DNA of 63,480 bases, filler included, from an uncultured virus (IMG/VR IMGVR_UViG_2049941000_000426) (Duplodnaviria; Heunggongvirae; Uroviricota; Caudoviricetes). It is 6 parts of one record of this genome, joined end to end, with 100 filler letters (N's around TTAATTAATTAA, not from the genome) between each part and the next. Parts side by side here need not be neighbours in the genome. Positions count along the whole stretch, not along the records: positions 7,642 to 26,931 come from IMGVR_UViG_2049941000_000426; 5 more parts are not named here. One strand, written 5' to 3'. This document shows positions 1 through 63,480 of this stretch, piece after piece. The notes under the pieces are model-generated. The model was not told the DNA's origin, ran no database searches, and saw nothing but the letters and a program-made list of their open reading frames with translations. Position 1 is the stretch's first letter, and every line of letters starts with the position of its first letter. Made by a program: the position numbers and the translations under genes.

Positions 1-324
1 GTGAGCGGACAGGACATCATGGACGCCTTAAACCCATTAGGTGTCAAAACGGCTTTTCCGATCAGCATGTCGGTCAGGATTCTGATGGAAGACGGACAGG
101 CNNNNNNNNNNAACAACGCCATCCTTCGTCTGTTCCACTTTCTCAAGCCCGCCGAAGTTCTTGGCAACGATACCGAGACGTACNNNNNNNNNNGACAGAA
201 CCTGAGAAGAAGGAGCACAGCCATGACTGATCTTTACATCAAAGTGAGGGGAAGGTTCCATGTCGCCCGGAAGACCTTCCCGGGGACATACGACAGCTGC
301 AGTAAGTGCAGTCTNNNNNNNNNN

Positions 325-376
325 TCCAATCGTCCTTCTTTTCCTCGGCCGCTTTCTTGATGCTTTTCCAGTCCAT
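325..376 (-). CDS. N-terminal fragment (MDWKSIKKAAEEKKDDW) of the gene downstream of the 579..1550 hydrolase; probable hydrolase paralog
   Basis: Same start as the allele at 38744..38919; cut by a 10-N spacer. Confidence 0.6.
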
Positions 377-377
377 T

Positions 378-589
378 CTACTTATCTGCCACGCGAAATA
401 TACTGATAAGTAATTCCGCTTCCTGCTTCATCGCCCTTCCGGGGCTCCACAGGCTTCTTACGGTGTAGCCCACCGCATCAAACTCGGTAACACTGAGTTG
501 TTTAGCCGTCTTTCAACGCGCTGTAGAGTGTTTACCTTGTTTACACAAGATATACTCTTTATTTATCTTTTTGTTAAATCAGAGACTTC
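378..589 (-). mobile_element. Strain-specific ~210-bp insertion with a TnpB omega-RNA/right-end-like motif (non-autonomous IS200/IS605- or IS607-derived element)
   Basis: Absent from the second allele of the same junction (38900..38960). Minus strand reads GCGGTGGGCTACACCG..GCCTGTGGAG..GATGAAGCAGGAAGC, followed by a TACTTATC..GATAAGTA inverted repeat. Confidence 0.55.
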
Positions 590-1550
590 CTCCTCCGCTG
601 AATACACTTAACGGATTCTCGGCGCTCATCGGGGTCGTGTAGTCTTTCTTTCGGTCACCCGCAAAATCAACTGTCCGGATACCGGTATGGTCATTGTACT
701 TCGGGTCAGTGTAGATAATGTTGTTCGCTCCGTTGAGCTCTCGCTTATTATGTCCCAGGATCGCCACAAGGTCGGGGAAATACCAAGGTCTCACTTTTGA
801 CGGAAGGTGGTTGTCCCATGTCTTCACAAGTTCAGGCTTCCCATGGAAGGAAGCTTCCGGGCTCAGACCGACGGGGTCGAGAGTGTCAAGCCGATCCACG
901 GGTATCCCGTTGTCGCTCGCGAACAGGGCCAGCTTGTAAGCCGCCGGACCGCCAAGGGAATGCCCCTGTATCCGGATTCGGCAGCCTTTCGGAAGATTCA
1001 TGATGTAGTCCTTGGCGTTCTCGATGTCCTTCGCATTGAAAAGGGCGTACCGGCCCTTGCCGTATCTTCTGTCAAGATCCGCGACATCCATGTCGTTGTC
1101 ACGTTCCTTCTTTCCGCGGAACGCCCCGGACGCTCCGCCCGTGAAGGCGATGACAACGTCCCTGGGGGAAGCCGGGACCCTATAGCCCGTGTAGTTGTAC
1201 TTCGAGCCGTGAATCAATTGCGACAGGACATTGCTCCCGTAGCCGACACCGACGGCCGTCAGCAACTTCATAGCGTTGTAGACCCTGTTCGCCTTGTCGA
1301 TCTTCTCCTGGTCGGGGTCATCCGCCTTCATTTCCGGCGGTTTCTTGATGTGGTCCATCATCGCCTTGTGGACAAGCCCCCAGAACAGCATGCCGCCAGT
1401 GAAGATACCCGCGGAGCCAAGGGCCTCGCCCTGGTTGATGCGTCTGGTCTTGTTCGCCAGTTTCAGGGGATCGCCGATGTATACCGGATTGAAAGGGGCT
1501 TCAACCGGTTCGGCGGCTTTCTTGATGAAGGTGTAAAGGGGGTCGTTCAT
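579..1550 (-). CDS. alpha/beta-hydrolase (lipase/esterase-like) with N-terminal hydrophobic helices
   Basis: GHSLGG nucleophile elbow, LDPVG, C-terminal DHTG His; Gly/Ala-rich hydrophobic segments; N-terminal IKKAA. Confidence 0.8.
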   Translation of the reverse strand: MNDPLYTFIKKAAEPVEAPFNPVYIGDPLKLANKTRRINQGEALGSAGIFTGGMLFWGLVHKAMMDHIKKPPEMKADDPDQEKIDKANRVYNAMKLLTAVGVGYGSNVLSQLIHGSKYNYTGYRVPASPRDVVIAFTGGASGAFRGKKERDNDMDVADLDRRYGKGRYALFNAKDIENAKDYIMNLPKGCRIRIQGHSLGGPAAYKLALFASDNGIPVDRLDTLDPVGLSPEASFHGKPELVKTWDNHLPSKVRPWYFPDLVAILGHNKRELNGANNIIYTDPKYNDHTGIRTVDFAGDRKKDYTTPMSAENPLSVFSGGGSL

Positions 1551-1578
1551 AACCTTGTCAGGAGGGGAAAGGGCGCTG

Positions 1579-1616
1579 TTTTCTATACCTTATTAATATA
1601 GGGAAATTCCTGGGGG
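1579..1616 (-). promoter_or_regulatory. Putative phage late-type promoter motif
   Basis: CCCCCAGGAATTTCCCTATATTAATAAGGTATAGAAAA, near-identical to 12782..12818; both precede K-x-A-motif genes. Confidence 0.55.
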
Positions 1617-1634
1617 CTAAAAAGAGAGAGGGGA

Positions 1635-1664
1635 AAGACCCCTTCCGGTCTTGGAAGGGGTCTT
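1635..1664 (-). terminator. Hairpin, likely intrinsic terminator
   Basis: AAGACCCCTTCC-ggtctt-GGAAGGGGTCTT inverted repeat with a T/C-rich tail on the minus strand. Confidence 0.5.
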
Positions 1665-1838
1665 NNNNNNNNNNNNNNNNNNNNNNNNNNNNNNNNNNNN
1701 NNNNNNNNNNNNNNNNNNNNNNNNNNNNNNNNNNNNNNNNNNNNNNNNNNNNNNNNNNNNNNNNNNNNNNNNNNNNNNNNNNNNNNNNNNNNNNNNNNNN
1801 NNNNNNNNNNNNNNNNNNNNNNNNNNNNNNNNNNNNNC

Positions 1839-2201
1839 ATGAACGGCGGCGTGGACATCGTCGACACGTTCATACACGACTCCACGCTAACAGGACCTTG
1901 CCGCATTAGTTCGTCGAACATCGCGGGCTCGAGCCTTGGGTCCTGCATCGTCATATCCTGCCAGATCACGACATCCGAGATACGGGGCGCCGATCTGAAC
2001 GGCGGCCATGTCGTCCTTTCGGACATCACGGCCGAGACACGGCAATATGAGACGAAAGACGGTGAGAGGGCTTTCCTGCTTCCCCTCCGTCTTTATGGAA
2101 GCATGGCCATCAGGCGGGCCGTCGTCCATAAGATCAACGACGTCGTCCATATGGTGAACTTCTGGTCAAGCGGCCGTTCCATCACCTACACAAAAAGCAA
2201 C
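1839..2201 (+). CDS. Partial beta-helix-like repeat protein (C-terminal part)
   Basis: Ile/Ser-rich short repeats followed by FWSSGRSITYT; flanked by gaps; may belong to the same gene or family as 40843. Confidence 0.45.
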
Positions 2202-2373
2202 NNNNNNNNNNCTCCTGATAGATTTCGTCGAGAGGACGAAGGACATCGAGACAAGAAGCTCCGAATGGACAGGGCTCGACGAGGATGGCAACTACATGTT
2301 TTCCGGCGGTGGGAGCTGCATGTTCTCTCTACTGGAAAATCCCGACACACACGCAGCGCCTGAAAACAACTGA

Positions 2374-2410
2374 AAAACATAGCTTAAATGCGCCATAATA
2401 TACTGAGGGA
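2374..2410 (+). promoter_or_regulatory. Putative phage early/middle promoter motif
   Basis: AAAAACATAGCTTAAATGCGCCATAATATACTG, related to copies at 20418, 25528 and 53797(-). Confidence 0.5.
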
Positions 2411-2439
2411 GAAGGTTTACCTGCCGATCCCTTGGTTTA

Positions 2440-2560
2440 TTGGCGCATGAACAAACCTTGTTCGGCACGCCAACTAGACCGCCCGACGTGGGCAAACCAG
2501 GGAGGACGATGGAATGGTCCTCCTTATGCCGAACAAGCGGTTCTAGGAGGACCGAAGTCA
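2440..2560 (+). ncRNA. Candidate structured 5' leader (riboswitch-like), allele 1
   Basis: P1 2457-2467/2527-2537; GGTCCTCC can pair with upstream GGAGGAC or downstream GGAGGACC; precedes MADKNS start at 2565. Confidence 0.5.
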
Positions 2561-2597
2561 TACCATGGCTGATAAGAATTCCAACCANNNNNNNNNN

Positions 2598-2710
2598 GGC
2601 GGACCGTGTTCGCGTGCCAATAACACCGCTCCATAGTGGAGCATTCTCAGCCGGGCTTTGGAATGGCCCTCCTGAGTAAGCGAACAGGCGGCTCGGAGGG
2701 CCGGTAGCTA
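2598..2710 (+). ncRNA. Candidate structured 5' leader, allele 2
   Basis: Same helix layout with compensatory changes (GGCCCTCC/GGAGGGCC; GCTCCA/TGGAGC); precedes MADKNS start at 2714. Confidence 0.5.
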
Positions 2711-2713
2711 ATT

Positions 2714-2904
2714 ATGGCAGATAAGAATTCCAAGATGACAGGCAGTGAGAAGAGCTGGACTGTTTCGAAGCTCCGCGAGGAGCTTGAAAAGTCCTACAAG
2801 GGGGGAGCTCTTCCCCCTGACTTCCTCCTAACCGCCAAGGTGCTCTGGCGGTACATACCGCTGGAGTATCTCCAACTCCTTCCGGAAGCGGAAGGAGTGA
2901 CCTG
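2714..2904 (+). CDS. Hypothetical protein, partial (MADKNS...)
   Basis: Start codon conserved in two alleles; runs into gap. Confidence 0.55.
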
Positions 2905-3254
2905 NNNNNNNNNNNNNNNNNNNNNNNNNNNNNNNNNNNNNNNNNNNNNNNNNNNNNNNNNNNNNNNNNNNNNNNNNNNNNNNNNNNNNNNNNNNNNNNN
3001 NNNNNNNNNNNNNNNNNNNNNNNNNNNNNNNNNNNNNNNNNNNNNNNNNNNNNNNNNNNNNNNNNNNNNNNNNNNNNNNNNNNNNNNNNNNNNNNNNNNN
3101 NNNNNNNNNNNNNNNNNNNNNNNNNNNNNNNNNNNNNNNNNNNNNNNNNNNNNNNNNNNNNNNNNNNNNNNNNNNNNNNNNNNNNNNNNNNNNNNNNNNN
3201 NNNNNNNNNNNNNNNNNNNNNNNNNNNNNNNNNNNNNNNNNNNNNNNGAAGAAC

Positions 3255-3572
3255 ATGACCGAAAAGGAACGCAAGGAAACCCTTTACGACGCCGTCGCCG
3301 ACAAAGGCACCCTGAAATCGATTCTCGAGACAAGCGTCGCCGAGGACATCGTATTGGACTGGAACGAGGACGAGGAAATCACGACGGAAGACGTGGAGAA
3401 GGTCTTCGACGACCTTGCCCCGGAGGAGATCTCCGAGATCATCAGGAAGGCCTGGGAATGCGTCGTCGACGGCTTTTTCGACCACCGCTACTGGGAGGAC
3501 CTCGTCAGCGAGATGACGACCTGTCTGAACGAAACGCTCACGGACAAGCTAAGGGAGGCCAAGGCGAAATGA
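3255..3572 (+). CDS. Small acidic hypothetical protein
   Basis: 105-aa D/E-rich ORF, ATGA-coupled to next gene. Confidence 0.7.
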   Translation: MTEKERKETLYDAVADKGTLKSILETSVAEDIVLDWNEDEEITTEDVEKVFDDLAPEEISEIIRKAWECVVDGFFDHRYWEDLVSEMTTCLNETLTDKLREAKAK

Positions 3573-3919
3573 ACATCATCGACGGATACGAACTACATAC
3601 CAAGCTGACAAGGATGAAGCCGGGGATGAGATCGGAACATGTCTATCTCGAGATCGGCGACCGCTCCTTCCTCAGGGAAAGGATAGAGGAGGCCGTGGCC
3701 GAGAGAGTCCGGGACAATTGGGACACCGATAAGAACGGAAGGCGCCCGAGCCTTTCCGAGATGATACGTCTGTTCACGACGCTTGACCCCAAGACGACAA
3801 ACGGTATACTTGTCGGCGCCCATGACCGGATCGACATGGACGCAAGGTCCGACTTCCGCGAGCAGTACACCGACGCGGTCGACGGGCTTCTCCGGGAAAC
3901 CCTGGAGAAGAAGCTGAAA
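3569..3919 (+). CDS. Hypothetical protein (MNIIDGYELH...), partial
   Basis: ATGA overlap; C-terminal allele at 10752..10955. Confidence 0.65.
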
Positions 3920-3929
3920 NNNNNNNNNN

Positions 3930-4269
3930 ATGTGGCGATGATGCTCGTCGGCATTCTCGACACCTTCATGACCTGGAAGATCTCGCCGTTCCCGAACTTG
4001 ATGAGAACCCCCCTTGCCAGTTCCGTCATGACCCATGACACCTCGAGGGTTTCCGGGCCGACATGAATCTTCCGGGAGTCCTCTTTCTTTCCCAGATGCG
4101 CCGTGACCCTGTTCAGGTTCATCACGAAGTCCTGCACCGTATTCCAGATAGGGGCGATGACCTGCGCTTTCTCGTCGTCGTTCGTGGAATCGTAGAATTC
4201 GTCGTTCCAGTTCCCGCCTATTTCAAGAAGCCCCTGTTCACCGTCCAGTGAAAATCTGTATGCGCTCAT
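3930..4269 (-). CDS. Hypothetical protein, partial; paralog of 6604..6743
   Basis: Shared EIGG.WN..F.D.T...E+AQ...P+W motif. Confidence 0.65.
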
Positions 4270-4925
4270 GATTCCTCCTTGTTGTTGTAGTTTTTCCTTT
4301 CCTGCTCGTCATTGTTCATTTGCAGCGCGGGATCCTGCCGCAGGTACTCCACCACCTTGACCAGCGCAGTCTTGCTGATACAGCAGTCGTTCATGGCAAG
4401 ACAGCATATCGGCAGACCGCTGTACTCGTTGAACGCCTGAGCCCACTGGAGCCTGCGGCTGGCGTGATACGACGCCGGCATGTGATACCATTCCTGTTGG
4501 GCCTCCATGATATTGGTGTTCAGGTCCTTGATCTCGGGCTCCCGCATAATGACGCTGTACAGGATGTTCATGACCCTGATGCGGGTGAAGCTAGCCGTGT
4601 CCCTGTAATTGGCGTCGTCGGCCAGCTGTAGCAGTATTTCCTCCGGTGTCAGCTCCCTGATGAACTTCAACCGGTCGGTGCATAGCTTGTCTTCGCTGGA
4701 ACACAGCTTGCCACGAGCCTCCACTTCGAACACACGGGTGTAGAACGCCGAATCGTATGTGCCGTACACATGGCACAGCCGTCTGCAGAAGTGCAGCCCG
4801 GACCTGCACAGCACGAGATCGGAAGTGACCGAGTAGACCCCACCCACGCTGTATGGCGTTCGCCGGCGGCCAAACTTCGGCATGCCGCTCCACAGGGTCG
4901 CCTTGTAGCCTTTGATCTCCGTCAT
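4266..4925 (-). CDS. YKA...C..GxHFC-domain phage protein (DUF7666-like)
   Basis: GYKA..Y.VG..Y..LC.SGLHFC..TRVFEVEA.G..K.C..+L.FIREL. Confidence 0.7.
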   Translation of the reverse strand: MTEIKGYKATLWSGMPKFGRRRTPYSVGGVYSVTSDLVLCRSGLHFCRRLCHVYGTYDSAFYTRVFEVEARGKLCSSEDKLCTDRLKFIRELTPEEILLQLADDANYRDTASFTRIRVMNILYSVIMREPEIKDLNTNIMEAQQEWYHMPASYHASRRLQWAQAFNEYSGLPICCLAMNDCCISKTALVKVVEYLRQDPALQMNNDEQERKNYNNKEES

Positions 4926-5278
4926 TTATGGCGCTCCCCCTCCGACACAATGTCGTCGACAAGCATTCCGTCCAGACAGACGATCCGCTCAATGCTCAGC
5001 CGATCCTCGCCAATGGTGTTCGAGAAGTGCTCGACTTCGCACAGGTCCGTCCCCATGGCGAGAACCTCGAAGATCTCGTCGCAGGCGTCGAGCCGGTCGA
5101 GCCACCTCGTTATCTCCTCGTCATAGACACCTGGAATCCACTGGCCCCTCAGGAGAAGGGAGCCGTCCTTGAGCGTCCTTTTCTCGAAGCACTTGTCGAA
5201 GATGCCGGAGACATCCTCGGTGAGCTTCCTCTGCGCCTCCTTCGAAAGGAGGATCGTCACATCCTGCCGGTAGTTCAT
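4922..5278 (-). CDS. Hypothetical protein
   Basis: Translationally coupled ORF in a minus-strand gene run. Confidence 0.7.
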   Translation of the reverse strand: MNYRQDVTILLSKEAQRKLTEDVSGIFDKCFEKRTLKDGSLLLRGQWIPGVYDEEITRWLDRLDACDEIFEVLAMGTDLCEVEHFSNTIGEDRLSIERIVCLDGMLVDDIVSEGERHK

Positions 5279-5589
5279 TTTTCTTTCCTTTTCATGAATT
5301 GCCCAATGGTCATGCTCTCGTCCAGGAAGCCCAGACCTTCCTCAAGCTCGATGAACCCCTCCTCGGGGATGTCGAGCGGCTCCGCCGTGATGATGCTTCC
5401 CGCATGGTTGACCATGACGAGCTTCTCGATTCTACAGGGATCGCCCGGGTCGTCGTCCTTCCCGCGAAGGTCATAGCAGTACAGCCCTTCCGGAAGCTCC
5501 TGCCTGGGGTACCGGTAGTCCACGAACAGCGCCTCGACGCCGTCATTGATTTCGACAAGTTCGAATTCCTCTTCAGTCATCTTTACCAT
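5275..5589 (-). CDS. LPD28-like domain protein
   Basis: ALF.D.R....LPEGLYCYDLR..DD.GDPC.IE..V.VNH.GSIITAEPL motif of large polyvalent protein domain 28. Confidence 0.7.
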   Translation of the reverse strand: MVKMTEEEFELVEINDGVEALFVDYRYPRQELPEGLYCYDLRGKDDDPGDPCRIEKLVMVNHAGSIITAEPLDIPEEGFIELEEGLGFLDESMTIGQFMKRKEK

Positions 5590-5999
5590 TCCTCGCTTTC
5601 TTCCTTTGAGTAATACGCCGAAACCGGAAGCCCCTTGAACCAGACCGTAGGGCCTACTTCCAGCAAACTTGAAAAACCGCTGCTCGTCCTGTTCGAATAG
5701 GTCTTCACCCCACCGTCATAGGAGATCTCGACATACTCGAGGAAAGCACCCTTCGCGTCGTCGCAGATGAAGTCTATGAAGTCCTCTATGAGACGCCACG
5801 CCTCGTCGCACCTGTTCTGCACAACGTTGCGGTTCCAGAACAGGTGGCTGTAGATGTCAGCCTCCTTATGGCAGAACACCGCCATGAAGGCGTCCTTCGT
5901 CCTTTCATCGAGAAGCTCGAAGGCCCTCTGGTTCATCCTTACCGCCATTTCCCGCGAAACGCGGATTTTGATCTTTTGATCTTTGATCTTTTCCGTCAT
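5583..5999 (-). CDS. Hypothetical protein
   Basis: 138-aa ORF with RBS, coupled to neighbours. Confidence 0.65.
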   Translation of the reverse strand: MTEKIKDQKIKIRVSREMAVRMNQRAFELLDERTKDAFMAVFCHKEADIYSHLFWNRNVVQNRCDEAWRLIEDFIDFICDDAKGAFLEYVEISYDGGVKTYSNRTSSGFSSLLEVGPTVWFKGLPVSAYYSKEESEEW

Positions 6000-6399
6000 T
6001 GTCTTTTCCTTTTTTTAGTCAAGAACATCGTCGACGAACCAGACGGTCGGCTGGTATGTCAGCAAGATCCGGTCCATCGGGTCCTTCAGGTAATGCCTGA
6101 CCTCGCCCTTCCAGTTGACCGTCAATGTCTCGTAAAGCGCACCGTCCGTCTTCTCGAGCGTTTCGAGAAACGCCCTGACCTGGTTCGCCNNNNNNNNNNT
6201 GTCCTTCGGGTTGTTCCATTTCTTGGTCCGTACACCCCACCAGACATGCTGGAGGCCCGTCCCCGGCTTCTTCTTCGCCCTGTTGTATCGGAACAGCAGG
6301 GCAAGGCACAGCTTGATCTCGGACGGCAATACGGAAAAGGCCTTGCGGTCGAGCCNNNNNNNNNNNNNNNNNNNNNNNNNNNNNNNNNNNNNNNNNNNN

Positions 6400-6411
6400 T
6401 TAATTAATTAA
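6400..6411. other. Artificial TTAATTAATTAA linker inside N runs (also 7586, 26976, 42628, 59578)
   Basis: Six-frame stop linker flanked by Ns; contig-concatenation artefact. Confidence 0.95.
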
Positions 6412-6739
6412 NNNNNNNNNNNNNNNNNNNNNNNNNNNNNNNNNNNNNNNNNNNNTCGAAAAGCTCCACAAGGAAAACATCGACTTTCCCGAACTGGAGC
6501 ATATGAAGAAGGAATAGGAAAAAATGAGAAAGACAGACGAAGTGAAAGAGATGGCCTTGCGGCTCGACCGCAAGGCCTTTTTCGTATTTCCGTNNNNNNN
6601 NNNTCCTCGCACGCCGTCCAGACGGGGACGACGGCCTGGGCCCGCTCCTTCTGGGTGGTGTCGTCCCAGAATTTCCTGTTCCAGTCCCCGCCGATCTCGA
6701 ACCGGCAGGGGACACCCTTGTATTCAACGTCGTAATAGC

Positions 6740-7207
6740 TCATTGTCCTTCTCCTTTTCGCACTTCCACATGCTCCGTGGAGCCGCAAAGCGTATCAGTC
6801 ACCTGGACAATCTTCTCCTTCAAGTAGTCCTCGAACATGATGAACTTGTCATCCAGGAAATGCCCGAGCCCGACAACAGGCCCGGAATACGATGCCAATA
6901 TGGCGCGCACCGGCTTGCCGTTCAGCCTGTCCAGCGTGACCGTGTCGTCCGTCTCGCCGACGAACTGCCTGATGAAGTCGTCGGCCACCACCCCCAGTAT
7001 TTCACGCAGGTTGTATGTGCCGAGGGCGCAGATGTAGCCGTTGTCCGACAGCTTCAGCATGAGCTCCAGAGTCGTGATGTTGTAATGCCCCTGCCAGGCC
7101 ACATTCACGCTCTCTATGACGGCGTTCTGGACAACAAGCTCGGAGCTGTTCACATTCTTATCCTTGCAATACTTCTTCACCGCTTCCTTGAATGGCTTGA
7201 ATGACAT
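6740..7207 (-). CDS. Hypothetical protein
   Basis: AAGGAG RBS; start region repeated as an allele at 7452..7541. Confidence 0.7.
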   Translation of the reverse strand: MSFKPFKEAVKKYCKDKNVNSSELVVQNAVIESVNVAWQGHYNITTLELMLKLSDNGYICALGTYNLREILGVVADDFIRQFVGETDDTVTLDRLNGKPVRAILASYSGPVVGLGHFLDDKFIMFEDYLKEKIVQVTDTLCGSTEHVEVRKGEGQ

Positions 7208-7641
7208 TGTTTTTCTCCTTATAGCTCGTCANNNNNNNNNNAGCATGAGGACGATGGTCTGGTTTCTCGATCATCGTCGAGACGTGTTGGAGGGTCTTCT
7301 TCCCGAAACCGAGCATCCCGTCGTCCCGGATGAGCCGAGGTATCTCATCCGTGTCTGCCGGGGCATGAAGCCGGTCGCCTCCAAGGATGTGAAACTTTCC
7401 GTCAGAAGGGTCGACTCATGCTTGATATGATGAAGCATCATGACGAGCTATAAGGAGAAAAACAATGTCATTCAAGCCATTCAAGGAAGCAGTGAAGAAG
7501 TATTGCAAGGATAAGAATGTGAACAGCTCCGAGCTTGTTGTNNNNNNNNNNNNNNNNNNNNNNNNNNNNNNNNNNNNNNNNNNNNTTAATTAATTAANNN
7601 NNNNNNNNNNNNNNNNNNNNNNNNNNNNNNNNNNNNNNNNN

Positions 7642-7903
7642 AGAGTGACCCCAAGGTATTCCAGGATGCACTCCAGGGCCTCTCCGGGGGTGGCGCAGCC
7701 TGTCTTCACATAGTCCGGCGCACCGAACTCGTAGTCCGGATGCCCATGCCATACGGACGCCGTCCACTCATTGTTTTCCAGACGAACCTTCACCAGCGTC
7801 TTCTTAAGAGGGGAAAGGACCACCGGGTCCTTCACGGCCCATTCATTCCTTCCGGCCACATGGAAACCATGCGACAGAAGCCACGCGGCGCCATCCTCCA
7901 CGG
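7642..7903 (-). CDS. Fragment of WLxxHGF-repeat protein
   Basis: WLLSHGF...TPGEALECILEYLG. Confidence 0.55.
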
Positions 7904-8050
7904 NNNNNNNNNNCAAGTACGACCGTTTCCGGATGGGCTGCAAGGTCGATCCGGCGATAAAGGTCTTCAACAGCGTGCCGAACAAGCCGTGTCCCTACGG
8001 GCGGACGGTGAAACGGGAGATTTGATGAAACGATTGAGCAAGGAGGAAAA

Positions 8051-8633
8051 ATGCCGAACGATGATTGTCTGACAATGGAGAATGTTTTCGGGAAGGAGAC
8101 CGAGAGCTCGTGGATGTGGCTTGAGCGCCACGGCTTCGTGGGGGACTCGACAAAGGAGAACTGGTGCATCGGGAAAATCCCGGAAAGGCTTTCCTTCCTG
8201 GAGAACCTGCGGCTGGTCGTCAAAAGATGTGTCGACGACCAGTGGTACGCCGAGGTCTTCTTCGACAGGGGGAGCGACGATGAGTCCGCATCCCCGAAAT
8301 ATTCGACCGCGACCTACGAGAAACCCCAGGAAGCCTTGTCCATCATTATCGACTACCTGGAGAAAATGAGGAAGGCCGAGGCTTCCTTGATAAAGAAGTG
8401 CGAGGAGACAATGGACGCCCTTTTCCCCTTCCGTCCGGCGGATCTGGACTCCAAGGAGCAGTGGCTCCTCGATCATGGGTTCGGCCGGTGCTCCTACGGG
8501 CCGATATGGAAAAGGGTGTTCACCTTTGACGAAAAGGAAATCGTCTGGACTGTTCAGACGTTCAACGACGCGAACTGGATGGTCAGGCGGGAATATCCCG
8601 AGGACGACGGCGGGCATGCCGAAGCCTTCGGCG
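8051..8633 (+). CDS. WLxxHGF-repeat protein, partial
   Basis: AAGGAGG RBS; two repeats (WLERHGF, WLLDHGF) with KPQEALSIIIDYL. Confidence 0.65.
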
Positions 8634-8644
8634 NNNNNNNNNNT

Positions 8645-9042
8645 CTAGTTCTTCAGCTCCTTGAGTGGATCGCCCGGCTTGTCCAGAAGTCTCCGGAGAA
8701 GCCCCTTGAGCGCCTCATCCGGACTGTCGCATACAGGGCCGTCGAATACGGGGCCCCCGTTGCTCCAGCTAGCCTGCCAGCCTACGCACCCCCGGAAGAC
8801 TATCACCCTTCCTATCAGGTCGTCAGGGCCACGCCAGAAGCACTTGACCCCTTTCGGGTACTCCATCTTGAAACCGTGCCCGGCAAGCCAAGCGACCCCC
8901 GGCTGAACGGCATCCTCCGGAAGGCGGTCGGCCGGGAAGTTCTTCTCGAAGATCCGGTCGACGATCCGATCCTTGTCCGCCGTCGCAAGAGTGCCCCCAA
9001 GGTATTCCAGGACGAACTCCAGGGCCTCTCCGGGGGTGGCGC
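8645..9042 (-). CDS. C-terminal fragment of WLxxHGF-repeat protein
   Basis: TPGEALEFVLEYLG..WLAGHGF..SPDEAL. Confidence 0.55.
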
Positions 9043-9597
9043 NNNNNNNNNNGAAGCCTTCCCGCCAGATCTCGAACGTCTGGACGGGGCGTCCTTCGGT
9101 GATCTCGCGTCCGATATGGACGAGAAGCGATTTCACCTTCCCGTACACCGCCATGAACATCTCGCCTTCCGGATCGACATGGTCCTTTCCCTTGACGACC
9201 ATCTTCCGCAAGGTCTCCTTGTCCTCCTCGGGGATGCCGCTGAAAGCCTCGTCGAGAATCCCGACCGCCTTGTTCACCAACACGAAGATCTCCTTCGAGG
9301 AATGGCTCATCGAATAGGGGTTCATGTCGGTCTTCGGCCGGTTCCGGTAGTCCGGCGACGGTATCTCGACGCAGCCGTCCGTCTGTCTCATTTCAGTCAT
9401 CATCTTCTCTTGCTCCTTGTTTCCGTGTCTCATGTTCCAGCCGAGCGCCTTGTTGACATCGGCCTCCTCTATCTCCCTCTTCTGGCTCTCATGAAGCCCC
9501 CTGAGGAACTCCATTTCCTCCTCCGGGCTGTCGAACTCCAGATGGGGGCCGAACATACCCCCGTCGTTCCATCCGGGGTCCGGGTCGTCTTCATGGC

Positions 9598-10095
9598 TCA
9601 TTTCCTCTTGCCCTCCCCGGAAGCCTTCTTGTACCACTTCTCGCAGGCCGATTTCATAACGGCCGCCTGGCGCTTCCTTTTCAGCTCGATAAGTTCCAGA
9701 ATATCCTGCTCGCTCTCCATGAACCATTCCAGCCAGTCCATGTTGGAGAAGGAAGCCGTCCCCTTGACATCGTTCACGGCGATCGAGACGACATCGTGCG
9801 AAGCGTTCCCGATGCTCGTAGTCACCGTATAGGGACCGCCGCTGAGCGACAGGATCCAGTTGCGGTATACCGTGACGTTCCGGTCCTTCATCGTCACAGG
9901 GACATCCCGTGTGATCCTCCCTTCGGGGAAGGAGCGCCGTGAGAAGTCCAGACAGGCGTTGGCGATCACGGTCAGACACTCGAGCGCCTTCCCCATGGAG
10001 GGGAACTCGTCGAGGATCTCCCTGATGTCGCCCTGCCCGGGCTGCACGTCGATCGCCTTCCCGAGAAGGACATTGAAATTGATGTTCAGACTCAT
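9598..10095 (-). CDS. Hypothetical protein (MSLNINF...)
   Basis: AAGGAGG RBS before ATG 10095; coupled downstream. Confidence 0.65.
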   Translation of the reverse strand: MSLNINFNVLLGKAIDVQPGQGDIREILDEFPSMGKALECLTVIANACLDFSRRSFPEGRITRDVPVTMKDRNVTVYRNWILSLSGGPYTVTTSIGNASHDVVSIAVNDVKGTASFSNMDWLEWFMESEQDILELIELKRKRQAAVMKSACEKWYKKASGEGKRK

Positions 10096-10741
10096 TTGGA
10101 CGATTCCTCCTTTTCTTCCTTGACAATGAAACCGCACTTAGCCTGCTCTTCCTGCTGCTCAAGCCAGACACGGGCCTCCTCCTCGGACGGGAAATATTCG
10201 CTATGGATCACCGGGCGGGGCCCTTTCCGTCCGATTATCCAGCGTTTCAAGGCGTCTTCGAAATTGTCGCCTTTCACCCCTTCGGCGAGTTTCTCGACTT
10301 TCGGCGGGACGATCTCGTTCGTGGCCTTTCCGGGGCTCAAGGTCGTGACGGAACATCCTCTTGTCGCCAGATAGATGTCGTACACGGCCATCCTTCTTTC
10401 ATGGCGTTTGTCGACGGCGGACATGATCTTTGACACGACTTCGGCGGCCTCGTCGGCGATATCATCGAATGCTTCGTAGTAATCGTCCTTCCACCCGCCT
10501 TCAATGACCTGCCCGTTACCATGCTCGATCCAGTCCAGCGGGAACACCCCGAGGATGTCCTGCGGGTCGGAAAGGCCGCTCCCGATTTCCTGGAACATCC
10601 TTTCGAAGTCGACGGTCCCCTTGAACTGGTCGAGCGTGTTCATGTCGCGGTTGATCCTCAGATCCATCAGCCGGAACTTCCTTCCGTCGATCTCGATGAA
10701 AATGACCTTCTCCCAGCCGGACTGGCGGATGACCCCGTCGC
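10092..10741 (-). CDS. Hypothetical protein, C-terminal part; N-terminus appears as alleles at 10952..11224 (+)
   Basis: Overlapping DGVIRQSGWEKVIFIE sequence links the fragments. Confidence 0.6.
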
Positions 10742-11234
10742 NNNNNNNNNNTCCGAGATGATCCGCCTGTTCACGGCGTTTGACTCCAGGACGACAAACG
10801 GTATACTTGTCGGCGCCCATGACCGGATCGATATGGACGTAAGGTCCGACTTCCGCGAACAGTACACGGATGTGGTCGACGGGCTTCTCCAGGAGGCCCT
10901 GGAGAAGAGGCTGAAAGAGATCAGAAAGAAGCAAAAGGAGGAAAAGGAAAGATGAGCATCAAGAAAACCTTGTTCGAATCCCTTCTGGAAAGCCCCGTCC
11001 AGTACGACCCCGAACCGGTCCTTCCGGCCGGTTTCGAACCGCACTACATGACGTGCAGCGACGGGGTCATCCGCCAGTCCGGCTGGGAGAAGGTCATTTT
11101 CATCGAGNNNNNNNNNNGGTATGAACCCGAACCGGTCCTTCCGGCCGGTTTTGAACCGCACTACATGACGTGCGGCGACGGGGTCATCCGCCAGTCCGGC
11201 TGGGAGAAGGTCATTTTCATCGAGNNNNNNNNNN

Positions 11235-11963
11235 CCAAGAAACGGCTGAAATGGGCTCTCGGGATAGGCGGGGCGGCCGCGGCCTACGGATATGGAGAAT
11301 CGGCTTTCGAGGACTCCCTGAGGGGCACGCCTTTCAACTACAAGGGGTACAAGCCAAAAGGAAAGGGCGACTACAACATCGTCGTCGCCGGCGCCGGAAG
11401 CGGGGCGCATGACCCCTACTACAAGAAGAACTACGACAAGGTTTTTGGCGGTTCCAACTACGTCATGTTCAACCCCAAGGACGAGGAGGCCATGGTCGAC
11501 TTCGTGGACAGCCTGCCGAAAGGAAGCCGTGTCCGGATATACGGACACAGCCGGGGCGGAAAGCCCGCATGGGATCTTGCGGAGTACGCCGGGGCGACCG
11601 GGAAGACGGTGGACCAACTCAACACAGTCGACATTGTCGGCGAGCCATGGAACTCCTATGTGCCGAAGAACGTGAAGACGTGGAACAACTGGCTGCTGAA
11701 ACGCAGGCCCTTCATGAACAGCAGCAAGTTCGACATGGTGAAGGACCTTGTGACTGGCGGAAGCATCGACGGGGACACGGTGGCCCGGATAGGCGGAGTC
11801 ACCGGCGGATTGCCCGGAGCGGAAAACAAATTCATAACNNNNNNNNNNNNNNNNNNNNNNNNNNNNNNNNNNNNNNNNNNNNNNNNNNNNNNNNNTGAGC
11901 CACGGGGGCTCCATTTTCGGGGTCATCGGTGGTCTTGCCGAAAAGGGTAAGGAGGGTAAATGA
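11235..11963 (+). CDS. alpha/beta-hydrolase paralog 2 (5' truncated, internal gap)
   Basis: GHSRGG, VDIVG; after the gap SHGG...EGK* ends in an ATGA overlap with 11960. Confidence 0.75.
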
Positions 11964-12781
11964 GCATACTGGATAAAAGACTGGCCTACGCTCTCAAGCA
12001 GGCCCTCGAACCGGCGGACTACAAGGGCTGGTTCGATACGACTGCTTTTAGCAAGGAGCGTCCCATGAGCCCGGTCCAGGTATGGGATCCTTCTGTTCCC
12101 ATGAAGGAGGATACCCGTTATGACAATTGGTGGGAGTTCCCGAGAAAGCTTTTCCAGAGGGGCCCGGGAACGACATCCTATGAAACATCCCGGTACAAGC
12201 CAAACGGGGTAGGTGATTATATCATCGCGTTCGGCGGAGCGGGAAGCGGAGTGAAAGGATGGTCAAATGGGGATAACCTCGCCAAGCAGTACGGAGGGGA
12301 AGGTAATATCGCGAGGTTTTCATGGAATCAGATCCCGGAGGCTGTAAAATACGCGAAGTCCCTTCCAAAGGGGTCAAGACTTTTCGTGTGGGGTCACTCC
12401 ATGGGAGGCACGGCCGCCATGCGGTTCGCAAAGGAGCTGGAGAAGCTCGGGACAGGCATCGCCGGAATGGATCTTCGGGATCCCGTTAGAATAGACGGAA
12501 GAATCGCGGCTCTCCGGGACAAGATCCTGTCTGTTCTGCCCGGGAAGGAATATCCAAGGGCCACGCCTCCCGGGAATGTCACAGTCGGGTCGACCTATTA
12601 TAATGGCGGATGGGTTCATCATCCCTCCGACCTGATCGCGCTGGCCGGGCAGCAGTACAACGCGTTCAAGGAGGCCCCCAACTGGCTTAACCTTCGAATG
12701 AAGGGATGGAAGGACCATATCGACGCTAACCGGGACGACCTTACATCGAGATATGTCAGAAGCTCCGGCGCGACGAGGTGA
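11960..12781 (+). CDS. alpha/beta-hydrolase paralog 3
   Basis: AFGGAGSG, SLPKGSRLFVWGHSMGG, RDPV, KDH. Confidence 0.8.
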   Translation: MSILDKRLAYALKQALEPADYKGWFDTTAFSKERPMSPVQVWDPSVPMKEDTRYDNWWEFPRKLFQRGPGTTSYETSRYKPNGVGDYIIAFGGAGSGVKGWSNGDNLAKQYGGEGNIARFSWNQIPEAVKYAKSLPKGSRLFVWGHSMGGTAAMRFAKELEKLGTGIAGMDLRDPVRIDGRIAALRDKILSVLPGKEYPRATPPGNVTVGSTYYNGGWVHHPSDLIALAGQQYNAFKEAPNWLNLRMKGWKDHIDANRDDLTSRYVRSSGATR

Positions 12782-12818
12782 CCCCCGGGATTTCCTATTA
12801 TTAATAAGGTAAAGAAAA
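12782..12818 (+). promoter_or_regulatory. Putative phage late-type promoter motif
   Basis: CCCCCGGGATTTCCTATTATTAATAAGGTAAAGAAAA, matches 1579..1616(-). Confidence 0.55.
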
Positions 12819-12831
12819 AAGGACATCAAAA

Positions 12832-13491
12832 ATGACCTACGAAGACATCAGGAAGATCGCCCTGGAGAACAGGGCGAAGAAGCAGGCGAGTGACATCGAC
12901 GCCAAGATCAAGCGTTCATCCGAGCTGATGGACATGCTGGTGAAGAACATGCAGGCGAAGCAGGCCAACGAACAGCTTCCCCGACCGACGACGGCCTGCC
13001 AGCGTTCACTCCGCCGTCATCTCATGGCGCAGAAGGCCGCCAGCGATCCGAGAACCCCCTTGCAGAAGGTGAAGGACCTTCTCGACGCGAAGGTGGCATC
13101 CGATCCTGCTCTCCGTGCATTGAAGATCATCGGCGAGGCCCGTGCCGCGAAGGAGGCCGCCGAGGTGAAGCAGGAGCAGGCCCGCACTTTCAAGCTGGAG
13201 GAGGCCGTCCACAAGGAAGCCCCGTTCGAGAAGCCCCTTGAAGGGCAGGAGACCAAGGATGAAGGCCGTTCCGTCACGTTCAGCGACGGCCGCACGGTGA
13301 ACTTCCCGGCCGCTCATTCCACCCCGGTGAAAAGCGCCTCTGATCTTGTGAAGTCCATTCTTGCGAAGAAGAAGGCGCAGGAGAACGCCGCGCAACCGCC
13401 GTTGGCCCCCATGTATCCTGAAGGACCTGTACAAGGGGAAACGAATCGTCCTTCGGCATACGAAGCCCTGAAGAAACTTCTTCATAAATAA
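12832..13491 (+). CDS. K-x-A-repeat protein, putative virion/head internal protein
   Basis: KQASD, KAASD, KVASD, KSASD, KEAA, KEAP repeats. Confidence 0.6.
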   Translation: MTYEDIRKIALENRAKKQASDIDAKIKRSSELMDMLVKNMQAKQANEQLPRPTTACQRSLRRHLMAQKAASDPRTPLQKVKDLLDAKVASDPALRALKIIGEARAAKEAAEVKQEQARTFKLEEAVHKEAPFEKPLEGQETKDEGRSVTFSDGRTVNFPAAHSTPVKSASDLVKSILAKKKAQENAAQPPLAPMYPEGPVQGETNRPSAYEALKKLLHK

Positions 13492-13505
13492 AAGGAACAC
13501 GAACC

Positions 13506-14021
13506 ATGACCCCGAAAGAACAACTCGCTCTTTATACGGCCGCCTACAAGGAGGCCGGTGAACTTTCCACGAAGGAAGCCGCGTCCAATCCATGGCGCGA
13601 TTCCGTGAACGCCCAGAAGAACGCCCTGCGTTATGCCCGTACGACCGGAAAGCCCGCGGTTGTCGAACCGCCCGCCCCTGTTGTGAATGGCCCGAAAGGA
13701 CGTATCGGCGACGCCTATGCCCGTGATGTCGCCGCCATTGAGTCAAAGCGCCAGTTCATCCGTGATCGTATCGCCAAGGCTCGTGCCGCTGCTGAAGCGC
13801 ACGGTGTCGCCAAGAATACCCCGACGACCCCTCCAAGAGAACCGAAGCGCATCGTGAAACAGTCACCCGACACCGCGCAGCGCAACGCCGAGTGGCTTGC
13901 CCGTCGTCAGGCCCAGAAGGCCCAGCAGGCCGCTGCCGCCAAGCAGAACGCCCGTTACGCCGCGTTCGGTCTTGGCCCCGGTCGTGCGAATACCGCCAAC
14001 ACCCAGATTGCAGGTAAATGA
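13506..14021 (+). CDS. Ala/Arg-rich protein with YKEA leader
   Basis: MTPKEQLALYTAAYKEA..KEAA; basic C-terminal part. Confidence 0.7.
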   Translation: MTPKEQLALYTAAYKEAGELSTKEAASNPWRDSVNAQKNALRYARTTGKPAVVEPPAPVVNGPKGRIGDAYARDVAAIESKRQFIRDRIAKARAAAEAHGVAKNTPTTPPREPKRIVKQSPDTAQRNAEWLARRQAQKAQQAAAAKQNARYAAFGLGPGRANTANTQIAGK

Positions 14022-15154
14022 CCGTGACAAAGGAAGAAGCCCTTTCCTTATATAAGAAGGCCTACAAGGAGGCCGCGGACGGATACCCGATGGTGTCCGT
14101 CTCCCCTTTGTCCGAGAAGATGCCAAAGCCGATGACGGACGCATTCCAGCCGTCCCTTGTCTCTTATGAGGGGAACACGAGGCCGACGGATTCGTCCAAT
14201 CTTGCGAAAAGCTCGTTCTCCGCTTCAAGGAACACCTTCGGGCCGTTCGGTAAGTCCTATCACGGCGGAACGTCTTATCCCGGGACTTACTTCACGACTC
14301 TTAGACGCGACAGGATACGCGGGATGCTATACGGGAACGACGCCAAGGCGAAGGCGGACGAGGACTGGGCGGTCGCGAACCGGTGGCGTGTCCTGATGTC
14401 ACAGGCCAAGACGGAGGCCGACCGGAGGAACCTCGAGGCAAGAAGGGCCGCCGGCCAGATCCCGCCGATTCTCATGCGTAACGCCTATAAGGGGAACGAG
14501 GTCACTTTGGACGACCGTTCCTTCCAGCGCCCCGGCGAATATGTCCAGGGGACATTCATACCGGGTGGTCGGAGAAGCATGGCCCATCCATGGGAGAACC
14601 GCTTTGTCGTGGCGGCCCCGGAGGACTGGGACATGACCCGCCAGGGAAGGGAGGAACCGGCCCATCTCATCACCCCGACCATAGCCGACAAGCAGACGGT
14701 CATGGCGGCCGTTCCCGGCGGTGAGTCCGGATCGACGGCCTACAAGAACGGCCTTGTTGGATCCTATGAACTGGAACCGGCCGAGATGACACGGATGGCG
14801 CTTCTTGCGAAAGCGGCGGCCTCCCGCCTGGGGTACGGCTCCATCCGTTCGGTGAAGGACCTCGAGACGTTTCTCAGACAACCCGAGTGGAAGGCCTGGA
14901 ACGGAGCGACGGAGCCCGTGCCGAATAGACCGGATTACCCCTATGATTCCCGCTACCCCGGGCAACTGGACATGTCCACCCAGAGCAAGTCCCTTCTGAA
15001 TGTCATCGACACCTTGAGATGGCATCTGAAGAACGAGACGGACCCGAAGAAGCTGGATCTCTATAAGCAGGAGTACAGCCGGCTTCAGATGGCCTTGGAA
15101 GACGCCGTGAACATGGCGTACAACAATAGGAACAACGGAACCCTACAGGCATAA
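14018..15154 (+). CDS. Hypothetical protein with YKEA leader
   Basis: MTVTKEEALSLYKKAYKEAA; 378 aa; ATGA coupling. Confidence 0.75.
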   Translation: MTVTKEEALSLYKKAYKEAADGYPMVSVSPLSEKMPKPMTDAFQPSLVSYEGNTRPTDSSNLAKSSFSASRNTFGPFGKSYHGGTSYPGTYFTTLRRDRIRGMLYGNDAKAKADEDWAVANRWRVLMSQAKTEADRRNLEARRAAGQIPPILMRNAYKGNEVTLDDRSFQRPGEYVQGTFIPGGRRSMAHPWENRFVVAAPEDWDMTRQGREEPAHLITPTIADKQTVMAAVPGGESGSTAYKNGLVGSYELEPAEMTRMALLAKAAASRLGYGSIRSVKDLETFLRQPEWKAWNGATEPVPNRPDYPYDSRYPGQLDMSTQSKSLLNVIDTLRWHLKNETDPKKLDLYKQEYSRLQMALEDAVNMAYNNRNNGTLQA

Positions 15155-15167
15155 AGGAGATTAGAAG

Positions 15168-15266
15168 ATGACACCCCAGGAACAGTTCAGACTCTACAAG
15201 GAGGCCTACAAGAAGAGTTCACCGGTACAGCAGCCGCCACCGAAGCAGCAACCGGCGAAGAAGTAA
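15168..15266 (+). CDS. 32-aa micro-protein consisting essentially of the YKEA leader (not in ORF track)
   Basis: AAGGAG RBS; MTPQEQFRLYKEAYKKSSPVQQPPPKQQPAKK*. Confidence 0.65.
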   Translation: MTPQEQFRLYKEAYKKSSPVQQPPPKQQPAKK

Positions 15267-15276
15267 AAGCATTTAT

Positions 15277-15318
15277 AGTAAGCGTTACAAGATCTTGTAA
15301 CGCTTACTTCTTTTTTTA
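15277..15318 (+). terminator. Perfect 32-bp palindrome with U-tract; intrinsic terminator
   Basis: AGTAAGCGTTACAAGA|TCTTGTAACGCTTACT then TCTTTTTTTT. Confidence 0.65.
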
Positions 15319-15321
15319 GCC

Positions 15322-15594
15322 ATGACACCGCAAGAGACCTTTAAGACATATACGGAAGCCTACAAGGAGGCCCGTGACTTCCAGACGGAGTACACGGCGC
15401 ATTCCATGAAGCCCTTTGTCGGCCCGAGGGAGTTCCTGTCCTTCTGGAAAAGCTTTCTAAAGCCGGCTCCGTCGGTGGGCTATGCCGACCCCGTCCCATT
15501 CGGGACAAAGCTGAAGGCTTTCTTCAGCAGGAATCCGACCGCTGTCATCAACGGAACGCCTGTTCAACCCAGTAGGACGTACGCGAAGAGATGA
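15322..15594 (+). CDS. Small protein with YKEA leader
   Basis: MTPQETFKTYTEAYKEA. Confidence 0.7.
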   Translation: MTPQETFKTYTEAYKEARDFQTEYTAHSMKPFVGPREFLSFWKSFLKPAPSVGYADPVPFGTKLKAFFSRNPTAVINGTPVQPSRTYAKR

Positions 15595-16523
15595 CACAGA
15601 GCGCCAAAGGCATAAAGGACCGTTCGAACTACGGGGACCTTCAGTCCCTGCGGACGGATATTCCCATAACGCTTGTAAGGCAGCTCCCGGAGGATAACAA
15701 AATGGAAGAGATTTGGAAAGGAATTAAAGACTATGAAGACGCTTATGAAGTCAGTAATTTAGGCAATGTTCGCAGGGCTGACACTAAGCAACCGATAAAG
15801 CCTGTTGTCTCCGGTAATGAGCGTTACCCAGTAGTCGGTTTATGGAGGAATAACAAGCACAAGGTCATACGTGTGCATAGGATCGTTGCAGAGACCTTCA
15901 TTCCAAATCCGGAAAATAAACCTTGCATCGATCATATAGACACTAATCCTTGGAATAACTGCGTGAGTAACCTTAGATGGTGCACGCATAAGGAAAATTC
16001 TTGCAACCCTCTTTCTATTGAACATAACAGGGAGGGGCAAAGAAGATATAATCAGAAACCGGGAGTAAAGGAGAAGAGAAGTATCCAGGCAAAAGAGATA
16101 TGGGAGAAACACCGAGAGGTATTTAATCGTGTTACGGACAAATTAGTTGCCTGGACTAAGAGTGAAGACGGAAGAAGAAAAATTTCTGAAGCACAAAAGG
16201 AATATTATAAAAATCCTGAAAATATAGAAAAAAATCGTCAAGCTCAGCTTAAATACGTCCGGGAGCATCCAGAAGAAATAGCTCTTAGATCGAAGGAACG
16301 AGCCGAACGAATGAAAGACCCTAAAATGAGAGAGAAAATCTTTTTAGGTTCTTTACATAGAGCTAAATCTGTGAAGTGCTTGGAGACAGGAGAGGTTTTT
16401 TTAAGTGGAAGACAAGCGGATAGAGCTTTTGGGTTATGGGACGGATCTGCAAATTGCTCGGCTACTAGAGGTATCGGAGCGGATAAGGGCAGGCTTCATT
16501 TTGTGTTTGTTGACAAAGCATGA
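15591..16523 (+). CDS. NUMOD4-HNH homing endonuclease fused behind a captured ligase N-terminus
   Basis: EIWKGIKDYEDAYEVSNLGNVR (NUMOD4), VHRIVAETF, IDHIDTNPWNNCVSNLRWCTHKEN (HNH), NUMOD1-like C-terminus; AT-rich; internal GGAGG-ATG at 15702. Confidence 0.9.
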   Translation: MTQSAKGIKDRSNYGDLQSLRTDIPITLVRQLPEDNKMEEIWKGIKDYEDAYEVSNLGNVRRADTKQPIKPVVSGNERYPVVGLWRNNKHKVIRVHRIVAETFIPNPENKPCIDHIDTNPWNNCVSNLRWCTHKENSCNPLSIEHNREGQRRYNQKPGVKEKRSIQAKEIWEKHREVFNRVTDKLVAWTKSEDGRRKISEAQKEYYKNPENIEKNRQAQLKYVREHPEEIALRSKERAERMKDPKMREKIFLGSLHRAKSVKCLETGEVFLSGRQADRAFGLWDGSANCSATRGIGADKGRLHFVFVDKA

Positions 16524-16924
16524 AAGTTATCGGAATACCAGATAAGAAAAACTATGGGGACTTACGCTCCCTTAGAACCGACATTCCAATTACCCTTGTC
16601 AGACAGGAACATAACAGTCATGTAGCAGGCCGGCACACCGATCTTCGCATGGGAACCACCGGCGGCATGTTCAGCTGGGCGCTTCCGAAGGACCTTCCAC
16701 AAGCTCCTGGAGAGAAGAAGCTCGCCATCCCGCAGCCCCTTCATGACTGGTCCTACAACGACTTCGAGGGAGTGATAGGGAAAGGCTACGGGAAAGGAAC
16801 GGTGAAACGGCTCGAGAAGAGCGACGTCATCATCCTTGAGAATTCTCCGACGCGTCTCACTTTTACCCGTGGCGACATGCGGAACCCGCCGGTCTACACG
16901 ATGTTCCCGACGAAGAACGGTAAC
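16520..16924 (+). CDS. LigD-type 3'-phosphoesterase (PE) domain; N-terminal part of a probable PE-ligase
   Basis: QEH..H.DLR..SWALPK..KKLA...H..Y..FEG.I..GYG.GTV; cut by a 10-N spacer. Confidence 0.85.
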
Positions 16925-16935
16925 NNNNNNNNNNA

Positions 16936-17308
16936 GGTCCTGCCTCTCCTTCTCCAGGATCTCGAAGATCTCGCTCCGGGACAGCTCCCGGATGAGACGT
17001 ATCCTGGAACAGGCGTATTTCCTGAAACGGTAGACCGGGTCGAACTTGTAGGCCCGGGTGCCTCCCGGCTCGATGACGAACACTCTCGTCCCAGAGCTCT
17101 CCGGGTAGTAGAAGTACACGCCGTAGAGCCGGTTGCAGTAGTGGAACCCATGCTGGCAAACCACTACCCTGTTGTCCGGGAAGGATATCGTGGGCGTGAG
17201 ATTGTAGATCTCGCCGATCTTGTATCTGAAACCCTTGTCCTCTTTCCCGGGGTAGAACACATGCGAACGCATGTTCCAGTTCAACGCCTTATAATACGTC
17301 ACCGCCAT
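16936..17308 (-). CDS. YKA...C..GFHYC-domain protein, partial
   Basis: YYKAL..FRYKIGEIY..VVCQHGFHYC..TRVFVIEP..KYACSRIRLIREL. Confidence 0.7.
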
Positions 17309-17644
17309 TTTTCCTTTATCTCCTCTGTCACTCTGTCTTTAAGCAGTTCGCGGAACGTCTTGTACCGTTCCCTGATCCATGACTCCTTGACGTCGGGGTG
17401 GTATCCCTGCCCGAAGTAGGACTTGAACTTCCGCCAGTCCTCTACGGTCCCCCACATGGAGTCCAGAATCCCCATATACGAAGAATACGTCACGTACCCC
17501 GACCGCGTTCTCAGCTCCTCTTCCAGAAAACTCAAAATCTCCGAAGGGGTCAGCTCGTTGTCGATATGGATCCCGTTCGTGCAAAATTTGCTCCCATCGT
17601 CCGACACGCGGACTTCCCCATATGCCGATACGATACAGACACGG
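17299..17644 (-). CDS. C-terminal part of the 35599-type C..GFHFC protein
   Basis: RVCIVSAYGEVRVSDDGSKFCTNGIHIDNELT; overlaps allele fragment 17951..18125. Confidence 0.55.
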
Positions 17645-18544
17645 NNNNNNNNNNNNNNNNNNNNNNNNNNNNNNNNNNNNNNNNNNNNNNNNNNNNNNNN
17701 NNNNNNNNNNCCAGGACGGAAACCTCCGCCTTGCCCTCAATGATGCCGAGGATATTCGTCAGCCTGCTGAAAACATCCTTGAAGGACTTGTCCTTCCTGA
17801 TACGGATCGCGATGGCCTCTCGGCCGTCGTCATTCATGAAAGACTCGGTCAGTTCGGCAAGATCCGCCCCGTACGTCCGTGAATACTCCTCGTTCCATAA
17901 CTCCATCGGCCAGTCGTCGGCATACCAGCCGGTGTCTGGCNNNNNNNNNNTCATCGTCCGACACGCGGACTTCCCCATATGCCGATACGATACAGACACG
18001 GGTCGTGAACGCCGCATGATACCATTGGAAGACACTTGACAGACAAGGGCAGAAATGAAATCCGGAACAGCAGACAACGGCCTTGGCTTCCCAGTAGTCT
18101 TTCCCGACCTCATAGAAATACACGGNNNNNNNNNNTTCCAGAGCTCCATCGGCCAGTCGTCGGCATACCAGCCGGTATCTGGTAGCTTTCCGGCCAGCCA
18201 GGATTTCCCGGAGGAAGGGATGAACGGGAAGCCGATGTTGAACTTCTTCGAGAACTCCAACGGCTTCGACATGCACGCATCATCCGGGTTGAACGCGAAA
18301 GGATTGTCCTCATCCATGGTCTTCCGCCCCACGTCTGTCAGGATGCGTATCATCATGGAATTGGTTCCGTCATGATGGGAACCCGCGACATAAAGGTCCC
18401 CGTTCTCGTCCTCGGACACCGTCACGTCCTGGCAGTCCTTCAGGAAATCCAGGATGCCTTTCTTGATGTCCTTCGGGCAATGAACGAAATCACGCCTTCC
18501 GTCCCACCGGCCGATCCCGCCGATCATCACAAGGNNNNNNNNNN

Positions 18545-19377
18545 GGTCCATGCCGATCGAGAAGATCATGGACGTCATGGACGAGAAGGCCTATGCGACA
18601 CCCAAGCTGGACGGCGCGGGGGCCCTTGCGACAATAGGGAAGCACGGAGTCCGTGTATTCGGGATAAGACCCGACAAGGAAGGCAATCCCATCGAGTACA
18701 CCGACCACATCGGCGGTCTAAGAGGGATCCAGACCCCGAAGGATCTGGTTGGAACCACTCTCAGAGGAGAGGTCGTGGCTGAAAGGAACGGGAAGGTCCT
18801 TCCCCCGCAAGAATTGTCCGGCTTCCTGAACAGTATCCTTGTGAAGGCGGCCGCCAAGAGAATACATGACGGCACCTACCTTCGTATGGCTCCCACGGCG
18901 ATTGTCGGACCGAACGGAGATGACTACGACCGGAGGAAGGTATCCGAGATCGTGGCCAGATTGGCGTTGCCTCAGTTCATGGACATCCCGAAGTACGACC
19001 GTGACGCCGCCATGAAGGCCATCGAGGCGATGAGGAAGGGGAAGCATCCCCTGACCAACGAGGGGCTTGTCATCCAGAGGGAAGGGCAGCGGCCGATCAA
19101 GATGAAGCTTACTGATGATTCAGATGTCGTGGTGAGGAACATCTTCCCGGCCATGACGAAGGACGGCTCAAGAAGGGCGGGTGGATTTGAATACTCTTTG
19201 CCGGGAAGTAACAGCATCGTAGGACGGGTCGGGACGGGATTCGACCATAGGCTCCTGCAGGACATGCTGGATAATCCCAATAACTATTTGGGTCGTACCG
19301 CGAGGATACGGCATTTCGGGCAATACGACAGCGGGGCCTACCGGGCGCCCGCGTTCATCTCAATGAAGGAAGACTGA
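18545..19377 (+). CDS. ATP-dependent DNA ligase (adenylation + OB domains), 5' truncated
   Basis: PKLDG (motif I), LRGEV (III), EGLVI (IV), IKMK (V), GRVGTGF OB-fold. Confidence 0.85.
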
Positions 19378-20168
19378 TGGTAGACTGGCTGTCAATAAAG
19401 AAAGCGGCGGACGAGGAAGATTTGTATAAGAACCTCAGATCCCGTTTCTACAAGGAATGGGGATTGAACGAGGAGGAAGGACGCAAGTACCCAGACTGGC
19501 CGAAACTCAGTTTGAAGGAGCGGGATGAATTGCTCAGGAAGCTCGAGGGATGGATAGGGTGGAATGACGACAACGAGCCGCCGGAGTTTGGTGCTCTGTT
19601 AAGACGGCTTCATAAGATGCGGGATAACGCCGCTCTTGCGGCATATCTTCCGAGGAAGGGCACATTCGATCCAGACACGGTGAAGGATTATCATCATCTA
19701 GATGCTGTTCTTGGGCAAATGTCTCCAAAACAGCTTGAACGGATTCCGTTGACCGATAGAATGCGTGCAGGAAGCAAGAAAGGCTATTTTGGAAACTATG
19801 ATTATCCGGACTGGCTGTTTGAGCGGGGCGAGTTCGGGGAGAACGCCAGACGTGCCCATCTTGAGAAGAGAATAAACACTGTGGCTGACCTTATCAAATA
19901 TCGTCGCTGGCCCGATATGGCGAATCTTCCCAAAGCTGGACGAAAGCGTCACATAGATTGGAAGGTTGTGGACAAGTCGTTTGACCCGTACAAGGACTAT
20001 GACGAGAAGGGAGCTCTTTACCGTTTAAAGAACGGTGAATATCTGTATCCGTCTCCATATGATGAGCATGAACTTGTGTATGACAACGGTGTGCCTTTCT
20101 CCAACAAACAAGACTACTTTGCCTTTAACGACAAGGAAGGGAATCCGGTCTACAGGGAAAGGTTCTAA
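19377..20168 (+). CDS. Hypothetical protein with DW.SIKKAA leader
   Basis: MVDWLSIKKAADEE resembles MDWKSIKKAAEE. Confidence 0.7.
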   Translation: MVDWLSIKKAADEEDLYKNLRSRFYKEWGLNEEEGRKYPDWPKLSLKERDELLRKLEGWIGWNDDNEPPEFGALLRRLHKMRDNAALAAYLPRKGTFDPDTVKDYHHLDAVLGQMSPKQLERIPLTDRMRAGSKKGYFGNYDYPDWLFERGEFGENARRAHLEKRINTVADLIKYRRWPDMANLPKAGRKRHIDWKVVDKSFDPYKDYDEKGALYRLKNGEYLYPSPYDEHELVYDNGVPFSNKQDYFAFNDKEGNPVYRERF

Positions 20169-20179
20169 CAACTGGATAG

Positions 20180-20368
20180 ATGAACCACCCTAACCGATCT
20201 AAAGTCAAGAACAGCGTGCGTCACGGCTTCTACTGCTGGGGCTGTGACGCCGCAATCGTTTTGCCAGACAGGAAGTGTCCTGTTTGCGGGAAACGGAACA
20301 AGTCGTCCAGAACCGTCCGTTCCAGGGTCTCCGACGTCAGGAGACTGAAGGAAGACGGTTTCTTTTAG
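20180..20368 (+). CDS. Small basic zinc-ribbon protein
   Basis: CWGC..CPVC. Confidence 0.55.
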   Translation: MNHPNRSKVKNSVRHGFYCWGCDAAIVLPDRKCPVCGKRNKSSRTVRSRVSDVRRLKEDGFF

Positions 20369-20384
20369 CCTGTAGAACGCGATA

Positions 20385-20411
20385 AGAATTTTACAACGCG
20401 TTGGAAATTCT
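20385..20411. repeat. Conserved imperfect palindrome (copy 1)
   Basis: AGAATTTTACAACGCGTTGGAAATTCT; copies at 27569, 49391 and a variant at 508. Confidence 0.65.
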
Positions 20412-20417
20412 ACTAGC

Positions 20418-20452
20418 TAAAAACAAGCCTAAATAACGCAATAATAATGTGC
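20418..20452 (+). promoter_or_regulatory. Putative early/middle promoter motif
   Basis: AAAAACAAGCCTAAATAACGCAATAATAATGTG. Confidence 0.5.
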
Positions 20453-20748
20453 AGGGGAATATTACTCACGATATACCCCTGTTTTCCCACATATTCCGGA
20501 TGACTCCAACGAGTCAGGAAAGGAATATCTGGGCCGCCCGACCGGTGATTTTGTCTTGTGGCTCCTTCGGGAACCGCGACGCAAACACCATCGGACCGGG
20601 CAAGAAGGACTGTCATGCTTCCTCCGGCGTGGCGGTCCTTTTCCTGTTGATCCGGAGGAAATCCGTTTACCGCGCACGTCGCCCCCTTCGTGCGCGGTTT
20701 CGTTTTCAAGGTTAAGGGGAACCGAAGGTCCGGGGCCAGGACCTTAAA
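20452..20748 (+). ncRNA. Candidate ~300-nt structured RNA with two tandem H-type pseudoknots
   Basis: Six hairpins including a cUUCGg loop; loop TTCCTCCG(G) complementary to CCGGAGGAA; loop CCCCTT complementary to AAGGGG. Confidence 0.55.
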
Positions 20749-20763
20749 GTCGGCGATAGAGTC

Positions 20764-21375
20764 ATGATGTTCCATCTAGGAAACACGTTGTTCAATGACC
20801 AGGATCTGGTCGACACAAAACCCTCCAGGATTCTGGAGGCCTTCAACGACGAGGCCTACAGCCTTGACCGCTCGCACTTCTTCTACGGAAGGGCTGTGAG
20901 CAACGCCCTCCACCCCGACAGGAAGCTGTCGGACTACAACTTCGACGGCGCCAATTTCGAGTGGCGGCCGATCGCGACCAAGGGGACGGGCAACGGCGGA
21001 TGGTTCGTCGCCGTAAAGCCGGTCACCCCGGCCGCCCGGAAGCTGATGTGGGAGCGAGACCAGATCCTGCAGACGGTCTTCAGCGGTTTCGACCTGAAGT
21101 CCATGATCCACTCGAAGAACCGTTTCTTCGAAATGGCGGACATCCTGTGGGACGTCTTCCTCCTCTATGGCGGTGGCCGGCTGAGGAAGGAGCGGTTCCC
21201 GTGGATGAAATGGGACGGCGACAAGTGGCTCCGCCGCTTCGCCGCCATGGACCTCTCCGCCTGGTGGAAGGTCGAACGGTCGCCGCAGGAGGTGCAGGAC
21301 ATCGCGAGGATGTGCGGAAGCATCCCGCGGTTGCTGAATGTCCAGGCCCTTGTCAAGGTCGGCATGGGCATGTAA
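20764..21375 (+). CDS. Hypothetical protein
   Basis: 203-aa ORF with phage-like codon usage. Confidence 0.7.
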   Translation: MMFHLGNTLFNDQDLVDTKPSRILEAFNDEAYSLDRSHFFYGRAVSNALHPDRKLSDYNFDGANFEWRPIATKGTGNGGWFVAVKPVTPAARKLMWERDQILQTVFSGFDLKSMIHSKNRFFEMADILWDVFLLYGGGRLRKERFPWMKWDGDKWLRRFAAMDLSAWWKVERSPQEVQDIARMCGSIPRLLNVQALVKVGMGM

Positions 21376-21385
21376 AAAGTCGCAA

Positions 21386-21458
21386 GCCCCGGTAGCATAA
21401 CGGAGAATGCCCCCGAGTCCTAATCGGGCGACTGCGGGTTCGAGTCCCGCCCGGGGCT
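21386..21458 (+). tRNA. trnR: tRNA-Arg (anticodon CCT)
   Basis: Full cloverleaf: GCCCCGG/CCGGGGC acceptor, GCAT/ATGC D-stem with A20, CCCGA-GTCCTAA-TCGGG, GCGGG-TTCGAGT-CCCGC; no encoded CCA. Confidence 0.9.
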
Positions 21459-21495
21459 TTTTCTTTAACCTTTAGCCAACAAGGAGAAAACAATC

Positions 21496-21768
21496 ATGGA
21501 AAAGGAATCTTTGTTCGTCCTTCTCGTCTACGCGGACGGTGAGGACTACTGCACACCGCATCTGTTCCGGGACATGGAGTCTGTCAAGAAATGGATCGAA
21601 GACGGCGTCCGTGAGGATTACGCCGAGTTCCTTGAGAGTTCCTACTACAATGAGGACCGTATGAATAAGGAAATCGATGAGATGCGGACGGCCATGGACG
21701 AGCGTGGTGGCTGGCGTGACACGCAGGGCAATCTCTACGACTGTCAGGAACGTGAAATAGAAGGATAA
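21496..21768 (+). CDS. Small acidic hypothetical protein
   Basis: AAGGAG RBS. Confidence 0.7.
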   Translation: MEKESLFVLLVYADGEDYCTPHLFRDMESVKKWIEDGVREDYAEFLESSYYNEDRMNKEIDEMRTAMDERGGWRDTQGNLYDCQEREIEG

Positions 21769-21777
21769 GGAGAACAC

Positions 21778-22287
21778 ATGGAAATTGATTTTAGCGACTT
21801 TCCGGCATTTGTGCGGGAATTCGGAAGATGGAGGGACCTCGTTATTGAAGAGATCTGCAACCGGTTGAAAGACGACAGGAGCCGAAAAGCCATCAAGGCC
21901 AGGGACAGCCGGCTGAATATAGAGGCCTGGTGGTCCGGCGACCCCGCGTGGGACAACGAGAAACAGACATACTTCTTGGCGGACGCCCTGAACGATGTCT
22001 TTTCCGACATCAACTGGGTGGTCTTCGAAAGAGTGCCCCGGAAGGACGGCGACGAGGCCGTCTGGGTGCTGGACCCCGACTGCGGGTTCACCATCCATGA
22101 GGCCAAGGCTGTCATGAACAAGGCCTGGCGTCTCGTGGAAAAGCAGTTCAATAGCTACAGGCTTCTCTTTCAAAAGGACTTCACTGTCCACAGGACCCGT
22201 CCGGCATGCCGCGTCCTGCTTGTTCGGAAGGAGGACTACGACGAAAGGAAATACAAGGACTGGGAAACAATAGGAGAGACAGAATGA
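21778..22287 (+). CDS. Hypothetical protein
   Basis: AAGGAG RBS; coupled to next gene. Confidence 0.7.
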   Translation: MEIDFSDFPAFVREFGRWRDLVIEEICNRLKDDRSRKAIKARDSRLNIEAWWSGDPAWDNEKQTYFLADALNDVFSDINWVVFERVPRKDGDEAVWVLDPDCGFTIHEAKAVMNKAWRLVEKQFNSYRLLFQKDFTVHRTRPACRVLLVRKEDYDERKYKDWETIGETE

Positions 22288-22422
22288 AGATCACATTCGA
22301 CATGAACATCGCGGTCATCTCGGAGGCGTACAAGGAAAGCGTGCGCGACCTGATGACCATCGCGCAGAACCTCAAATACGCCGACACGCAGTACTCCACC
22401 GCCACATCCAAGNNNNNNNNNN

Positions 22423-22992
22423 GTCGTTCTTTCGATCATCCTTGACCAGCTTTCTCCTCGCCCCTTCGATCAAGTGCTCGCTGTGCGTCTCTACGACGAC
22501 ATGCCGCTCGGCGGAAAGACTTGCCAGCCGTTCCCCCAGATCCCTCTGAAGGTCGGGATGCAGTCCGTTCTCAGGATGCTCGAACACATGGAGAACATCC
22601 CCTGTTTCCTTGATAAAACCCGAGACTTCCTCAAGCTTCTTGTCCGGGCGCAGGGAGTTGAACGAGCCTCTATGAAACATGAAGCGGCCGTTGGACAAGG
22701 GGTTCCAGCCTTCCGGAAAGGAAGGCTTCAGCCACAGCGTGTCGTTGCCGCCCACGACGGAAAAACCGTCCACCGATATTTCCAGATCACGACTCTTGTC
22801 CAGAAAGTCCGGAAAGAGAAGCTCGGTCTCCATGACACCCTCCTCGGTCAAGAAGGACAACTCAGCGACCTTGGACAAGGCGGCCAGAACGACGCTCTTT
22901 CCAGAGCCGTTCATGCCTGTCAGAAATGTCATGGGGCGTATGTCTATGAAAAAAACATCAAAACATCTGAAATTGCTTATGCTAAGTATCAT
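22423..22992 (-). CDS. Minimal ABC-type/AAA ATPase (AAA_15/AAA_21-like), 3' truncated
   Basis: ISNFRCF, GMNGSGKS Walker A, VFEHPENGLHP Walker B/D-loop, VETHS H-loop. Confidence 0.8.
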
Positions 22993-23103
22993 TTTCCATT
23001 TTTCCTTGTTTATTCTGCCGTCCTTGAAGGCGGACGGATTGCCGTTGTTTCTACCAAACCATCTCCTTGATTGTCTGGTCCAATGTCTTCATTCTTGTTC
23101 TCC

Positions 23104-23637
23104 TCATTTGTCGAAGTTATCCAGAAGGTTGATGGCGGGCTCCATATCCTGTCTGTTCAGCTCGGTGTCGTGAAGCGCTTTCCGCTGAATCTCCTTCCAG
23201 TTCTGGAAGACGGGCCACCAGAGGGCCTCCGCGCAGTAATGGCGAGATTCGGCGGGGCATTCCCAGACCGGGTCGAACCCGTCGTCGTTGTCCACGAGGA
23301 AGAACTTCCTATACCCGCTCCGGGAGATCTCGAGGTACAGCCAGAGGAAGCCCTGTTTCGAGACTTTCTTCTGTAGGTCGTTAATCTTCGCGACGCGGAT
23401 ATGGGTCGCGAAGATTTTGTTGTCCTGGAACCACTTAACGGCGCGTTCCCTGGCGGAGTTCAGCTTTCCGCCCACTCCAGGACAGCCAGCCACCCTAATG
23501 AACTCGTCCAGCTCGGCGTAGATGAGATCCCGGACGTCGCCGACCGTGAACGGCCGTTCGTCGAACGACCCGCGTTTGTCGATACTCGGGGAGTCCTCAT
23601 TATAGAAGGCGTCCCAGTTTTCAAACTCTTTCAACAT
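23104..23637 (-). CDS. Hypothetical protein
   Basis: AAGGAG RBS, 177 aa. Confidence 0.7.
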   Translation of the reverse strand: MLKEFENWDAFYNEDSPSIDKRGSFDERPFTVGDVRDLIYAELDEFIRVAGCPGVGGKLNSARERAVKWFQDNKIFATHIRVAKINDLQKKVSKQGFLWLYLEISRSGYRKFFLVDNDDGFDPVWECPAESRHYCAEALWWPVFQNWKEIQRKALHDTELNRQDMEPAINLLDNFDK

Positions 23638-24455
23638 TGTTGTTTACTCCTTTTACCAGCTTTCACCATCAAGCCCGTTACGGTTCAACAAGCGTCGGAC
23701 GGCCGCCTCGACGGCTCCCCACTTATCCCCTCTCAGGCAGAGAGCCTCCTGATAAATGGTCTTGATGAATTGCTGGACGAATATCCAGCACTCGTCCGGC
23801 ATTCCAGTGAAGACAGGGTTGTCCCGGATGTACGTCTCGTAGAACTCTCTCGGAGAGAGACCCTCGGGCAGCTCCTTGTCCGTTTCGTCATGATCGGTGT
23901 TTACCGCCACCANNNNNNNNNNACTCCACCGCCACATCCAAGGAACAGAACGAATGGCGCGACCGCTGCGTTGCGAAGCTGAAGGCCATCGAGGCGTTCT
24001 ATCTGACGGACAAAATCCTTCCTGAGTACGAGGTATCCGACTGGGTGTCGGACGTCCTGCGCATATCCCACTTCTCGGATGTCATGACCCGGGACGGCAA
24101 GTACAGTTGCACTCTTCATTACACACCGGGCTNNNNNNNNNNACTCGGATGCCATGACCCGGGACGGCAAGTACAGTTGCACTCTTCATTACACACCGGG
24201 CTGGATCAATCGGGACAACGCCTTCAAGGAGCTCTCTCGTGTGCTCAAGCTGGCGACGGGGAAGAAGGGCTGGAGGCTGTCGAGGAAAACGGAGGGTGAC
24301 GAGGGAATGGTTATAACGCTGACTTCGACGAACCAGCAAGGAAAAACCGTTTAACACNNNNNNNNNNNNNNNNNNNNNNNNNNNNNNNNNNNNNNNNNNN
24401 NNNNNNNNNNNNNNNNNNNNNNNNNNNNNNNNNNNNNCAATCAAAGGAGAAAATC

Positions 24456-24770
24456 ATGATTAAGAACTGCACACCGCACATCGTCCGCCTGAACGGCGGA
24501 ACGGAGTTCCAGCCTTGCGGGATCATTCCCCGCGTCGCCGAGCGCTATTCCGAGTGGACCCATGTCGACGACGCCCCCGTCTGCACGATAGACACGGGCG
24601 AGGTCATGGGCCTCCCCTTGGAGGAGACCGGCGTTTGTCTCATCGTCAGTTCAAAGGTATTTGACGCCTGCCCTGACCGTAAGGATCTCCTGACGCCTCT
24701 CACCAATCATCCTGCGGCTGTCCGAAAGGATGGCCAGCCTTACTCCGTCCCTGGTTTCAGAAGACACTAG
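24456..24770 (+). CDS. Conserved phage hypothetical protein (N.TPH...IVS..V....R.DL..P type)
   Basis: MIKNCTPH..P.G..PRV..GLP....LIVS..V...PDR.DLL.P. Confidence 0.65.
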   Translation: MIKNCTPHIVRLNGGTEFQPCGIIPRVAERYSEWTHVDDAPVCTIDTGEVMGLPLEETGVCLIVSSKVFDACPDRKDLLTPLTNHPAAVRKDGQPYSVPGFRRH

Positions 24771-25527
24771 GGAGGAACAAGTCATGGAGAGACTTAGAAA
24801 CCTGATAAAGAGTATAACCGGAGAGACACTCTCCGATACAGCGATTGATGACGCATTGGGGAAGAACGGCGACCCCACGAAACGGCTTGCCGTCGATCTT
24901 GCCCGGAAGCATTGGGACTCGTGGATGCCCGAAAGGGACATCCGGAGACTGGAACGGGATTATCACCGGATGATCCTTCCGCTGCGGCCGGTCTNNNNNN
25001 NNNNAAGAAGAATGATTGATCTATCTGAATCGACGTTATGGACGATAAACGGCGACCCCTTGAGGGTCTGCGCAAAAATGCCGAAGGCCCGTGGGTTCAA
25101 GGCATTCCTGCCCGACCTGTCATGCCGTCCGGAAAGGGGTCCCGTGTATTTCTATGAGGTCGGGAAAGACTACTGGGAAGCCAAGGCCGTNNNNNNNNNN
25201 TGACTGCATCGTGATCTGTCTTGAGATCCCGTCCGGGAAGGTGGTCGGCTACGATCTGCGGTTCAAGATGCTCATCTACGGCCATTCCTATGGCATGGGG
25301 ATGCAGATNNNNNNNNNNGACGACATGGGGAAGGAAGGTGATGACATTGACTTCATGAAACAGATCGCGAAGATCGTCCCGGAAGGGAATGTCGTCCATC
25401 TGAGATGGACCAGCCATGGCTTCTGCGGAGACATCTCATCGGGTGTTGTCACGGCGCTGAACGGAAAAGTGACCTTCACGTCGCTTGATAACATCGAGAA
25501 AGCCCATGTGGTCGAACTGACGAGGTA

Positions 25528-25630
25528 AAAAATGACGTAAAATACGTCATAATAATGTGATGGGAATATATGTTCCCAATTCCCCGAAGGCCCGATGGAT
25601 TCACGTCCATCGGGCTTTCCTTGTGTTTTA
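25528..25630 (+). promoter_or_regulatory. Promoter motif followed by a hairpin and terminator-like stem
   Basis: AAAATACGTCATAATAATGTG, TGGGAA..TTCCCA, GCCCGATGGA..TCCATCGGGC. Confidence 0.45.
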
Positions 25631-25669
25631 GCATCTAAAGAAAAGGAGGNNNNNNNNNNTTAGAGAGAC

Positions 25670-26240
25670 CACCGTATCGGACGGGTATGTCGAGCTTCGC
25701 TACAGTCGCGACTACGTCCCGGAGAAGAGGTTCGGTATCTGGTGTCAAGGGTCGTATGTCTACAGCGAGACACTGGAGGGGGCGAAGTCCCTGTTCCTTT
25801 CGAAGGACCTCATCCCGAAAGTGGAGGAGGCTGACTTCAAGGAGAAGATCGGGATGATGTTCCAGAAGGTCGCGCCGGCCATCACCGAAAAGCTTCATCC
25901 GAACACCCGCATTCGTCTGGACGACACGAGCTTCCCGGACGGGCGGATGACAATGGAAATAACAAGTGTCCAGAAGTGGGGCTTGCTGGTCCGTTTCCAT
26001 TGGTTCTACAACATGGACGAACGCCCAAGCGGGAATTACGACATCCGGTTCTCGGGAAGCAAGAATCCGGAGGAATTCATCAAAACAGGAAAGGACATCG
26101 CCGACAAGTACTGGGCGAATGTCTCGAACTGGAAACAGGACATTCTGATGTCCTTGGATCGTGTCTACAATACGTTAAAGACACTATTAGCTAACGGACA
26201 AGAAATTGCCCGTACCACAGAATCATCGGAAACGTTATAA
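25670..26240 (+). CDS. Hypothetical protein, 5' truncated
   Basis: Open frame from spacer through 25821..26240. Confidence 0.5.
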
Positions 26241-26553
26241 GGAACGATGATTTTCCAACGCGCCAAAGGGCGCAAGGAACACGACAATGCCAAGACTGGC
26301 ACAGCAAATCTTCCACGACTTCTTCTATTCCACCGGATATGGGAAAGGGAAGTCCAACACATCGTACGACGGGAATGTCTTCTGGTCGTACGCCACCGTC
26401 ATCGCACAGAAAATGGAGGGGGTGAAGGGCGAGAAGGTCCTGCTTCTCTCCCACTACTCCATGAGCCCCACGACAAGCGGGCATATCTCGGGGCTGCGTT
26501 CCGCCGTCCCGCCGGAGTATGTCGTCCTGTCGTTCCCGTTCAANNNNNNNNNN

Positions 26554-26838
26554 ACCATGGCTGGTCCATCTCAGATGAACAACATTCCCTTCCGGGACGA
26601 TCTTCGCGATCTGTTTCATGAAGTCGATGTCGTCACCTTCCTTCCCCATGTCGTCGGTCGTGTGGATCGAGCCCTCGCCGAAGATGGTCCAAACCCTTCC
26701 ATAAGGGGTGCTTCGTTTGGCTATCTTCACGTCCGAATGGCGGCTTGTCCACGCCCCCGCGACGATCGCCTTCAGCTCGGCCTCGTCGGTGACGGGAAAC
26801 TCATTCGTCTCAAAGCAGAAATAGTCTTCATCTTCCAT
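26554..26838 (-). CDS. Hypothetical protein; C-terminal allele at 25319..25528 (+)
   Basis: Shared DDMGKEGDDIDFMKQIAKIVPEG. Confidence 0.6.
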
Positions 26839-27030
26839 GAAAGCCCCCCTAGTCGACCTCTTCCATTGGCGCCATCATCATATCGGCGTGGTGGACCTTT
26901 CCTTTCTTCAGTAGATAAACCTCCGACATGANNNNNNNNNNNNNNNNNNNNNNNNNNNNNNNNNNNNNNNNNNNNTTAATTAATTAANNNNNNNNNNNNN
27001 NNNNNNNNNNNNNNNNNNNNNNNNNNNNNN

Positions 27031-27492
27031 NAGAGCCTGGAACATGTCACCGCCGAAGGCCTTGGCTTCGGGCATGAAGACGACGCCGATGGCTCGGACG
27101 CCGCCCATGAAGGCCAGACGTTCGGGGGAGACCGTCACGACGCTCTTCGTATTGAAGTAGAACGCGTCGATGACGATGTCCTTGTCCTCGATGGTCTGGT
27201 AGAGCTCCTGGTTGAAGACGAACAGGGCGCCTTTCTTCAGGAGGTCCTTCTGGGTGCGGATTTCAACATGGTTGACGACTTCCGCGATATCGGTGACGTC
27301 GACGGCTCCGTTATCGCCGAAGGAGAGGACGCGGTCCTCGTCGGTCTTGACGCCAAAGGCGCCGTCCGGGGTGACGAACACGGAACCGGGCACGAGGCTG
27401 CGGTTCAGGTTCTGGAACTTTTCGAACGGCGTGGCGCCGTCCGTCTTGACGGCAGCGTTCGGGGCCGTCGCCTTGGAGATTTCATCCATCAT
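27031..27492 (-). CDS. Hypothetical protein, 3' truncated
   Basis: AAGGAG RBS; strong codon bias. Confidence 0.7.
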
Positions 27493-27568
27493 TTTTTTTG
27501 TTACTCCTTTTTTGGTTTGTTTGTTCCGTCGGGAAGACCGAGGGGCCGGCCAGGGCCTTCCGTTCGGG

Positions 27569-27596
27569 GTGATTTTACAACGCGTTGGAGAATCAC
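27569..27596. repeat. Conserved imperfect palindrome (copy 2)
   Basis: GTGATTTTACAACGCGTTGGAGAATCAC. Confidence 0.65.
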
Positions 27597-29524
27597 TTCA
27601 CCAGCGCGTTGAACGTTTCGTTGTAGTCCTGCAGGATCTTGTCGAACGTGTCCTTCTGGGAGACGAAGACACGCTCTCCGAAGTTGACGGTGGCCTTCCA
27701 TTCACAGGCGTGGAAGTCGCCTCCCCAGTCGAAGTTCCACCAGCACTCCACCTTCAGATGGAGAGGGCACGGGGTGTCGACCCACTCGGCGGTGGAGTGG
27801 TAGTTCGTCCCCCACGGCTCATGGCTGAAGCGGACCTTCCCGATGGGCTGGCCTTCGAACTCATGCCCGTAGGCGTTGATGATCTCCTCGAACTCGGACT
27901 CGGGGCGATCCTCGTCCTTTTCCTGCTCATCTTCCTGCTCATCTTCCTGCTCATCTTCCTGCTCGTCGTCCTGCTCGTCGTCCTGTTCTTCTTCATCCTC
28001 TGTCTCGGCATAAAGATCAGGACCGCCAGGGATGTCATCATCCTCTTCTTCCTCGTCGCTGGTTTCCTCTTCAGGGAAGGCTTCGTCAATTGCCGCTTCG
28101 CACAACTCGGACACCTGTCTATGGTCGTAGAGCACGCTCATGCACCTTATGGTGTTCAGAAGGGTCGTCTCGAGATTGTGCCTCTCGTCTTCCCTCTCCT
28201 CGCCTTCGGGATCAGGCTTTCCTTCGGAATAAGGAATCCAGACTTTGCTTATCACGTTGTACTCATCCGCGAACAGCTTAAGCATGCTATCATCCGAAAT
28301 ACCCATCTTCTGCTGGGTCTTCCATACATCCGTCAGTCTATCCAGGACTTCCTTCGGGTAACCGATGGCGCGAAGGGCCTTCTGGATCTCCTCTTCGCTC
28401 ATGACCGTCTTCTTTTCAGGTGGAGGAACTGGCTGGGGATCGGAAGCCTCCACAGCAGCATAGCGACCTTCCGTTTCCGTCTTCATGTCAAAAGCGGCGA
28501 TTCCAATGGGTACTTCTCCGTCGTTTCCAAACGACATCAAAGCGCCTGTAAGACCGCCTTCCCCGACATTGTTGTCGAAGACAACGACCTTGTCCCAGAC
28601 ATGGTCTGAGATCTGGTCATCCATGAAAAGCTTCATATCCCCGTTGAGATTATTCTCCGTGATGAACTCGTCCAGATTCACAGGATTCACCCTCAACGCA
28701 TCCATGAGCTGCTTCGCCTCGTCCGGGCTGTTCACGGCGACCATCTTCGACCAAGGATAATCGCCGTCATGCCGAATTTTCAGTATTCGATGACTCCCGT
28801 CGACGACGAACACCCGTGTATAACCGCTCCAGCAGGTGACCCGGACACAGGGGACGATTCCCGGAAGAATATCGATGACGCCGCCTGTATAGCGGGCCAG
28901 GGTCGCCAAAGTGTTCAGCTTGCGCCAGTGACGTTCGAACAGGGCATGGGGACATTTTATGAAAAAGGACTTGACCGCAAACAGCAGATTGGAGAACTCC
29001 GAGACATTGTCCAGGGAAAGGAACACGCCCGCGACTTTATCACTGTCTCTGACTTCAAGTTCAATATTGTGGGCGCAGAATCCATAGACCTCGACAATGC
29101 TCCCCTCGGCATTCACCCGGAGATGGGGCGTTCCCTTGACCTCGATCTGCTTGTACTCGTAGCCTTCCTCTGCGGCCGTGATGAGCAACTCGGACATGAC
29201 GATGTACTGCTCGGCGAAGTTCTCGGGCTCGTCCTCCACGGAGTGCATCCTGATCAGGCATTCGGTTCCGGACACGATCTGGAGGATCAGACCCTCGTCG
29301 TCCCATTCATAACAGAACAGGACGTCACGTCCGACCAGCGGGCTGAAACGAATGAAGGACAGGCTGATCTTCTGCTTGTCCGCCGACAAGTCCTCCACTT
29401 TCAGGAGGATGTCCGTCGCGCCGACACGCATGTTCTTGTACAGCATCCGGATGACTTCTTTTGTCCTTGTGAAGCGGCTGCCGATCGGATACCGCGTCTT
29501 CAGGTACAGGTCCTGCTTGACCAT
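27593..29524 (-). CDS. Large hypothetical protein with acidic QEDE tandem repeat; N-terminus at 30756..31136
   Basis: 643-aa open frame; 12-nt tandem repeat ~27918..27990; overlaps the MVKQDLYLK allele. Confidence 0.7.
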   Translation of the reverse strand: MVKQDLYLKTRYPIGSRFTRTKEVIRMLYKNMRVGATDILLKVEDLSADKQKISLSFIRFSPLVGRDVLFCYEWDDEGLILQIVSGTECLIRMHSVEDEPENFAEQYIVMSELLITAAEEGYEYKQIEVKGTPHLRVNAEGSIVEVYGFCAHNIELEVRDSDKVAGVFLSLDNVSEFSNLLFAVKSFFIKCPHALFERHWRKLNTLATLARYTGGVIDILPGIVPCVRVTCWSGYTRVFVVDGSHRILKIRHDGDYPWSKMVAVNSPDEAKQLMDALRVNPVNLDEFITENNLNGDMKLFMDDQISDHVWDKVVVFDNNVGEGGLTGALMSFGNDGEVPIGIAAFDMKTETEGRYAAVEASDPQPVPPPEKKTVMSEEEIQKALRAIGYPKEVLDRLTDVWKTQQKMGISDDSMLKLFADEYNVISKVWIPYSEGKPDPEGEEREDERHNLETTLLNTIRCMSVLYDHRQVSELCEAAIDEAFPEEETSDEEEEDDDIPGGPDLYAETEDEEEQDDEQDDEQEDEQEDEQEDEQEKDEDRPESEFEEIINAYGHEFEGQPIGKVRFSHEPWGTNYHSTAEWVDTPCPLHLKVECWWNFDWGGDFHACEWKATVNFGERVFVSQKDTFDKILQDYNETFNALVK

Positions 29525-29658
29525 CNNNNNNNNNNAAACGCGTCGAGCTCGACAAACGCCCCGGGATGCTTTCTCGGATACCGTGGACGGTCCGAAATGA
29601 TGTACCCGGTGGGGTTGTCCCAGGGGGCGTGATCAAAAATCGCAAAGAAACTCATGAA

Positions 29659-30009
29659 CTATTTTCCTCCGAACGATCTAATGAATTTCACTAGCTTCAT
29701 GACATCCGTCTTTCGGAACACCAGTGTCAAAGCGACATCGTCCGTATCCGTGCCGTCGATTCCCACGGACTTGACCGGGACACGGAGGGTGTTCTGTCCT
29801 TTCTTCACAAGATTCCGGTAACGGCTGTCCATTGTCAGGACCTTCTTCTTGAAGTCCTCCGTCACGTCATACTCGTTCACCCCGCCGGGACGGACGACCG
29901 CCCGGTCTGCGAACCCGTGCCGTCTGATACGGTCGCGGATGGATCTTGCCGGTACAAGGTAGGTCTCCGACAACTCCTTTACCGACATTCTCAATGCCTT
30001 TGTAACCAT
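29659..30009 (-). CDS. HTH-like DNA-binding protein
   Basis: MSVKELSETYLVPARSIRDRIRRHG. Confidence 0.55.
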   Translation of the reverse strand: MVTKALRMSVKELSETYLVPARSIRDRIRRHGFADRAVVRPGGVNEYDVTEDFKKKVLTMDSRYRNLVKKGQNTLRVPVKSVGIDGTDTDDVALTLVFRKTDVMKLVKFIRSFGGK

Positions 30010-30221
30010 TTACTGCTTCCTCCGAAATGAAAAAAGCCCCGCACGGGCTCATTCCCATGCGGNNNNNNNNNNTTCATGGTCCTTGTCGCCAAAGCGTCCG
30101 CCGGGCCTGAGCATCCACGTCCGCAGGATGTCCACGGTCTCGTTGTCGGCGAGCTTCGCCGTCGAGCCGAACAGGTTCCGCGCCAGTTCACAGGTCCTTC
30201 ATAGGCGCCACNNNNNNNNNN

Positions 30222-30676
30222 CCCCTGGCCCTTGATGACCTTCACATAGCCCCTGTTCGGGGCCTCGCTGCAGACGATCTCAGGTCCTCCCGGGTTTCTG
30301 TCAAGGATGTGCGGACGGCGTATCTTCACCGCCATGTCCAGTTCGGGACGGTCGATCCATAGATACATCTTCCCGTTCTCCTGATAGTCCGGGGGAATCC
30401 CTGCGTTCTTCAGCTTGGTCAGGACGTTCACCGAGGAGCAGCCGTTCCGCTTCCCGATGTCACGCGCCATGACATAGCCTTTCTCCAGCAGGTCCTTGAC
30501 GGTGTCCTTCTTCTTTTCGAAGAACGTCTCGTCGACCAGATAGAGCTTCCGGGAACGCTTCTCGCCTTCGTGGAAGCCCTGTATTCCGACCTGGGCAAGA
30601 CGCCCTCTTGCCGTGGACTCCGCGCATCCGAGACGCTCCGCTATCTCGTCCAAATGCAATTTCATCTTTTCACTCA
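30222..30676 (-). CDS. Tandem HTH protein, partial
   Basis: LDEIAERLGCAESTARGRL and ARDIGKRNGCSSVNVLTKL. Confidence 0.6.
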
Positions 30677-32601
30677 TAACCATTCCTTTGAAAGTAAAAA
30701 GACCCCCGTCGAACGCTTTCACGCCGACGGGGGTCATGTCGTCGCNNNNNNNNNNATCTGCCGACAAGTCCTCCACGTTCAGGAGGATGTTCGTCGCGCC
30801 GACACGCATGTTCTTGTACAGCATCCGGACGACTTCGTTTGTCCGCGTGAAGCGGCTGCCAATCGGATACCGCGTCTTCAGGTACAGGTCCTGCTTGACC
30901 ATCTCGTACACGTCGTCGTAGGCGACATTGACCTTGTCCTTGTAATTCAGCCCGCGGTTGGCGTTCTCCTCAATGGCGACGGTGTCGTTTCCCCCGTTCT
31001 TGTACAGGAGACGGTCGTTGACACATTGTTTGAAACATGACAGGGAGATACTTCCCTGGTCCAGACCCATCAGCATCTCGTCCAGTAGATGAACAAGCGG
31101 ATGGGCCTCGAAAAATTCAGCATAATTCGAGCTCATCTAAATTTCCCCTAATTAACGATCCTTTTAAAAACACACCGCACATGGAGACCGTTTCGATGAT
31201 CCCTTCGGCCACCACGTGCCCTTCTACGACAAGCCGGCCCTTCCGGCCGACCCATTTCTTCTTTTCACGCTCCTGGACAAGATCGTCCATNNNNNNNNNN
31301 NNNNNNNNNNNNNNNNNNNNNNNNNNNNNNNNNNNNNNNNNNNNNNNNNNNNNNNNNNNNNNNNNNNNNNNNNNNNNNNNNNNNNNNNNNNNNNNNNNNN
31401 NNNNNNNNNNNNNNNNNNNNNNNNNNNNNNNNNNNNNNNNNNNNNNNNNNNNNNNNNNNNNNNNNNNNNNNNNNNNNNNNNNNNNNNNNNNNNNNNNNNN
31501 NNNNNNNNNNNNNNNNNNNNNNNNNNNNNNNNNNNNNNNNNNNNNNNNNNNNNNNNNNNNNNNNNNNNNNNNNNNNNNNNNNNNNNNNNNNNNNNNNNNN
31601 NNNNNNNNNNNNNNNNNNNNNNNNNNNNNNNNNNNNNNNNNNNNNNNNNNNNNNNNNNNNNNNNNNNNNNNNNNNNNNNNNNNNNNNNNNNNNNNNNNNN
31701 NNNNNNNNNNNNNNNNNNNNNNNNNNNNNNNNNNNNNNNNNNNNNNNNNNNNNNNNNNNNNNNNNNNNNNNNNNNNNNNNNNNNNNNNNNNNNNNNNNNN
31801 NNNNNNNNNNNNNNNNNNNNNNNNNNNNNNNNNNNNNNNNNNNNNNNNNNNNNNNNNNNNNNNNNNNNNNNNNNNNNNNNNNNNNNNNNNNNNNNNNNNN
31901 NNNNNNNNNNNNNNNNNNNNNNNNNNNNNNNNNNNNNNNNNNNNNNNNNNNNNNNNNNNNNNNNNNNNNNNNNNNNNNNNNNNNNNNNNNNNNNNNNNNN
32001 NNNNNNNNNNNNNNNNNNNNNNNNNNNNNNNNNNNNNNNNNNNNNNNNNNNNNNNNNNNNNNNNNNNNNNNNNNNNNNNNNNNNNNNNNNNNNNNNNNNN
32101 NNNNNNNNNNNNNNNNNNNNNNNNNNNNNNNNNNNNNNNNNNNNNNNNNNNNNNNNNNNNNNNNNNNNNNNNNNNNNNNNNNNNNNNNNNNNNNNNNNNN
32201 NNNNNNNNNNNNNNNNNNNNNNNNNNNNNNNNNNNNNNNNNNNNNNNNNNNNNNNNNNNNNNNNNCCGCCATTAATCTATTTGATGACGCGGGAGAAGGC
32301 CCCCGCCACCAGAATCAGCGCGGCAATGAAGACAAGGGGAATCATGACTCGTCGTCCTCCTCGTCCTCATCGTCCTCGTCGTCGTAATCATCGTCCTCAT
32401 CTTCGTCGTAGTCGTCCTCATAGCCGTAGTCCCCGGTGTCGTCCTCCAGCTCGTCGGCAATGTCGGACAGCTCGTCGACGGCGTTCTGCGAATCGGAATC
32501 GGCCGTGGCCTCGAACTCCGTGAAGCAGTCGACGACAGCGTCCNNNNNNNNNNTTCTTCATCTCGAATTCATGCGCTTCGAGAAAATTGATTAAACTCTC
32601 C

Positions 32602-32850
32602 TTAAACTTCGGCATCACGTACCTCCTCTGGGTTCTTCAACGAAACTCTCTTCATGAACTCCCGGTCGGTCCGGGGTATCCATCTGAACCAGCAGCCTCT
32701 TCCGATGTGCTGGAACCCGTATGCCGCCTTGCTTGATATGTCCGTCAGGCAGGCGGTTATGATCGTGCCCTTCATAGGCCTGGACAGTTCCGGCAGTTCA
32801 AGCCAGACCGTCTCGTGCCCCTTCAAGGATTCAAACTCTTCCTTTGTCAT
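32602..32850 (-). CDS. Hypothetical protein
   Basis: Coupled small ORF. Confidence 0.6.
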   Translation of the reverse strand: MTKEEFESLKGHETVWLELPELSRPMKGTIITACLTDISSKAAYGFQHIGRGCWFRWIPRTDREFMKRVSLKNPEEVRDAEV

Positions 32851-33171
32851 GGCTCATCCCTTGTGTATTCATTTTCCGCTTCACGGGCGATGTCGTCAAG
32901 GTCTTCGGACATCTCTTCGAACTCGTCCCTCGCCTGCCGCCACTCGTCCCGTAGATTCCAGAGAGCCTCAAGGACCGTCGGACCGGAGGATGAGCAGAGG
33001 TACATGCCCGACAGCGTCTTAAGCTCGGCCTTGATCTGAAGCTCCCACGCCCTTAAGGTCACCCGGCAGGTCCCGAGATTCTTTACGGCGAAACTTTCCG
33101 ACAACGAGAAGCCAAGAGCCTCTAGACAGCTCTTGTCCACGTCGGACCATTCAATGTCAATGTTTTCCATC
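32847..33171 (-). CDS. Hypothetical protein (MENIDIEW...)
   Basis: Coupled ORF; LEALGF..PTVLEAL resembles the WLxxHGF repeat. Confidence 0.55.
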
Positions 33172-33555
33172 TTCTTTCTCACCCTCTTTGTTCTTGCCGA
33201 AAAGCTCGGCGTTCCGAGTAATGCGGAACATCGCCAGGTCTGATTGGCGGCTCTCAAATTTAGTTCCGCGAAGGAAATTTCCAAGCACGATGTTACGTAA
33301 GGCGGAATCAAATCCACTGACTTCCAGCAACTGCCACACGATCTTCATGATCGCGTCGACGATGTACAACTGGATATTCGGGTCATCGGTCTCCTCCAGG
33401 ACGACGTTTACCATCATCCGGATGATCGCGATGTCCTTGAGACACAGGATCTGTCGGTTTGCCTCCGTCCGTGTCTTATTGTTGCACATGCCCATCCAGT
33501 CCGTCGCAGCGTCCTGAAGCATCTTGTCCAGTTCTTCCCGTTCTTTGTCTGTCAT
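33157..33555 (-). CDS. Hypothetical protein
   Basis: AGGAG RBS, 132 aa. Confidence 0.6.
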   Translation of the reverse strand: MTDKEREELDKMLQDAATDWMGMCNNKTRTEANRQILCLKDIAIIRMMVNVVLEETDDPNIQLYIVDAIMKIVWQLLEVSGFDSALRNIVLGNFLRGTKFESRQSDLAMFRITRNAELFGKNKEGEKEDGKH

Positions 33556-33891
33556 TTTTTTGGCTTCTCCTGTTGAAATGGAAAAGCCCGGTGAACCGAC
33601 CGTCGGCCACCGGGCTTGTTCCTGTTGTCTTCCTATTTTTNNNNNNNNNNACCCTGGCCCTTGATGACCTTCACATAGCCCCTATTCGGGGCCTCACTAC
33701 AGACGATCTCAGGTCCTCCCGGGTTTCTGTCAAGGATGTGCGGACGGCGNNNNNNNNNNGAACCTCTGATGGCGGAAACCTACAAACGCCGGATGAAAAT
33801 TAATATACAGCATTATGGAAATATTACAATGATTTTACCATGAAAGACATAAAAACAGGCAAAGAAAAATAATATTCAAGGAGGACAGAGT

Positions 33892-34401
33892 ATGAGTTTT
33901 TCAGCTAAAGAGACCGAGTTCCTCGAATTCGACCGCAAGGTCAGGGAAATGGATGAGCACATCAGCCACATCGACCCGGACGTCCTTGCGGCGATCCACA
34001 ACGAGCTTCTCACCCGTTGCGAGGACTACCGGACCATCACGGGCTTCCATGAAAACGAGGAGCTGATCGAGAACAGCCCGGAAGGCATCCTCGGAGCCAT
34101 TCCGGAAAGGAGAGGGGAAGACATCGTCAAGATGCTGTTCGACACGGATTCACGGGCCAGCGCGATCCTTCGCGGCGCCGTCTATTTCACGGGGGCGGAT
34201 TTCCTGATCCGCAACCCCGACAGCGGGAAGGACTCCGTCCCCCTCATGTACAAGGGGGTTTTCATCAACAGTGAAACTTGGAACGAAATCCTGCACGGAC
34301 AGGCCGTCCTCTACGCCATGCGGAACAAGACCCCCGAGGAGCTGTTCGGCGACAAGTTCTTCCCTGGAAAGGAGGCAATGGATGAAAATCCTTTTAACTA
34401 A
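33892..34401 (+). CDS. Hypothetical protein
   Basis: AAGGAGG RBS. Confidence 0.7.
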   Translation: MSFSAKETEFLEFDRKVREMDEHISHIDPDVLAAIHNELLTRCEDYRTITGFHENEELIENSPEGILGAIPERRGEDIVKMLFDTDSRASAILRGAVYFTGADFLIRNPDSGKDSVPLMYKGVFINSETWNEILHGQAVLYAMRNKTPEELFGDKFFPGKEAMDENPFN

Positions 34402-34859
34402 TGACTTCTGGGCTGAGATCGACGGCGAACGGCTGTTCGACACCTTCAAGCGGAACATCTTCGAGAACTCGAAGGAGCGGATGGGATGGACCGAGGAGGA
34501 CGACGTTCCCGACGAGTATGTCTGGGAGGACATCGACCGAGCCTTCGACATCGCGTGGAAGACGTTCATCGACTCCCTGAAGACCGTTGAGAAGGATGAA
34601 TACCTTGTGATGATCGGCGGGATAGGCCGGTGGGACGGAAGGCGTGGATTCGTCCATTGCCCTAAGGACATCAAGAAAGGCATTCTGGATTTCCTGAAGG
34701 NNNNNNNNNNGACGAGAACGGGGACCTTTATGTCGAGGGTGCCCATCACGACGGCACCAATTCCATGATGATACGCATCCTGACGGACGTGGGGCGGAAG
34801 ACCATGGACGAGGACAATCCTTTCGCGTTCAACCCGGATGATGCGTGCATGTCGAAGCC
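34382..34859 (+). CDS. Hypothetical protein (MKILLTNDFWAE...), fragmented; alleles at 18136..18534, 34870..35066 and 35857..36055
   Basis: GRWDG..GSHHDGTN motifs recur across fragments. Confidence 0.6.
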
Positions 34860-35117
34860 NNNNNNNNNNAGTCCTTCATGAATGACGACGGCCGAGAGGC
34901 CATCGCGATCCGGATCAGGAAGGACAAGTCCTTCGAGGATGTTTTCAAAAGACTGGCGGATATCCTCGGCATCATTGAGGGCAAGGCGGAGGTTTCCGTC
35001 CTGACCGCGGAGGCAAAGGCCGACAGTCTGGCGTTCGTCCTTGTTCTGGACAATATCAAGGAATAAACCAACAGGGCTGGGAATTGCTCCCGGCCCTTCT
35101 AATCAATCGGAGGAAAC

Positions 35118-35606
35118 ATGGAAAGGCTTACACAGCAGGAATTCCTGGAGACTGTGCATAATATCGTCAACGACTTCAATTGGAGGGTGAATCGCAAGAT
35201 GGAGGAGCTCGCGCCGGAAATAGACGCGTCCTTCTTCTGCAACGAGAGGGGGACGATCGACGAGATCAACGACAGGCTTGCGGCTATATGCAAATCGAAG
35301 AATTTCGGGGAGGTGAGGAAGGCCTGGGACTACTGCTTCCCGGACGAGGACTTCCCGAGGAAGATCCGCCTGTCGGACGACGACGCCGTCAGGGATATCG
35401 TGAAGAACAACCCGCATTACGCGGAGCAGCTGTCCTGCCTACTGCAGGACGCCCTATTCGAGCTCGTGGACGACGAGAATGACTACCGCTACATCATGGA
35501 GGACGAGAATTATGCGCTGTCCCTGTGGAAATGGGACGACGGGAAGCTTCTGGCGTTCCTGACAGCGTGCGAAAAAGTTCTGTTGGAGAAGAAGAAGAAT
35601 GACTGA
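35118..35606 (+). CDS. Acidic hypothetical protein
   Basis: GGAGG RBS, 162 aa. Confidence 0.7.
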   Translation: MERLTQQEFLETVHNIVNDFNWRVNRKMEELAPEIDASFFCNERGTIDEINDRLAAICKSKNFGEVRKAWDYCFPDEDFPRKIRLSDDDAVRDIVKNNPHYAEQLSCLLQDALFELVDDENDYRYIMEDENYALSLWKWDDGKLLAFLTACEKVLLEKKKND

Positions 35607-35829
35607 TCTATCTGAATCGACGTTATGGACGATAAATGGCGAGCCCTTGAGGGTCTGCGCAAAAATGCCGAAGGCCCGTGGGTTCAAGGCGTTTCTGCCC
35701 GACCTGTCATGCCGTCCGGAAAGGGGGCCCGTGTATTTCTATGAGGTCGGGAAAGACTACTGGGAAGCCAAGGCCGTTATCTGCTGTTCCGGATTTCATT
35801 TCTGCCCTTGTCTGTCAAGTGTCTTCCAA
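35599..35829 (+). CDS. FKAF...C..GFHFC-domain protein, N-terminal part
   Basis: GFKAFLPDLSC..YEVGKDY..ICCSGFHFC; allele at 25012..25190. Confidence 0.65.
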
Positions 35830-36177
35830 NNNNNNNNNNGGGAAAGGAGGTGGTCGATGAAAATCCTTTTAACCAATGACTTCTGGGCCGAGATCGACGG
35901 CGAACGGCTGTTCGACATCTTCAAGCGGAACATCTTCGAGAACTCTAAGGAGCGGATGGGATGGACCGAGGAGGACGACGTCCCCGACGAGTATGTCTGG
36001 GAGGATATCGACCGAGCCTTCGACATCGCGTGGAAGACGTTCATCGACTCCCTGAANNNNNNNNNNTTCCCGTATTGAGGACATCATAGTCCACCTGATG
36101 GAATCTTTCACCGAGTCCGACAGGCGCCATGCGAAGCGCGAGCAGCTGTACGGCTCAAGGAGGTCAAAGAGAAATCA

Positions 36178-36498
36178 ATGAAAATCAAAGGATATAAGGC
36201 TTTCCGCGAGGACATGACGTGCGATCCGGATCCGAAGAATCCTTTCCGGTACGAAGTCGGGAAGATATACGAGATGCCGGATCACCCGATCCTCTGCGTC
36301 CGTGGATTCCATTTCTGCGGAAATGTCTCGGACTGCTACAACTACTACCCGACGACGGACAGGACGCCGATATGCGAAGTGGAGGCCGACGGGTGGCTGG
36401 AGTTCTCCGATGAGGCGCGAAGGACCAACGGAAGGTACGGGAAGATGGTGACCAACCGGATCACGATTCTACGACGCCTGACCAACGAAGAAGTCATA
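36178..36498 (+). CDS. YKAF...C..GFHFC-domain protein (DUF7666-like), partial
   Basis: KGYKAFREDMTC..FRYEVGKIY..LCVRGFHFC..ICEVEA..KMVTNRITILRRL. Confidence 0.75.
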
Positions 36499-37132
36499 NN
36501 NNNNNNNNGAGCTTCGGATGGATGTCTCCGTCGACGGGCGGAACTGCACCGAGACGTTCCAGCGTCTCGTCACGACTAGAATGGACACCCCGTGGTGGTC
36601 CTTCGAGACGTTTCTCGACAGGGGCGCCGGCAAATTCCGCGAGGCGTTGTTCCAGCTGGGCATCGTCCTGAACAAGCGGGAGGTTCGCAAGTGGCTCTCC
36701 AGCTTTGAGTCGGACGACAAGCCGGACATCTACACCCATAAGGACGTCCGGGTGTCCATCGCCCGGGAAGGGGGTGCATGATGGCAACGGCCGCTGTTCT
36801 CATGCTGATCGTCTTCGGGGCGTTCTGCACAAGCTATCTGGCGCTCTTTGCAAGACGGGTATACCAGACAAGGGACAAGGTCGGAAGCAGGTCGCTGGGC
36901 GTCGTCCTGACGGTGCTTCTGACCTTGTGCAGTTTAATCTGCTTCACCGGATGCGCGTTGCTGACGGTGGGGNNNNNNNNNNTTTCGCAAGACGGGTATA
37001 CCAGACAAGGGACAAGGTCGGAAGCAGGCCGCTGGGCGTCGTCCTGACGGTGCTTCTGGCCTTGTGCAGTTTAATCTGCTTCACCGGATGCGCGTTGCTG
37101 ACGGTGGGGTTTGTCATGAACGGAGACTAGGA

Positions 37133-37357
37133 ATGATCGCTGAAATCATCGCAATCGGCGTTGCGGTCTTTATCGCCATATCCGGTTTCCAATGTCTCCG
37201 TTCCTTTGTCGAGGAGGCCGTTGAAGCCTGGCCGGGACTGACGACCGGCGGGAAAATCGCCGTCTGGCTGTCCGTCGTTTTTCTTGTTCTGGCACCGCTG
37301 ACGCCCCTTTTCGCCGTCCTTTTATGGCTTGTCATGCGATTTTCGATGAAGGCCTGA
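37133..37357 (+). CDS. Small membrane protein
   Basis: Two hydrophobic helices; follows another 2-TM ORF at 36778. Confidence 0.55.
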   Translation: MIAEIIAIGVAVFIAISGFQCLRSFVEEAVEAWPGLTTGGKIAVWLSVVFLVLAPLTPLFAVLLWLVMRFSMKA

Positions 37358-38059
37358 AAAGGCCATTTTTGCTAGGTATAAAACGACAGAAAGGGCCCAA
37401 GGTTCCACGCAAAAAATTTTTAGGGGTAATCATACCCCCTCTACCTTGCGTGGATTCTAGGGGCTTTTCTGTAGGCGCTAGGGGCATAAAGCACGAGCGA
37501 TTTTGCCCCTTTTTTAGACAGACTGTATTCTATCTAATAAACAGACGTTTCACTTTCCCGTAAGTGGTCGTCTAAAGAAGGTCATAACAATTTAATTATT
37601 TCGGAGGTACTAAATGGAAAAAGATTTGAAGAAACGGAACTGGCGTCGGGAGCTGGCCGTGCCACTGGCCGTTCTGCTGGTCACGGTCGTTGTTTTCGTC
37701 TCCGCGCTTCCCTGTTTCGCGACCGACCCGGACGTCGTCAANNNNNNNNNNNNNNNNNNNNNNNNNNNNNNNNNNNNNNNNNNNNNNNNNNNNNNGCAGC
37801 CGATCTGTCTGGAATGTCTGACCGGGATGGTCTATGTGGCGCCTATGAAGGACCTACTTCCAGAGGATGTGAGGAAGGCGATGGAACTTATAGAACCGGA
37901 AAAGAAGGAGCCCAACCATGACTGATCTTTACATCAAAGTGAGAGGGAAGTTTCATGTTGCCCGGAAGACCTTCCCGGGGACATACGACAGCTGCAGTAA
38001 GTGCAGTCTNNNNNNNNNNGAAGAAGGTCATAACAAAATCAATAATTAGGAGGTACTAA

Positions 38060-38398
38060 ATGGAAAAAGATTTGAAGAAACGGAACTGGCGTCGGGAACT
38101 GGTCGTGCCACTGGTCGTTCTACTGGTTACGGTCGTCGTTTTCGTCTCCGCGCTTCCCTGTTTCGCGACCGACCCGGACGTCGTCAATGTCATCGATTCG
38201 GTCAAGATCAGCATTGAGCTTATCAAGGATTCCATGATCGGAAAGGTGTCCCATCTGGAGGAGCTGGAGCCCGGCGTCTATGTCGTGTCCGGAAAGAACC
38301 GCCAGCTGGTGATGGTCGTCGCTCAGCCGATCTGTCTGGAGTGTCTAGCCGGGATGGTCTATGTGGCGCCTATGAAGGACCTACTTCCAGAGGATGTG
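38060..38398 (+). CDS. Secreted/membrane-anchored hypothetical protein; allele at 37614..37925
   Basis: Basic N-terminus plus hydrophobic helix; GGAGG RBS. Confidence 0.65.
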
Positions 38399-38408
38399 NN
38401 NNNNNNNN

Positions 38409-38695
38409 CCCTCTATTCCTGCCAGGGAAACCCCAAGGACGATCTTTCCGCCTATGTCTGCATCGACGGACGGGACGAGACAAAAGACGCCGTACGGGCG
38501 ATCCTGGACTTCTGGAAGGGGTACGCTGTCTACCGGTCGGTTTTCCCGGAGGGTAAGGTGTCTTTCTACATGGCGGAAAGCGTCCTTCCATGGAATCCCA
38601 GGATCAACAGAAGAAGGAAGAGCAAGGCCGAGGCCATCCTGGACTCGGAGATGACGTATGTGAACCCAAATGACTATGGAGGATGTCTGAGATGA
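38409..38695 (+). CDS. TYW3-like SC.G motif protein, C-terminal part (N-terminal part at 39048..39337)
   Basis: D..IAPLV..LN..G..T.YSCQG. Confidence 0.5.
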
Positions 38696-38743
38696 ACTTA
38701 TTGAAGGAAACGAAACAGGTTGTCAAGAAAGAANNNNNNNNNN

Positions 38744-38919
38744 TGGACGAACCACGTCAGACCGCCTGCGCCAAGACCATATTTCATGGCCCTGCCGAAC
38801 GCCTTCTCGTGGTCCACGGGGCTATGCTCCGGGGTGTTGCCGTTTATGTCGAAACCGCCTACGGGGTTCCAGTCGTCCTTCTTTTCCTCGGCGGCTTTCT
38901 TGATGCTTTTCCAGTCCAT
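38744..38919 (-). CDS. N-terminus of probable hydrolase paralog (empty-site allele)
   Basis: MDWKSIKKAAEE...KYGLGAGG, directly after the end of the 579..1550 allele. Confidence 0.6.
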
Positions 38920-39605
38920 TTTTTTATTTGTCTCCTCCGCTGAATACACTTAACGGATTCTCGGCGCTCATCGGGGCCGTGTAGTCCTTCTTTCGGTCAC
39001 CCGCAAAATCAACTGTCCGGATACCGGTATGGTCATTNNNNNNNNNNGAAAAGGGTATGCAACGGGAAGTCGGTCATCAATTCCGACGTCGTCGACCGCG
39101 GGTGCTCCGCCTACGGCTATGGCTGGAAGCTTCTCAAGAGGAATCCTCTTCCGGAGCCGAGGAAGAGCTTCTGGGAGACCTGCGAGACGAAGCATCCCCA
39201 GATCATCGTCGAGGGGATGGATCCGAAGCACGGGAAATTCCGCATCCCCTGCGACGTCGCGATCGCCCCTTTGGTGATCGTTCTGAACATGATGGGCGTA
39301 CGGACCCTCTATTCCTGCCAGGGAAAACCCAAGGACGNNNNNNNNNNGGGTATGCGAAGGACTGTCTTGTCCGGTTGATTGAAACCAAGAGCGCCGCCCC
39401 CGGTTTCTACGACGACCTTCTCAATGACGAGAAGTCCATCATGGAGGCTCTTGACCTCGCGGTTGAGGACGAGGAAGCGAACGACTACTATTCGAGCGCG
39501 TTCGAGGAGGCCTTGTGGCATCAGCTGGAGGACCTCATGGAACGTTACGTGGACATGAAAACGAGGAAATACATCAGAAGAGACGATTACTTGGAGGAAA
39601 AAGAA

Positions 39606-40178
39606 ATGAAAGAAGAGGAACAGAAGAAAGAAAACACCTTCCCGAAACCCGACCCGGACGACATCCAGTGCGACGACCCGATGGACTGCGAGGACGTTGA
39701 ATTCACCATCAAGTGCAAGATGCCTGTCCTGTGGGCGCACGCCCTAGTGAACATGCTGTTCGCCATGGCCGATCCGGATTTCAAGTCGGGCGAGGGTATA
39801 TGGGACTTCGGGATCGGCGGACAGGGGGACCTGCCCTGGGGGTTTGACTTCGAGATCGAGAGCAAGGACGGCAAGTTCGACCCGAAGCCGATGTTCCCGA
39901 AGTGGTACTCCCTGGACAGTGAGGAACCCCGGCTGATTTTCGACCCGGAGTTCCTCAGCGACTACGCCTGCAACAGAGGCAACGATGTCCGCTGGATGAA
40001 GAAAATCCTGGCCGACCCCGAGACGCCCGAGAGACAGAAGCGCGTCATCCAGTGGATCTTCGACCGGGGCTTCGACAAGGACTGGCTACGCGAGGGGCTG
40101 AAGCACGCCGTGCTTCCCCAGCGGGTCGATGAACTGGAGCAGATCGAATGGGAGAGGAAAGAAAAGGAGACTGTCTGA
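39606..40178 (+). CDS. Acidic hypothetical protein
   Basis: GGAGG RBS before ATG 39606; frame also open upstream to the spacer. Confidence 0.55.
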   Translation: MKEEEQKKENTFPKPDPDDIQCDDPMDCEDVEFTIKCKMPVLWAHALVNMLFAMADPDFKSGEGIWDFGIGGQGDLPWGFDFEIESKDGKFDPKPMFPKWYSLDSEEPRLIFDPEFLSDYACNRGNDVRWMKKILADPETPERQKRVIQWIFDRGFDKDWLREGLKHAVLPQRVDELEQIEWERKEKETV

Positions 40179-40179
40179 G

Positions 40180-40554
40180 ATGAACTTATTGAAGGAAACG
40201 AAACAGGTTGTCAAGAAAGAAGGTTACAAATGGCCCGACGACATCCTGTCCATACAGGGCTTGAAGAGGGCCATATCCATCGGATTGTTCGAGAAGCTGG
40301 CGGACAAGGAATACGACAACGGCTACGGCCTGCAGGAGGTCGCCGAGGATCTTGTCATCCTCATGAAGGACGGGACCTGGTTCTACCGCGGAGAATATGA
40401 TGGCGCCGAGTGGTGGTGTTACAACAAGCGGCCGGAGGCTCTTGCGGTCGACGACGAGGGGATTGTCCGCGTCATCGCCGACACGAGGCGGAGCCTTTGG
40501 GGAACTCTTGAGGAGATGAACAAACCGGCGGAGGAGGACGAGGAGGACCTATGA
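40180..40554 (+). CDS. Conserved phage hypothetical protein (YDNGYG.QE...D.tW..R.EYDG.EWW)
   Basis: Recognisable widespread phage motif; start MNLLKET. Confidence 0.7.
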   Translation: MNLLKETKQVVKKEGYKWPDDILSIQGLKRAISIGLFEKLADKEYDNGYGLQEVAEDLVILMKDGTWFYRGEYDGAEWWCYNKRPEALAVDDEGIVRVIADTRRSLWGTLEEMNKPAEEDEEDL

Positions 40555-40868
40555 GCGGCGGGCATTTCGACTATATCCAGTCCAAAATGGAATATGAACT
40601 TGTCGGGAATATGCACGACCCCGAACTGGACGCCCTTGTCGCCGATCTTGTCGAACTCATCAACGATCTCGACCTTTGGCTGGAAGGCGACACTGGCGAG
40701 GACAAATGGGACAAGGCCCGCGAGGCCTTCAAGAAGAAATGGCTTCGAAATGGCCATGAAGACAGATTGAAGGAACTAATCGAGACGGAAGTCTTAAAGC
40801 TTAAGAATGAATTATTTAAAATGATAAGTCAGGAGGTATATAATGCCAATCAAGTACGTGTTGACTGA
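40551..40868 (+). CDS. Conserved phage hypothetical protein (MSGG.F.Y...DLE.WL.GD type)
   Basis: MSGGHFDY..LDLWLEGDTGE. Confidence 0.7.
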   Translation: MSGGHFDYIQSKMEYELVGNMHDPELDALVADLVELINDLDLWLEGDTGEDKWDKAREAFKKKWLRNGHEDRLKELIETEVLKLKNELFKMISQEVYNANQVRVD

Positions 40869-41274
40869 TGAGACGAAGGATTTACAGGGCGAGAAGCTCT
40901 ATCGTATCCGGTACACGGACGCCTTCATCGACAAGCTCCACCGGGAAAGGGGCATGTCCTATGTGAAACGTGAGGACTTCTACGGGTTCATCAAGTGCGA
41001 GGCCAACCACCCGAACGACATGGACGACATGTCGGTTCTGGTGAACGGGCCCTCCGTTGCCGACATGTCCGTCGTCTCCGACGGCGCGGTCCTGTTCGGG
41101 GGCGATACGCAGATCACCGGCAACTCATCGGTGAAAGGCGACAAGGTCTCGCTTCTCGAGTCAAGTGTCTGGGAGAACTCGAAGATCACGGGGAAAGCCG
41201 CCATCGACCATTGCGTCATCGGGCGGAACTCCGTCGTCGACGGCGGTGACCGCCCGGGCAGCATGAAGTCCTCG
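40843..41274 (+). CDS. Phage beta-helix repeat protein, partial
   Basis: KY.LT.ETK....LYRIR...GFI..E.N followed by V.G.S.V repeats. Confidence 0.65.
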
Positions 41275-41411
41275 NNNNNNNNNNCGACGGGGAGATGCGG
41301 TGGCTGCTGGAAAGATGCTTCCTGCCAGGTCCGTTCCTGTGGACATGGGATTTCGAGGGAAGCCCGTACTACCGGCTGAACCACGGGCATGGCCAGTATG
41401 ANNNNNNNNNN

Positions 41412-41921
41412 GGTGAGATCCTCGGGGGTGTCCCCGATCCACCCGATGCCGGTGTCGCTTCCGGGAATGCTGGTGTAGTGCATGCCAATACCGTGGGCGC
41501 CCATGACGAGGGACTTCGCCGTGTGCAGCGTCTTGGGCTCCTCTTTGATACGTTGCTTCAGCCCCGTCATCCAGTCGATGACCGCCGAAGCCGTCTTGAT
41601 CTTCTGGTCGTAGATTTCATGCAAGATCTCTTCCTGCATCTTGGCGACCTTTTCACGATCCTTGTCGAAGACAAGGAAGCTCGTGCCGAAACCCGTATGG
41701 ACATTCTGGTTGGCCGGCGCGACACTGACGGCGCCCGCGATCGGGGAATTGCCGCCCATCTCACAGATCTCACCTACCTTTATCCGCATCAGGGCGTACG
41801 TCCCGTCATTGATGTCCGTGTGTGTCACCCACACGAAGTCGCCTTTCTTCACAGAGCCCTTCTTCTTGACATAGGGTACCAGAATCGACTCCATGTCCAC
41901 GGGCAGTTTTATGTTGTCCAT
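41412..41921 (-). CDS. Hypothetical protein, 3' truncated
   Basis: AGGAGG RBS. Confidence 0.6.
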
Positions 41922-41936
41922 GATCTTCCTCCTTTT

Positions 41937-42272
41937 TCAATCATCTTTCGGCGGGTTGGCCAGAAGCCAGTCGAGTTCTTCTTTCGTCTTGTCGACCCTC
42001 TCCCGCGCCCGCTTCACTCCTTCTAGATAGGCCACTTTCTTAGCCTCATGCTCGCTGTTGTACAAGTCCTCGTATCTTGACTCGCCTTTATTGTCACGCC
42101 AGATGAACTTGTCGTAGACAACGGTGAGAATGATGTGCCACTCGGTCGGAAGCAACGTCATGACGAAGCCCTCCTTCGTGATATACCACGCCCACCCGGA
42201 TTGCGCTGTGCCGTCCAAGGCGTCCCGAAAGCGCTTGATGTCGTCCAGCGATCTGCATTCAGACAGTTTCAT
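41937..42272 (-). CDS. Hypothetical protein
   Basis: GGAGGT RBS. Confidence 0.65.
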   Translation of the reverse strand: MKLSECRSLDDIKRFRDALDGTAQSGWAWYITKEGFVMTLLPTEWHIILTVVYDKFIWRDNKGESRYEDLYNSEHEAKKVAYLEGVKRARERVDKTKEELDWLLANPPKDD

Positions 42273-43570
42273 CTGACCTCCTTTATCTTTATCTGGTCCA
42301 GCTCACCGTCGTCGAGCTCCTTTGACTTCTGACCGACCTGGATGAGATACCGGGGGTCGTCCGGGGTCTTGTCCAGACTGTCCTTGCCCATGTCGCTGTC
42401 GAGAAAGGCGACTTCAAGATCCTCGTGGTGGTCCATGAACCACGCCACCCACCAGGAGCTCGAGGCCTTGATGAAGGCCGGCTGGTCCTCGGCCCATGTG
42501 TACACGAGCGTTTCGCCGCCATAGTCCAGCCAGAACCCGTTCAACCGGGAGCTTGAAACAAAGGTGGCCACGATCGTCTTCCTNNNNNNNNNNNNNNNNN
42601 NNNNNNNNNNNNNNNNNNNNNNNNNNNTTAATTAATTAANNNNNNNNNNNNNNNNNNNNNNNNNNNNNNNNNNNNNNNNNNNNAGGATCCGATTTCGCGG
42701 ACGCCGTCGAGTTCTGGTATTCCAGCACGGTCGACGCCGAGCATATCTACGGACCCTTGGTGAAGAAGGGCGANNNNNNNNNNCGGATCCGATTTCGCGG
42801 ATGCGGTCGAGTTCTGGTATTCTAGCACGGTCGACGCCGAGCATATCTACGGACCCTTGGTGAAGAAGGGCGAGAAGGAGAAGGCCAAGATGTGGCTATG
42901 GGGATGCCGGCTGTACGACAATGAACAGGATGCGAAAAGGAGGTTCGGATAAGGAGAGGACCGATGACGATCAAGGAAAGAATTGAACAACTCTTCCCGG
43001 TGAACGAACGGACGCACAAGAACATCACCGACGGGGAGATGCGGTGGCTGCTGGAAAGGTGCTTCCTGCCGGGGCCGTTCCTGTGGACATGGGACTTCGA
43101 GGGAAGCCCGTACTACCGGCTGAACCACGGGCATGGCCAGTATGANNNNNNNNNNACCAGGGAAAGGCCATCCCTCCGCCCCGAGCGGGGTGAAGTCGCC
43201 TTCCACCGTGAAAGCGGGAATGTTGTTCCCGTTGATGTCGCCATGCCGGCAGAACTCGGCAAGACCCTTCACCGTCAGGATGTCGTGGTACTCGATGTCG
43301 AGCTCCCCTTCCGTGTCCANNNNNNNNNNGCCCTTGCCTTGTTCAATCTTGGTACGGTAGGAGGCCTGTGGGAGGTTGATAGTCACGTTCTGGAAACCGC
43401 AGGAGCGAATAGACTCAGGATGATTGAAAAGGTCTTCATCTATCTTAACCCTTAAACGACAACAACTTGCAACACTGACACTGTCCCGGTCGAACACAAA
43501 ATAGACCGATCCGTTGACCGCCGCGGTCATACAGGCGAAGTCGAAGACTTTCTTTTCCTCNNNNNNNNNN

Positions 43571-43774
43571 GTCGCCCTCCACCGTGAAAGCGGGAATGTT
43601 GTTCCCGTTGATGTCACCATGCCGGCAGAACTCGGCAAGACCCTGCACCGTCAGGATGTCGTGGTACTCGATGTCGAGCTCCCCTTCCGTGTCCATCCTG
43701 TTAAGACGGTCAAGAAGGGCCTTGCACTTCGCGCAGCCGTGCTTTCCCCACACATGCACTTTCAACTTGCTCAT
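43571..43774 (-). CDS. nrdH: NrdH/glutaredoxin-like redoxin, partial; allele at 43156..43319
   Basis: VWGKHGCAKC CxxC, NIP cis-Pro motif; ATGA-coupled to the nrdD stop. Confidence 0.7.
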
Positions 43775-46700
43775 TTGCCTGCCTCCATCACGCTGTAGTT
43801 TCCACGGTGACGGTCGACAAGCTCGCCGAACTGCTTTGACTTGTTCCACTGGGAAATTCGGCTGAAATAGCCCACGACGCGTGTCTCGGCCTCCACGTTG
43901 GAGGACCCGCAGTTCTCGCAGGTCTTCTTGATGCCCCTTGTCCCGTATCCGCAGTCCATGCAGTAGGTGAATTCGGGACTAAAGGTTATCTGTGCCGACT
44001 GGGTCCTCCGGAAGGTCTGCTCGACGATCTCGGAGATCGCGCCCGCCGAAGGGGTCTCCTCGCCGATGAAGGCATGGGTTATCGCTCCCGAGTCGATCAT
44101 CCCGTGGAAGGCCGCCTGGCGGACGATGCGTTCGACAAGCGGAACATTCGCGTAGGCCGGGATGTGGACGCTGTTGGTGTAGTATTCGTTCCCTTCCGAG
44201 CCGTTGACGATGTGTTTCGCCTGTTCAGGGAAATGGGCCAGATCGGAGCGTGCAAGACGTCTCGCCGCGGATTCGGCGGGGCTCTCCTCCAAGGTGAACG
44301 TGATGCCGTGCTCCTTCGTATACTCCTTGGCGCGGAGATTCATGTGGGCGATGACGGAAAGACCCCATGTCGTCAATTTCTCGTCCTCGTGCATGGACTT
44401 CCCGAACAGCTGTCGGCAGGCGTCATCGAGACCGATGAGGCCGATGATGTAGACGCACTTGTCCAAGTCGACATAGGGGCGTCCGTCGCAAGCCGGCTTT
44501 CCGATCTGCCACAAGGGCATGTTCGGCGCCGACATGAGGTTCGCGATGTGTTTCTTCTTTTGCAGATGGGCTTTCACCGCAAGGTCCATCGCCGCGTCGA
44601 TCTGGTCGGTGAAGAGCTTCCACGTCTCGGAGTCCACTTCGGGGTCTCCCTTGCCCTGCTCGATTTTCGTCCGGTAGGAGGCCTGCGGGAGGTTGATAGT
44701 CACGTTTTGAAAGCCTGCTGATCTAATGTTCTCCGGATGGATGAACAAATCCTTGTCCAGCTGGATGCGGAGCCGGCAGCAGCTACTTTGAGTGTAGCTT
44801 TCCCGGGCGAAAACAAAGTAGACGGAACCGTTCTTCGCGGCTATCTCACAGGCATAATCATAGACTTCCTTCTCCTTAGGATTGGTGAACGTTTCGTCAC
44901 AGACATGGAAGTCACACTTCGGAAATTCGAAGATGTGCCCGTTGGCGTCTCCTTCTCCCCATACGGTAAGAAGAGCTTTTGCGAATCTCTGGGTCTCTTC
45001 AGCGTAATCTGAATAACGCATGACATGTATCCAAGGCTCTTCCCGATATTCGAGCTTGCCGTCTTTTTCGGTGACTAGAATTCGATCNNNNNNNNNNCTT
45101 TGTCCGTCTTTCCGACAAGGAAAGGAGCGTAAAAAACATTCACGTAACCCAAGCCTAATGCGCCTGCATAGTAGGCCTGCATAGAAGCGAGGAATGTATT
45201 GATATGTCCGGTAAGAACAGAAGCGCTCTTGGCGGGCTTGGACACTGTATTGAGGTTGACCAGCCCCCTGAGACCATATTTCTTCAAATATTCAATGGAA
45301 TGGGACGAACAGTAAATACGGTGAGGGAAATTTGCGTCATGAATGTAAATCCTTCCAAATAAATGATTTACGACTACGTCCTCTGAAAAGACTGTATCAA
45401 AGGACCAGTTCTTGAGGATATATCCGGCAATAGACAGATTGATCGCCTCCGGGTTGTTCCCGGTGATGTTGCTATTCTCCTTGCTCTTGGAGTGCATCAG
45501 CCCGTCGATGTATTCCTTCTCAATGAAGTACCCCCTGTTGGAACTCATCCTAGCCTGTATCCCCTCGTAGGTCAGCTCGTTGTTGACCATTTCTATCACC
45601 AGATCGGACGAGACCGTTTNNNNNNNNNNAAGGGCCATGGCAAAACCCCTCGCCTCCTTCCCATAGTCCTTGTACCGCATGACATGCCAGCCCTCGGCCT
45701 CGTCAAACCAGTTCTTCCCGTCCTTATCCCTGAGAATGACCTCGTCCACGTGGCGTATCACCGAGTGGTACACCAGTTGGCGTTCACCGTCCACGACACG
45801 TTCATCCAAAGGAATGACATTTCCCCACGGTCCAAGGGCCATGTACTTTCCGCCGGGACCGATGGCTGGTACTTCACTCAAGGACTTCGGGATGCCCGTA
45901 TGGACATTGTAGTCCAAAAAGATCGTCTGGCCACCGCGCGAAAAAGCGTTCTGGGATCCGTTAAATATCATCTCCTGCGCAATCTGGCGGAGCTCTTTCT
46001 CCGTCTTGCCCACAAGAAGAGGCGCATAGAACACGTTGATATACCCCAGTCCCAGCGCCCCGGCGTAATACGCCTGCATGGAGGCCAGGAAAGTGTTCAG
46101 ATGGCCTGTCAGGACAGATGCGCTCTTGGCCGGCTTGGACACCGTGTTGAGATTTATCAGGCCCTTCAGACCGTACTTCTTAAGGTATTCGATAGAATGA
46201 CTACTACAGTATGTTCTTGTTATATAGCCCAGATCGTGCAAATAAATCTGCCCGAACTGGTGGGCATGTACGACATCATCTGAAAAGACATTGTCGAAAG
46301 CCCAATTCTTCAAAACATATTCGGACAGGGCAAGGTTTATCGCCTCCGGGTTGTTACCGACAAGATTGCTGTTCTCCTTGCTCTTGGAGTACATGAGACC
46401 GTCGACGAAATCCTTGTCAATGAAATAGCCCCTTCCGGAATTCATCCTTGCCTGGATTCCCTCGGAGGTCAGCTCGTTGTTGACCATTTCTATCACCAAA
46501 TCGGATGATACGGTCTGCAGCCCAGACTTGAGAATGGAGCGTTCCACCTTCTTGGCGATAGAAGGAGCCTTGTCCGGATCTGGGAGAATTCTCTCCAAAT
46601 CCTGTTCAAGACGAGCGCGATCCCATCCGCTCACCGTTCCCTTCTTCCGTCCTTCCGCAAGTAGCATCCCCTTGTCCGTAACGTCCACCTTATCGTCCTT

Positions 46701-47340
46701 CTTGTGGTTCAGGACCTTCAGGGCGTTGCGGGCTTTCTCACGCTCCTTCCGGTAGTNNNNNNNNNNGGCCTGACTTGAGAATAGACCGTTCCACCTTCTT
46801 GGCGATAGCCGGGGCCTTGTCCGGATCGGGCAGGATCTTCTCCAGGTCCTGTTCGAGACGGCTCCTGTCCCACCCGCTGACACGCTGGTCCTTTTTCGTT
46901 CCCTGGATCAGCATCTCCTTGTCCGTAACGTCCACCTTGTCGTCCTTCTTGTGGTTCAGGACCTTCAGGGCGTTGCGGGCCTTCTCACGCTCCTTCCGGT
47001 AGTTGGCGTACAGGTCGTGCAGCAGCTTCGCCTTCTCGTCCGTGTACGCCACCGGCCGGTCGTCCCAACGGCGCTGTATCGCGAACTCCACGGCGTCCTG
47101 GACATCCTCCAGTTTCGGGATGCGTGAACCGACCGTGTCCGGTTTCACATAGAAGTCACTTCCGTCGTAGTCGAGAAGGAACAGGACCTTCTCGGTCAGG
47201 TAACGGGAAACGTCGGTGTCGATTGGGCTTGCCAGAAGGGCGTTGGCCTCGGCAACGGCCCTTTCGATGGCGGTACGGATCTTCTCGGGGTTGAACTTCA
47301 CAAGCTTCCCCGAGCGCTTACGGAAGAATTCGATCTTCAT
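43771..47340 (-). CDS. nrdD: Anaerobic (class III) ribonucleotide reductase, assembled from overlapping allelic fragments
   Basis: N-terminal ATP cones, IYLHDL..YCSSHS, SSCCRL, EESPAES, YYTNS, CMDC/CENC Zn site, RVVGYFS glycyl-radical motif; another allele at 43330..43560. Confidence 0.93.
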
Positions 47341-47519
47341 GGGTTACCTCTGTATTTATGAAGCGCCCCGCCACCGGGAAACTTTCTCGGAACACGGCCG
47401 GGACACCTCATAAATATAAGGCATGTGAACGATCTTCGGTTTTGTTACCAAATGAGAATGATTATTCATTGATGTTGTTTTTTTATTTTTTTTTCATGTC
47501 CTAGATTGCTCTTTTCTTT

Positions 47520-47760
47520 TGTTACCGTATAGTACTTCCATGGAAGCGATTGGCTTCCGTATCACTCCGGTGTTGAAGGTTCCGTCCAGAGAGGCAAGCC
47601 CCGCTTGGAACGGGTAAAACACCGGGAGCGAACGCGAAAAATTGCACGATAACCAAGTGCATTCGCAGGGGCATGGGTCAACCCCATGCAATGGTAGATT
47701 CACCCACCCTGTTGAAACAGGGCGTAACTGTTAGCATTTGCTAACAGAAATGAATCGGCA
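47520..47760. ncRNA. Hairpin-dense intergenic region (candidate ncRNA or origin)
   Basis: Several nested inverted repeats, e.g. CTGTTAGC/GCTAACAG, CCCTGTT/AACAGGG, GCATGGG/CCCATGC, CCGGTGTT/AACACCGG. Confidence 0.35.
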
Positions 47761-48585
47761 TTACGGGTTCGTGTGATTCCTGACGATCTTCGGAAGGGGG
47801 AACGCGAACACAACGCCGTCCTTCGTCTGCTCCACTTTCTCAAGCCCGCCGAAGTTCTTGGCAACGATACCGAGACGTACGGCGTTGCCACGGGTAAATG
47901 GAAGATGAACCATCTCCATGAATTTGCGGATCGTCATCGGACAACGATCCTTGCTCTTCCAGTCAAGCTGGTTCAGCTTTTCGAACAGGATCTCGGGCGG
48001 GGTGACGGCGGTCGTCTTCCGGTCGTGGAGCGGGAATCCGATATGGGCGTCTCCGGTAAGGCGGAGATTGGCCTCCTCCTGCTCCCTCTGCTCGCGTTCC
48101 TTCGTCCGTGTCCACGTCATCATGGTCGGGGGAAGAAGGACCTCCTTGGCCGTCGAAACGGGCTGGCGGCCGAGGAACTTGAGAACGGAGTAGACAACCG
48201 TGTAGGCCGTGTCGGCGTCCTTGCAGTCAGCCAGTTCGCAGAGCGCGTCCTTCCGGTAGGGGACCCACTCGTCCCTCGGGCATTCCAGCCATGCGAGGGA
48301 GTTCCGAAGGACCTCAAGATTGTCGGTGAACTTGGGCAGCGCGTTGGCCGCCTTGGCGAAGGCCGCCCCTAGGATGTCCCCGAACGGACGGTGCTTTCTC
48401 GGCGCTACTGTAGGCTTCACGGGAATGATGACCGGGGAGGACGGGGCCACTGGCTGCGGGTCGTCCTCGCGCAGGGGTGTCAGGGAAAACAGGTCGCCTT
48501 TCTTCAGGAGCCTCGAGAACTTTGAGAACTCCTCGACCTCTTCCGGGGATATCTCCCTTTCAATGTGTAGTGTAATTTTAAACAT
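47761..48585 (-). CDS. Hypothetical protein (possible C-terminal winged helix)
   Basis: 274 aa; allele fragment at 112..183. Confidence 0.65.
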   Translation of the reverse strand: MFKITLHIEREISPEEVEEFSKFSRLLKKGDLFSLTPLREDDPQPVAPSSPVIIPVKPTVAPRKHRPFGDILGAAFAKAANALPKFTDNLEVLRNSLAWLECPRDEWVPYRKDALCELADCKDADTAYTVVYSVLKFLGRQPVSTAKEVLLPPTMMTWTRTKEREQREQEEANLRLTGDAHIGFPLHDRKTTAVTPPEILFEKLNQLDWKSKDRCPMTIRKFMEMVHLPFTRGNAVRLGIVAKNFGGLEKVEQTKDGVVFAFPLPKIVRNHTNP

Positions 48586-48626
48586 TTTTGACCTACTCCG
48601 ATTGTTGATTGTTGATTGTTAATTCT

Positions 48627-48833
48627 TCACTTCTTTACTTCATATAGAAAACCCTTGTGGCAGAAGCCGTACGTGTCGGATACAGCATCCCCCACAAGAT
48701 CCCCGAAGGCGTCCTCGTCCCCGGGATCATCCGGGTCGAGCCCGTCAGGGTCGACATCGATATCGAATTCATTGGGGAGATCGACGTCCTGTCCGTCGGT
48801 GTCCCACTCAATATTTGTCACATGAATAATCAT
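48627..48833 (-). CDS. Small highly acidic protein (I.WD..LP.E family)
   Basis: NIEWDTDG..LPNE..VSDTYGFCHKGF. Confidence 0.7.
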   Translation of the reverse strand: MIIHVTNIEWDTDGQDVDLPNEFDIDVDPDGLDPDDPGDEDAFGDLVGDAVSDTYGFCHKGFLYEVKK

Positions 48834-49375
48834 TTGCTCATCCCCTTGATGGCCTCTATTCCGCAGATCATCAAATCACCGGAGATATTCGAACCGAAAT
48901 GTCTTCCTATCCGGTCGACCAGCTCAGACAAAGCCTTTTTAAGACCGTCCACGTTTTCGGCCTCCGCATGGACATGAAAGTCAACAAGGGGCTTTTTGAT
49001 CGCCTGACCTGGCAGATTTCTCTTTAATTCGACTTTCCATTCCCCATTGATGAAATACCCGGACAAGGCTATCCTGTCGTGCTCCTCCAGAAGCGTCATA
49101 TCAGCCACGTCGAAATCAACGAAATGGTCAGACCTGGCGGACGGGTATTTCCGGTAAAGCTCCTCGATAATGATCTCGCCGAACTCGCATGGATCATCAT
49201 GTTCCTTTTCGTCCTCCCAAGGGCCGAAATCATTCGGATCGAAGGTGTCAAGGTGCTGGATGCAGCTCTCCTCGACAACGACTTCGTCCTCCTTGGGAAA
49301 CACCCCATACAATGGTTCGTTCAAATTGAACCCCCAGTTGATATTCTTCAGCTTCACTTTCCACTTACGTCTCAT
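48830..49375 (-). CDS. Hypothetical protein, N-terminal domain related to 48627
   Basis: KNINW..FPKE; coupled. Confidence 0.6.
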   Translation of the reverse strand: MRRKWKVKLKNINWGFNLNEPLYGVFPKEDEVVVEESCIQHLDTFDPNDFGPWEDEKEHDDPCEFGEIIIEELYRKYPSARSDHFVDFDVADMTLLEEHDRIALSGYFINGEWKVELKRNLPGQAIKKPLVDFHVHAEAENVDGLKKALSELVDRIGRHFGSNISGDLMICGIEAIKGMSK

Positions 49376-49390
49376 AATTTTTTCCTTCTA

Positions 49391-49414
49391 GATTCTTCAA
49401 CGCGTTGTAAAATC
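49391..49414. repeat. Conserved imperfect palindrome (copy 3)
   Basis: GATTCTTCAACGCGTTGTAAAATC. Confidence 0.65.
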
Positions 49415-49781
49415 AAAGAGCCGGTGGAACGTTCCACCCGCCCCNNNNNNNNNNNNNNNNNNNNNNNNNNNNNNNNNNNNNNNNNNNNNNNNNNNNNNNN
49501 NNNNNNNNNNNNNNNNNNNNNNNNNNNNNNNNNNNNNNNNNNNNNNNNNNNNNNNNNNNNNNNNNNNNNNNNNNNNNNNNNNNNNNNNNNNNNNNNNNNN
49601 NNNNNNNNNNNNNNNNNNNNNNNNNNNNNCTCGTGGACGCAATCCTCGCAGGAGGTCTGCAGATAATCAATGAGGTTGTCCTCGTTTTCCTTGAACGACC
49701 TCATGAGAGCGTCGAAGTTCGTTACAGGCTTCCTTTGACGGGCTTTCCTTTTCGCCTCCCCAGTGGTAGTCATGAAACAGC

Positions 49782-50237
49782 TCATGGCAGTCCGACCTCC
49801 TCCGGGGAGAGCGCTCCGGGCCAGTCCTGCCAGGTGTCGTGCATTCGTTTGATGTCCTCCTTGCGCACACCGTGCCTGTTGCGGTGTAGCGCCGTGTCAA
49901 CGGAGATAAGGGGCATGTCGTATACGACCAGCTGCTTGCCCTCCTTCAACGAGGCGTACAGGTAGCGGTTCCATACCCGCTCAACGTCTGCGTTGGTCGG
50001 AAGGACGTCCGCGTAGACGCAGTCCGGGCGCGTGACGCAGCTTCCCAGAAGCCCGACCATCATCAAGGCCTGGTCGACGGCGTCGGCGTAGCGCTCCGGC
50101 GTGTAGTCGTACTTCCCGTCCTTCACGAGGAGGGCGTCGGGCTCGACAAGAATCAGACCGCCCCTGTCGGCCAGCTTGTGGGCGAATGTGGATTTGCCGG
50201 ATCCCGGCAAACCACGAACAATGATTAGTTTCGGCAT
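49782..50237 (-). CDS. P-loop kinase (AAA_33/polynucleotide-kinase-like)
   Basis: LIIVRGLPGSGKSTFA, RN.HGV....I.RM...W. Confidence 0.85.
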   Translation of the reverse strand: MPKLIIVRGLPGSGKSTFAHKLADRGGLILVEPDALLVKDGKYDYTPERYADAVDQALMMVGLLGSCVTRPDCVYADVLPTNADVERVWNRYLYASLKEGKQLVVYDMPLISVDTALHRNRHGVRKEDIKRMHDTWQDWPGALSPEEVGLP

Positions 50238-50453
50238 CTATAAAACTCCGTTATCTATCTCTTGATTAAAACGTCCGACAAGACGTTTGAACGCCTCATG
50301 GACGCCCCTGGCGTACGCAAGATTAACGTCAGGATTCGGATCGATCGGGGTGGTTTTTATTTCCTCCAGCATCTTCCTGTCGAGTTCGACGACAATCCTG
50401 CACACCTCGTGAAAGACACGTTCCCCCTCCTGTAAAGCTTTTCTCGTTGTCAT
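50238..50453 (-). CDS. Small hypothetical protein
   Basis: Coupled ORF. Confidence 0.55.
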   Translation of the reverse strand: MTTRKALQEGERVFHEVCRIVVELDRKMLEEIKTTPIDPNPDVNLAYARGVHEAFKRLVGRFNQEIDNGVL

Positions 50454-51537
50454 ATCTTTCCTTCATTCTCGAGTTCCGCGAGACGTTTCGTCAATGTCAT
50501 CGCCATGGCGTTGACACCGTCGATGTAAGGTTTCCTGAAAGGGGACGGCGCGTTGTCCAGAAGCTCTTTGTGTATCTCAACGATAAGATCGCCGATTATC
50601 TGGTTCATGCGGTCCNNNNNNNNNNAACCCAGAACCTCGACAGAGTCCTTGCTCTCCCCTGAGAACTCTGGTACGCATCTCTCAGGAGGTCCATTATCGA
50701 AGCGGAACACTCCAGTTTCAATCCCATGGCCCCGAGGGGTTGATACGCCGGGTTCACCACGGGAATACCCGCCGTGATATGCTCATATTCACCGTCCATC
50801 AGGCATCCTCCTTTTTCTTGAATATGTACATGCCGCCTCGAGTCTCCCAATCGGACAAGGCCTTACAGACATTGCACNNNNNNNNNNNNNNNNNNNNNNN
50901 NNNNNNNNNNNNNNNNNNNNNNNNNNNNNNNNNNNNNNNNNNNNNNNNNNNNNNNNNNNNNNNNNNNNNNNNNNNNNNNNNNNNNNNNNNNNNNNNNNNN
51001 NNNNNNNNNNNNNNNNNNNNNNNNNNNNNNNNNNNNNNNNNNNNNNNNNNNNNNNNNNNNNNNNNNNNNNNNNNNNNNNNNNNNNNNNNNNNNNNNNNNN
51101 NNNNNNNNNNNNNNNNNNNNNNNNNNNNNNNNNNNNNNNNNNNNNNNNNNNNNNNNNNNNNNNNNNNNNNNNNNNNNNNNNNNNNNNNNNNNNNNNNNNN
51201 NNNNNNNNNNNNNNNNNNNNNNNNNNNNNNNNNNNNNNNNNNNNNNNNNNNNNNNNNNNNNNNNNNNNNNNNNNNNNNNNNNNNNNNNNNNNNNNNNNNN
51301 NNNNNNNNNNNNNNNNNNNNNNNNNNNNNNNNNNNNNNNNNNNNNNNNNNNNNNNNNNNNNNNNNNNNNNNNNNNNNNNNNNNNNNNNNNNNNNNNNNNN
51401 NNNNNNNNNNCCATGACAACGAACATCTCCCGGGGCAACTCGCGGAACGCCTTCTGCTCCTCCTCCGACAAATCGTCGTAGTCGTGGTCGTCCCACTCAA
51501 TATCCTCGATCCGTATCTTCAGATACATGGCCGCCTC

Positions 51538-52104
51538 CTATTTCAGCTTCAGGACCTTCCATCCTTTCTCCCGTGCGGTCTCTACAGTCATGCATTCCCC
51601 TTCGATGCAGTCATGCGGTCTTGACGGCGGAAGGGCCTCGCCGGGGAAGACGGCCGCCAGCAAAGGCTCGCCTTTCCCCCACTGCAGCTCCTCGCAATCG
51701 TCCTCGTAGATGGTGCCTTCGTACTCGACGATGGCCGTCACGGTCTTCGTCTTTCCGAAGTTGGACGGAACCCGAGGGTCCACCGGATTAACAAGAACGA
51801 GCGTCGGGTGGTCGCCGAGGGACTCGACCTTCACCGGAAGGTCTTGCGGGATATCTTCGAGAGAAACGGCCTTCAGCCTTCCGACGGGGGCGGTGTGGTT
51901 GTACTGGAAGATGGCGACTCCGTCCTTCGCCTCCTTCAGGAACCATACCTTGTCCGGATCCACCACGAACGAGAAAACCATCTCAAGGTTCTCTTCGTCA
52001 AACACGGATCCACGGGCCTCCGGGCCGACGTGGCCTGAAATGACGTCCAGGATCCAGGGACGGCCCTGTAGGCCGCCGCGACCGGGGCAGCTCATCGCGG
52101 CCTT
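51538..52104 (-). CDS. Hypothetical protein, 5' truncated
   Basis: Open frame ending in LAAVFPGEALPPS..WKVLKLK. Confidence 0.6.
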   Translation of the reverse strand, partial: KAAMSCPGRGGLQGRPWILDVISGHVGPEARGSVFDEENLEMVFSFVVDPDKVWFLKEAKDGVAIFQYNHTAPVGRLKAVSLEDIPQDLPVKVESLGDHPTLVLVNPVDPRVPSNFGKTKTVTAIVEYEGTIYEDDCEELQWGKGEPLLAAVFPGEALPPSRPHDCIEGECMTVETAREKGWKVLKLK

Positions 52105-52194
52105 NNNNNNNNNNGCACCTGCTTCTCCTCGGGCGTCCTGGCCTGCTGAATTGCGGTGATGTGCTTTTTGAATGACATTGTTTTTCCTCCTTTA

Positions 52195-52635
52195 CTAAAT
52201 TCCAAACGAGTTGTCGGTAAGATCCGGAAGGACGCCGTTTGTCACCTTGCGGACCTCCGTTTTCAGATAGCTTATGTAGAACAGAAGATCAACCAGGCAG
52301 TCCCTTGGGTCGTTCGCCGGTTTCGACAGCTGCTGGACCCTTCCAAAAGTGACCATGAGGGTCTGTTCAACCTCGGCCATCCACATGTCCTTGGGCTGCT
52401 TTCTGAAATACGGGTTGTCTGCAGGCGGAGCGACATAGACGACTCCGATACGGTGGGGCCCCTTGTCGAAGTCATCCATTATCTCGTAGACATACTTCTC
52501 AACAAGCCCACCATGGTTCGGGTACATCGGTTTGAAACCATGTTTCACGAGCCATTCGTAAGGCTCGGTGTCGGCCGTGAACACCTTGTCCAGTTCTTCG
52601 TAATTCGTTTTCCCTGCTTTAGTCTTTTTAACCAT
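52195..52635 (-). CDS. WLxxHGF-domain protein
   Basis: EWLVKHGF..DPRDCLVDLLFYI. Confidence 0.65.
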   Translation of the reverse strand: MVKKTKAGKTNYEELDKVFTADTEPYEWLVKHGFKPMYPNHGGLVEKYVYEIMDDFDKGPHRIGVVYVAPPADNPYFRKQPKDMWMAEVEQTLMVTFGRVQQLSKPANDPRDCLVDLLFYISYLKTEVRKVTNGVLPDLTDNSFGI

Positions 52636-53006
52636 GTTAAATCCCCTTTTCTAAATGTCTCTTAACTTGTCCTGAGTGACCCGGTACATATTGGCCTTCA
52701 CAAGCCGGTCGAGAAGAACCCGCCCGACGGCCAGGCGCACNNNNNNNNNNNNNNNNNNNNNNNNNNNNNNNNNNNNNNNNNNNNNNNNNNNNNNNNNNNN
52801 NNNNNNNNNNNNNNNNNNNNNNNNNNNNNNNNNNNNNNNNNNNNCTATGATGGCCTCCGAGATACGGGGCCAGTAGTCGTCCGAAATTGGACGATTAAGC
52901 CCTATCTCGGCAAGAATCATCTGCATGTACTCTTTCCTGATCATTTGTCCTCCTTTTTACTTCATTGCTAAACAAAAACGACACCGGTTACAGCCGTTGT
53001 CTTGAA

Positions 53007-53604
53007 TCAACGAAACAAACCGGACAACCACCCTAGGAACCCACCGCCCTTTTTCTTCCCCGCAGAGACAACGGGATGCGATTGGGCCGTCTCCGCAAAC
53101 GGGTACTCGAAAGCGAACCCGTTCCGTCCGCAGACATCCCTGATATTGTCGACAAGGCCGGTACAACGGGAAATCCGTGTTTCCTTGAACGTTCTCACAT
53201 AGGCTTCAGCTTCGTTAAAGACTCTCTCCAATTCAGAAGGAGACCAGCAATCCATGCTCACATGAATCCTCCCGGGAATCTCTTCCTCATATATGTCCAA
53301 CGCAAGAAAACCTCCATGGTAGGTGTCTAGCTGCATCCGTATAAGCCCTTTCTGCTCCGAAGCATCGGAAAAGCCAAAATGCCCCGCCTTCTCCAGCAGG
53401 GACGTCTTCATCGACAAGAAATCATCAACAAGGGACAGCAGGCCGCCGTACAGGAAAAAGTCCAGCACGTCTCTTCCGCAACAGGCTGTACCGGAACTAT
53501 GGATCATATGGTAATGCTCGTCTATGTCCACGTTTATGCAAACGGACCCGCCATCGAAAATCTGCAATGTATCATTATTCGAAAGACAATAAGTGACCAT
53601 TCCC
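53007..53604 (-). CDS. Hypothetical protein
   Basis: AAGGAG RBS before ATG 53604. Confidence 0.6.
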
Positions 53605-53635
53605 ATCGACACACTCCTTTCTGCTTCATTGCTAA

Positions 53636-53800
53636 ACAAAAGGGCGGCCCCCGCCGGATTGCGGGACCGCCCAACGAACTAAAGAAAAATTGGACCGGCG
53701 CATATAGCGACCGGTCCCTGTAAATAGGCTCTAACCATATTCCTGTTCTGACCGAGCCTTGTCAGAAAGGGGCGGACAAAAGAATTAACTCTCCTCCGTC
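53636..53800 (-). ncRNA. Candidate promoter-to-terminator small RNA with an H-type pseudoknot
   Basis: Promoter motif 53797..53833(-); TCTGAC-AAGGCTCG-GTCAGA loop pairs with downstream GAGCCT; ends in a GC stem plus T-tract. Confidence 0.4.
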
Positions 53801-53830
53801 ACTTTATTATTACGCATAAGGGGACTTGTT

Positions 53831-54313
53831 TTAGTCCCTGGCAAGAGCTTTCTTGTAGGACTCCTTGTCGACGAAATTATCGAGCGCACAGGTCCACAAG
53901 CTGGCATGCATGTCCTGTATGGTCCGGGCCATGATCGTTTCAAGCTGCTCCGTCACCGTCAGAACAGCCTGAGCCCTCTTGTCCATGTTGTTGAACAAGT
54001 AGCCCATCGTATAGAAACGCATAAGGGGCTTCCCTTCGACAAGTGTCTTCGGTGCCCAGGGGAAATCCTCCAGGGCGGTTGTGACAACCTCATGGGCCAG
54101 CTTAAGGGAACTGGACATGGGGTCAAAAGCCAGCTGGGCGTAACCGAAGCAAACATAGTTCGCACCCGGACAGGGAGGCTCCTGTTTCTCCGATATGTCG
54201 AGATTGAACCGGTTGTCCGGCGTGTCGATGAGCGTCCTGCAGAAAAGGGTATGCGGCCATCCCGACCAGTTATTTCCATCTTCAGCTTCAGCGAACTTTG
54301 TGAATTCCGTCAT
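53831..54313 (-). CDS. Hypothetical protein
   Basis: 160-aa ORF downstream of RNAP. Confidence 0.65.
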   Translation of the reverse strand: MTEFTKFAEAEDGNNWSGWPHTLFCRTLIDTPDNRFNLDISEKQEPPCPGANYVCFGYAQLAFDPMSSSLKLAHEVVTTALEDFPWAPKTLVEGKPLMRFYTMGYLFNNMDKRAQAVLTVTEQLETIMARTIQDMHASLWTCALDNFVDKESYKKALARD

Positions 54314-54344
54314 TTGTCATCTTCCTTGCTGTTGTGAGTTGCAT

Positions 54345-54376
54345 ATAAAAACCGCCGCCCGCCAGGACGGCGGTGT
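54345..54376 (-). terminator. Intrinsic terminator after the RNAP gene
   Basis: ACCGCCGTCC..GGGCGGCGGT-TTTTAT on the minus strand. Confidence 0.6.
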
Positions 54377-54408
54377 AAAGATACATACGGAACTCTATTT
54401 ATCCAGTC

Positions 54409-56582
54409 CTACTGGAGTTCCTTGATGATGATATTGTCGTCAACCTTTATCTTACCGGCGCGGTAGGCGGCCTTGGCCTCCTCGTAGGTGTTGAAGACGG
54501 CCTTGGGGGGAGCAGGTATCTTGCGGGATGAGAGGAAAGCACCAGAGATAAGTTCCTCCTGCATCTCAGGCATAGCCTTAAAATCACGAGCGGCGAGCTG
54601 GTTCTTACTTGGGGTCATCAGCCTATAAGCTTCTTCAACAGACTTATTAGATACAGGTACATAATATGTCATGACATCTCCGTCACTATCTGAGTTGTAA
54701 CCCTTTCCAACTAAAGGATTTAGCATCAAAACATTTCCTGCTATAAGTTTTGGTCTAAATGCCTGTACAGAATATTTATGTAATGCCGGAGCTCTAGTAG
54801 CTATCAATGGCCTTTCCGACATAACCTGTCTCATGGCCTCTTTCGCAGAAGGTGTCCTCTCTACAACAGACTTAGTCGCCTGCAATGGACTCATTCCACC
54901 CTGTACAAGTTTCCTAATCGTAAAATCTTTATATAGATCCCATGCCTGATTCTCCGGCATCCCTATCTCATCTAGACCTAGTCTGGGGTCAACATCAATG
55001 ACGCTCCTACCAGCGACATCCAGCTTGCCCCCTACGACAAGCCGCTGGAATCCGCCGCTGTTCCCTCCCACCAGCGTCTTCCCGTTTCTCCGGGTGATGA
55101 TGAGACCGTTGTCGGTGGTTACACAGTGAACGAAGCCGTCGTATTTCTCGAATGAGACGTCATTGGCCTTGAACCCCACTTCCCGTAGTCTCCGATCGTC
55201 GTCCATGGAGAGCATAGTCCCCTCCCCAAACCGGACGAAGGTTACGGTGAAAGCCTTTCTTGTATCCCAGAATCCATCCGGATCCTTCATGAGGAGACTG
55301 TGGTTCAAGGTAACCAGAGTATCCACATTCTCATTGCTGATACGGACCATGTCGCCTGTGTACTGCTCATGGGTTATGTCCTTCGGGTACTCATAGGAAA
55401 TCTCCAGCGATGACGGGTTGACCGTGGCGACCTTGAACTTCGCCTCGCGATATTCCTTGAAGGGGATCCAGCCGACCTCGGTGAGAATCTCGGTCTGGTC
55501 GTCGTGACACTTGGGGGAACCTTTCCCGAACACCCACTTCAGAAGCCCGCTGACACCGCTTTCCTTCAGCTTTGTGTCATTGGGTTCCGCCAGTCCAGTG
55601 ACAGCCCTGAAGGCGTCCGTGACTCTTTTACGGCCATATCCTAGCAGTTCGTCCGGAAGACCCGCTTCCTTCGCTTCCCTCAAGTCATCCCTCGCGTCGA
55701 GAAGCTCCTTGTACAGGTAGTTCGCGTCGGCCACCATGTTGAGGTCGCCGGAGCGGGTAATCCTTCTATAGCGCGGAGGAAGAACGGGAAGTTCGTCCAG
55801 CATGAACTGGTCGGGGGTTGCGTTGTGCTGTTTCATCGCCGAGGCCCAACGGAGAGTCTTGACAGCCTTGTCACGACGGGAAGCCGGACCGCTTCTGATG
55901 GTGTTCTTCGCGTTCTCAATCATATTGTCGAGGTTGAGCGAGGCGAGTTGCTTCCTTAAACCTTCTCCACCGGTCATTCCATTCGGGAGCCTCTTCTGAC
56001 CGGACAGGACATCGTCTAGTTCAGCTTTCTTCAGAGTCAGGAAATTACAGACCACATCGTCCATGATGGGGTTCAGGACAGGCTCATCCAGAGGAATGTA
56101 CGCCCACTGGTCGCCGTCGGGCCCGAAGATCGCCGGGTCGAAGAGGCCGCCCTTCATCGGAAGGAACTTCTTGTCGTCGTACGTCGAGGCGTTCTTCAGT
56201 TCGGTACGGGCAAGCTTGCGGACATCACCGTTCGTCAGGGCGAAAATATTCGTATTGTCGCCGTCCCTTGTCACATGGACGCCCGAGGCCTCCAAAGAGG
56301 CTAGGAAACGCTTGTAGATAAGAGGGGTGCCCGGCATGGAGGGGGTTCTTCCCATCTTGAAGTCACGCCAGAAATCGGTGTTCCTTTGTCCCTTGATGAG
56401 CTTCATGTCCTTCAGGACTTCAGAGGCCCCATGACCGGCGAAGGCACCGAGCACAAGACCACCGAGGGTCTTGGCGCCATCATGGCCGCCTGTGGCTGGT
56501 TGTTCATCAGAAGTATAGGAGCCCGTGGAGCGAGCGCCGCCCTTCGATTCGGAGGTGTGGTGGAACTTGGTAACATAGGAGT
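54409..56582 (-). CDS. rpoC: Phage RNA polymerase: beta C-terminus fused in frame to beta' N-terminal/catalytic part
   Basis: KFHH..KGGARSTGSY..QP..GAKTLG (beta) continuous with GGLFDPAIFG, LPVLPP.YR, GKLDVAGRSVI, RAPALH, YNSDSDGD (beta'). Confidence 0.88.
55060..55509 (-). mobile_element. Mini-intein (150 aa, no endonuclease) in the RNAP beta' region
   Basis: K|CHDDQTEILTEVGW...VTLNH...YDGFVHCVTTDNGLIITRRNGK...GN|S; Cys1, terminal Asn, Ser+1. Confidence 0.88.
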
Positions 56583-56592
56583 NNNNNNNNNN

Positions 56593-59533
56593 TCTCTGAG
56601 GTGTGGTGGAACTTTGTCACATAGGAGTTGCCCACGAAGATACCGGGAATGGTCTCTCCGGTTTCGGGATCTATGATGTCCTCACGGTCAGTAAGGCCGG
56701 CATCCTTTAGTTCTTTCTGCGCGAACTTAACAAGATCAGTACCGAAGCCCGGTAGCACATATCGTTTTCCTGTTTTCTCAGCCACCTTACCTAATGATGC
56801 TTCGATAAGTACGGCGCTATTCACGCGGCTGGCGATTCCGGTAGGGCTAAACATAATATCTATGATATGTCCGTCCTTGNNNNNNNNNNNNNNNNNNNNN
56901 NNNNNNNNNNNNNNNNNNNNNNNNNNNNNNNNNNNNNNNNNNNNNNNNNNNNNNNNNNNNNNNNNNNNNNNNNNNNNNNNNNNNNNNNNNNNNNNNNNNN
57001 NNNNNNNNNNNNNNNNNNNNNNNNNNNNNNNNNNNNNNNNNNNNNNNNNNNNNNNNNNNNNNNNNNNNNNNNNNNNNNNNNNNNNNNNNNNNNNNNNNNN
57101 NNNNNNNNNNNNNNNNNNNNNNNNNNNNNNNNNNNNNNNNNNNNNNNNNNNNNNNNNNNNNNNNNNNNNNNNNNNNNNNNNNNNNNNNNNNNNNNNNNNN
57201 NNNNNNNNNNNNNNNNNNNNNNNNNNNNNNNNNNNNNNNNNNNNNNNNNNNNNNNNNNNNNNNNNNNNNNNNNNNNNNNNNNNNNNNNNNNNNNNNNNNN
57301 NNNNNNNNNNNNNNNNNNNNNNNNNNNNNNNNNNNNNNNNNNNNNNNNNNNNNNNNNNNNNNNNNNNNNNNNNNNNNNNNNNNNNNNNNNNNNNNNNNNN
57401 NNNNNNNNNNNNNNNNNNNNNNNNNNNNNNNNNNNNNNNNNNNNNNNNNNNNNNNNNNNNNNNNNNNNNNNNNNNNNNNNNNNNNNNNNNNNNNNNNNNN
57501 NNNNNNNNNNNNNNNNNNNNNNNNNNNNNNNNNNNNNNNNNNNNNNNNNNNNNNNNNNNNNNNNNNNNNNNNNNNNNNNNNNNNNNNNNNNNNNNNNNNN
57601 NNNNNNNNNNNNNNNNNNNNNNNNNNNNNNNNNNNNNNNNNNNNNNNNNNNNNNNNNNNNNNNNNNNNNNNNNNNNNGGACTTCCGGTTTAGGGGGAAGT
57701 TGTTGTAAAGGGAATAGGAGCGTTTCGTTCCGTCGGCCTGGAGAATGGTTATGTCGTCCTTGGTGACCTTGACGACCTTTCCGGGCTGGTCGGCCCTTAC
57801 CGCGCCGAGGATATGGGAATAGGCCTCCTCCATGGACTTGCCGGAGCCATCCGGATCGAGGGACTGCACATAGGGGGCCATACGGTCCTTGATGGACATG
57901 GCCTGCGTCTGGTGCTTCTGGGCCATCAGAAGACGGCCGGCCTTGATACCGCTCTTGATCGGGACAAAGTTCGAGGTTGTCGCAAAAAGGGAGTCGCCGC
58001 TGGGAACAAAATAGGGAACCTGACTCTTGGGGAGATACTGGATGGAGTTTCCGACCATCGCCGGAATAAGAGTCGATTTGGAAGAGATATATTCCGGATA
58101 GCTGACAGGAACCTTGCTGGATTCCAAAGTCGATAAATATTCCTTCTGTCCAGTTCTTGCATTGATAAGCGGTGAGTACATCAATCCATCTGGCCCACGC
58201 ATAGCAGACTGGGCAATCTGGGTGTCCAATCCTACCCGGAGACTTTCGGGACTAGCGACCGGGTCGATGAATCCCTTGTAGGTGTTGTGCACCAGTCGTG
58301 CGGACATAGGAGCGGATTCAATGGAGCCGATGCCGCCTTCGCCCATTCGCGTGACCATCGTGGCACGCTTGTATGCGTCCAGGAGATTGGTCTCCTCAAT
58401 GGCCTGCGCCAGGTTGGACTCGTTGAACAGGCCGTCCACATATTTCGACAGGGGGGACGACGGGATCTTCTGGGCGTCACCGTACCGGCTGACACGCCAC
58501 AGGAGGTTCCTCAGAAGACCGCCGGCATCGAGCCGTACACGCTCGGAGATGAAGTCTGCCGGTCCGAAGAAGCGCTGGTTCTCCATGGAGTCACGGTTGT
58601 CGCCGGAGTGTTCGCCTTTCGCAAGGCCGATAAGNNNNNNNNNNGCGAGAAGAAGCTGGGGGTCTACCTTCGTATAAGCCGTCCCGAAGGTGGCCATCGT
58701 GTTGTCCGGATTGAGTTCTCCTCCTAGAACGTCCTTGGCCGCCTTCTCCCAGGGGTCGTTCGGGTCCTTCGGCTCGTCGGCCGCCGTCTTGGGCTTGTAC
58801 CAGCCGCCCTGCTTCAGGAAGGCGTCCTTGTTGACCTTGTACATCTCGTCGCCCCATGCCGCCTTCAGCTCATCGTCGGAGACACCGAGATGCTTCAACA
58901 AGGGGTAAAGGTCGTAGTTCCTTGTCCCGACCGTCACCCGGAAGACCGGTTTGGCGGGGTTGAGCTGCATCATGACCGTGTTGCCCGTTCCCGGACGTGC
59001 GTTGATGTGAGCCTTCGCTATGTTGTCCTCGCCCATCCTTGTATAGACACCGGGGACTAGACGCATCTGGAGGGGAAGGGTNNNNNNNNNNATACCTGCT
59101 GACACGCCATAGGAGGTTCCTTAGAAGACCGCCCGCGTCAAGCCGTACACGCTCGGATATGAAGTCTGCCGGTCCAAAGAAGCGCTGGTTCTCCATGGAG
59201 TCGCGGTTGTCGCCGGAATGCTCTCCTTTCGCAAGGCCGATAAGACGCTTACTGGATGCGAGAAGAAGCTGCGGGTCGACCTTGGTGTAGGCCGTCCCGA
59301 AGGTGGCCATCGNNNNNNNNNNAGTTGTTATAAAGGGAGTAGGAGCGTTTCGTTCCGTCAGCCTGGAGAACCGTGATGTCGTCCTTGGTCACCTTGACAA
59401 CCTTCCCGGGCTGGTCTGCACGGACGGCACCCAGGATATGGGAATAGGCCTCCTCCATGGACTTGCCCGATCCGTCCGGGTCTAGGGACTGCACATAGGG
59501 GGCCATACGGTCCTTGATGGACATGGCCTGCGT
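56593..59533 (-). CDS. rpoB: Phage RNA polymerase beta-like region (fragments, two alleles, large gap)
   Basis: RDSMENQRF, TRMGEGGI..ARLVH..GFIDPVASPES.RVGL, RLLMAQKHQTQA, SPTGIASRVN, IFVGNSY. Confidence 0.85.
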
Positions 59534-59633
59534 NNNNNNNNNNNNNNNNNNNNNNNNNNNNNNNNNNNNNNNNNNNNTTAATTAATTAANNNNNNNNNNN
59601 NNNNNNNNNNNNNNNNNNNNNNNNNNNNNNNNN

Positions 59634-62373
59634 TCAGACCCGGAGTTAAGACGGAACGCCATATCGGTAGCATTGTCGCTTGAGTTCGTAGTAGCTTTAT
59701 ATCCAGCCATGAAGTAAGTCGGTGTTACTCCAGAAGCATTGGATATTTTAGCTGCATTGGTAATGGCAAACGTCCTGTAAGCATATTGAGTACCGTCAGC
59801 ATTGGGCGTCCACGTCTCATTCCCCGTGAACGTGTAGCTACCTATTCTAGTTGTAATCTTACCTGTAACAGCTTCAAGTTGGTCATAGACAGAACCTGGG
59901 ATACCCTTCAGCAGCCCTGCAGTAGCTGTACCCCCATTGTAGCCATTATCACCTTGCACCTGTATGGTTGTGTTATCACTACTGACAACCTCACCAGCAT
60001 TATAAGCCGTGTAGTCGCCGTACATCCCTGTATCAGCAACAAGAGCATTCCAAGTTGTAATAGGTGTGATAAGACTTGACACACCATTATACAGCATGGT
60101 AAGGTCAACAATCATGTCAACACCACCTGTGACATGCTGTGTAGTACCATCGGTAACAACTTCTGTAGTGTTGTTGATCTTGGTTATATATGTTCTACCA
60201 GATGTAAGAGGAACATCAAAGGATGTACCATCATAACCAAGGTCTAAGGATGAGAGTGTTCTACCACCATCTGTTTGGATAGCATTGTTGTTGCCAGCTT
60301 GGAGCGAGATTTGCGCAGGAGTGGACTGGGAGGTGGTGGGGGTGGCCTTCTCGTAGTAGAGATAGACGCCAGACATGGCGGTTTTAAATGTGGTGGCGTC
60401 AGAATAAGAACTATCTTGCACATAAACATTACATCCGATATCCCAGTAAGCTCCCACAGCCATTGTTTTGTCATTGGAAGCTTCAGCAACAGCACCATTG
60501 GCTACAACAGGGTATTTAGCACAGATGGCGTTCCCTTTTCCTCCTGAACCTGTAACGGCTACGCCATCGCTTATACTTGCTTGAAATAATGTCGTTCCAT
60601 TCGCATTCCTAGTTATCCATTTCAGCGTCCCCAAGTCCACACTTGCCATCTTGTGCGTCGTCACCCCGTTTACCGCCTCGAACTCGTCCGCCGCGTTGCC
60701 GACGGCGAAAAGCTCCTGCGGTGAGGTCGCAGTCCCGCCGTCGTGGTAGGGCTCGTAGGAGGTGGCGGAGCCGAGTTCGATTTGCAAAGATTTAAAATAA
60801 GTATTATAAGTTTTGCTACCCCATCCCAACGTCACTCTTACGACTTGCTTATTTGGATTAGATGTCAAAGTATATGAACGGAATGTATCATCTCTATATG
60901 TATCAATCAATCTATCTCTTGTGTCATCGGAATACACTATTACAAGATATACTCCATTGGTTGATAATCTAGAATCCGATTTTATCTGTGCTGATAAAGA
61001 TATTTGTCCAGAAAATTGTTTTGGGAATATAATCAAATTGGTAGGGGCAGAACCTGCACCATATGAATAACTCCCATCACTTTCAAGAACTGCTCCCATA
61101 TCCAGCATTGTTTGGGGATTACACAGATTCTTCCCGCTTACCTTCACCGTCGGCTGCACCCCTTCAACAGTCCCCGTGTTGTACTCCACATACTGTGCGA
61201 AGCGCGGGTCGTAGGCGACGAGGTCGTCCCACGAGGTGATGCTGTCGATGAGGGTCTGGTCGCCGTTGAAGTACTGCGTGAGGTCAACGAGCTGAATCCA
61301 ATCTATTTGTATTGCGTCATAGTTAGCAGTACGCGTGTCAATAATACCAATGGAACTGAACGTTGCGTCAAAAGTTTTCATGACTGTGCCAGATATAATC
61401 TGCCAGTCAGTTGTCTCTGCTGTGAAGCCAACATTTTCACCACGATAACGCACGGCAACCTTGGTAGTTGCAGTCGTAGTTTTCACGCAAGCTGCTGCAA
61501 GATAAGTATGATTTGCTATTCCTTCTTTTGTCTGATATACTTGATAAGTATTTCCAGTAGACGTAAAATAACAATAGCCATCGGAGTATGTGGCCATATT
61601 GTCTATAGAGGTAACCCAGTTGCTTGAACCATCAATAAAGTCCCCATTCTGTACCATCTGGTTCACCACCACCGACCTCGGAGCCGTCATCCGCAACGCC
61701 AGAGCGTCGCCAGCGACAGCGTCCGTGACTTCCACAACGCCAGTCGAGGAGCTCCCTTCCTTCTCCACTGAAGCAGGGACAAGCTGGTTCCTCACAAGCG
61801 ACCGTCCCTTGATGTAGGTATGGTCGATGTCACCCGCTACCGAGACAGGGCTTGTCACGACTCCCTGCCCGAGCTCCTTGACGACCTTGCTGTCACCCAC
61901 AAGCTGGTTCTTCACATAGGTAGTGCCTTTCAGCAAAGTCGGATCAGCTGTGCCTTCGTCCGAGATGCTGACATCCCCACAGGCCGTGTCGAAACCGAAC
62001 TTCCTGTTGGTGGAGGGAGCCCTATCGTCCACGAGGTTGCCGGCCGTGCCGGCGTGCAGCGTGTCGTATGAGCCATTCTGAAGCGCCACATTGTCAGAAG
62101 GGATACCGCTGTCTGTCAGATTGCCGGTAGAGTCAAGTCCAGCTAGATCACCAGCTGTTGCGTTCAAAACCTTGTCGGCCTTTCCATCCGGTGAAGCCTG
62201 ACGCGCCTGCTCGGCCCAGTACTTGGCGTTGTTCGTATCCTCGTCGTCGCGCACGCCGGTCTCGCCGACAGCCCAGCTCTCGGCCAGCTTGGCCTGCGCC
62301 GCAGCGTTCTGCTCGGACTGCTCGGCGGCAGCGGCGGACGAAGCTGCTTCAGATGCGTCCTCGGCGACCTTGG
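59634..62373 (-). CDS. Tail fibre/receptor-binding protein, central part
   Basis: NAKYWAEQA, beta-rich Thr/Ser/Gly domains, IQIELGSATSYEPY-type motif, GKNLCN; truncated at a gap. Confidence 0.75.
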
Positions 62374-62384
62374 TNNNNNNNNNN

Positions 62385-63275
62385 AGATGGCGGACTGCTC
62401 GGCCGCTGTCGCACTGTTGGCCGCGGAAGTTTCACTGGCGGCCGCGTTCTGTTCGGATGTCTTGGCCTTGCCTTCGGAGGCGAGAGCGGCCGCTGCCGAG
62501 ACAGCTGCGGCACCTGCTGATCCGGATGCGGAGTTCTTGTATGACAACGCGTTCGCCTCGGACTGCGCGGCGTTCTGCTCGGAGGTCTTGGCCTTGCCTT
62601 CGGAGGCAAGCGCGGCAGCAGCCGATGCGGCTGCTTCGCTCTCACTTGTAGCGGCGTTCAACTCGCTCTGGGCGGCCTCGCCCGCCGACGTCGCGGCGTC
62701 ACGAGCGGAGCCGGCGGCTTCACCGGCTGAGGTGGCGGCGGCCGTTTCAGAATCAGCCGCGTTCACCTCGGACGCATGTGCCTCGACCGCGCTTGCGGCA
62801 GCGTCCGCGGCGCTTCCGGCGGCCGCCACCNNNNNNNNNNNNNNNNNNNNNNNNNNNNNNNNNNNNNNNNNNNNNNNNNNNNNNNNNNNNNNNNNNNNNN
62901 NNNNNNNNNNNNNNNNNNNNNNNNNNNNNNNNNNNNNNNNNNNNNNNNNNNNNNNNNNNNNNNNNNNNNNNNNNNNNNNNNNNNNNNNNNNNNNNNNNNN
63001 NNNNNNNNNNNNNNNNNNNNNNNNNNNNNNNNNNNNNNNNNNNNNNNNNNNNNNNNNNNNNNNNNNNNNNNNNNNNNNNNNNNNGGCTTTCTGCTCGGAG
63101 AGGGCTGCGGCATTTTCACTTGCCTTCGCATGCTGCTCTGATGTCAGAGCCTCCGAGGCGCTCCGGGCGGCATTCTCCGCCTGGCGTCGGGCCTCCTCGG
63201 CGGAACCGCCTCCCTGGCTTGCGGCGGCTTTGGCCTCTTCCATGTAGTATTTTGAGTTATCTGTATCTTCTCCCT
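62385..63275 (-). CDS. Tail fibre N-terminal Ala/Ser-rich coiled-coil repeats (allelic fragments)
   Basis: Repeated SEQNAAASE / ALASEGKAKTSE; DNSKYYMEEAK. Confidence 0.75.
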
Positions 63276-63480
63276 NNNNNNNNNNCCACTGCGACAAATG
63301 CCACTCGACACCCTTCTCCTCGTAGGGGAACCACTCGTAGTCGGGCTCGCCGTAGTTCTTGTAACCACTCCAGCACAGATGAACGCAGGTGTCGGTATCA
63401 TTGCCGCCGACCACGGTCAGCGTCCCGTTGTTCACAGGGGTGAAGATTCCCTTGTCGTCGATGTCGAGATCCTCGGCGTT

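Follow-up and report, generated by a model that had tools for sequence, protein, structure and literature searches.

Introduction

To our knowledge, introns and inteins are regarded as the only safe entry of homing endonucleases into coding sequence; elsewhere they lie between genes or split the gene that they invade. I-HmuI, the nicking HNH endonuclease of Bacillus phage SPO1 (PDB 1u3e), has an N-terminal NUMOD4 and HNH_3 module in common with the enzyme described here. We take 1u3e to be an intron-borne HNH endonuclease, whose gene presumably lies in a group I intron of the DNA polymerase gene, whereas the enzyme described here is without an intron. Phage HNH endonucleases that have neither intron nor intein include SegF, SegG and MobE of phage T4, for which presence/absence polymorphism among closely related phages and co-conversion of flanking host sequences from the donor are described (PMC2988022), as at the present locus; the free-standing T4 enzymes as treated in that source lie between genes and have no duplicated gene end, whereas the endonuclease reported here lies inside coding sequence and is accompanied by a substitute gene start. 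The mobE gene in nrdA of Aeromonas phage Aeh1 and mobA at T4 gene 60/39 are closer in another respect, being HNH genes in a critical region of an enzyme without splicing, but in the account given of them they split the gene into two polypeptides that reassemble (PMC2988022), whereas at our locus a complete gene copy lies downstream, which makes the piece upstream redundant.

A comparable layout is found in the 'gene hybrids' made by mobile endonuclease ORFs (mORFs) of fungal mitochondria, described for atp6 of Allomyces macrogynus and for atp6, atp9, cox2 and nad3 of Glomus sp. (PMC3630166). In the cases set out in that source, an endonuclease gene within the end of a host gene brings along an in-phase foreign copy of that gene end and leaves the native end behind as a duplicate; the native duplicate is much nearer to its relatives than the inserted copy at the nucleotide level, the proteins are nearly the same, and there is no splicing. 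The phage locus shares all of these features. The mORFs described there replace the 3' end of the gene, encode LAGLIDADG or GIY-YIG enzymes and reside in a mitochondrion, whereas the phage cassette replaces the 5' end, encodes an HNH/NUMOD4 enzyme and has a dsDNA rumen phage as its host. Because the 5' end is replaced, the phage cassette must supply a start codon and initiation, here by way of an ATGA overlap, and its stub is fused to the endonuclease ORF rather than trailing untranslated. The cassette works like an mORF and falls outside the described mORF set. In the literature outside subscription journals, we found no description of an N-terminal gene-hybrid layout in a phage.

Results

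The window (the whole stretch of DNA that was analysed, 63,480 nucleotides including filler) comes from an uncultured rumen phage (Caudoviricetes). The host gene of the insert encodes a 434-aa protein in which a LigD-type 3'-phosphoesterase is fused to an ATP-dependent DNA ligase. The phosphoesterase domain PF13298 was recognized by Pfam at 52.6 bits, and this part matched PDB 3p4h (E 3.6e-15); the ligase part matched PHROG 114, ATP-dependent DNA ligase (E 8.9e-14), and weakly the Chlorella virus ligase (E 0.007), and the KxDG ligase motif is present as KLDG. A scaffold gap cuts the gene at 16925, but record P0121 contains it whole and continuous, with 100% identity to the window gene over 135 aa and 275/276 identical residues over the remainder, a segment that is 74% identical to the corresponding part of the L001 protein. 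The body of P0121 is 92–93% identical to P0123 and P0124, which are endonuclease-free and have the canonical start. A tblastn search of INPHARED phages with the phosphoesterase part gave no match. The gene immediately upstream provides context and left-hand homology for the insert; contig L104, which is endonuclease-free, has a 91-aa homologue of it at the corresponding place, and its function is unassigned, with no Pfam or PHROG match.

The ligase gene is interrupted 33 codons from its start, immediately ahead of the phosphoesterase's first catalytic-core motif, by a low-GC insert of about 940 nt that begins at 15689 and consists of a GGAGG site (15689–15693), the endonuclease gene (ATG at 15702) and a foreign gene start (Table 1). 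An earlier note on this DNA had placed the insertion at a conserved Q|EH motif. The left junction falls after 15688, within codon 33 (behind its second letter) rather than precisely at Q|E, and the foreign tract runs beyond Q|EH to about 16628–16638, with the right boundary between 16628 and 16639. The two junctions are about 30 native letters apart, and about 30 native letters were replaced.

Table 1. Features of the interrupted ligase gene and its surroundings, in window coordinates.
Feature	Position	Strand	Remark
Upstream gene, 90 aa	15322..15594	+	Stop overlaps native ligase-gene start as ATGA
Native 5' stub of ligase gene, codons 1-32 plus 2 letters	15591..15688	+	In frame with endonuclease ORF
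Start of insert, 13-nt leader with GGAGG	15689..15701	+	GGAGG 8 nt before endonuclease ATG
Homing endonuclease gene, 273 aa, NUMOD4 and HNH_3 (I-HmuI-like)	15702..16523	+	Pfam, PDB, PHROG
Foreign substitute ligase start, codons 1 to ~37-40, MKVIG...LVRQEHNSHVA	16520 to ~16630	+	ATGA-coupled
Native gene body, phosphoesterase domain PF13298	16631..16924	+	Ends at scaffold gap
Five N runs and minus-strand ORFs	16925..18546	.	Outside element; break the gene in this scaffold only
Rest of ligase gene, residues 159-434, ligase part with KLDG motif	18547..19377	+	

The ORF that opens at the native start (15591–16523, 310 aa) begins MTQSAKGIKDRSNYGDLQSLRTDIPITLVRQ, and the ORF from 16520 onward begins MKVIGIPDKKNYGDLRSLRTDIPITLVRQEH. 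The endonuclease stop (16521–16523) overlaps the ATG at 16520 as ATGA, and the gene stays whole because this ATG, which is the cassette's own, opens a complete hybrid frame (434 aa in P0121). These observations agree with the earlier description of an AT-rich endonuclease gene that has its own GGAGG-ATG, is in frame with the upstream copy and is ATGA-coupled to the rebuilt gene, and with the proposal of a splicing-free invasion in which a substitute start preserves the host gene. No Shine-Dalgarno-like motif was found ahead of ATG 16520, which would make expression of the rebuilt gene dependent on upstream translation. GC content drops from 0.55 to 0.38–0.49 over about 15690–16600 and then rises to 0.59, and the insert is the second-largest low-GC island of the window (300-nt windows; mean GC 0.547, sd 0.050). 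The stub has native-level GC, while GC3 is 0.3–0.6 in the substitute start and 0.7–0.9 from 16628.

The endonuclease gene (GC 0.33–0.49) is an unbroken ORF of 273 aa. Its product contains an N-terminal NUMOD4 module (PF07463; 36.2 bits against a Pfam cut-off of 23.4) and an HNH_3 domain (PF13392; 39.6 bits against 24.8) at residues 94–137 of the 310-aa ORF; it matches PHROG 59/959, and residues 5–105 match the I-HmuI structure (E 7e-15). The C-terminal 170 residues had no Pfam family above cut-off and no solved relative. Residues D77, H78, N85, N86, N90, E98 and N99, which we take to be catalytic, are invariant in all four endonuclease homologues compared (59–90% identity). The only full-length relatives among 677 matches were P0001, P0002 and P0003, with 90%, 65% and 60% identity, respectively. 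No full-length relative was found in IMG/VR, where a single-sequence scan returned one locus with a 16-residue match, and an alignment scan kept 80 loci, nearly all restricted to the N-terminal nuclease module, the longest match (residues 1–209) being to one locus. A scan of JGI metagenomes gave eight loci, none with the endonuclease, and INPHARED showed no likeness to the locus beyond the first ~65–80 nt of other HNH genes (nine records).

In tblastn comparisons with the L001 protein (434 aa), its N-terminus was matched by both copies of the gene start, by the stub (15591–15686) with E 1.7e-13 and by the downstream region (16514–16924) with E 1.6e-56, so that the duplication is not due to chance. 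A block of 19 codons, N..Q, is shared by stub and substitute, with 18/19 residues and 42/57 nucleotides identical, in agreement with the earlier note, which had described a gene start duplicated at the protein level and changed at synonymous sites. That the substitute had been specially recoded, as was also claimed, is not borne out by a comparison of the gene lineages over the same 57-nt block, in which all six pairs share 41–45 letters (72–79%), indicating ordinary lineage divergence. The stub is the native copy. It is 90.6% identical to aa 1–32 of the L001 protein, shares 30/31 residues with P0126 and 57/59 letters with an endonuclease-free contig (X5), and agrees with L104 in 28/31 residues and 75/93 nt, compared to 55/87 nt for the substitute. 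The substitute start is of a type beginning 'MK' that is two residues shorter and occurs in 4 of 13 close family proteins, and the gene body that follows it (P0121) is only 72–75% identical to the other 'MK' alleles, P0127 and P0128. The substitute is thus part of a diverged allele with lower GC, acquired horizontally, and not a purpose-made recoded copy.

Endonuclease-free alleles with a continuous N-terminus, whose existence the earlier note had predicted, were found in several forms. P0125 reads MTQSAK...LVRQEH without a break; nine protein clusters are of the continuous kind (among the 13 close family proteins, eight start MTQ.AKG and one starts MPISAKG); and L104 has a syntenic empty site, where the same upstream gene is ATGA-coupled to an uninterrupted ligase gene. 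Further endonuclease-free alleles are L001/L002 and the X5 contig, which comes from another study and in which 30 letters of different sequence connect 15685 with 16639. With P0123/P0124, which are empty as well, these alleles demonstrate a presence/absence polymorphism at one site. The first 43 residues are variable even among endonuclease-free alleles, with 5–15 differences in 45 pairs. Two patchy 'HNSHVAG' alleles, P0122 and P0130, have both the substitute's motif and a full-length start like that of endonuclease-free alleles (MPISAKG and MTQQAKG).

The junctions were recovered in independent assemblies. For two runs of what is likely to be the source sample, Logan contigs extend across both junctions, reproducing 15300–16912 and 15300–16767 with 0 and 2 differences, and run X3 contains two sequence variants at 16738–16900. 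None of the runs listed as containing the stretch is recorded as an RNA run. The left junction is also spanned (15535–15734) by the X6 contig from a third study (200 nt, depth 3.1), with five differences and no gaps; this contig reads like an empty allele through 15688, where homology with the empty alleles stops. Stretches that X5 and X6 do not cover are not counted as absence. None of the 86 N runs of the window falls in 11896–16924, which upholds the earlier statement that no gap interrupts this stretch.

That the gene start may move with the endonuclease is suggested by a pair of ligase proteins, P0147 (canonical start) and P0148 ('MK' start), that share one 90% cluster. Differences between the two fall in 14 of the first 43 columns and in 3 of the remaining 392 (Fisher p 5e-13). 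The rate ratio of start to rest is ~42 for this pair and 4.4–4.7 in the window lineage, whereas 45 control pairs of endonuclease-free alleles range from 0.4 to 2.7. Measured against this control maximum of 2.7, the mosaic signal in the window lineage is moderate. The right boundary lies just before DLR both in the window and in the P0147/P0148 pair, and P0145 starts there too. The contigs of P0148 and of endonuclease P0002 are equal in length and source, as are those of P0133 and endonuclease P0003, and P0003 starts with the ligase's first seven residues, two residues before its endonuclease Met. Going by the matching length and source of contigs, 'MK' starts may be adjacent to, and travel with, endonucleases P0002 and P0003. 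The left junction is at codon 7 in P0003 and at codon 33 in the window, and in both cases it is in frame with the native start.

Translation could begin at either of two places. No stop codon interrupts the frame between 15591 and the end of the endonuclease, nor do the two letters that are changed in the X6 contig introduce one, which bears out one part of the suggestion that the endonuclease had captured the host N-terminus. The other part, that this N-terminus is used, fits less well: the three full-length relatives start at or near the internal ATG, and the internal Met is the start used for P0001 and P0002 (273 aa) and for P0142, the 273-aa protein called on the Logan contig of the window itself. 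The RNA at the endonuclease ribosome site is more open than usual (z +2.09), with 198 of 200 shuffled sequences folding as well or better, no hairpin was found to hide this site, and the other two starts are unremarkable (z -0.18 and +0.66). A search with fusion residues 1–45 revealed no second fused form, as the five matches among seven candidates were all plain ligase genes.

Discussion

The locus is probably best explained as a mobile cassette, in which an I-HmuI-like HNH gene and a gene start from a diverged allele home together without splicing. According to this explanation, the endonuclease would nick or cut endonuclease-free alleles in or near the hypervariable codons 30–41, between the conserved LVRQ and DLR motifs, and repair of the break would copy the endonuclease-bearing genome. 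On the right side, the exchange would be resolved by homology just past the break, while the left side would be joined at a point 13 nt ahead of the endonuclease ATG, with no homology involved, by one-sided homing with illegitimate repair that strands the native start as a stub. The term illegitimate is here a reading of the layout, not of a donor–recipient comparison. One-sided homing of the td intron, with homology on one side of the break and a non-homologous or microhomologous junction on the other, is the model for what may have produced the stub; the td case has been shown experimentally, whereas ours is suggested by the arrangement of the parts. Both halves of the explanation have precedents, since T4 introns are, in the account of PMC2988022, an established case of homing on one side with illegitimate repair at microhomologies, and the mirror-image C-terminal layout is established in fungal mitochondria in that of PMC3630166. 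Once in place, stub and native body would give perfect homology on both sides, and the cassette could home like an intron with no need for splicing. Translation of the endonuclease most likely starts at its own GGAGG/ATG and that of the ligase by re-initiation at the ATGA overlap, and the stub would happen to be in frame with the endonuclease. Both the cut site and the immunity of the two resident copies are predictions. The earlier note had attributed such immunity to silent changes; if real, it would more likely come from the hypervariable codons 30–41.

It is tentatively conceivable that the element goes further and is a self-sufficient, splicing-free counterpart of an intron. It would then home precisely into codons for the catalytic core of this DNA-repair gene, with the stub as its left arm and as a source of ribosomes through fusion and ATGA relay; an arms race between endonuclease and target would keep codons 30–41 hypervariable, and the endonuclease would be lost by recombination of the stub with the substitute, giving rise to immune, endonuclease-free alleles, for which the patchy P0122 and P0130 are candidates.

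A related and rather unlikely alternative is that the in-frame capture is a selected design, with a 310-aa fusion made from the host start, ribosomes relayed via ATGA, and a functional stub. The frame that is open from 15591, even with the X6 changes, would be expected under this alternative, as would the ATGA overlap with the upstream gene, which the window retains in its native form, the lack of a Shine-Dalgarno-like motif ahead of ATG 16520, and the layout of P0003, where the seven residues of ligase leave hardly any room for a ribosome site of its own. The left junctions of the window and of P0003, both in frame, and the recurrence of the window's junction in another study are no less compatible with an arrangement that is maintained than with a stub left by accident. 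However, two in-frame cases would arise by chance about 1 time in 9, and the internal starts of P0001, P0002 and P0142, the good GGAGG in RNA less structured than 198/200 shuffles, and the failure of the residue 1–45 search to find another fused form all speak against it.

We consider it improbable that ordinary phage recombination placed a free-standing endonuclease here whose true target lies elsewhere, for example in the start region of the gene or in the upstream gene, and that codon 33 is incidental. The left junction of P0003 at codon 7 would fit such a history, and free-standing phage endonucleases, as presented in PMC2988022, often cut at some distance from the gene that encodes them. 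Against it, the right boundary is the same in the window and in P0147/P0148, with P0145 starting there, and the spacing of the junctions by ~30 native letters is as expected if they flank one break.

An assembly chimera of two co-existing strains is very improbable. The scaffold is a gappy metagenome product with 86 N runs, and strain variants do occur at 16738–16900, but the gap-free stretch, the Logan assemblies of two runs and the left junction in a contig from another study all speak for a real arrangement, and the two copies have no exact stretch in common that is long enough to mislead an assembler. There is hardly any likelihood of a spliced group I intron or intein, for which joining 15683 with 16607 would keep the reading frame and the I-HmuI type of HNH endonuclease, often intron-borne, would be suitable, but no Rfam family matched at E<=1 on either strand of 14500–17600 (0 matches), only 13 non-coding letters precede the endonuclease and none follow it, the endonuclease ORF ends in a stop of its own, NUMOD4 and HNH_3 are the only Pfam domains above cut-off, with no Hint/intein domain among them, and the insert contains a complete second gene start with ATG; the absence of intron and intein had been stated in the earlier note and stands. 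Just as little can be said for a local tandem duplication of the gene's 5' end that diverged before an endonuclease entered between the copies, as two direct copies do flank the endonuclease, but the downstream one has the GC3 of the endonuclease and not of the phage, is two codons shorter and of the 'MK' type of other lineages, and differs from the stub at 15/57 letters while the stub agrees with the empty allele at 57/59.

Substitution of a gene end by a foreign copy that the endonuclease gene brings along, a trick known from fungal mitochondria, is apparently not described for phages. The mobile cassette would represent a fourth route for a homing endonuclease into phage coding sequence, in which it travels with a spare gene start, and the locus offers unusually good natural-history evidence, in the form of alleles that are empty, filled or decaying (P0143, a frameshift form, is an example of a decayed endonuclease), of three diverged endonuclease lineages linked to a single gene, and of a sharply bounded exchange tract. 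The pairing of a nuclease with a substitute gene end is a compact natural design, and it provides a defined target region for tests of I-HmuI-like specificity. It also serves as a warning for annotation, in that 5' stubs of this kind are not genes, and it explains one way in which phage genomes come to have orphan 5' stubs and mosaic gene ends.

Layout of the locus and the interrupted gene

The opening 31 residues of the 310-aa reading frame appear again 929 nt further along, where the ligase frame begins. Over a 19-codon block running from N to Q, 18/19 residues agree between the copies, compared to only 42/57 nucleotides. In tblastn, both the upstream copy (15591–15686; E = 1.7e-13) and the downstream sequence (16514–16924; E = 1.6e-56) matched the N-terminal end of the same 434-aa protein from the related endonuclease-free phage contigs L001/L002. 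GGAGG lies 8 nt ahead of the internal ATG of the endonuclease, whose stop overlaps the second gene start as ATGA, and there are no N runs within 11896–16924. The ORFs, duplicated start, GGAGG-ATG, ATGA overlap and lack of an N gap are thus as an earlier note had described them.

Positions in the window, and agreement of each gene-start copy with related sequences
Feature	Position	Compared with	Nucleotides	Residues
Upstream ORFs (+)	13506–14021, 14018–15154, 15322–15594
Endonuclease-containing ORF, 310 aa	15591–16523
Upstream copy (native stub)	15591–15688	L104, endonuclease-free contig	75/93	28/31
		X5 contig	57/59
		P0126, ligase-family protein		30/31
GGAGG	15689–15693
Endonuclease ATG	15702
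Downstream copy (substitute start)	ATG 16520 to ~16630	L104	55/87
Break in ligase gene	16925–18546
Largest low-GC island (-)	59851–61700
Tail-fibre-like ORF, 890 aa (-)	59582–62254

The inner ORF encodes NUMOD4 and HNH_3 domains, both over the Pfam cut-offs, and its residues 5–105, numbered from the internal Met, matched the I-HmuI structure 1u3e (E = 7e-15). Full-length relatives among 677 hits to this ORF were limited to P0001 (90%), P0002 (65%) and P0003 (60%); the N-terminus of P0003 consists of the ligase's first seven residues, followed by two residues and its own Met. A further record, P0143, is a decaying copy of the same endonuclease, with an altered and shortened C-terminus (249 aa). 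Over its first 37 nt (15702–15738) the endonuclease gene matches many otherwise unrelated HNH genes in rumen runs, with loose ends on both sides, as well as crAss-like, Lak and Enterococcus phage records; conservation is strong at the 5' end throughout this gene family.

The interrupted gene combines a LigD-type 3'-phosphoesterase domain (PF13298; 3p4h, E = 3.6e-15) with a downstream ATP-dependent ligase part (KLDG motif; PHROG 114). The 3p4h alignment begins at V27-R-Q-E-H, and the insert therefore sits just before the first motif conserved in the phosphoesterase core. Within the window the gene stops at the N run at 16925 and picks up again at 18547. P0121 is an uninterrupted 434-aa version with 100% identity to the window over its first 135 residues and 275/276 over the rest, so the intervening 1.6 kb is a scaffolding problem, outside the gene. 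Five N runs and minus-strand ORFs make up this break, one stretch is repeated on either side of the gaps, and sequencing run X3 holds two variants at 16738–16900; strain heterogeneity probably broke and mis-joined the assembly here.

A common leader, M-T-x(2-4)-E-x(3-4)-Y-x2-A-Y-K-E-A, opens each of three successive ORFs that precede the ligase gene; no Pfam or PHROG match was obtained for them. Their homologues on L104 (520–756 and 816–1091 of that contig) also carry it, one with K-Q-A for K-E-A. We take this leader to be reminiscent of the capsid-targeting sequences of T4 internal proteins.

Origin and boundaries of the insert

An intein is rejected because the endonuclease has its own stop and the insert holds a complete second gene start. 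That second start also argues against a group I intron, as do the 13 non-coding letters before the endonuclease and 0 after it, and an Rfam search of 14500–17600 on both strands that gave no match at E ≤ 1. An assembly chimera is rejected because independent Logan contigs give the same sequence in two runs of the likely source sample, over 15300–16912 with 0 differences and over 15300–16767 with 2, and the left junction was found again in another study (X6 contig).

The upstream copy is native and the downstream copy is foreign (see table); the latter has an MK start, shorter by two codons, and continues into the native body as an intact hybrid gene. Starts among 13 close family proteins (P0121–P0133) were MTQ.AKG in 8, MPISAKG in 1 and MK in 4. 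L104 represents a syntenic empty site: an unbroken gene (start MTQPAKG...LVRQRH) is joined there by ATGA coupling to the homologue of the 90-aa gene found upstream in the window. Endonuclease-free alleles with a continuous N-terminus exist, and P0125 reads ...LVRQEH, as the earlier note predicted. The same note took the synonymous differences for a special recoding of the substitute start, which is not borne out: when the two window copies, L104 and L001 are compared over the 19-codon block, each of the six pairings has 41–45 of 57 nucleotides in common, so the window copies differ just as any two lineages of this gene do under purifying selection. Judging from these comparisons, a fragment of a diverged allele, brought in with the endonuclease, forms the substitute start.

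GC content is 0.54–0.59 on both flanks, compared to 0.33–0.49 from ~15690 to 16600, the second-largest low-GC island of the window. Third-position GC in ten-codon windows is 0.3–0.6 for starts 16520–16619 and 0.7–0.9 from 16628, and the low-GC DNA therefore takes in the second gene-start copy and a few codons past Q/EH. A 225-nt contig from run X5, of another study, is an endonuclease-free allele that joins 15627–15685 (2 differences in 59) directly to 16639–16767 (17/129), with 30 other letters between 15685 and 16639. A 200-nt contig from run X6, of a third study, covers 15535–15734 with no gaps; it agrees with the empty allele at 15686 and 15688, which puts the end of homology to empty alleles after 15688. 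The insert is 15689 to ~16630, roughly 940 nt replacing about 30. The largest low-GC island (GC down to 0.35) sits in the distal part of the tail-fibre-like ORF, and is possibly an acquired host-recognition module.

Probable joint movement of endonuclease and gene start

P0003 lies on one ENA contig, as does the MK-type ligase P0133, the length being 7140 nt in both cases; the Logan contigs that encode P0002 and the MK-type ligase P0148 each measure 9899 nt. Adjacency in these lineages is deduced from equal contig size and source. The canonical-start ligase P0147 falls in one 90% cluster with P0148, and the pair reveals a sharply bounded exchange tract in this second lineage: differences occupy 14 of alignment columns 1–43 compared to 3 of the remaining 392 (Fisher p = 5e-13), the final N-terminal difference falling directly before DLR. 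The same contrast in the window's lineage is 14/43 vs 27–29/393. The rate ratios, ~42 and 4.4–4.7 respectively, compare to 0.4–2.7 in 45 control pairs of endonuclease-free alleles. Columns 32–43, between the invariant LVRQ and DLR, are hypervariable in these alignments, with 1–8 of 12 positions differing in every control pair, close ones included. With adjacency in the other lineages taken from contig size and source, endonuclease and gene start probably travel together.

P0145, a ligase of the P0127 cluster, is called only from the Met immediately past the right boundary; its gene may thus have a disrupted 5' end. P0122 (MPISAKG) and P0130 (MTQQAKG) have a full-length endonuclease-free-type start together with the substitute's HNSHVAG motif, and we hypothesize that recombination between stub and substitute, deleting the endonuclease, would yield such forms. 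The MK-type genes of P0127 and P0146 are preceded by 15 further in-frame residues, the last three being T-H-M. In P0003, T-H-M also connects the 7-residue stub with the endonuclease; either a common junction sequence or the remnant of a lost endonuclease may account for it.

Proposed homing and translation

The enzyme would nick or cut empty alleles in or near codons 30–41, and repair would copy the endonuclease-bearing genome, with the right side resolved by homology just beyond the break. The left-hand join of the founding event may have been made without homology, 13 nt ahead of the endonuclease ATG, resembling the one-sided, illegitimate repair that PMC2988022 describes for T4 intron homing. 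Thereafter, stub and native body would provide homology on both sides of the cassette (endonuclease plus substitute start), so that it could home like an intron.

The internal endonuclease start has a good GGAGG, RNA around it folds less well than 198 of 200 shuffles, and gene calls begin there both in the relatives and on the Logan contig of the window itself (P0142). No Shine-Dalgarno-like motif precedes the second gene start, and ligase translation is therefore likely to need re-initiation at the ATGA overlap. Both visible left junctions (2/2) are in frame, for which chance is about 1 in 9; the 310-aa fusion may be made, and the in-frame state may be selected.

Comparison with known systems

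The closest system described in the literature consulted is that of fungal mitochondrial mobile endonuclease ORFs, which, in the account of PMC3630166, enter the 3' end of atp6, atp9, cox2 or nad3 and bring an in-phase foreign C-terminus, while the native C-terminus stays as a duplicate. The native copy there is 91–98% identical to a relative and the inserted copy 64–81%, with near-identical proteins. The phage case is a mirror image, at the 5' end and with an HNH enzyme, where a new start codon and coupled translation are needed as well. Phage reviews, in the portions consulted, describe intronless homing and gene-splitting insertions without duplicated gene ends; 'duplicat' occurs 0 times in PMC2988022, and the repeats discussed in the portions of PMC10448857 consulted are those inside endonuclease genes. 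Our literature search found no phage report of an endonuclease with a duplicated gene start. The earlier note's observation is confirmed and its interpretation borne out in part: the splicing-free insertion, the empty alleles and the rebuilt gene stand, the purpose-made recoding does not. Population evidence for this locus is better than usual.

Follow-up and report, generated by a model that had tools for sequence, protein, structure and literature searches.

A likely fused beta–beta-prime RNA polymerase gene carrying a predicted mini-intein in a large uncultivated phage

The DNA analysed here (the window, 63,480 nucleotides, filler included) comes from a large, uncultivated phage from a bovine gut metagenome. 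The window was scaffolded from a mixture of strains: it contains about 80 N-runs, variant flanks that occur in duplicate and variant pieces out of place. Its RNA polymerase (RNAP) region, encoded on the minus strand, is interrupted by four 10-N gaps (56583-56592, 58635-58644, 59082-59091 and 59313-59322) and a 798-N run (56880-57677). In the direction of transcription, the translated pieces are the N-terminal region of beta, in a gene that continues upstream (P0002, 145 aa, 58645..59081), the middle part of beta (P0001, 319 aa, 57678..58634; Pfam Rpb2_3, 3.8e-6; phrog_24349, 1.2e-11), the Rpb2_6 part of beta (P0004, 95 aa, 56594..56878; Pfam Rpb2_6, 6.5e-13) and P0003, a single open frame of 723 codons from 56580 to 54412 that is closed by a TAG stop codon at 54411-54409. 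The terminator that had been noted after the ORF was found at 54374-54351 on the same strand, as an intrinsic-terminator-like hairpin (10-bp stem with eight G-C pairs, loop of 4) followed by a T-run. The nearest assembled relative of this phage, the 205-kb genome G001 (94% complete), has a single 1,875-aa fused ORF (L001) adjoining a portal homologue; P0002 and the next piece are 81% identical to residues 123-402 of this ORF, and P0001 shows 72% identity to residues 743-939.

The C-terminal end of beta (P0003 residues 1-110, 56251..56580), which is 83-89% identical to the closest relatives, passes in frame into the N-terminal part of beta-prime (residues 111-357, 55510..56250; Pfam Rpb1_1 and PDB alignment) without stop or linker, the sequence being contiguous from 56580 to 54409. 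After an insert that is treated below, residues 508-723 (54412..55059) comprise the double-psi barrel of beta-prime, which bears the catalytic loop, and a tail of 88 aa. The match to Rpb1_2, the double-psi barrel, scored 83.7 bits (2.4e-23), above the Pfam cut-off of 25.3, while that to Rpb1_1 (34.3 bits, 2.1e-8) lay under its cut-off of 39.7; phrog_25354 matched the barrel part at 4.1e-50. Residues 108-161, 200-325 and 503-719 of P0003 aligned to residues 31-80, 191-316 and 342-562 of a bacterial beta-prime (8i23_D, E 6e-50). In fold, the predicted structure of the chain (pLDDT 84.5) came closest to bacterial beta-prime and to the front halves of the naturally split beta-prime of cyanobacteria and plastids (8gzh_D, E 8e-29).

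At the usual place of the beta-prime Zn ribbon (56130-56089, minus strand), only four residues without Cys, DGDQ, separate IFGP from WAYIPL in the PDB alignment, as expected from the deletion of the zinc-binding domain described in the sequence-only reading. The catalytic loop at 54696-54676 reads NSDSDGD, departing from the canonical NADFDGD with its three Asp and the Gly retained. The frame ends 88 residues after this motif (some 80 had been estimated), corresponding roughly to residue 562 of the beta-prime 8i23_D, and the bridge helix and the trigger loop lie outside the chain.

The stretch 54409..59533 had been taken as one gene, an assignment that did not hold beyond its 3′ part. The upper limit of 59533 is wrong because 59092-59533 consists of second, strain-variant versions of two internal stretches of the gene, misplaced there on the minus strand and outside the reading frame: 59092-59312 is a variant copy of 58491-58700 and 59323-59533 of 57700-57910. 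By blastn and tblastn, both copies match L001 positions already taken by those internal segments, and from 59092 and 59323 the contig loose ends read on in the manner of the corresponding internal segments. By comparison with L001, the true gene has about 116 more codons upstream of 59081, which are absent from the window, and the contig loose end past 59081 stays in frame and L001-like. The 10-N gap at 56583-56592, with its duplicated variant flanks, is an overlap artefact, as Logan contigs join 56541 to 56593 (plus 5 nt) and 56572 to 56619, both in frame; no stop or frameshift separates beta from beta-prime. The continuity that had been assumed across 56880-57677 was not demonstrated: Logan contig ends enter from both sides, in frame and L001-like, but the run stays unclosed, and its length, if exact, would place the two flanking frames one base out of register. 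The corresponding interval in L001 is of about 200 codons (199 residues between the flanking motifs). Since the window is without the first ~116 codons and the ~200 internal codons of the N-run, an intact full-length frame of this copy is not established.

The 3′ 1.25 kb of the gene was matched exactly by contigs re-assembled by others, in that Logan contigs from four runs reproduced 54300-55554 and one of 3,923 nt showed 0 differences. With respect to the presence of NSDSDGD in reads, no variant was listed in the contigs of the four runs; these runs, however, are of one sample that is possibly the window's own source, and thus cannot serve as independent confirmation of the NSDSDGD codons. 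In this sample the phage was abundant, with a contig depth of about 47-70x.

A search for related proteins gave 9,714 family matches at E<=1e-3. The best 150 cluster representatives all matched with E<1e-118 and all have the fusion, and 138 of them are at least 1,300 aa long. The fusion junction aligned in 151 segments of these 150 representatives, none of which has a Zn ribbon (at least two Cys at the site in 0/151), and the chain ends 84-97 residues past DxDGD in 88 of the 118 motif-matched representatives. The fusion, the missing Zn ribbon and the end at about 88 aa are thus common across the family and not peculiar to this gene. In this large phage family, which has received little study, a beta fused to the front half of beta-prime is the normal layout; the literature search found no paper on this fused-and-split layout and no biochemical test of any family member. 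Positions 2 and 4 of xDxDGD are variable in the family and only DxDGD is fixed, with D631, D633 and G634 invariant in alignment A1. The variants ADSDGD, SDHDGD and SDNDGD are found in one of the 118 representatives each, and by this comparison NSDSDGD can be regarded as a tolerated variant within the family's range.

The polymerase had been called minimal, a description that overlooked an insert of 150 aa at 55509-55060 (minus strand), which interrupts a conserved beta-prime motif and is absent from L001, whose flanks are conserved and contiguous. The insert starts with Cys (C358), contains a TLNH block B (T424-H427) and ends in Gly-Asn (N507), followed by S508. Positions C1, T67, H70 and N150 and the following Ser are invariant in 18/18 inteins of alignment A2, and block F has a near-invariant Cys. 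A search with the intein sequence gave no significant match to Pfam intein models or PDB chains, but its model (pLDDT 95.2) shows a Hint fold with 6zgq as the top match (TM 0.83, rmsd 2.4 A). There were 46 PDB fold matches at E<=1e-3, and the matches listed were all intein, Hint or BIL domains. Judged from its motifs and model, the insert is a class-1-like mini-intein with predicted self-splicing. It shares the fold, Cys1, a TxxH block, the terminal Asn and the following Ser with the mini-inteins of AceL NrdHF (6zgq), Mtu RecA and DnaX, and differs from them by a Gly (Gly506) in place of the usual penultimate His and by the near-invariant block F Cys. Among the 150 cluster representatives, 37 have an insert at or adjoining this site and 113 have none here. 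The window is without an intein at both sites where L001 beta carries one (in the P0001 region and in the Rpb2_6 part).

The Gly in the penultimate position, an intein sequence that has no detectable match to known inteins and a loop motif that is non-canonical at two positions could all be expected of a decaying or inactive copy, impaired either by the Ser substitutions in the loop or by an intein unable to splice without its penultimate His. This explanation is very improbable, as there are 0 stops in the 723 codons, the Gly-Asn ending is invariant in 18/18 family inteins, motif positions 2 and 4 vary in many full-length family members and the phage reaches ~47-70x in the sample.

The catalytic loop lies in a patch (residues 541-660, 54601..54960, minus strand) with a GC3 of 0.20-0.50 compared to 0.53-0.87 elsewhere in the gene, a sharp drop over about 360 nt, whereas the homologous stretch of L001 has a GC3 of 0.73-0.90. 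The patch is also more divergent, with 60-74% identity to the closest relatives against 79-95% in the beta C-terminal and beta-prime N-terminal segments, and it is the sole feature specific to this window. An assembly chimera of two co-occurring phages, in which NSDSDGD and the patch would be no real allele, would fit the abruptness of this drop, the strain-mixed character of the window with its ~80 N-runs, duplicated flanks and misplaced pieces, and the outcome of an IMG/VR search, which turned up nothing closely related to the patch. Nevertheless, the 3,923-nt Logan contig, which came from another assembler, runs through the patch and across its two borders with 0 differences and at a depth equal to that of the flanks (47x), and the contigs of three further runs agree with it. 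Moreover, the frame is open, the conserved RAPALH and DxDGD are intact, and the intein also occurs in one cluster representative (P0010), together with the sister motif SSDHDGD, then VMTYYVPVS. A chimera is therefore unlikely, and the patch would most simply have come by recombination from a relative of lower GC.

No gene for the beta-prime C-terminal half and no sigma gene were found in the 63-kb window. The earlier proposal that the C-terminal half is encoded elsewhere gained support from relatives, though not from a copy in the window itself. In G001, a 763-aa ORF located ~70 kb from the fused gene matches phrog_25354 positions 619-1088 and corresponds to the rear half of beta-prime; this genome also has a sigma-like ORF (phrog_351, 3.2e-12), and no alpha subunit was found in it (94% complete) or in G002. 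In Salmonella phage Arash (OQ632216), Gp206 (1,525 aa) can be aligned with residues 1-720 of P0003 and has the same end point, 87 aa past DYDGD, and the rear half of beta-prime is a separate gene, gp216 (606 aa). In the available text of the Arash paper, virion mass spectrometry detected Gp206, Gp216 and the sigma-like Gp10 with 3,516, 1,210 and 467 spectra, respectively (PMC10585845).

These partner genes bear on whether the chain could be a self-sufficient, single-chain minimal RNAP without bridge helix, trigger loop or partner. Single-chain two-barrel enzymes have precedents in YonO and the crAss-like phage RNAP (PMC7481178, in the text available), and the window holds no beta-prime C-half; it is, however, part only of a genome of roughly 200 kb, both near-complete or complete relatives encode the C-half (the G001 ORF and Arash gp216), and gp216 was co-detected with gp206 in Arash virions (PMC10585845, in the text available). 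Such a single-chain enzyme is most unlikely here.

The phiKZ-type RNAPs had been chosen as the comparator, a choice that did not suit a protein much closer to bacterial-type beta-prime. The phiKZ and AR9 enzymes are also two-barrel RNAPs of large phages, with a divided beta-prime and a virion-packaged form, as far as the available texts describe them (PMC7598289, PMC12908238). That the present enzyme is of this non-canonical type, merely cut differently, would agree with its origin in a large phage that encodes its own RNAP, with a split of beta-prime near the same region and with weak matches to the "RNA polymerase beta subunit" families phrog_2987 (4.6e-11) and phrog_2986 (6.5e-5). The bacterial-type matches are far stronger (Rpb1_2 2.4e-23, PDB E 6e-50, phrog_25354 4e-50). 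Beta is here unsplit and fused, whereas phiKZ/AR9 RNAPs are described in the available text as having 4-5 chains, with beta also split, and no sigma-70-type factor (PMC7598289); relatives of the window phage (G001, Arash) have a sigma-70-like protein. In addition, in a tally by the first word of the organism name, neither Pseudomonas nor Bacillus was among the categories itemised, with four more categories outside this itemisation. Membership of the phiKZ/AR9 type is thus highly improbable.

Taken together, the region very likely represents most of the gene for a chain composed of beta and the front half of beta-prime, belonging to a bacterial-type multisubunit RNAP of the phage, with an intein inside and a partner chain encoded elsewhere. 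This agrees with the earlier idea of a differently partitioned phage RNAP in which beta and the N-terminal half of beta-prime form one chain, so that the earlier observation is partly confirmed and its interpretation partly supported. To give an active chain, the 150-residue class-1-like mini-intein would first have to splice out, leaving all of beta, a clamp without Zn ribbon and a double-psi barrel with a putative Mg-binding DxDGD loop. This chain would then pair with the rear half of beta-prime, bearing the bridge helix and the trigger loop. By analogy with relatives, the two-chain core may work with a phage sigma-like factor and without alpha, and may be packaged in the virion, which could allow phage genes to be transcribed without the host polymerase. 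The relatives from which this model of two chains and a sigma factor is drawn are 29-82% identical. Virion packaging had been suggested from a KTAA linker, but KTAA (58790-58779) lies within the N-terminal part of beta, at a position equivalent to residue 214 of 1875 in L001, and is thus no linker and uninformative on packaging. Packaging of this RNAP is plausible on the grounds of the Arash virion mass spectrometry.

The closest described system is that of Arash, with one fused chain of the same end and a separate gene for the rear half (OQ632216), and with the portal gene just upstream of the fused gene, likewise in L001; the Vibrio phages D69, D181 and D148 are similar to it. The Arash chain is ~29% identical to that of the window and has the motif ADYDGD. 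Unlike the window chain, it has no intein reported in the available text, where, as in the sequence record, the chains are named plain beta and beta-prime, with the fusion unmentioned; packaging was demonstrated for Arash (PMC10585845), whereas for the window phage it is proposed by analogy.

The clade of the window was probably published in 2020 as "multimeric RNAP-encoding Caudovirales" (mReC; Weinheimer & Aylward 2020, PMC7481178), a comparison made by description. In that paper, these are metagenomic Caudovirales contigs, some >200 kb, whose beta and beta-prime can be identified by cellular COG models; they form a clade separate from cells and have host-associated habitats among others (PMC7481178). 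Its main text uses "fused" or "fusion" for crAssphage only, "intein", "split", "sigma" and "virion" 0 times, and describes NADFDG as highly conserved, whereas its A and F positions vary in the family of the window (PMC7481178).

Among cellular enzymes, beta-prime is likewise cut in cyanobacteria and plastids (gamma/RpoC1 plus RpoC2), with the catalytic loop in the front part and the bridge helix and trigger loop in the rear part, and it was these split subunits that the model resembled most closely in fold (8gzh_D, 9dvs_D, 9epc_D). Their cut is located further downstream, giving chains of 611-620 residues compared to ~460 residues for beta-prime here, not counting the intein, and their front half is a free chain, unfused to beta. 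It also retains the Zn ribbon. In the rpoB-rpoC fusions of Helicobacter and Wolbachia, the C-terminus of beta is joined to the N-terminus of beta-prime in one polypeptide; these fusions occur in cellular genomes and comprise a complete beta-prime, whereas beta-prime of the window is cut after the catalytic barrel.

In agreement with the sequence-only reading, in which beta passed into beta-prime without a stop, the minus strand from 56580 to 54412 was found to carry a single 723-codon open frame (P0003) that ends with TAG. Against Pfam, P0003 matched Rpb1_2 (2.4e-23) and also Rpb1_1, the latter below its cut-off, and the piece just upstream (56878-56594) matched Rpb2_6 (6.5e-13). Residues 108-161, 200-325 and 503-719 of P0003 aligned with residues 31-80, 191-316 and 342-562 of a bacterial beta-prime subunit (8i23_D, E 6e-50), and this match is preceded by residues 1-110, which have 83-89% identity to the beta C-terminal part of the fused ORFs of relatives. 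Therefore, beta runs directly into beta-prime. The remaining observations on this frame were also borne out: at the Zn-ribbon site of cellular beta-prime, only four residues and no Cys lie between IFGP and WAYIPL; the NSDSDGD loop is at 54696-54676, where Logan contigs list no variant; and the chain ends early, 88 residues after the motif, with a stop and then, at 54374-54351, a hairpin (stem of 10 bp) with a T-run. The 'KTAA linker', previously taken as a hint of virion packaging, had to be given up in that role, as it belongs to the N-terminal region of beta, where L001, an uncultured relative from IMG/VR, has it conserved.

In fold, the structure model of P0003 (pLDDT 84.5) best matched the beta-prime front halves that occur as free chains in cyanobacteria and plastids (8gzh_D, E 8e-29; 9dvs_D; 9epc_D); bacterial beta-prime came next. 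Membership of the phiKZ type was rejected because of a weaker similarity and a different subunit plan. The gene for this fused beta-beta'N chain of a phage RNA polymerase (RNAP) is real and very probably functional.

The copy of this gene in the window is nevertheless fragmentary, strain-mixed and poorly assembled. The window is a draft pseudo-molecule of 63,480 bases with about 80 N-runs, mostly 10-N scaffold gaps, and with five N44-TTAATTAATTAA-N44 joints between scaffolds (6356-6455, 7542-7641, 26932-27031, 42584-42683 and 59534-59633); as it is a chain of separate scaffolds, gene order is not readable across these joints. The scaffold of the RNAP gene spans 42684 to 59533, and a tail-fibre-like ORF at 62386-62829, apparently 'upstream' of the gene, lies across a joint and is therefore uninformative on gene order.

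The assembly was compared with Logan contigs from four publicly available runs, all made on a single bovine gut metagenome sample, possibly the source sample of the window itself. A single contig of 3,923 nt covered 54300-55554 without difference, the motif included. The flanks of the 10-N gap at 56583-92 are duplicated and differ by strain variants, and contigs bridged this gap in two ways, both in frame (frame arithmetic by hand). The 798-N run at 56880-57677 was neither covered nor bridged by any Logan contig of the four runs; contig ends enter it from both sides and match L001 at 8/10 and 7/10 residues (hand translation), and its length was not taken as an exact measure, since both sides would then be one base out of frame. 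The gene had been thought to reach 59533, but 59092-59312 and 59323-59533 turned out to be variant copies of 58491-58700 and 57700-57910 and not the gene start. The true gene runs on upstream of 59081, where the loose end matches L001 at 8/10 residues, and about 116 of its codons upstream of this position fall outside the window.

The family to which this gene belongs is large, with thousands of database matches: a full HMMER scan gave 9,714 at E ≤ 1e-3 and 1,472 at E ≤ 1e-30, and the best 150 cluster representatives (50% identity clusters), all near-full matches, had E < 1e-118 and lengths of 442-3,350 residues, with 138 of the 150 reaching at least 1,300. The beta/beta-prime junction could be aligned in 151 segments, none of which had two or more Cys at the Zn-ribbon site. 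Motifs were counted in the 118 of 150 representatives that match the motif pattern, the 32 non-matching ones being left out. ADFDGD was present in 52 of them, MDFDGD in 23 and LDFDGD in eight, along with 17 other variants; ADSDGD, SDHDGD and SDNDGD were found in one representative each, and the residue before the motif was N, G, A, S or T. The end of the chain fell 84-97 residues after DGD in 88 of the 118. From these counts of junction, Zn-ribbon site, motif and end across the 151 segments and 118 motif-matched representatives, the four features regarded as peculiar to the window are the family norm. The window adds little to the family picture, its copy being a fragmentary mixture of strains, and shows the extent to which the 'invariant' NADFDGD loop has drifted while DxDGD stays.

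An insert of 150 residues at 55509-55060, missed in the sequence-only reading, lies between GKGSPK and SGGFQR, flanks that are contiguous in L001. It begins with Cys, has a TLNH block and ends with Gly-Asn, followed by Ser. This site is free of any insert in 113 of the best 150 representatives, whereas five carry one of 149-165 residues and 32 one of 286-377 residues; all these inserts are bounded by C(Y/H)D...GN and then Ser or Thr and fall on three adjacent positions within one loop, and C1, T67, H70, G149 and N150 were invariant in an alignment of 18 such proteins. As searches of the insert by sequence against Pfam and PDB gave no meaningful match, its identity was settled by fold: the model (pLDDT 95.2) had inteins and Hint domains as best matches (6zgq, TM 0.83, rmsd 2.4 Å; 46 matches at E ≤ 1e-3). 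By its predicted fold, the insert is a mini-intein, which the window contributes at a second conserved beta-prime site.

Inserts were also found at the catalytic loop of relatives. At L001:12040-14361 (identical in the locus L002) and at L011:11560-13803, another IMG/VR locus, a split, intein-like insert lies exactly between DxDGD and the following Thr. ORF1 ends 21 aa past DGD in L001 and 24 aa past it in L011, and in L001 a short spacer with TTGACA-17-TATAGT separates it from ORF2. ORF2, of 706 or 713 aa, matches LAGLIDADG_3 (5.8e-7) and ends with ...LSN/TMTYYVPV (the slash marks the insert border) and the normal 88-aa tail. The cluster representatives P0007 and P0012 end as do split loci of this ORF1/ORF2 type. 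In 28 of the 118 representatives, an insert after DGD was in frame (588-661 aa after DGD), ending SN/T or QD/T. In many of these inserts, the first position is occupied by a residue other than a nucleophile (S 13, Q 7, E 2, D 2, and L, A, Y and G one each), and the residue after the insert is always Thr. The insert is split in at least three lineages into an N-part of 21-24 residues and a separately promoted C-part. This arrangement may represent a naturally split intein, in which the N-part is very short and the C-part bears the endonuclease, or else a three-chain enzyme. In P0008, the representative closest to the window in beta-C/beta-prime-N (88-95%), another insert of about 530 aa (residues ~1340-1900) lies inside the motif, with borders that read NADFDG, then N-C-V-D-Y-D-T-E..., then ...W-D-TMTYYVPVS; inserts thus enter the catalytic loop at two points or more.

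The window allele has no insert after DGD, and its NSDSDGD is followed by Val, inside a divergent patch of 360 nt with low GC3. The GC3 of residues 541-660 (54960-54601) was 0.20-0.50, compared to 0.53-0.87 in the rest of the gene; in the homologous part of L001 it was 0.73-0.90. Identity to the closest relatives was 79-95% in the beta-C/beta-prime-N segments and 60-74% in the patch, with the nearest neighbours unchanged, and no relative of the patch protein was found among the IMG/VR loci. An assembly chimera would be an unlikely origin for this patch, because independent contigs cross both of its borders, and the patch is most simply read as a tract that was recombined in from an unsampled relative of lower GC, so that the window contributes a candidate tract of this kind at the active site. 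A broader and rather doubtful proposal is that the loop is a battleground with inteins and homing endonucleases, whose traffic would diversify, within the family, the elsewhere nearly universal NADFDGD, and that the window carries a homing-resistant, insert-free allele gene-converted from a lower-GC relative.

L001 and L002 are identical over 22 kb and belong to records that are 205 kb and 113 kb long. Their fused ORF of 1,875 residues has 82% identity to the window over residues 1-357, carries two inteins in beta that are absent from the window and keeps the canonical NADFDGD; the ORF 2 kb upstream of it in L001 is a homologue of the portal of Salmonella phage Arash (25% identity, E 4e-44). 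The beta-prime rear half, expected to be encoded elsewhere, was present in the 205-kb record (CheckV 94%) as an ORF of 763 residues about 70 kb away, matching positions 619-1088 of phrog_25354, but gave no tblastn match within the 63,480-base window. The same record holds a sigma-like ORF of 244 residues (phrog_351, 3.2e-12; colinear, sub-threshold Pfam regions 2, 3 and 4), for which tblastn against the window gave nothing below E 0.97; Pfam detected no sigma or RNAP family outside the fused gene in the 83 window ORFs. A PF01000 search for the alpha subunit in the 205-kb record (G001) and in a second relative genome (G002, 60% complete) gave no match. In the rear half of G001 (L004:1414-3705), the hand-read translation contains an apparent mini-intein bounded by Cys...Asn/Ser in the trigger-loop region, which brings the insert elements in the RNAP genes of this genome to four, of which beta carries two, the site after DGD one and the trigger loop one.

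The closest cultured relatives are Salmonella phage Arash and Vibrio phages D69, D181 and D148. Arash gp206 (1,525 aa, annotated 'subunit beta') is 29% identical to residues 1-720 of P0003 and ends 87 residues after ADYDGD. According to the reported spectra of purified Arash virions, Gp206 was the most-detected protein (3,516 spectra); the particles also contained Gp216, the beta-prime rear half (1,210 spectra), and Gp10, which is sigma-like (467 spectra) (PMC10585845). Both polymerase chains are abundant in the virion of this one cultured family member. By analogy with these relatives, the fused chain would splice out its intein and pair with a separate beta-prime rear half, and the polymerase would depend on a sigma factor and might be delivered with the virion. 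The RNA polymerase of this family is of the bacterial type and is assembled from two chains divided at unusual places; it lacks the Zn ribbon and apparently also an alpha subunit.

The family very probably corresponds to the mReC clade, an assignment made apart from the mReC sequences; mReC comprises 97 Caudovirales contigs with beta and beta-prime that form a clade apart from cells (Weinheimer & Aylward 2020, PMC7481178), a paper to which a review of jumbo-phage RNAPs refers (PMC7598289). The main text of PMC7481178 uses 'fused' or 'fusion' for crAssphage only and does not contain 'intein', 'split', 'sigma' or 'virion'; its supplementary figures might show gene maps. Among the papers covered by full-text searches, none was found that describes the fused layout in phages, nor was any biochemistry or structure of a family member found.

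Pfam (83 ORFs) and PHROG (26 ORFs) scans of the window gave mostly no match, and the matches obtained fit a large phage: an anaerobic ribonucleotide reductase, an HNH endonuclease, ligase-like pieces and a tail-fibre-like piece. The reductase (NrdD with ATP-cone) at 43774-47343 on the minus strand is split by 10-N gaps into four pieces; two of the pieces overlap and both match NrdD profile positions 1-120/170, so that they are strain-variant duplicates; its homologue in L001 carries LAGLIDADG inteins. The HNH/NUMOD4 homing-endonuclease ORF at 15576-16520 on the plus strand weakly matches UvrD_C in its C-terminal part; it may represent an endonuclease that has entered a helicase gene or its immediate neighbourhood. 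Different scaffolds of the window also carry two DUF7666 ORFs and one ORF with an LPD28 ('large polyvalent protein') domain, at 4269-4925 (-), 36079-36498 (+) and 5278-5715 (-).
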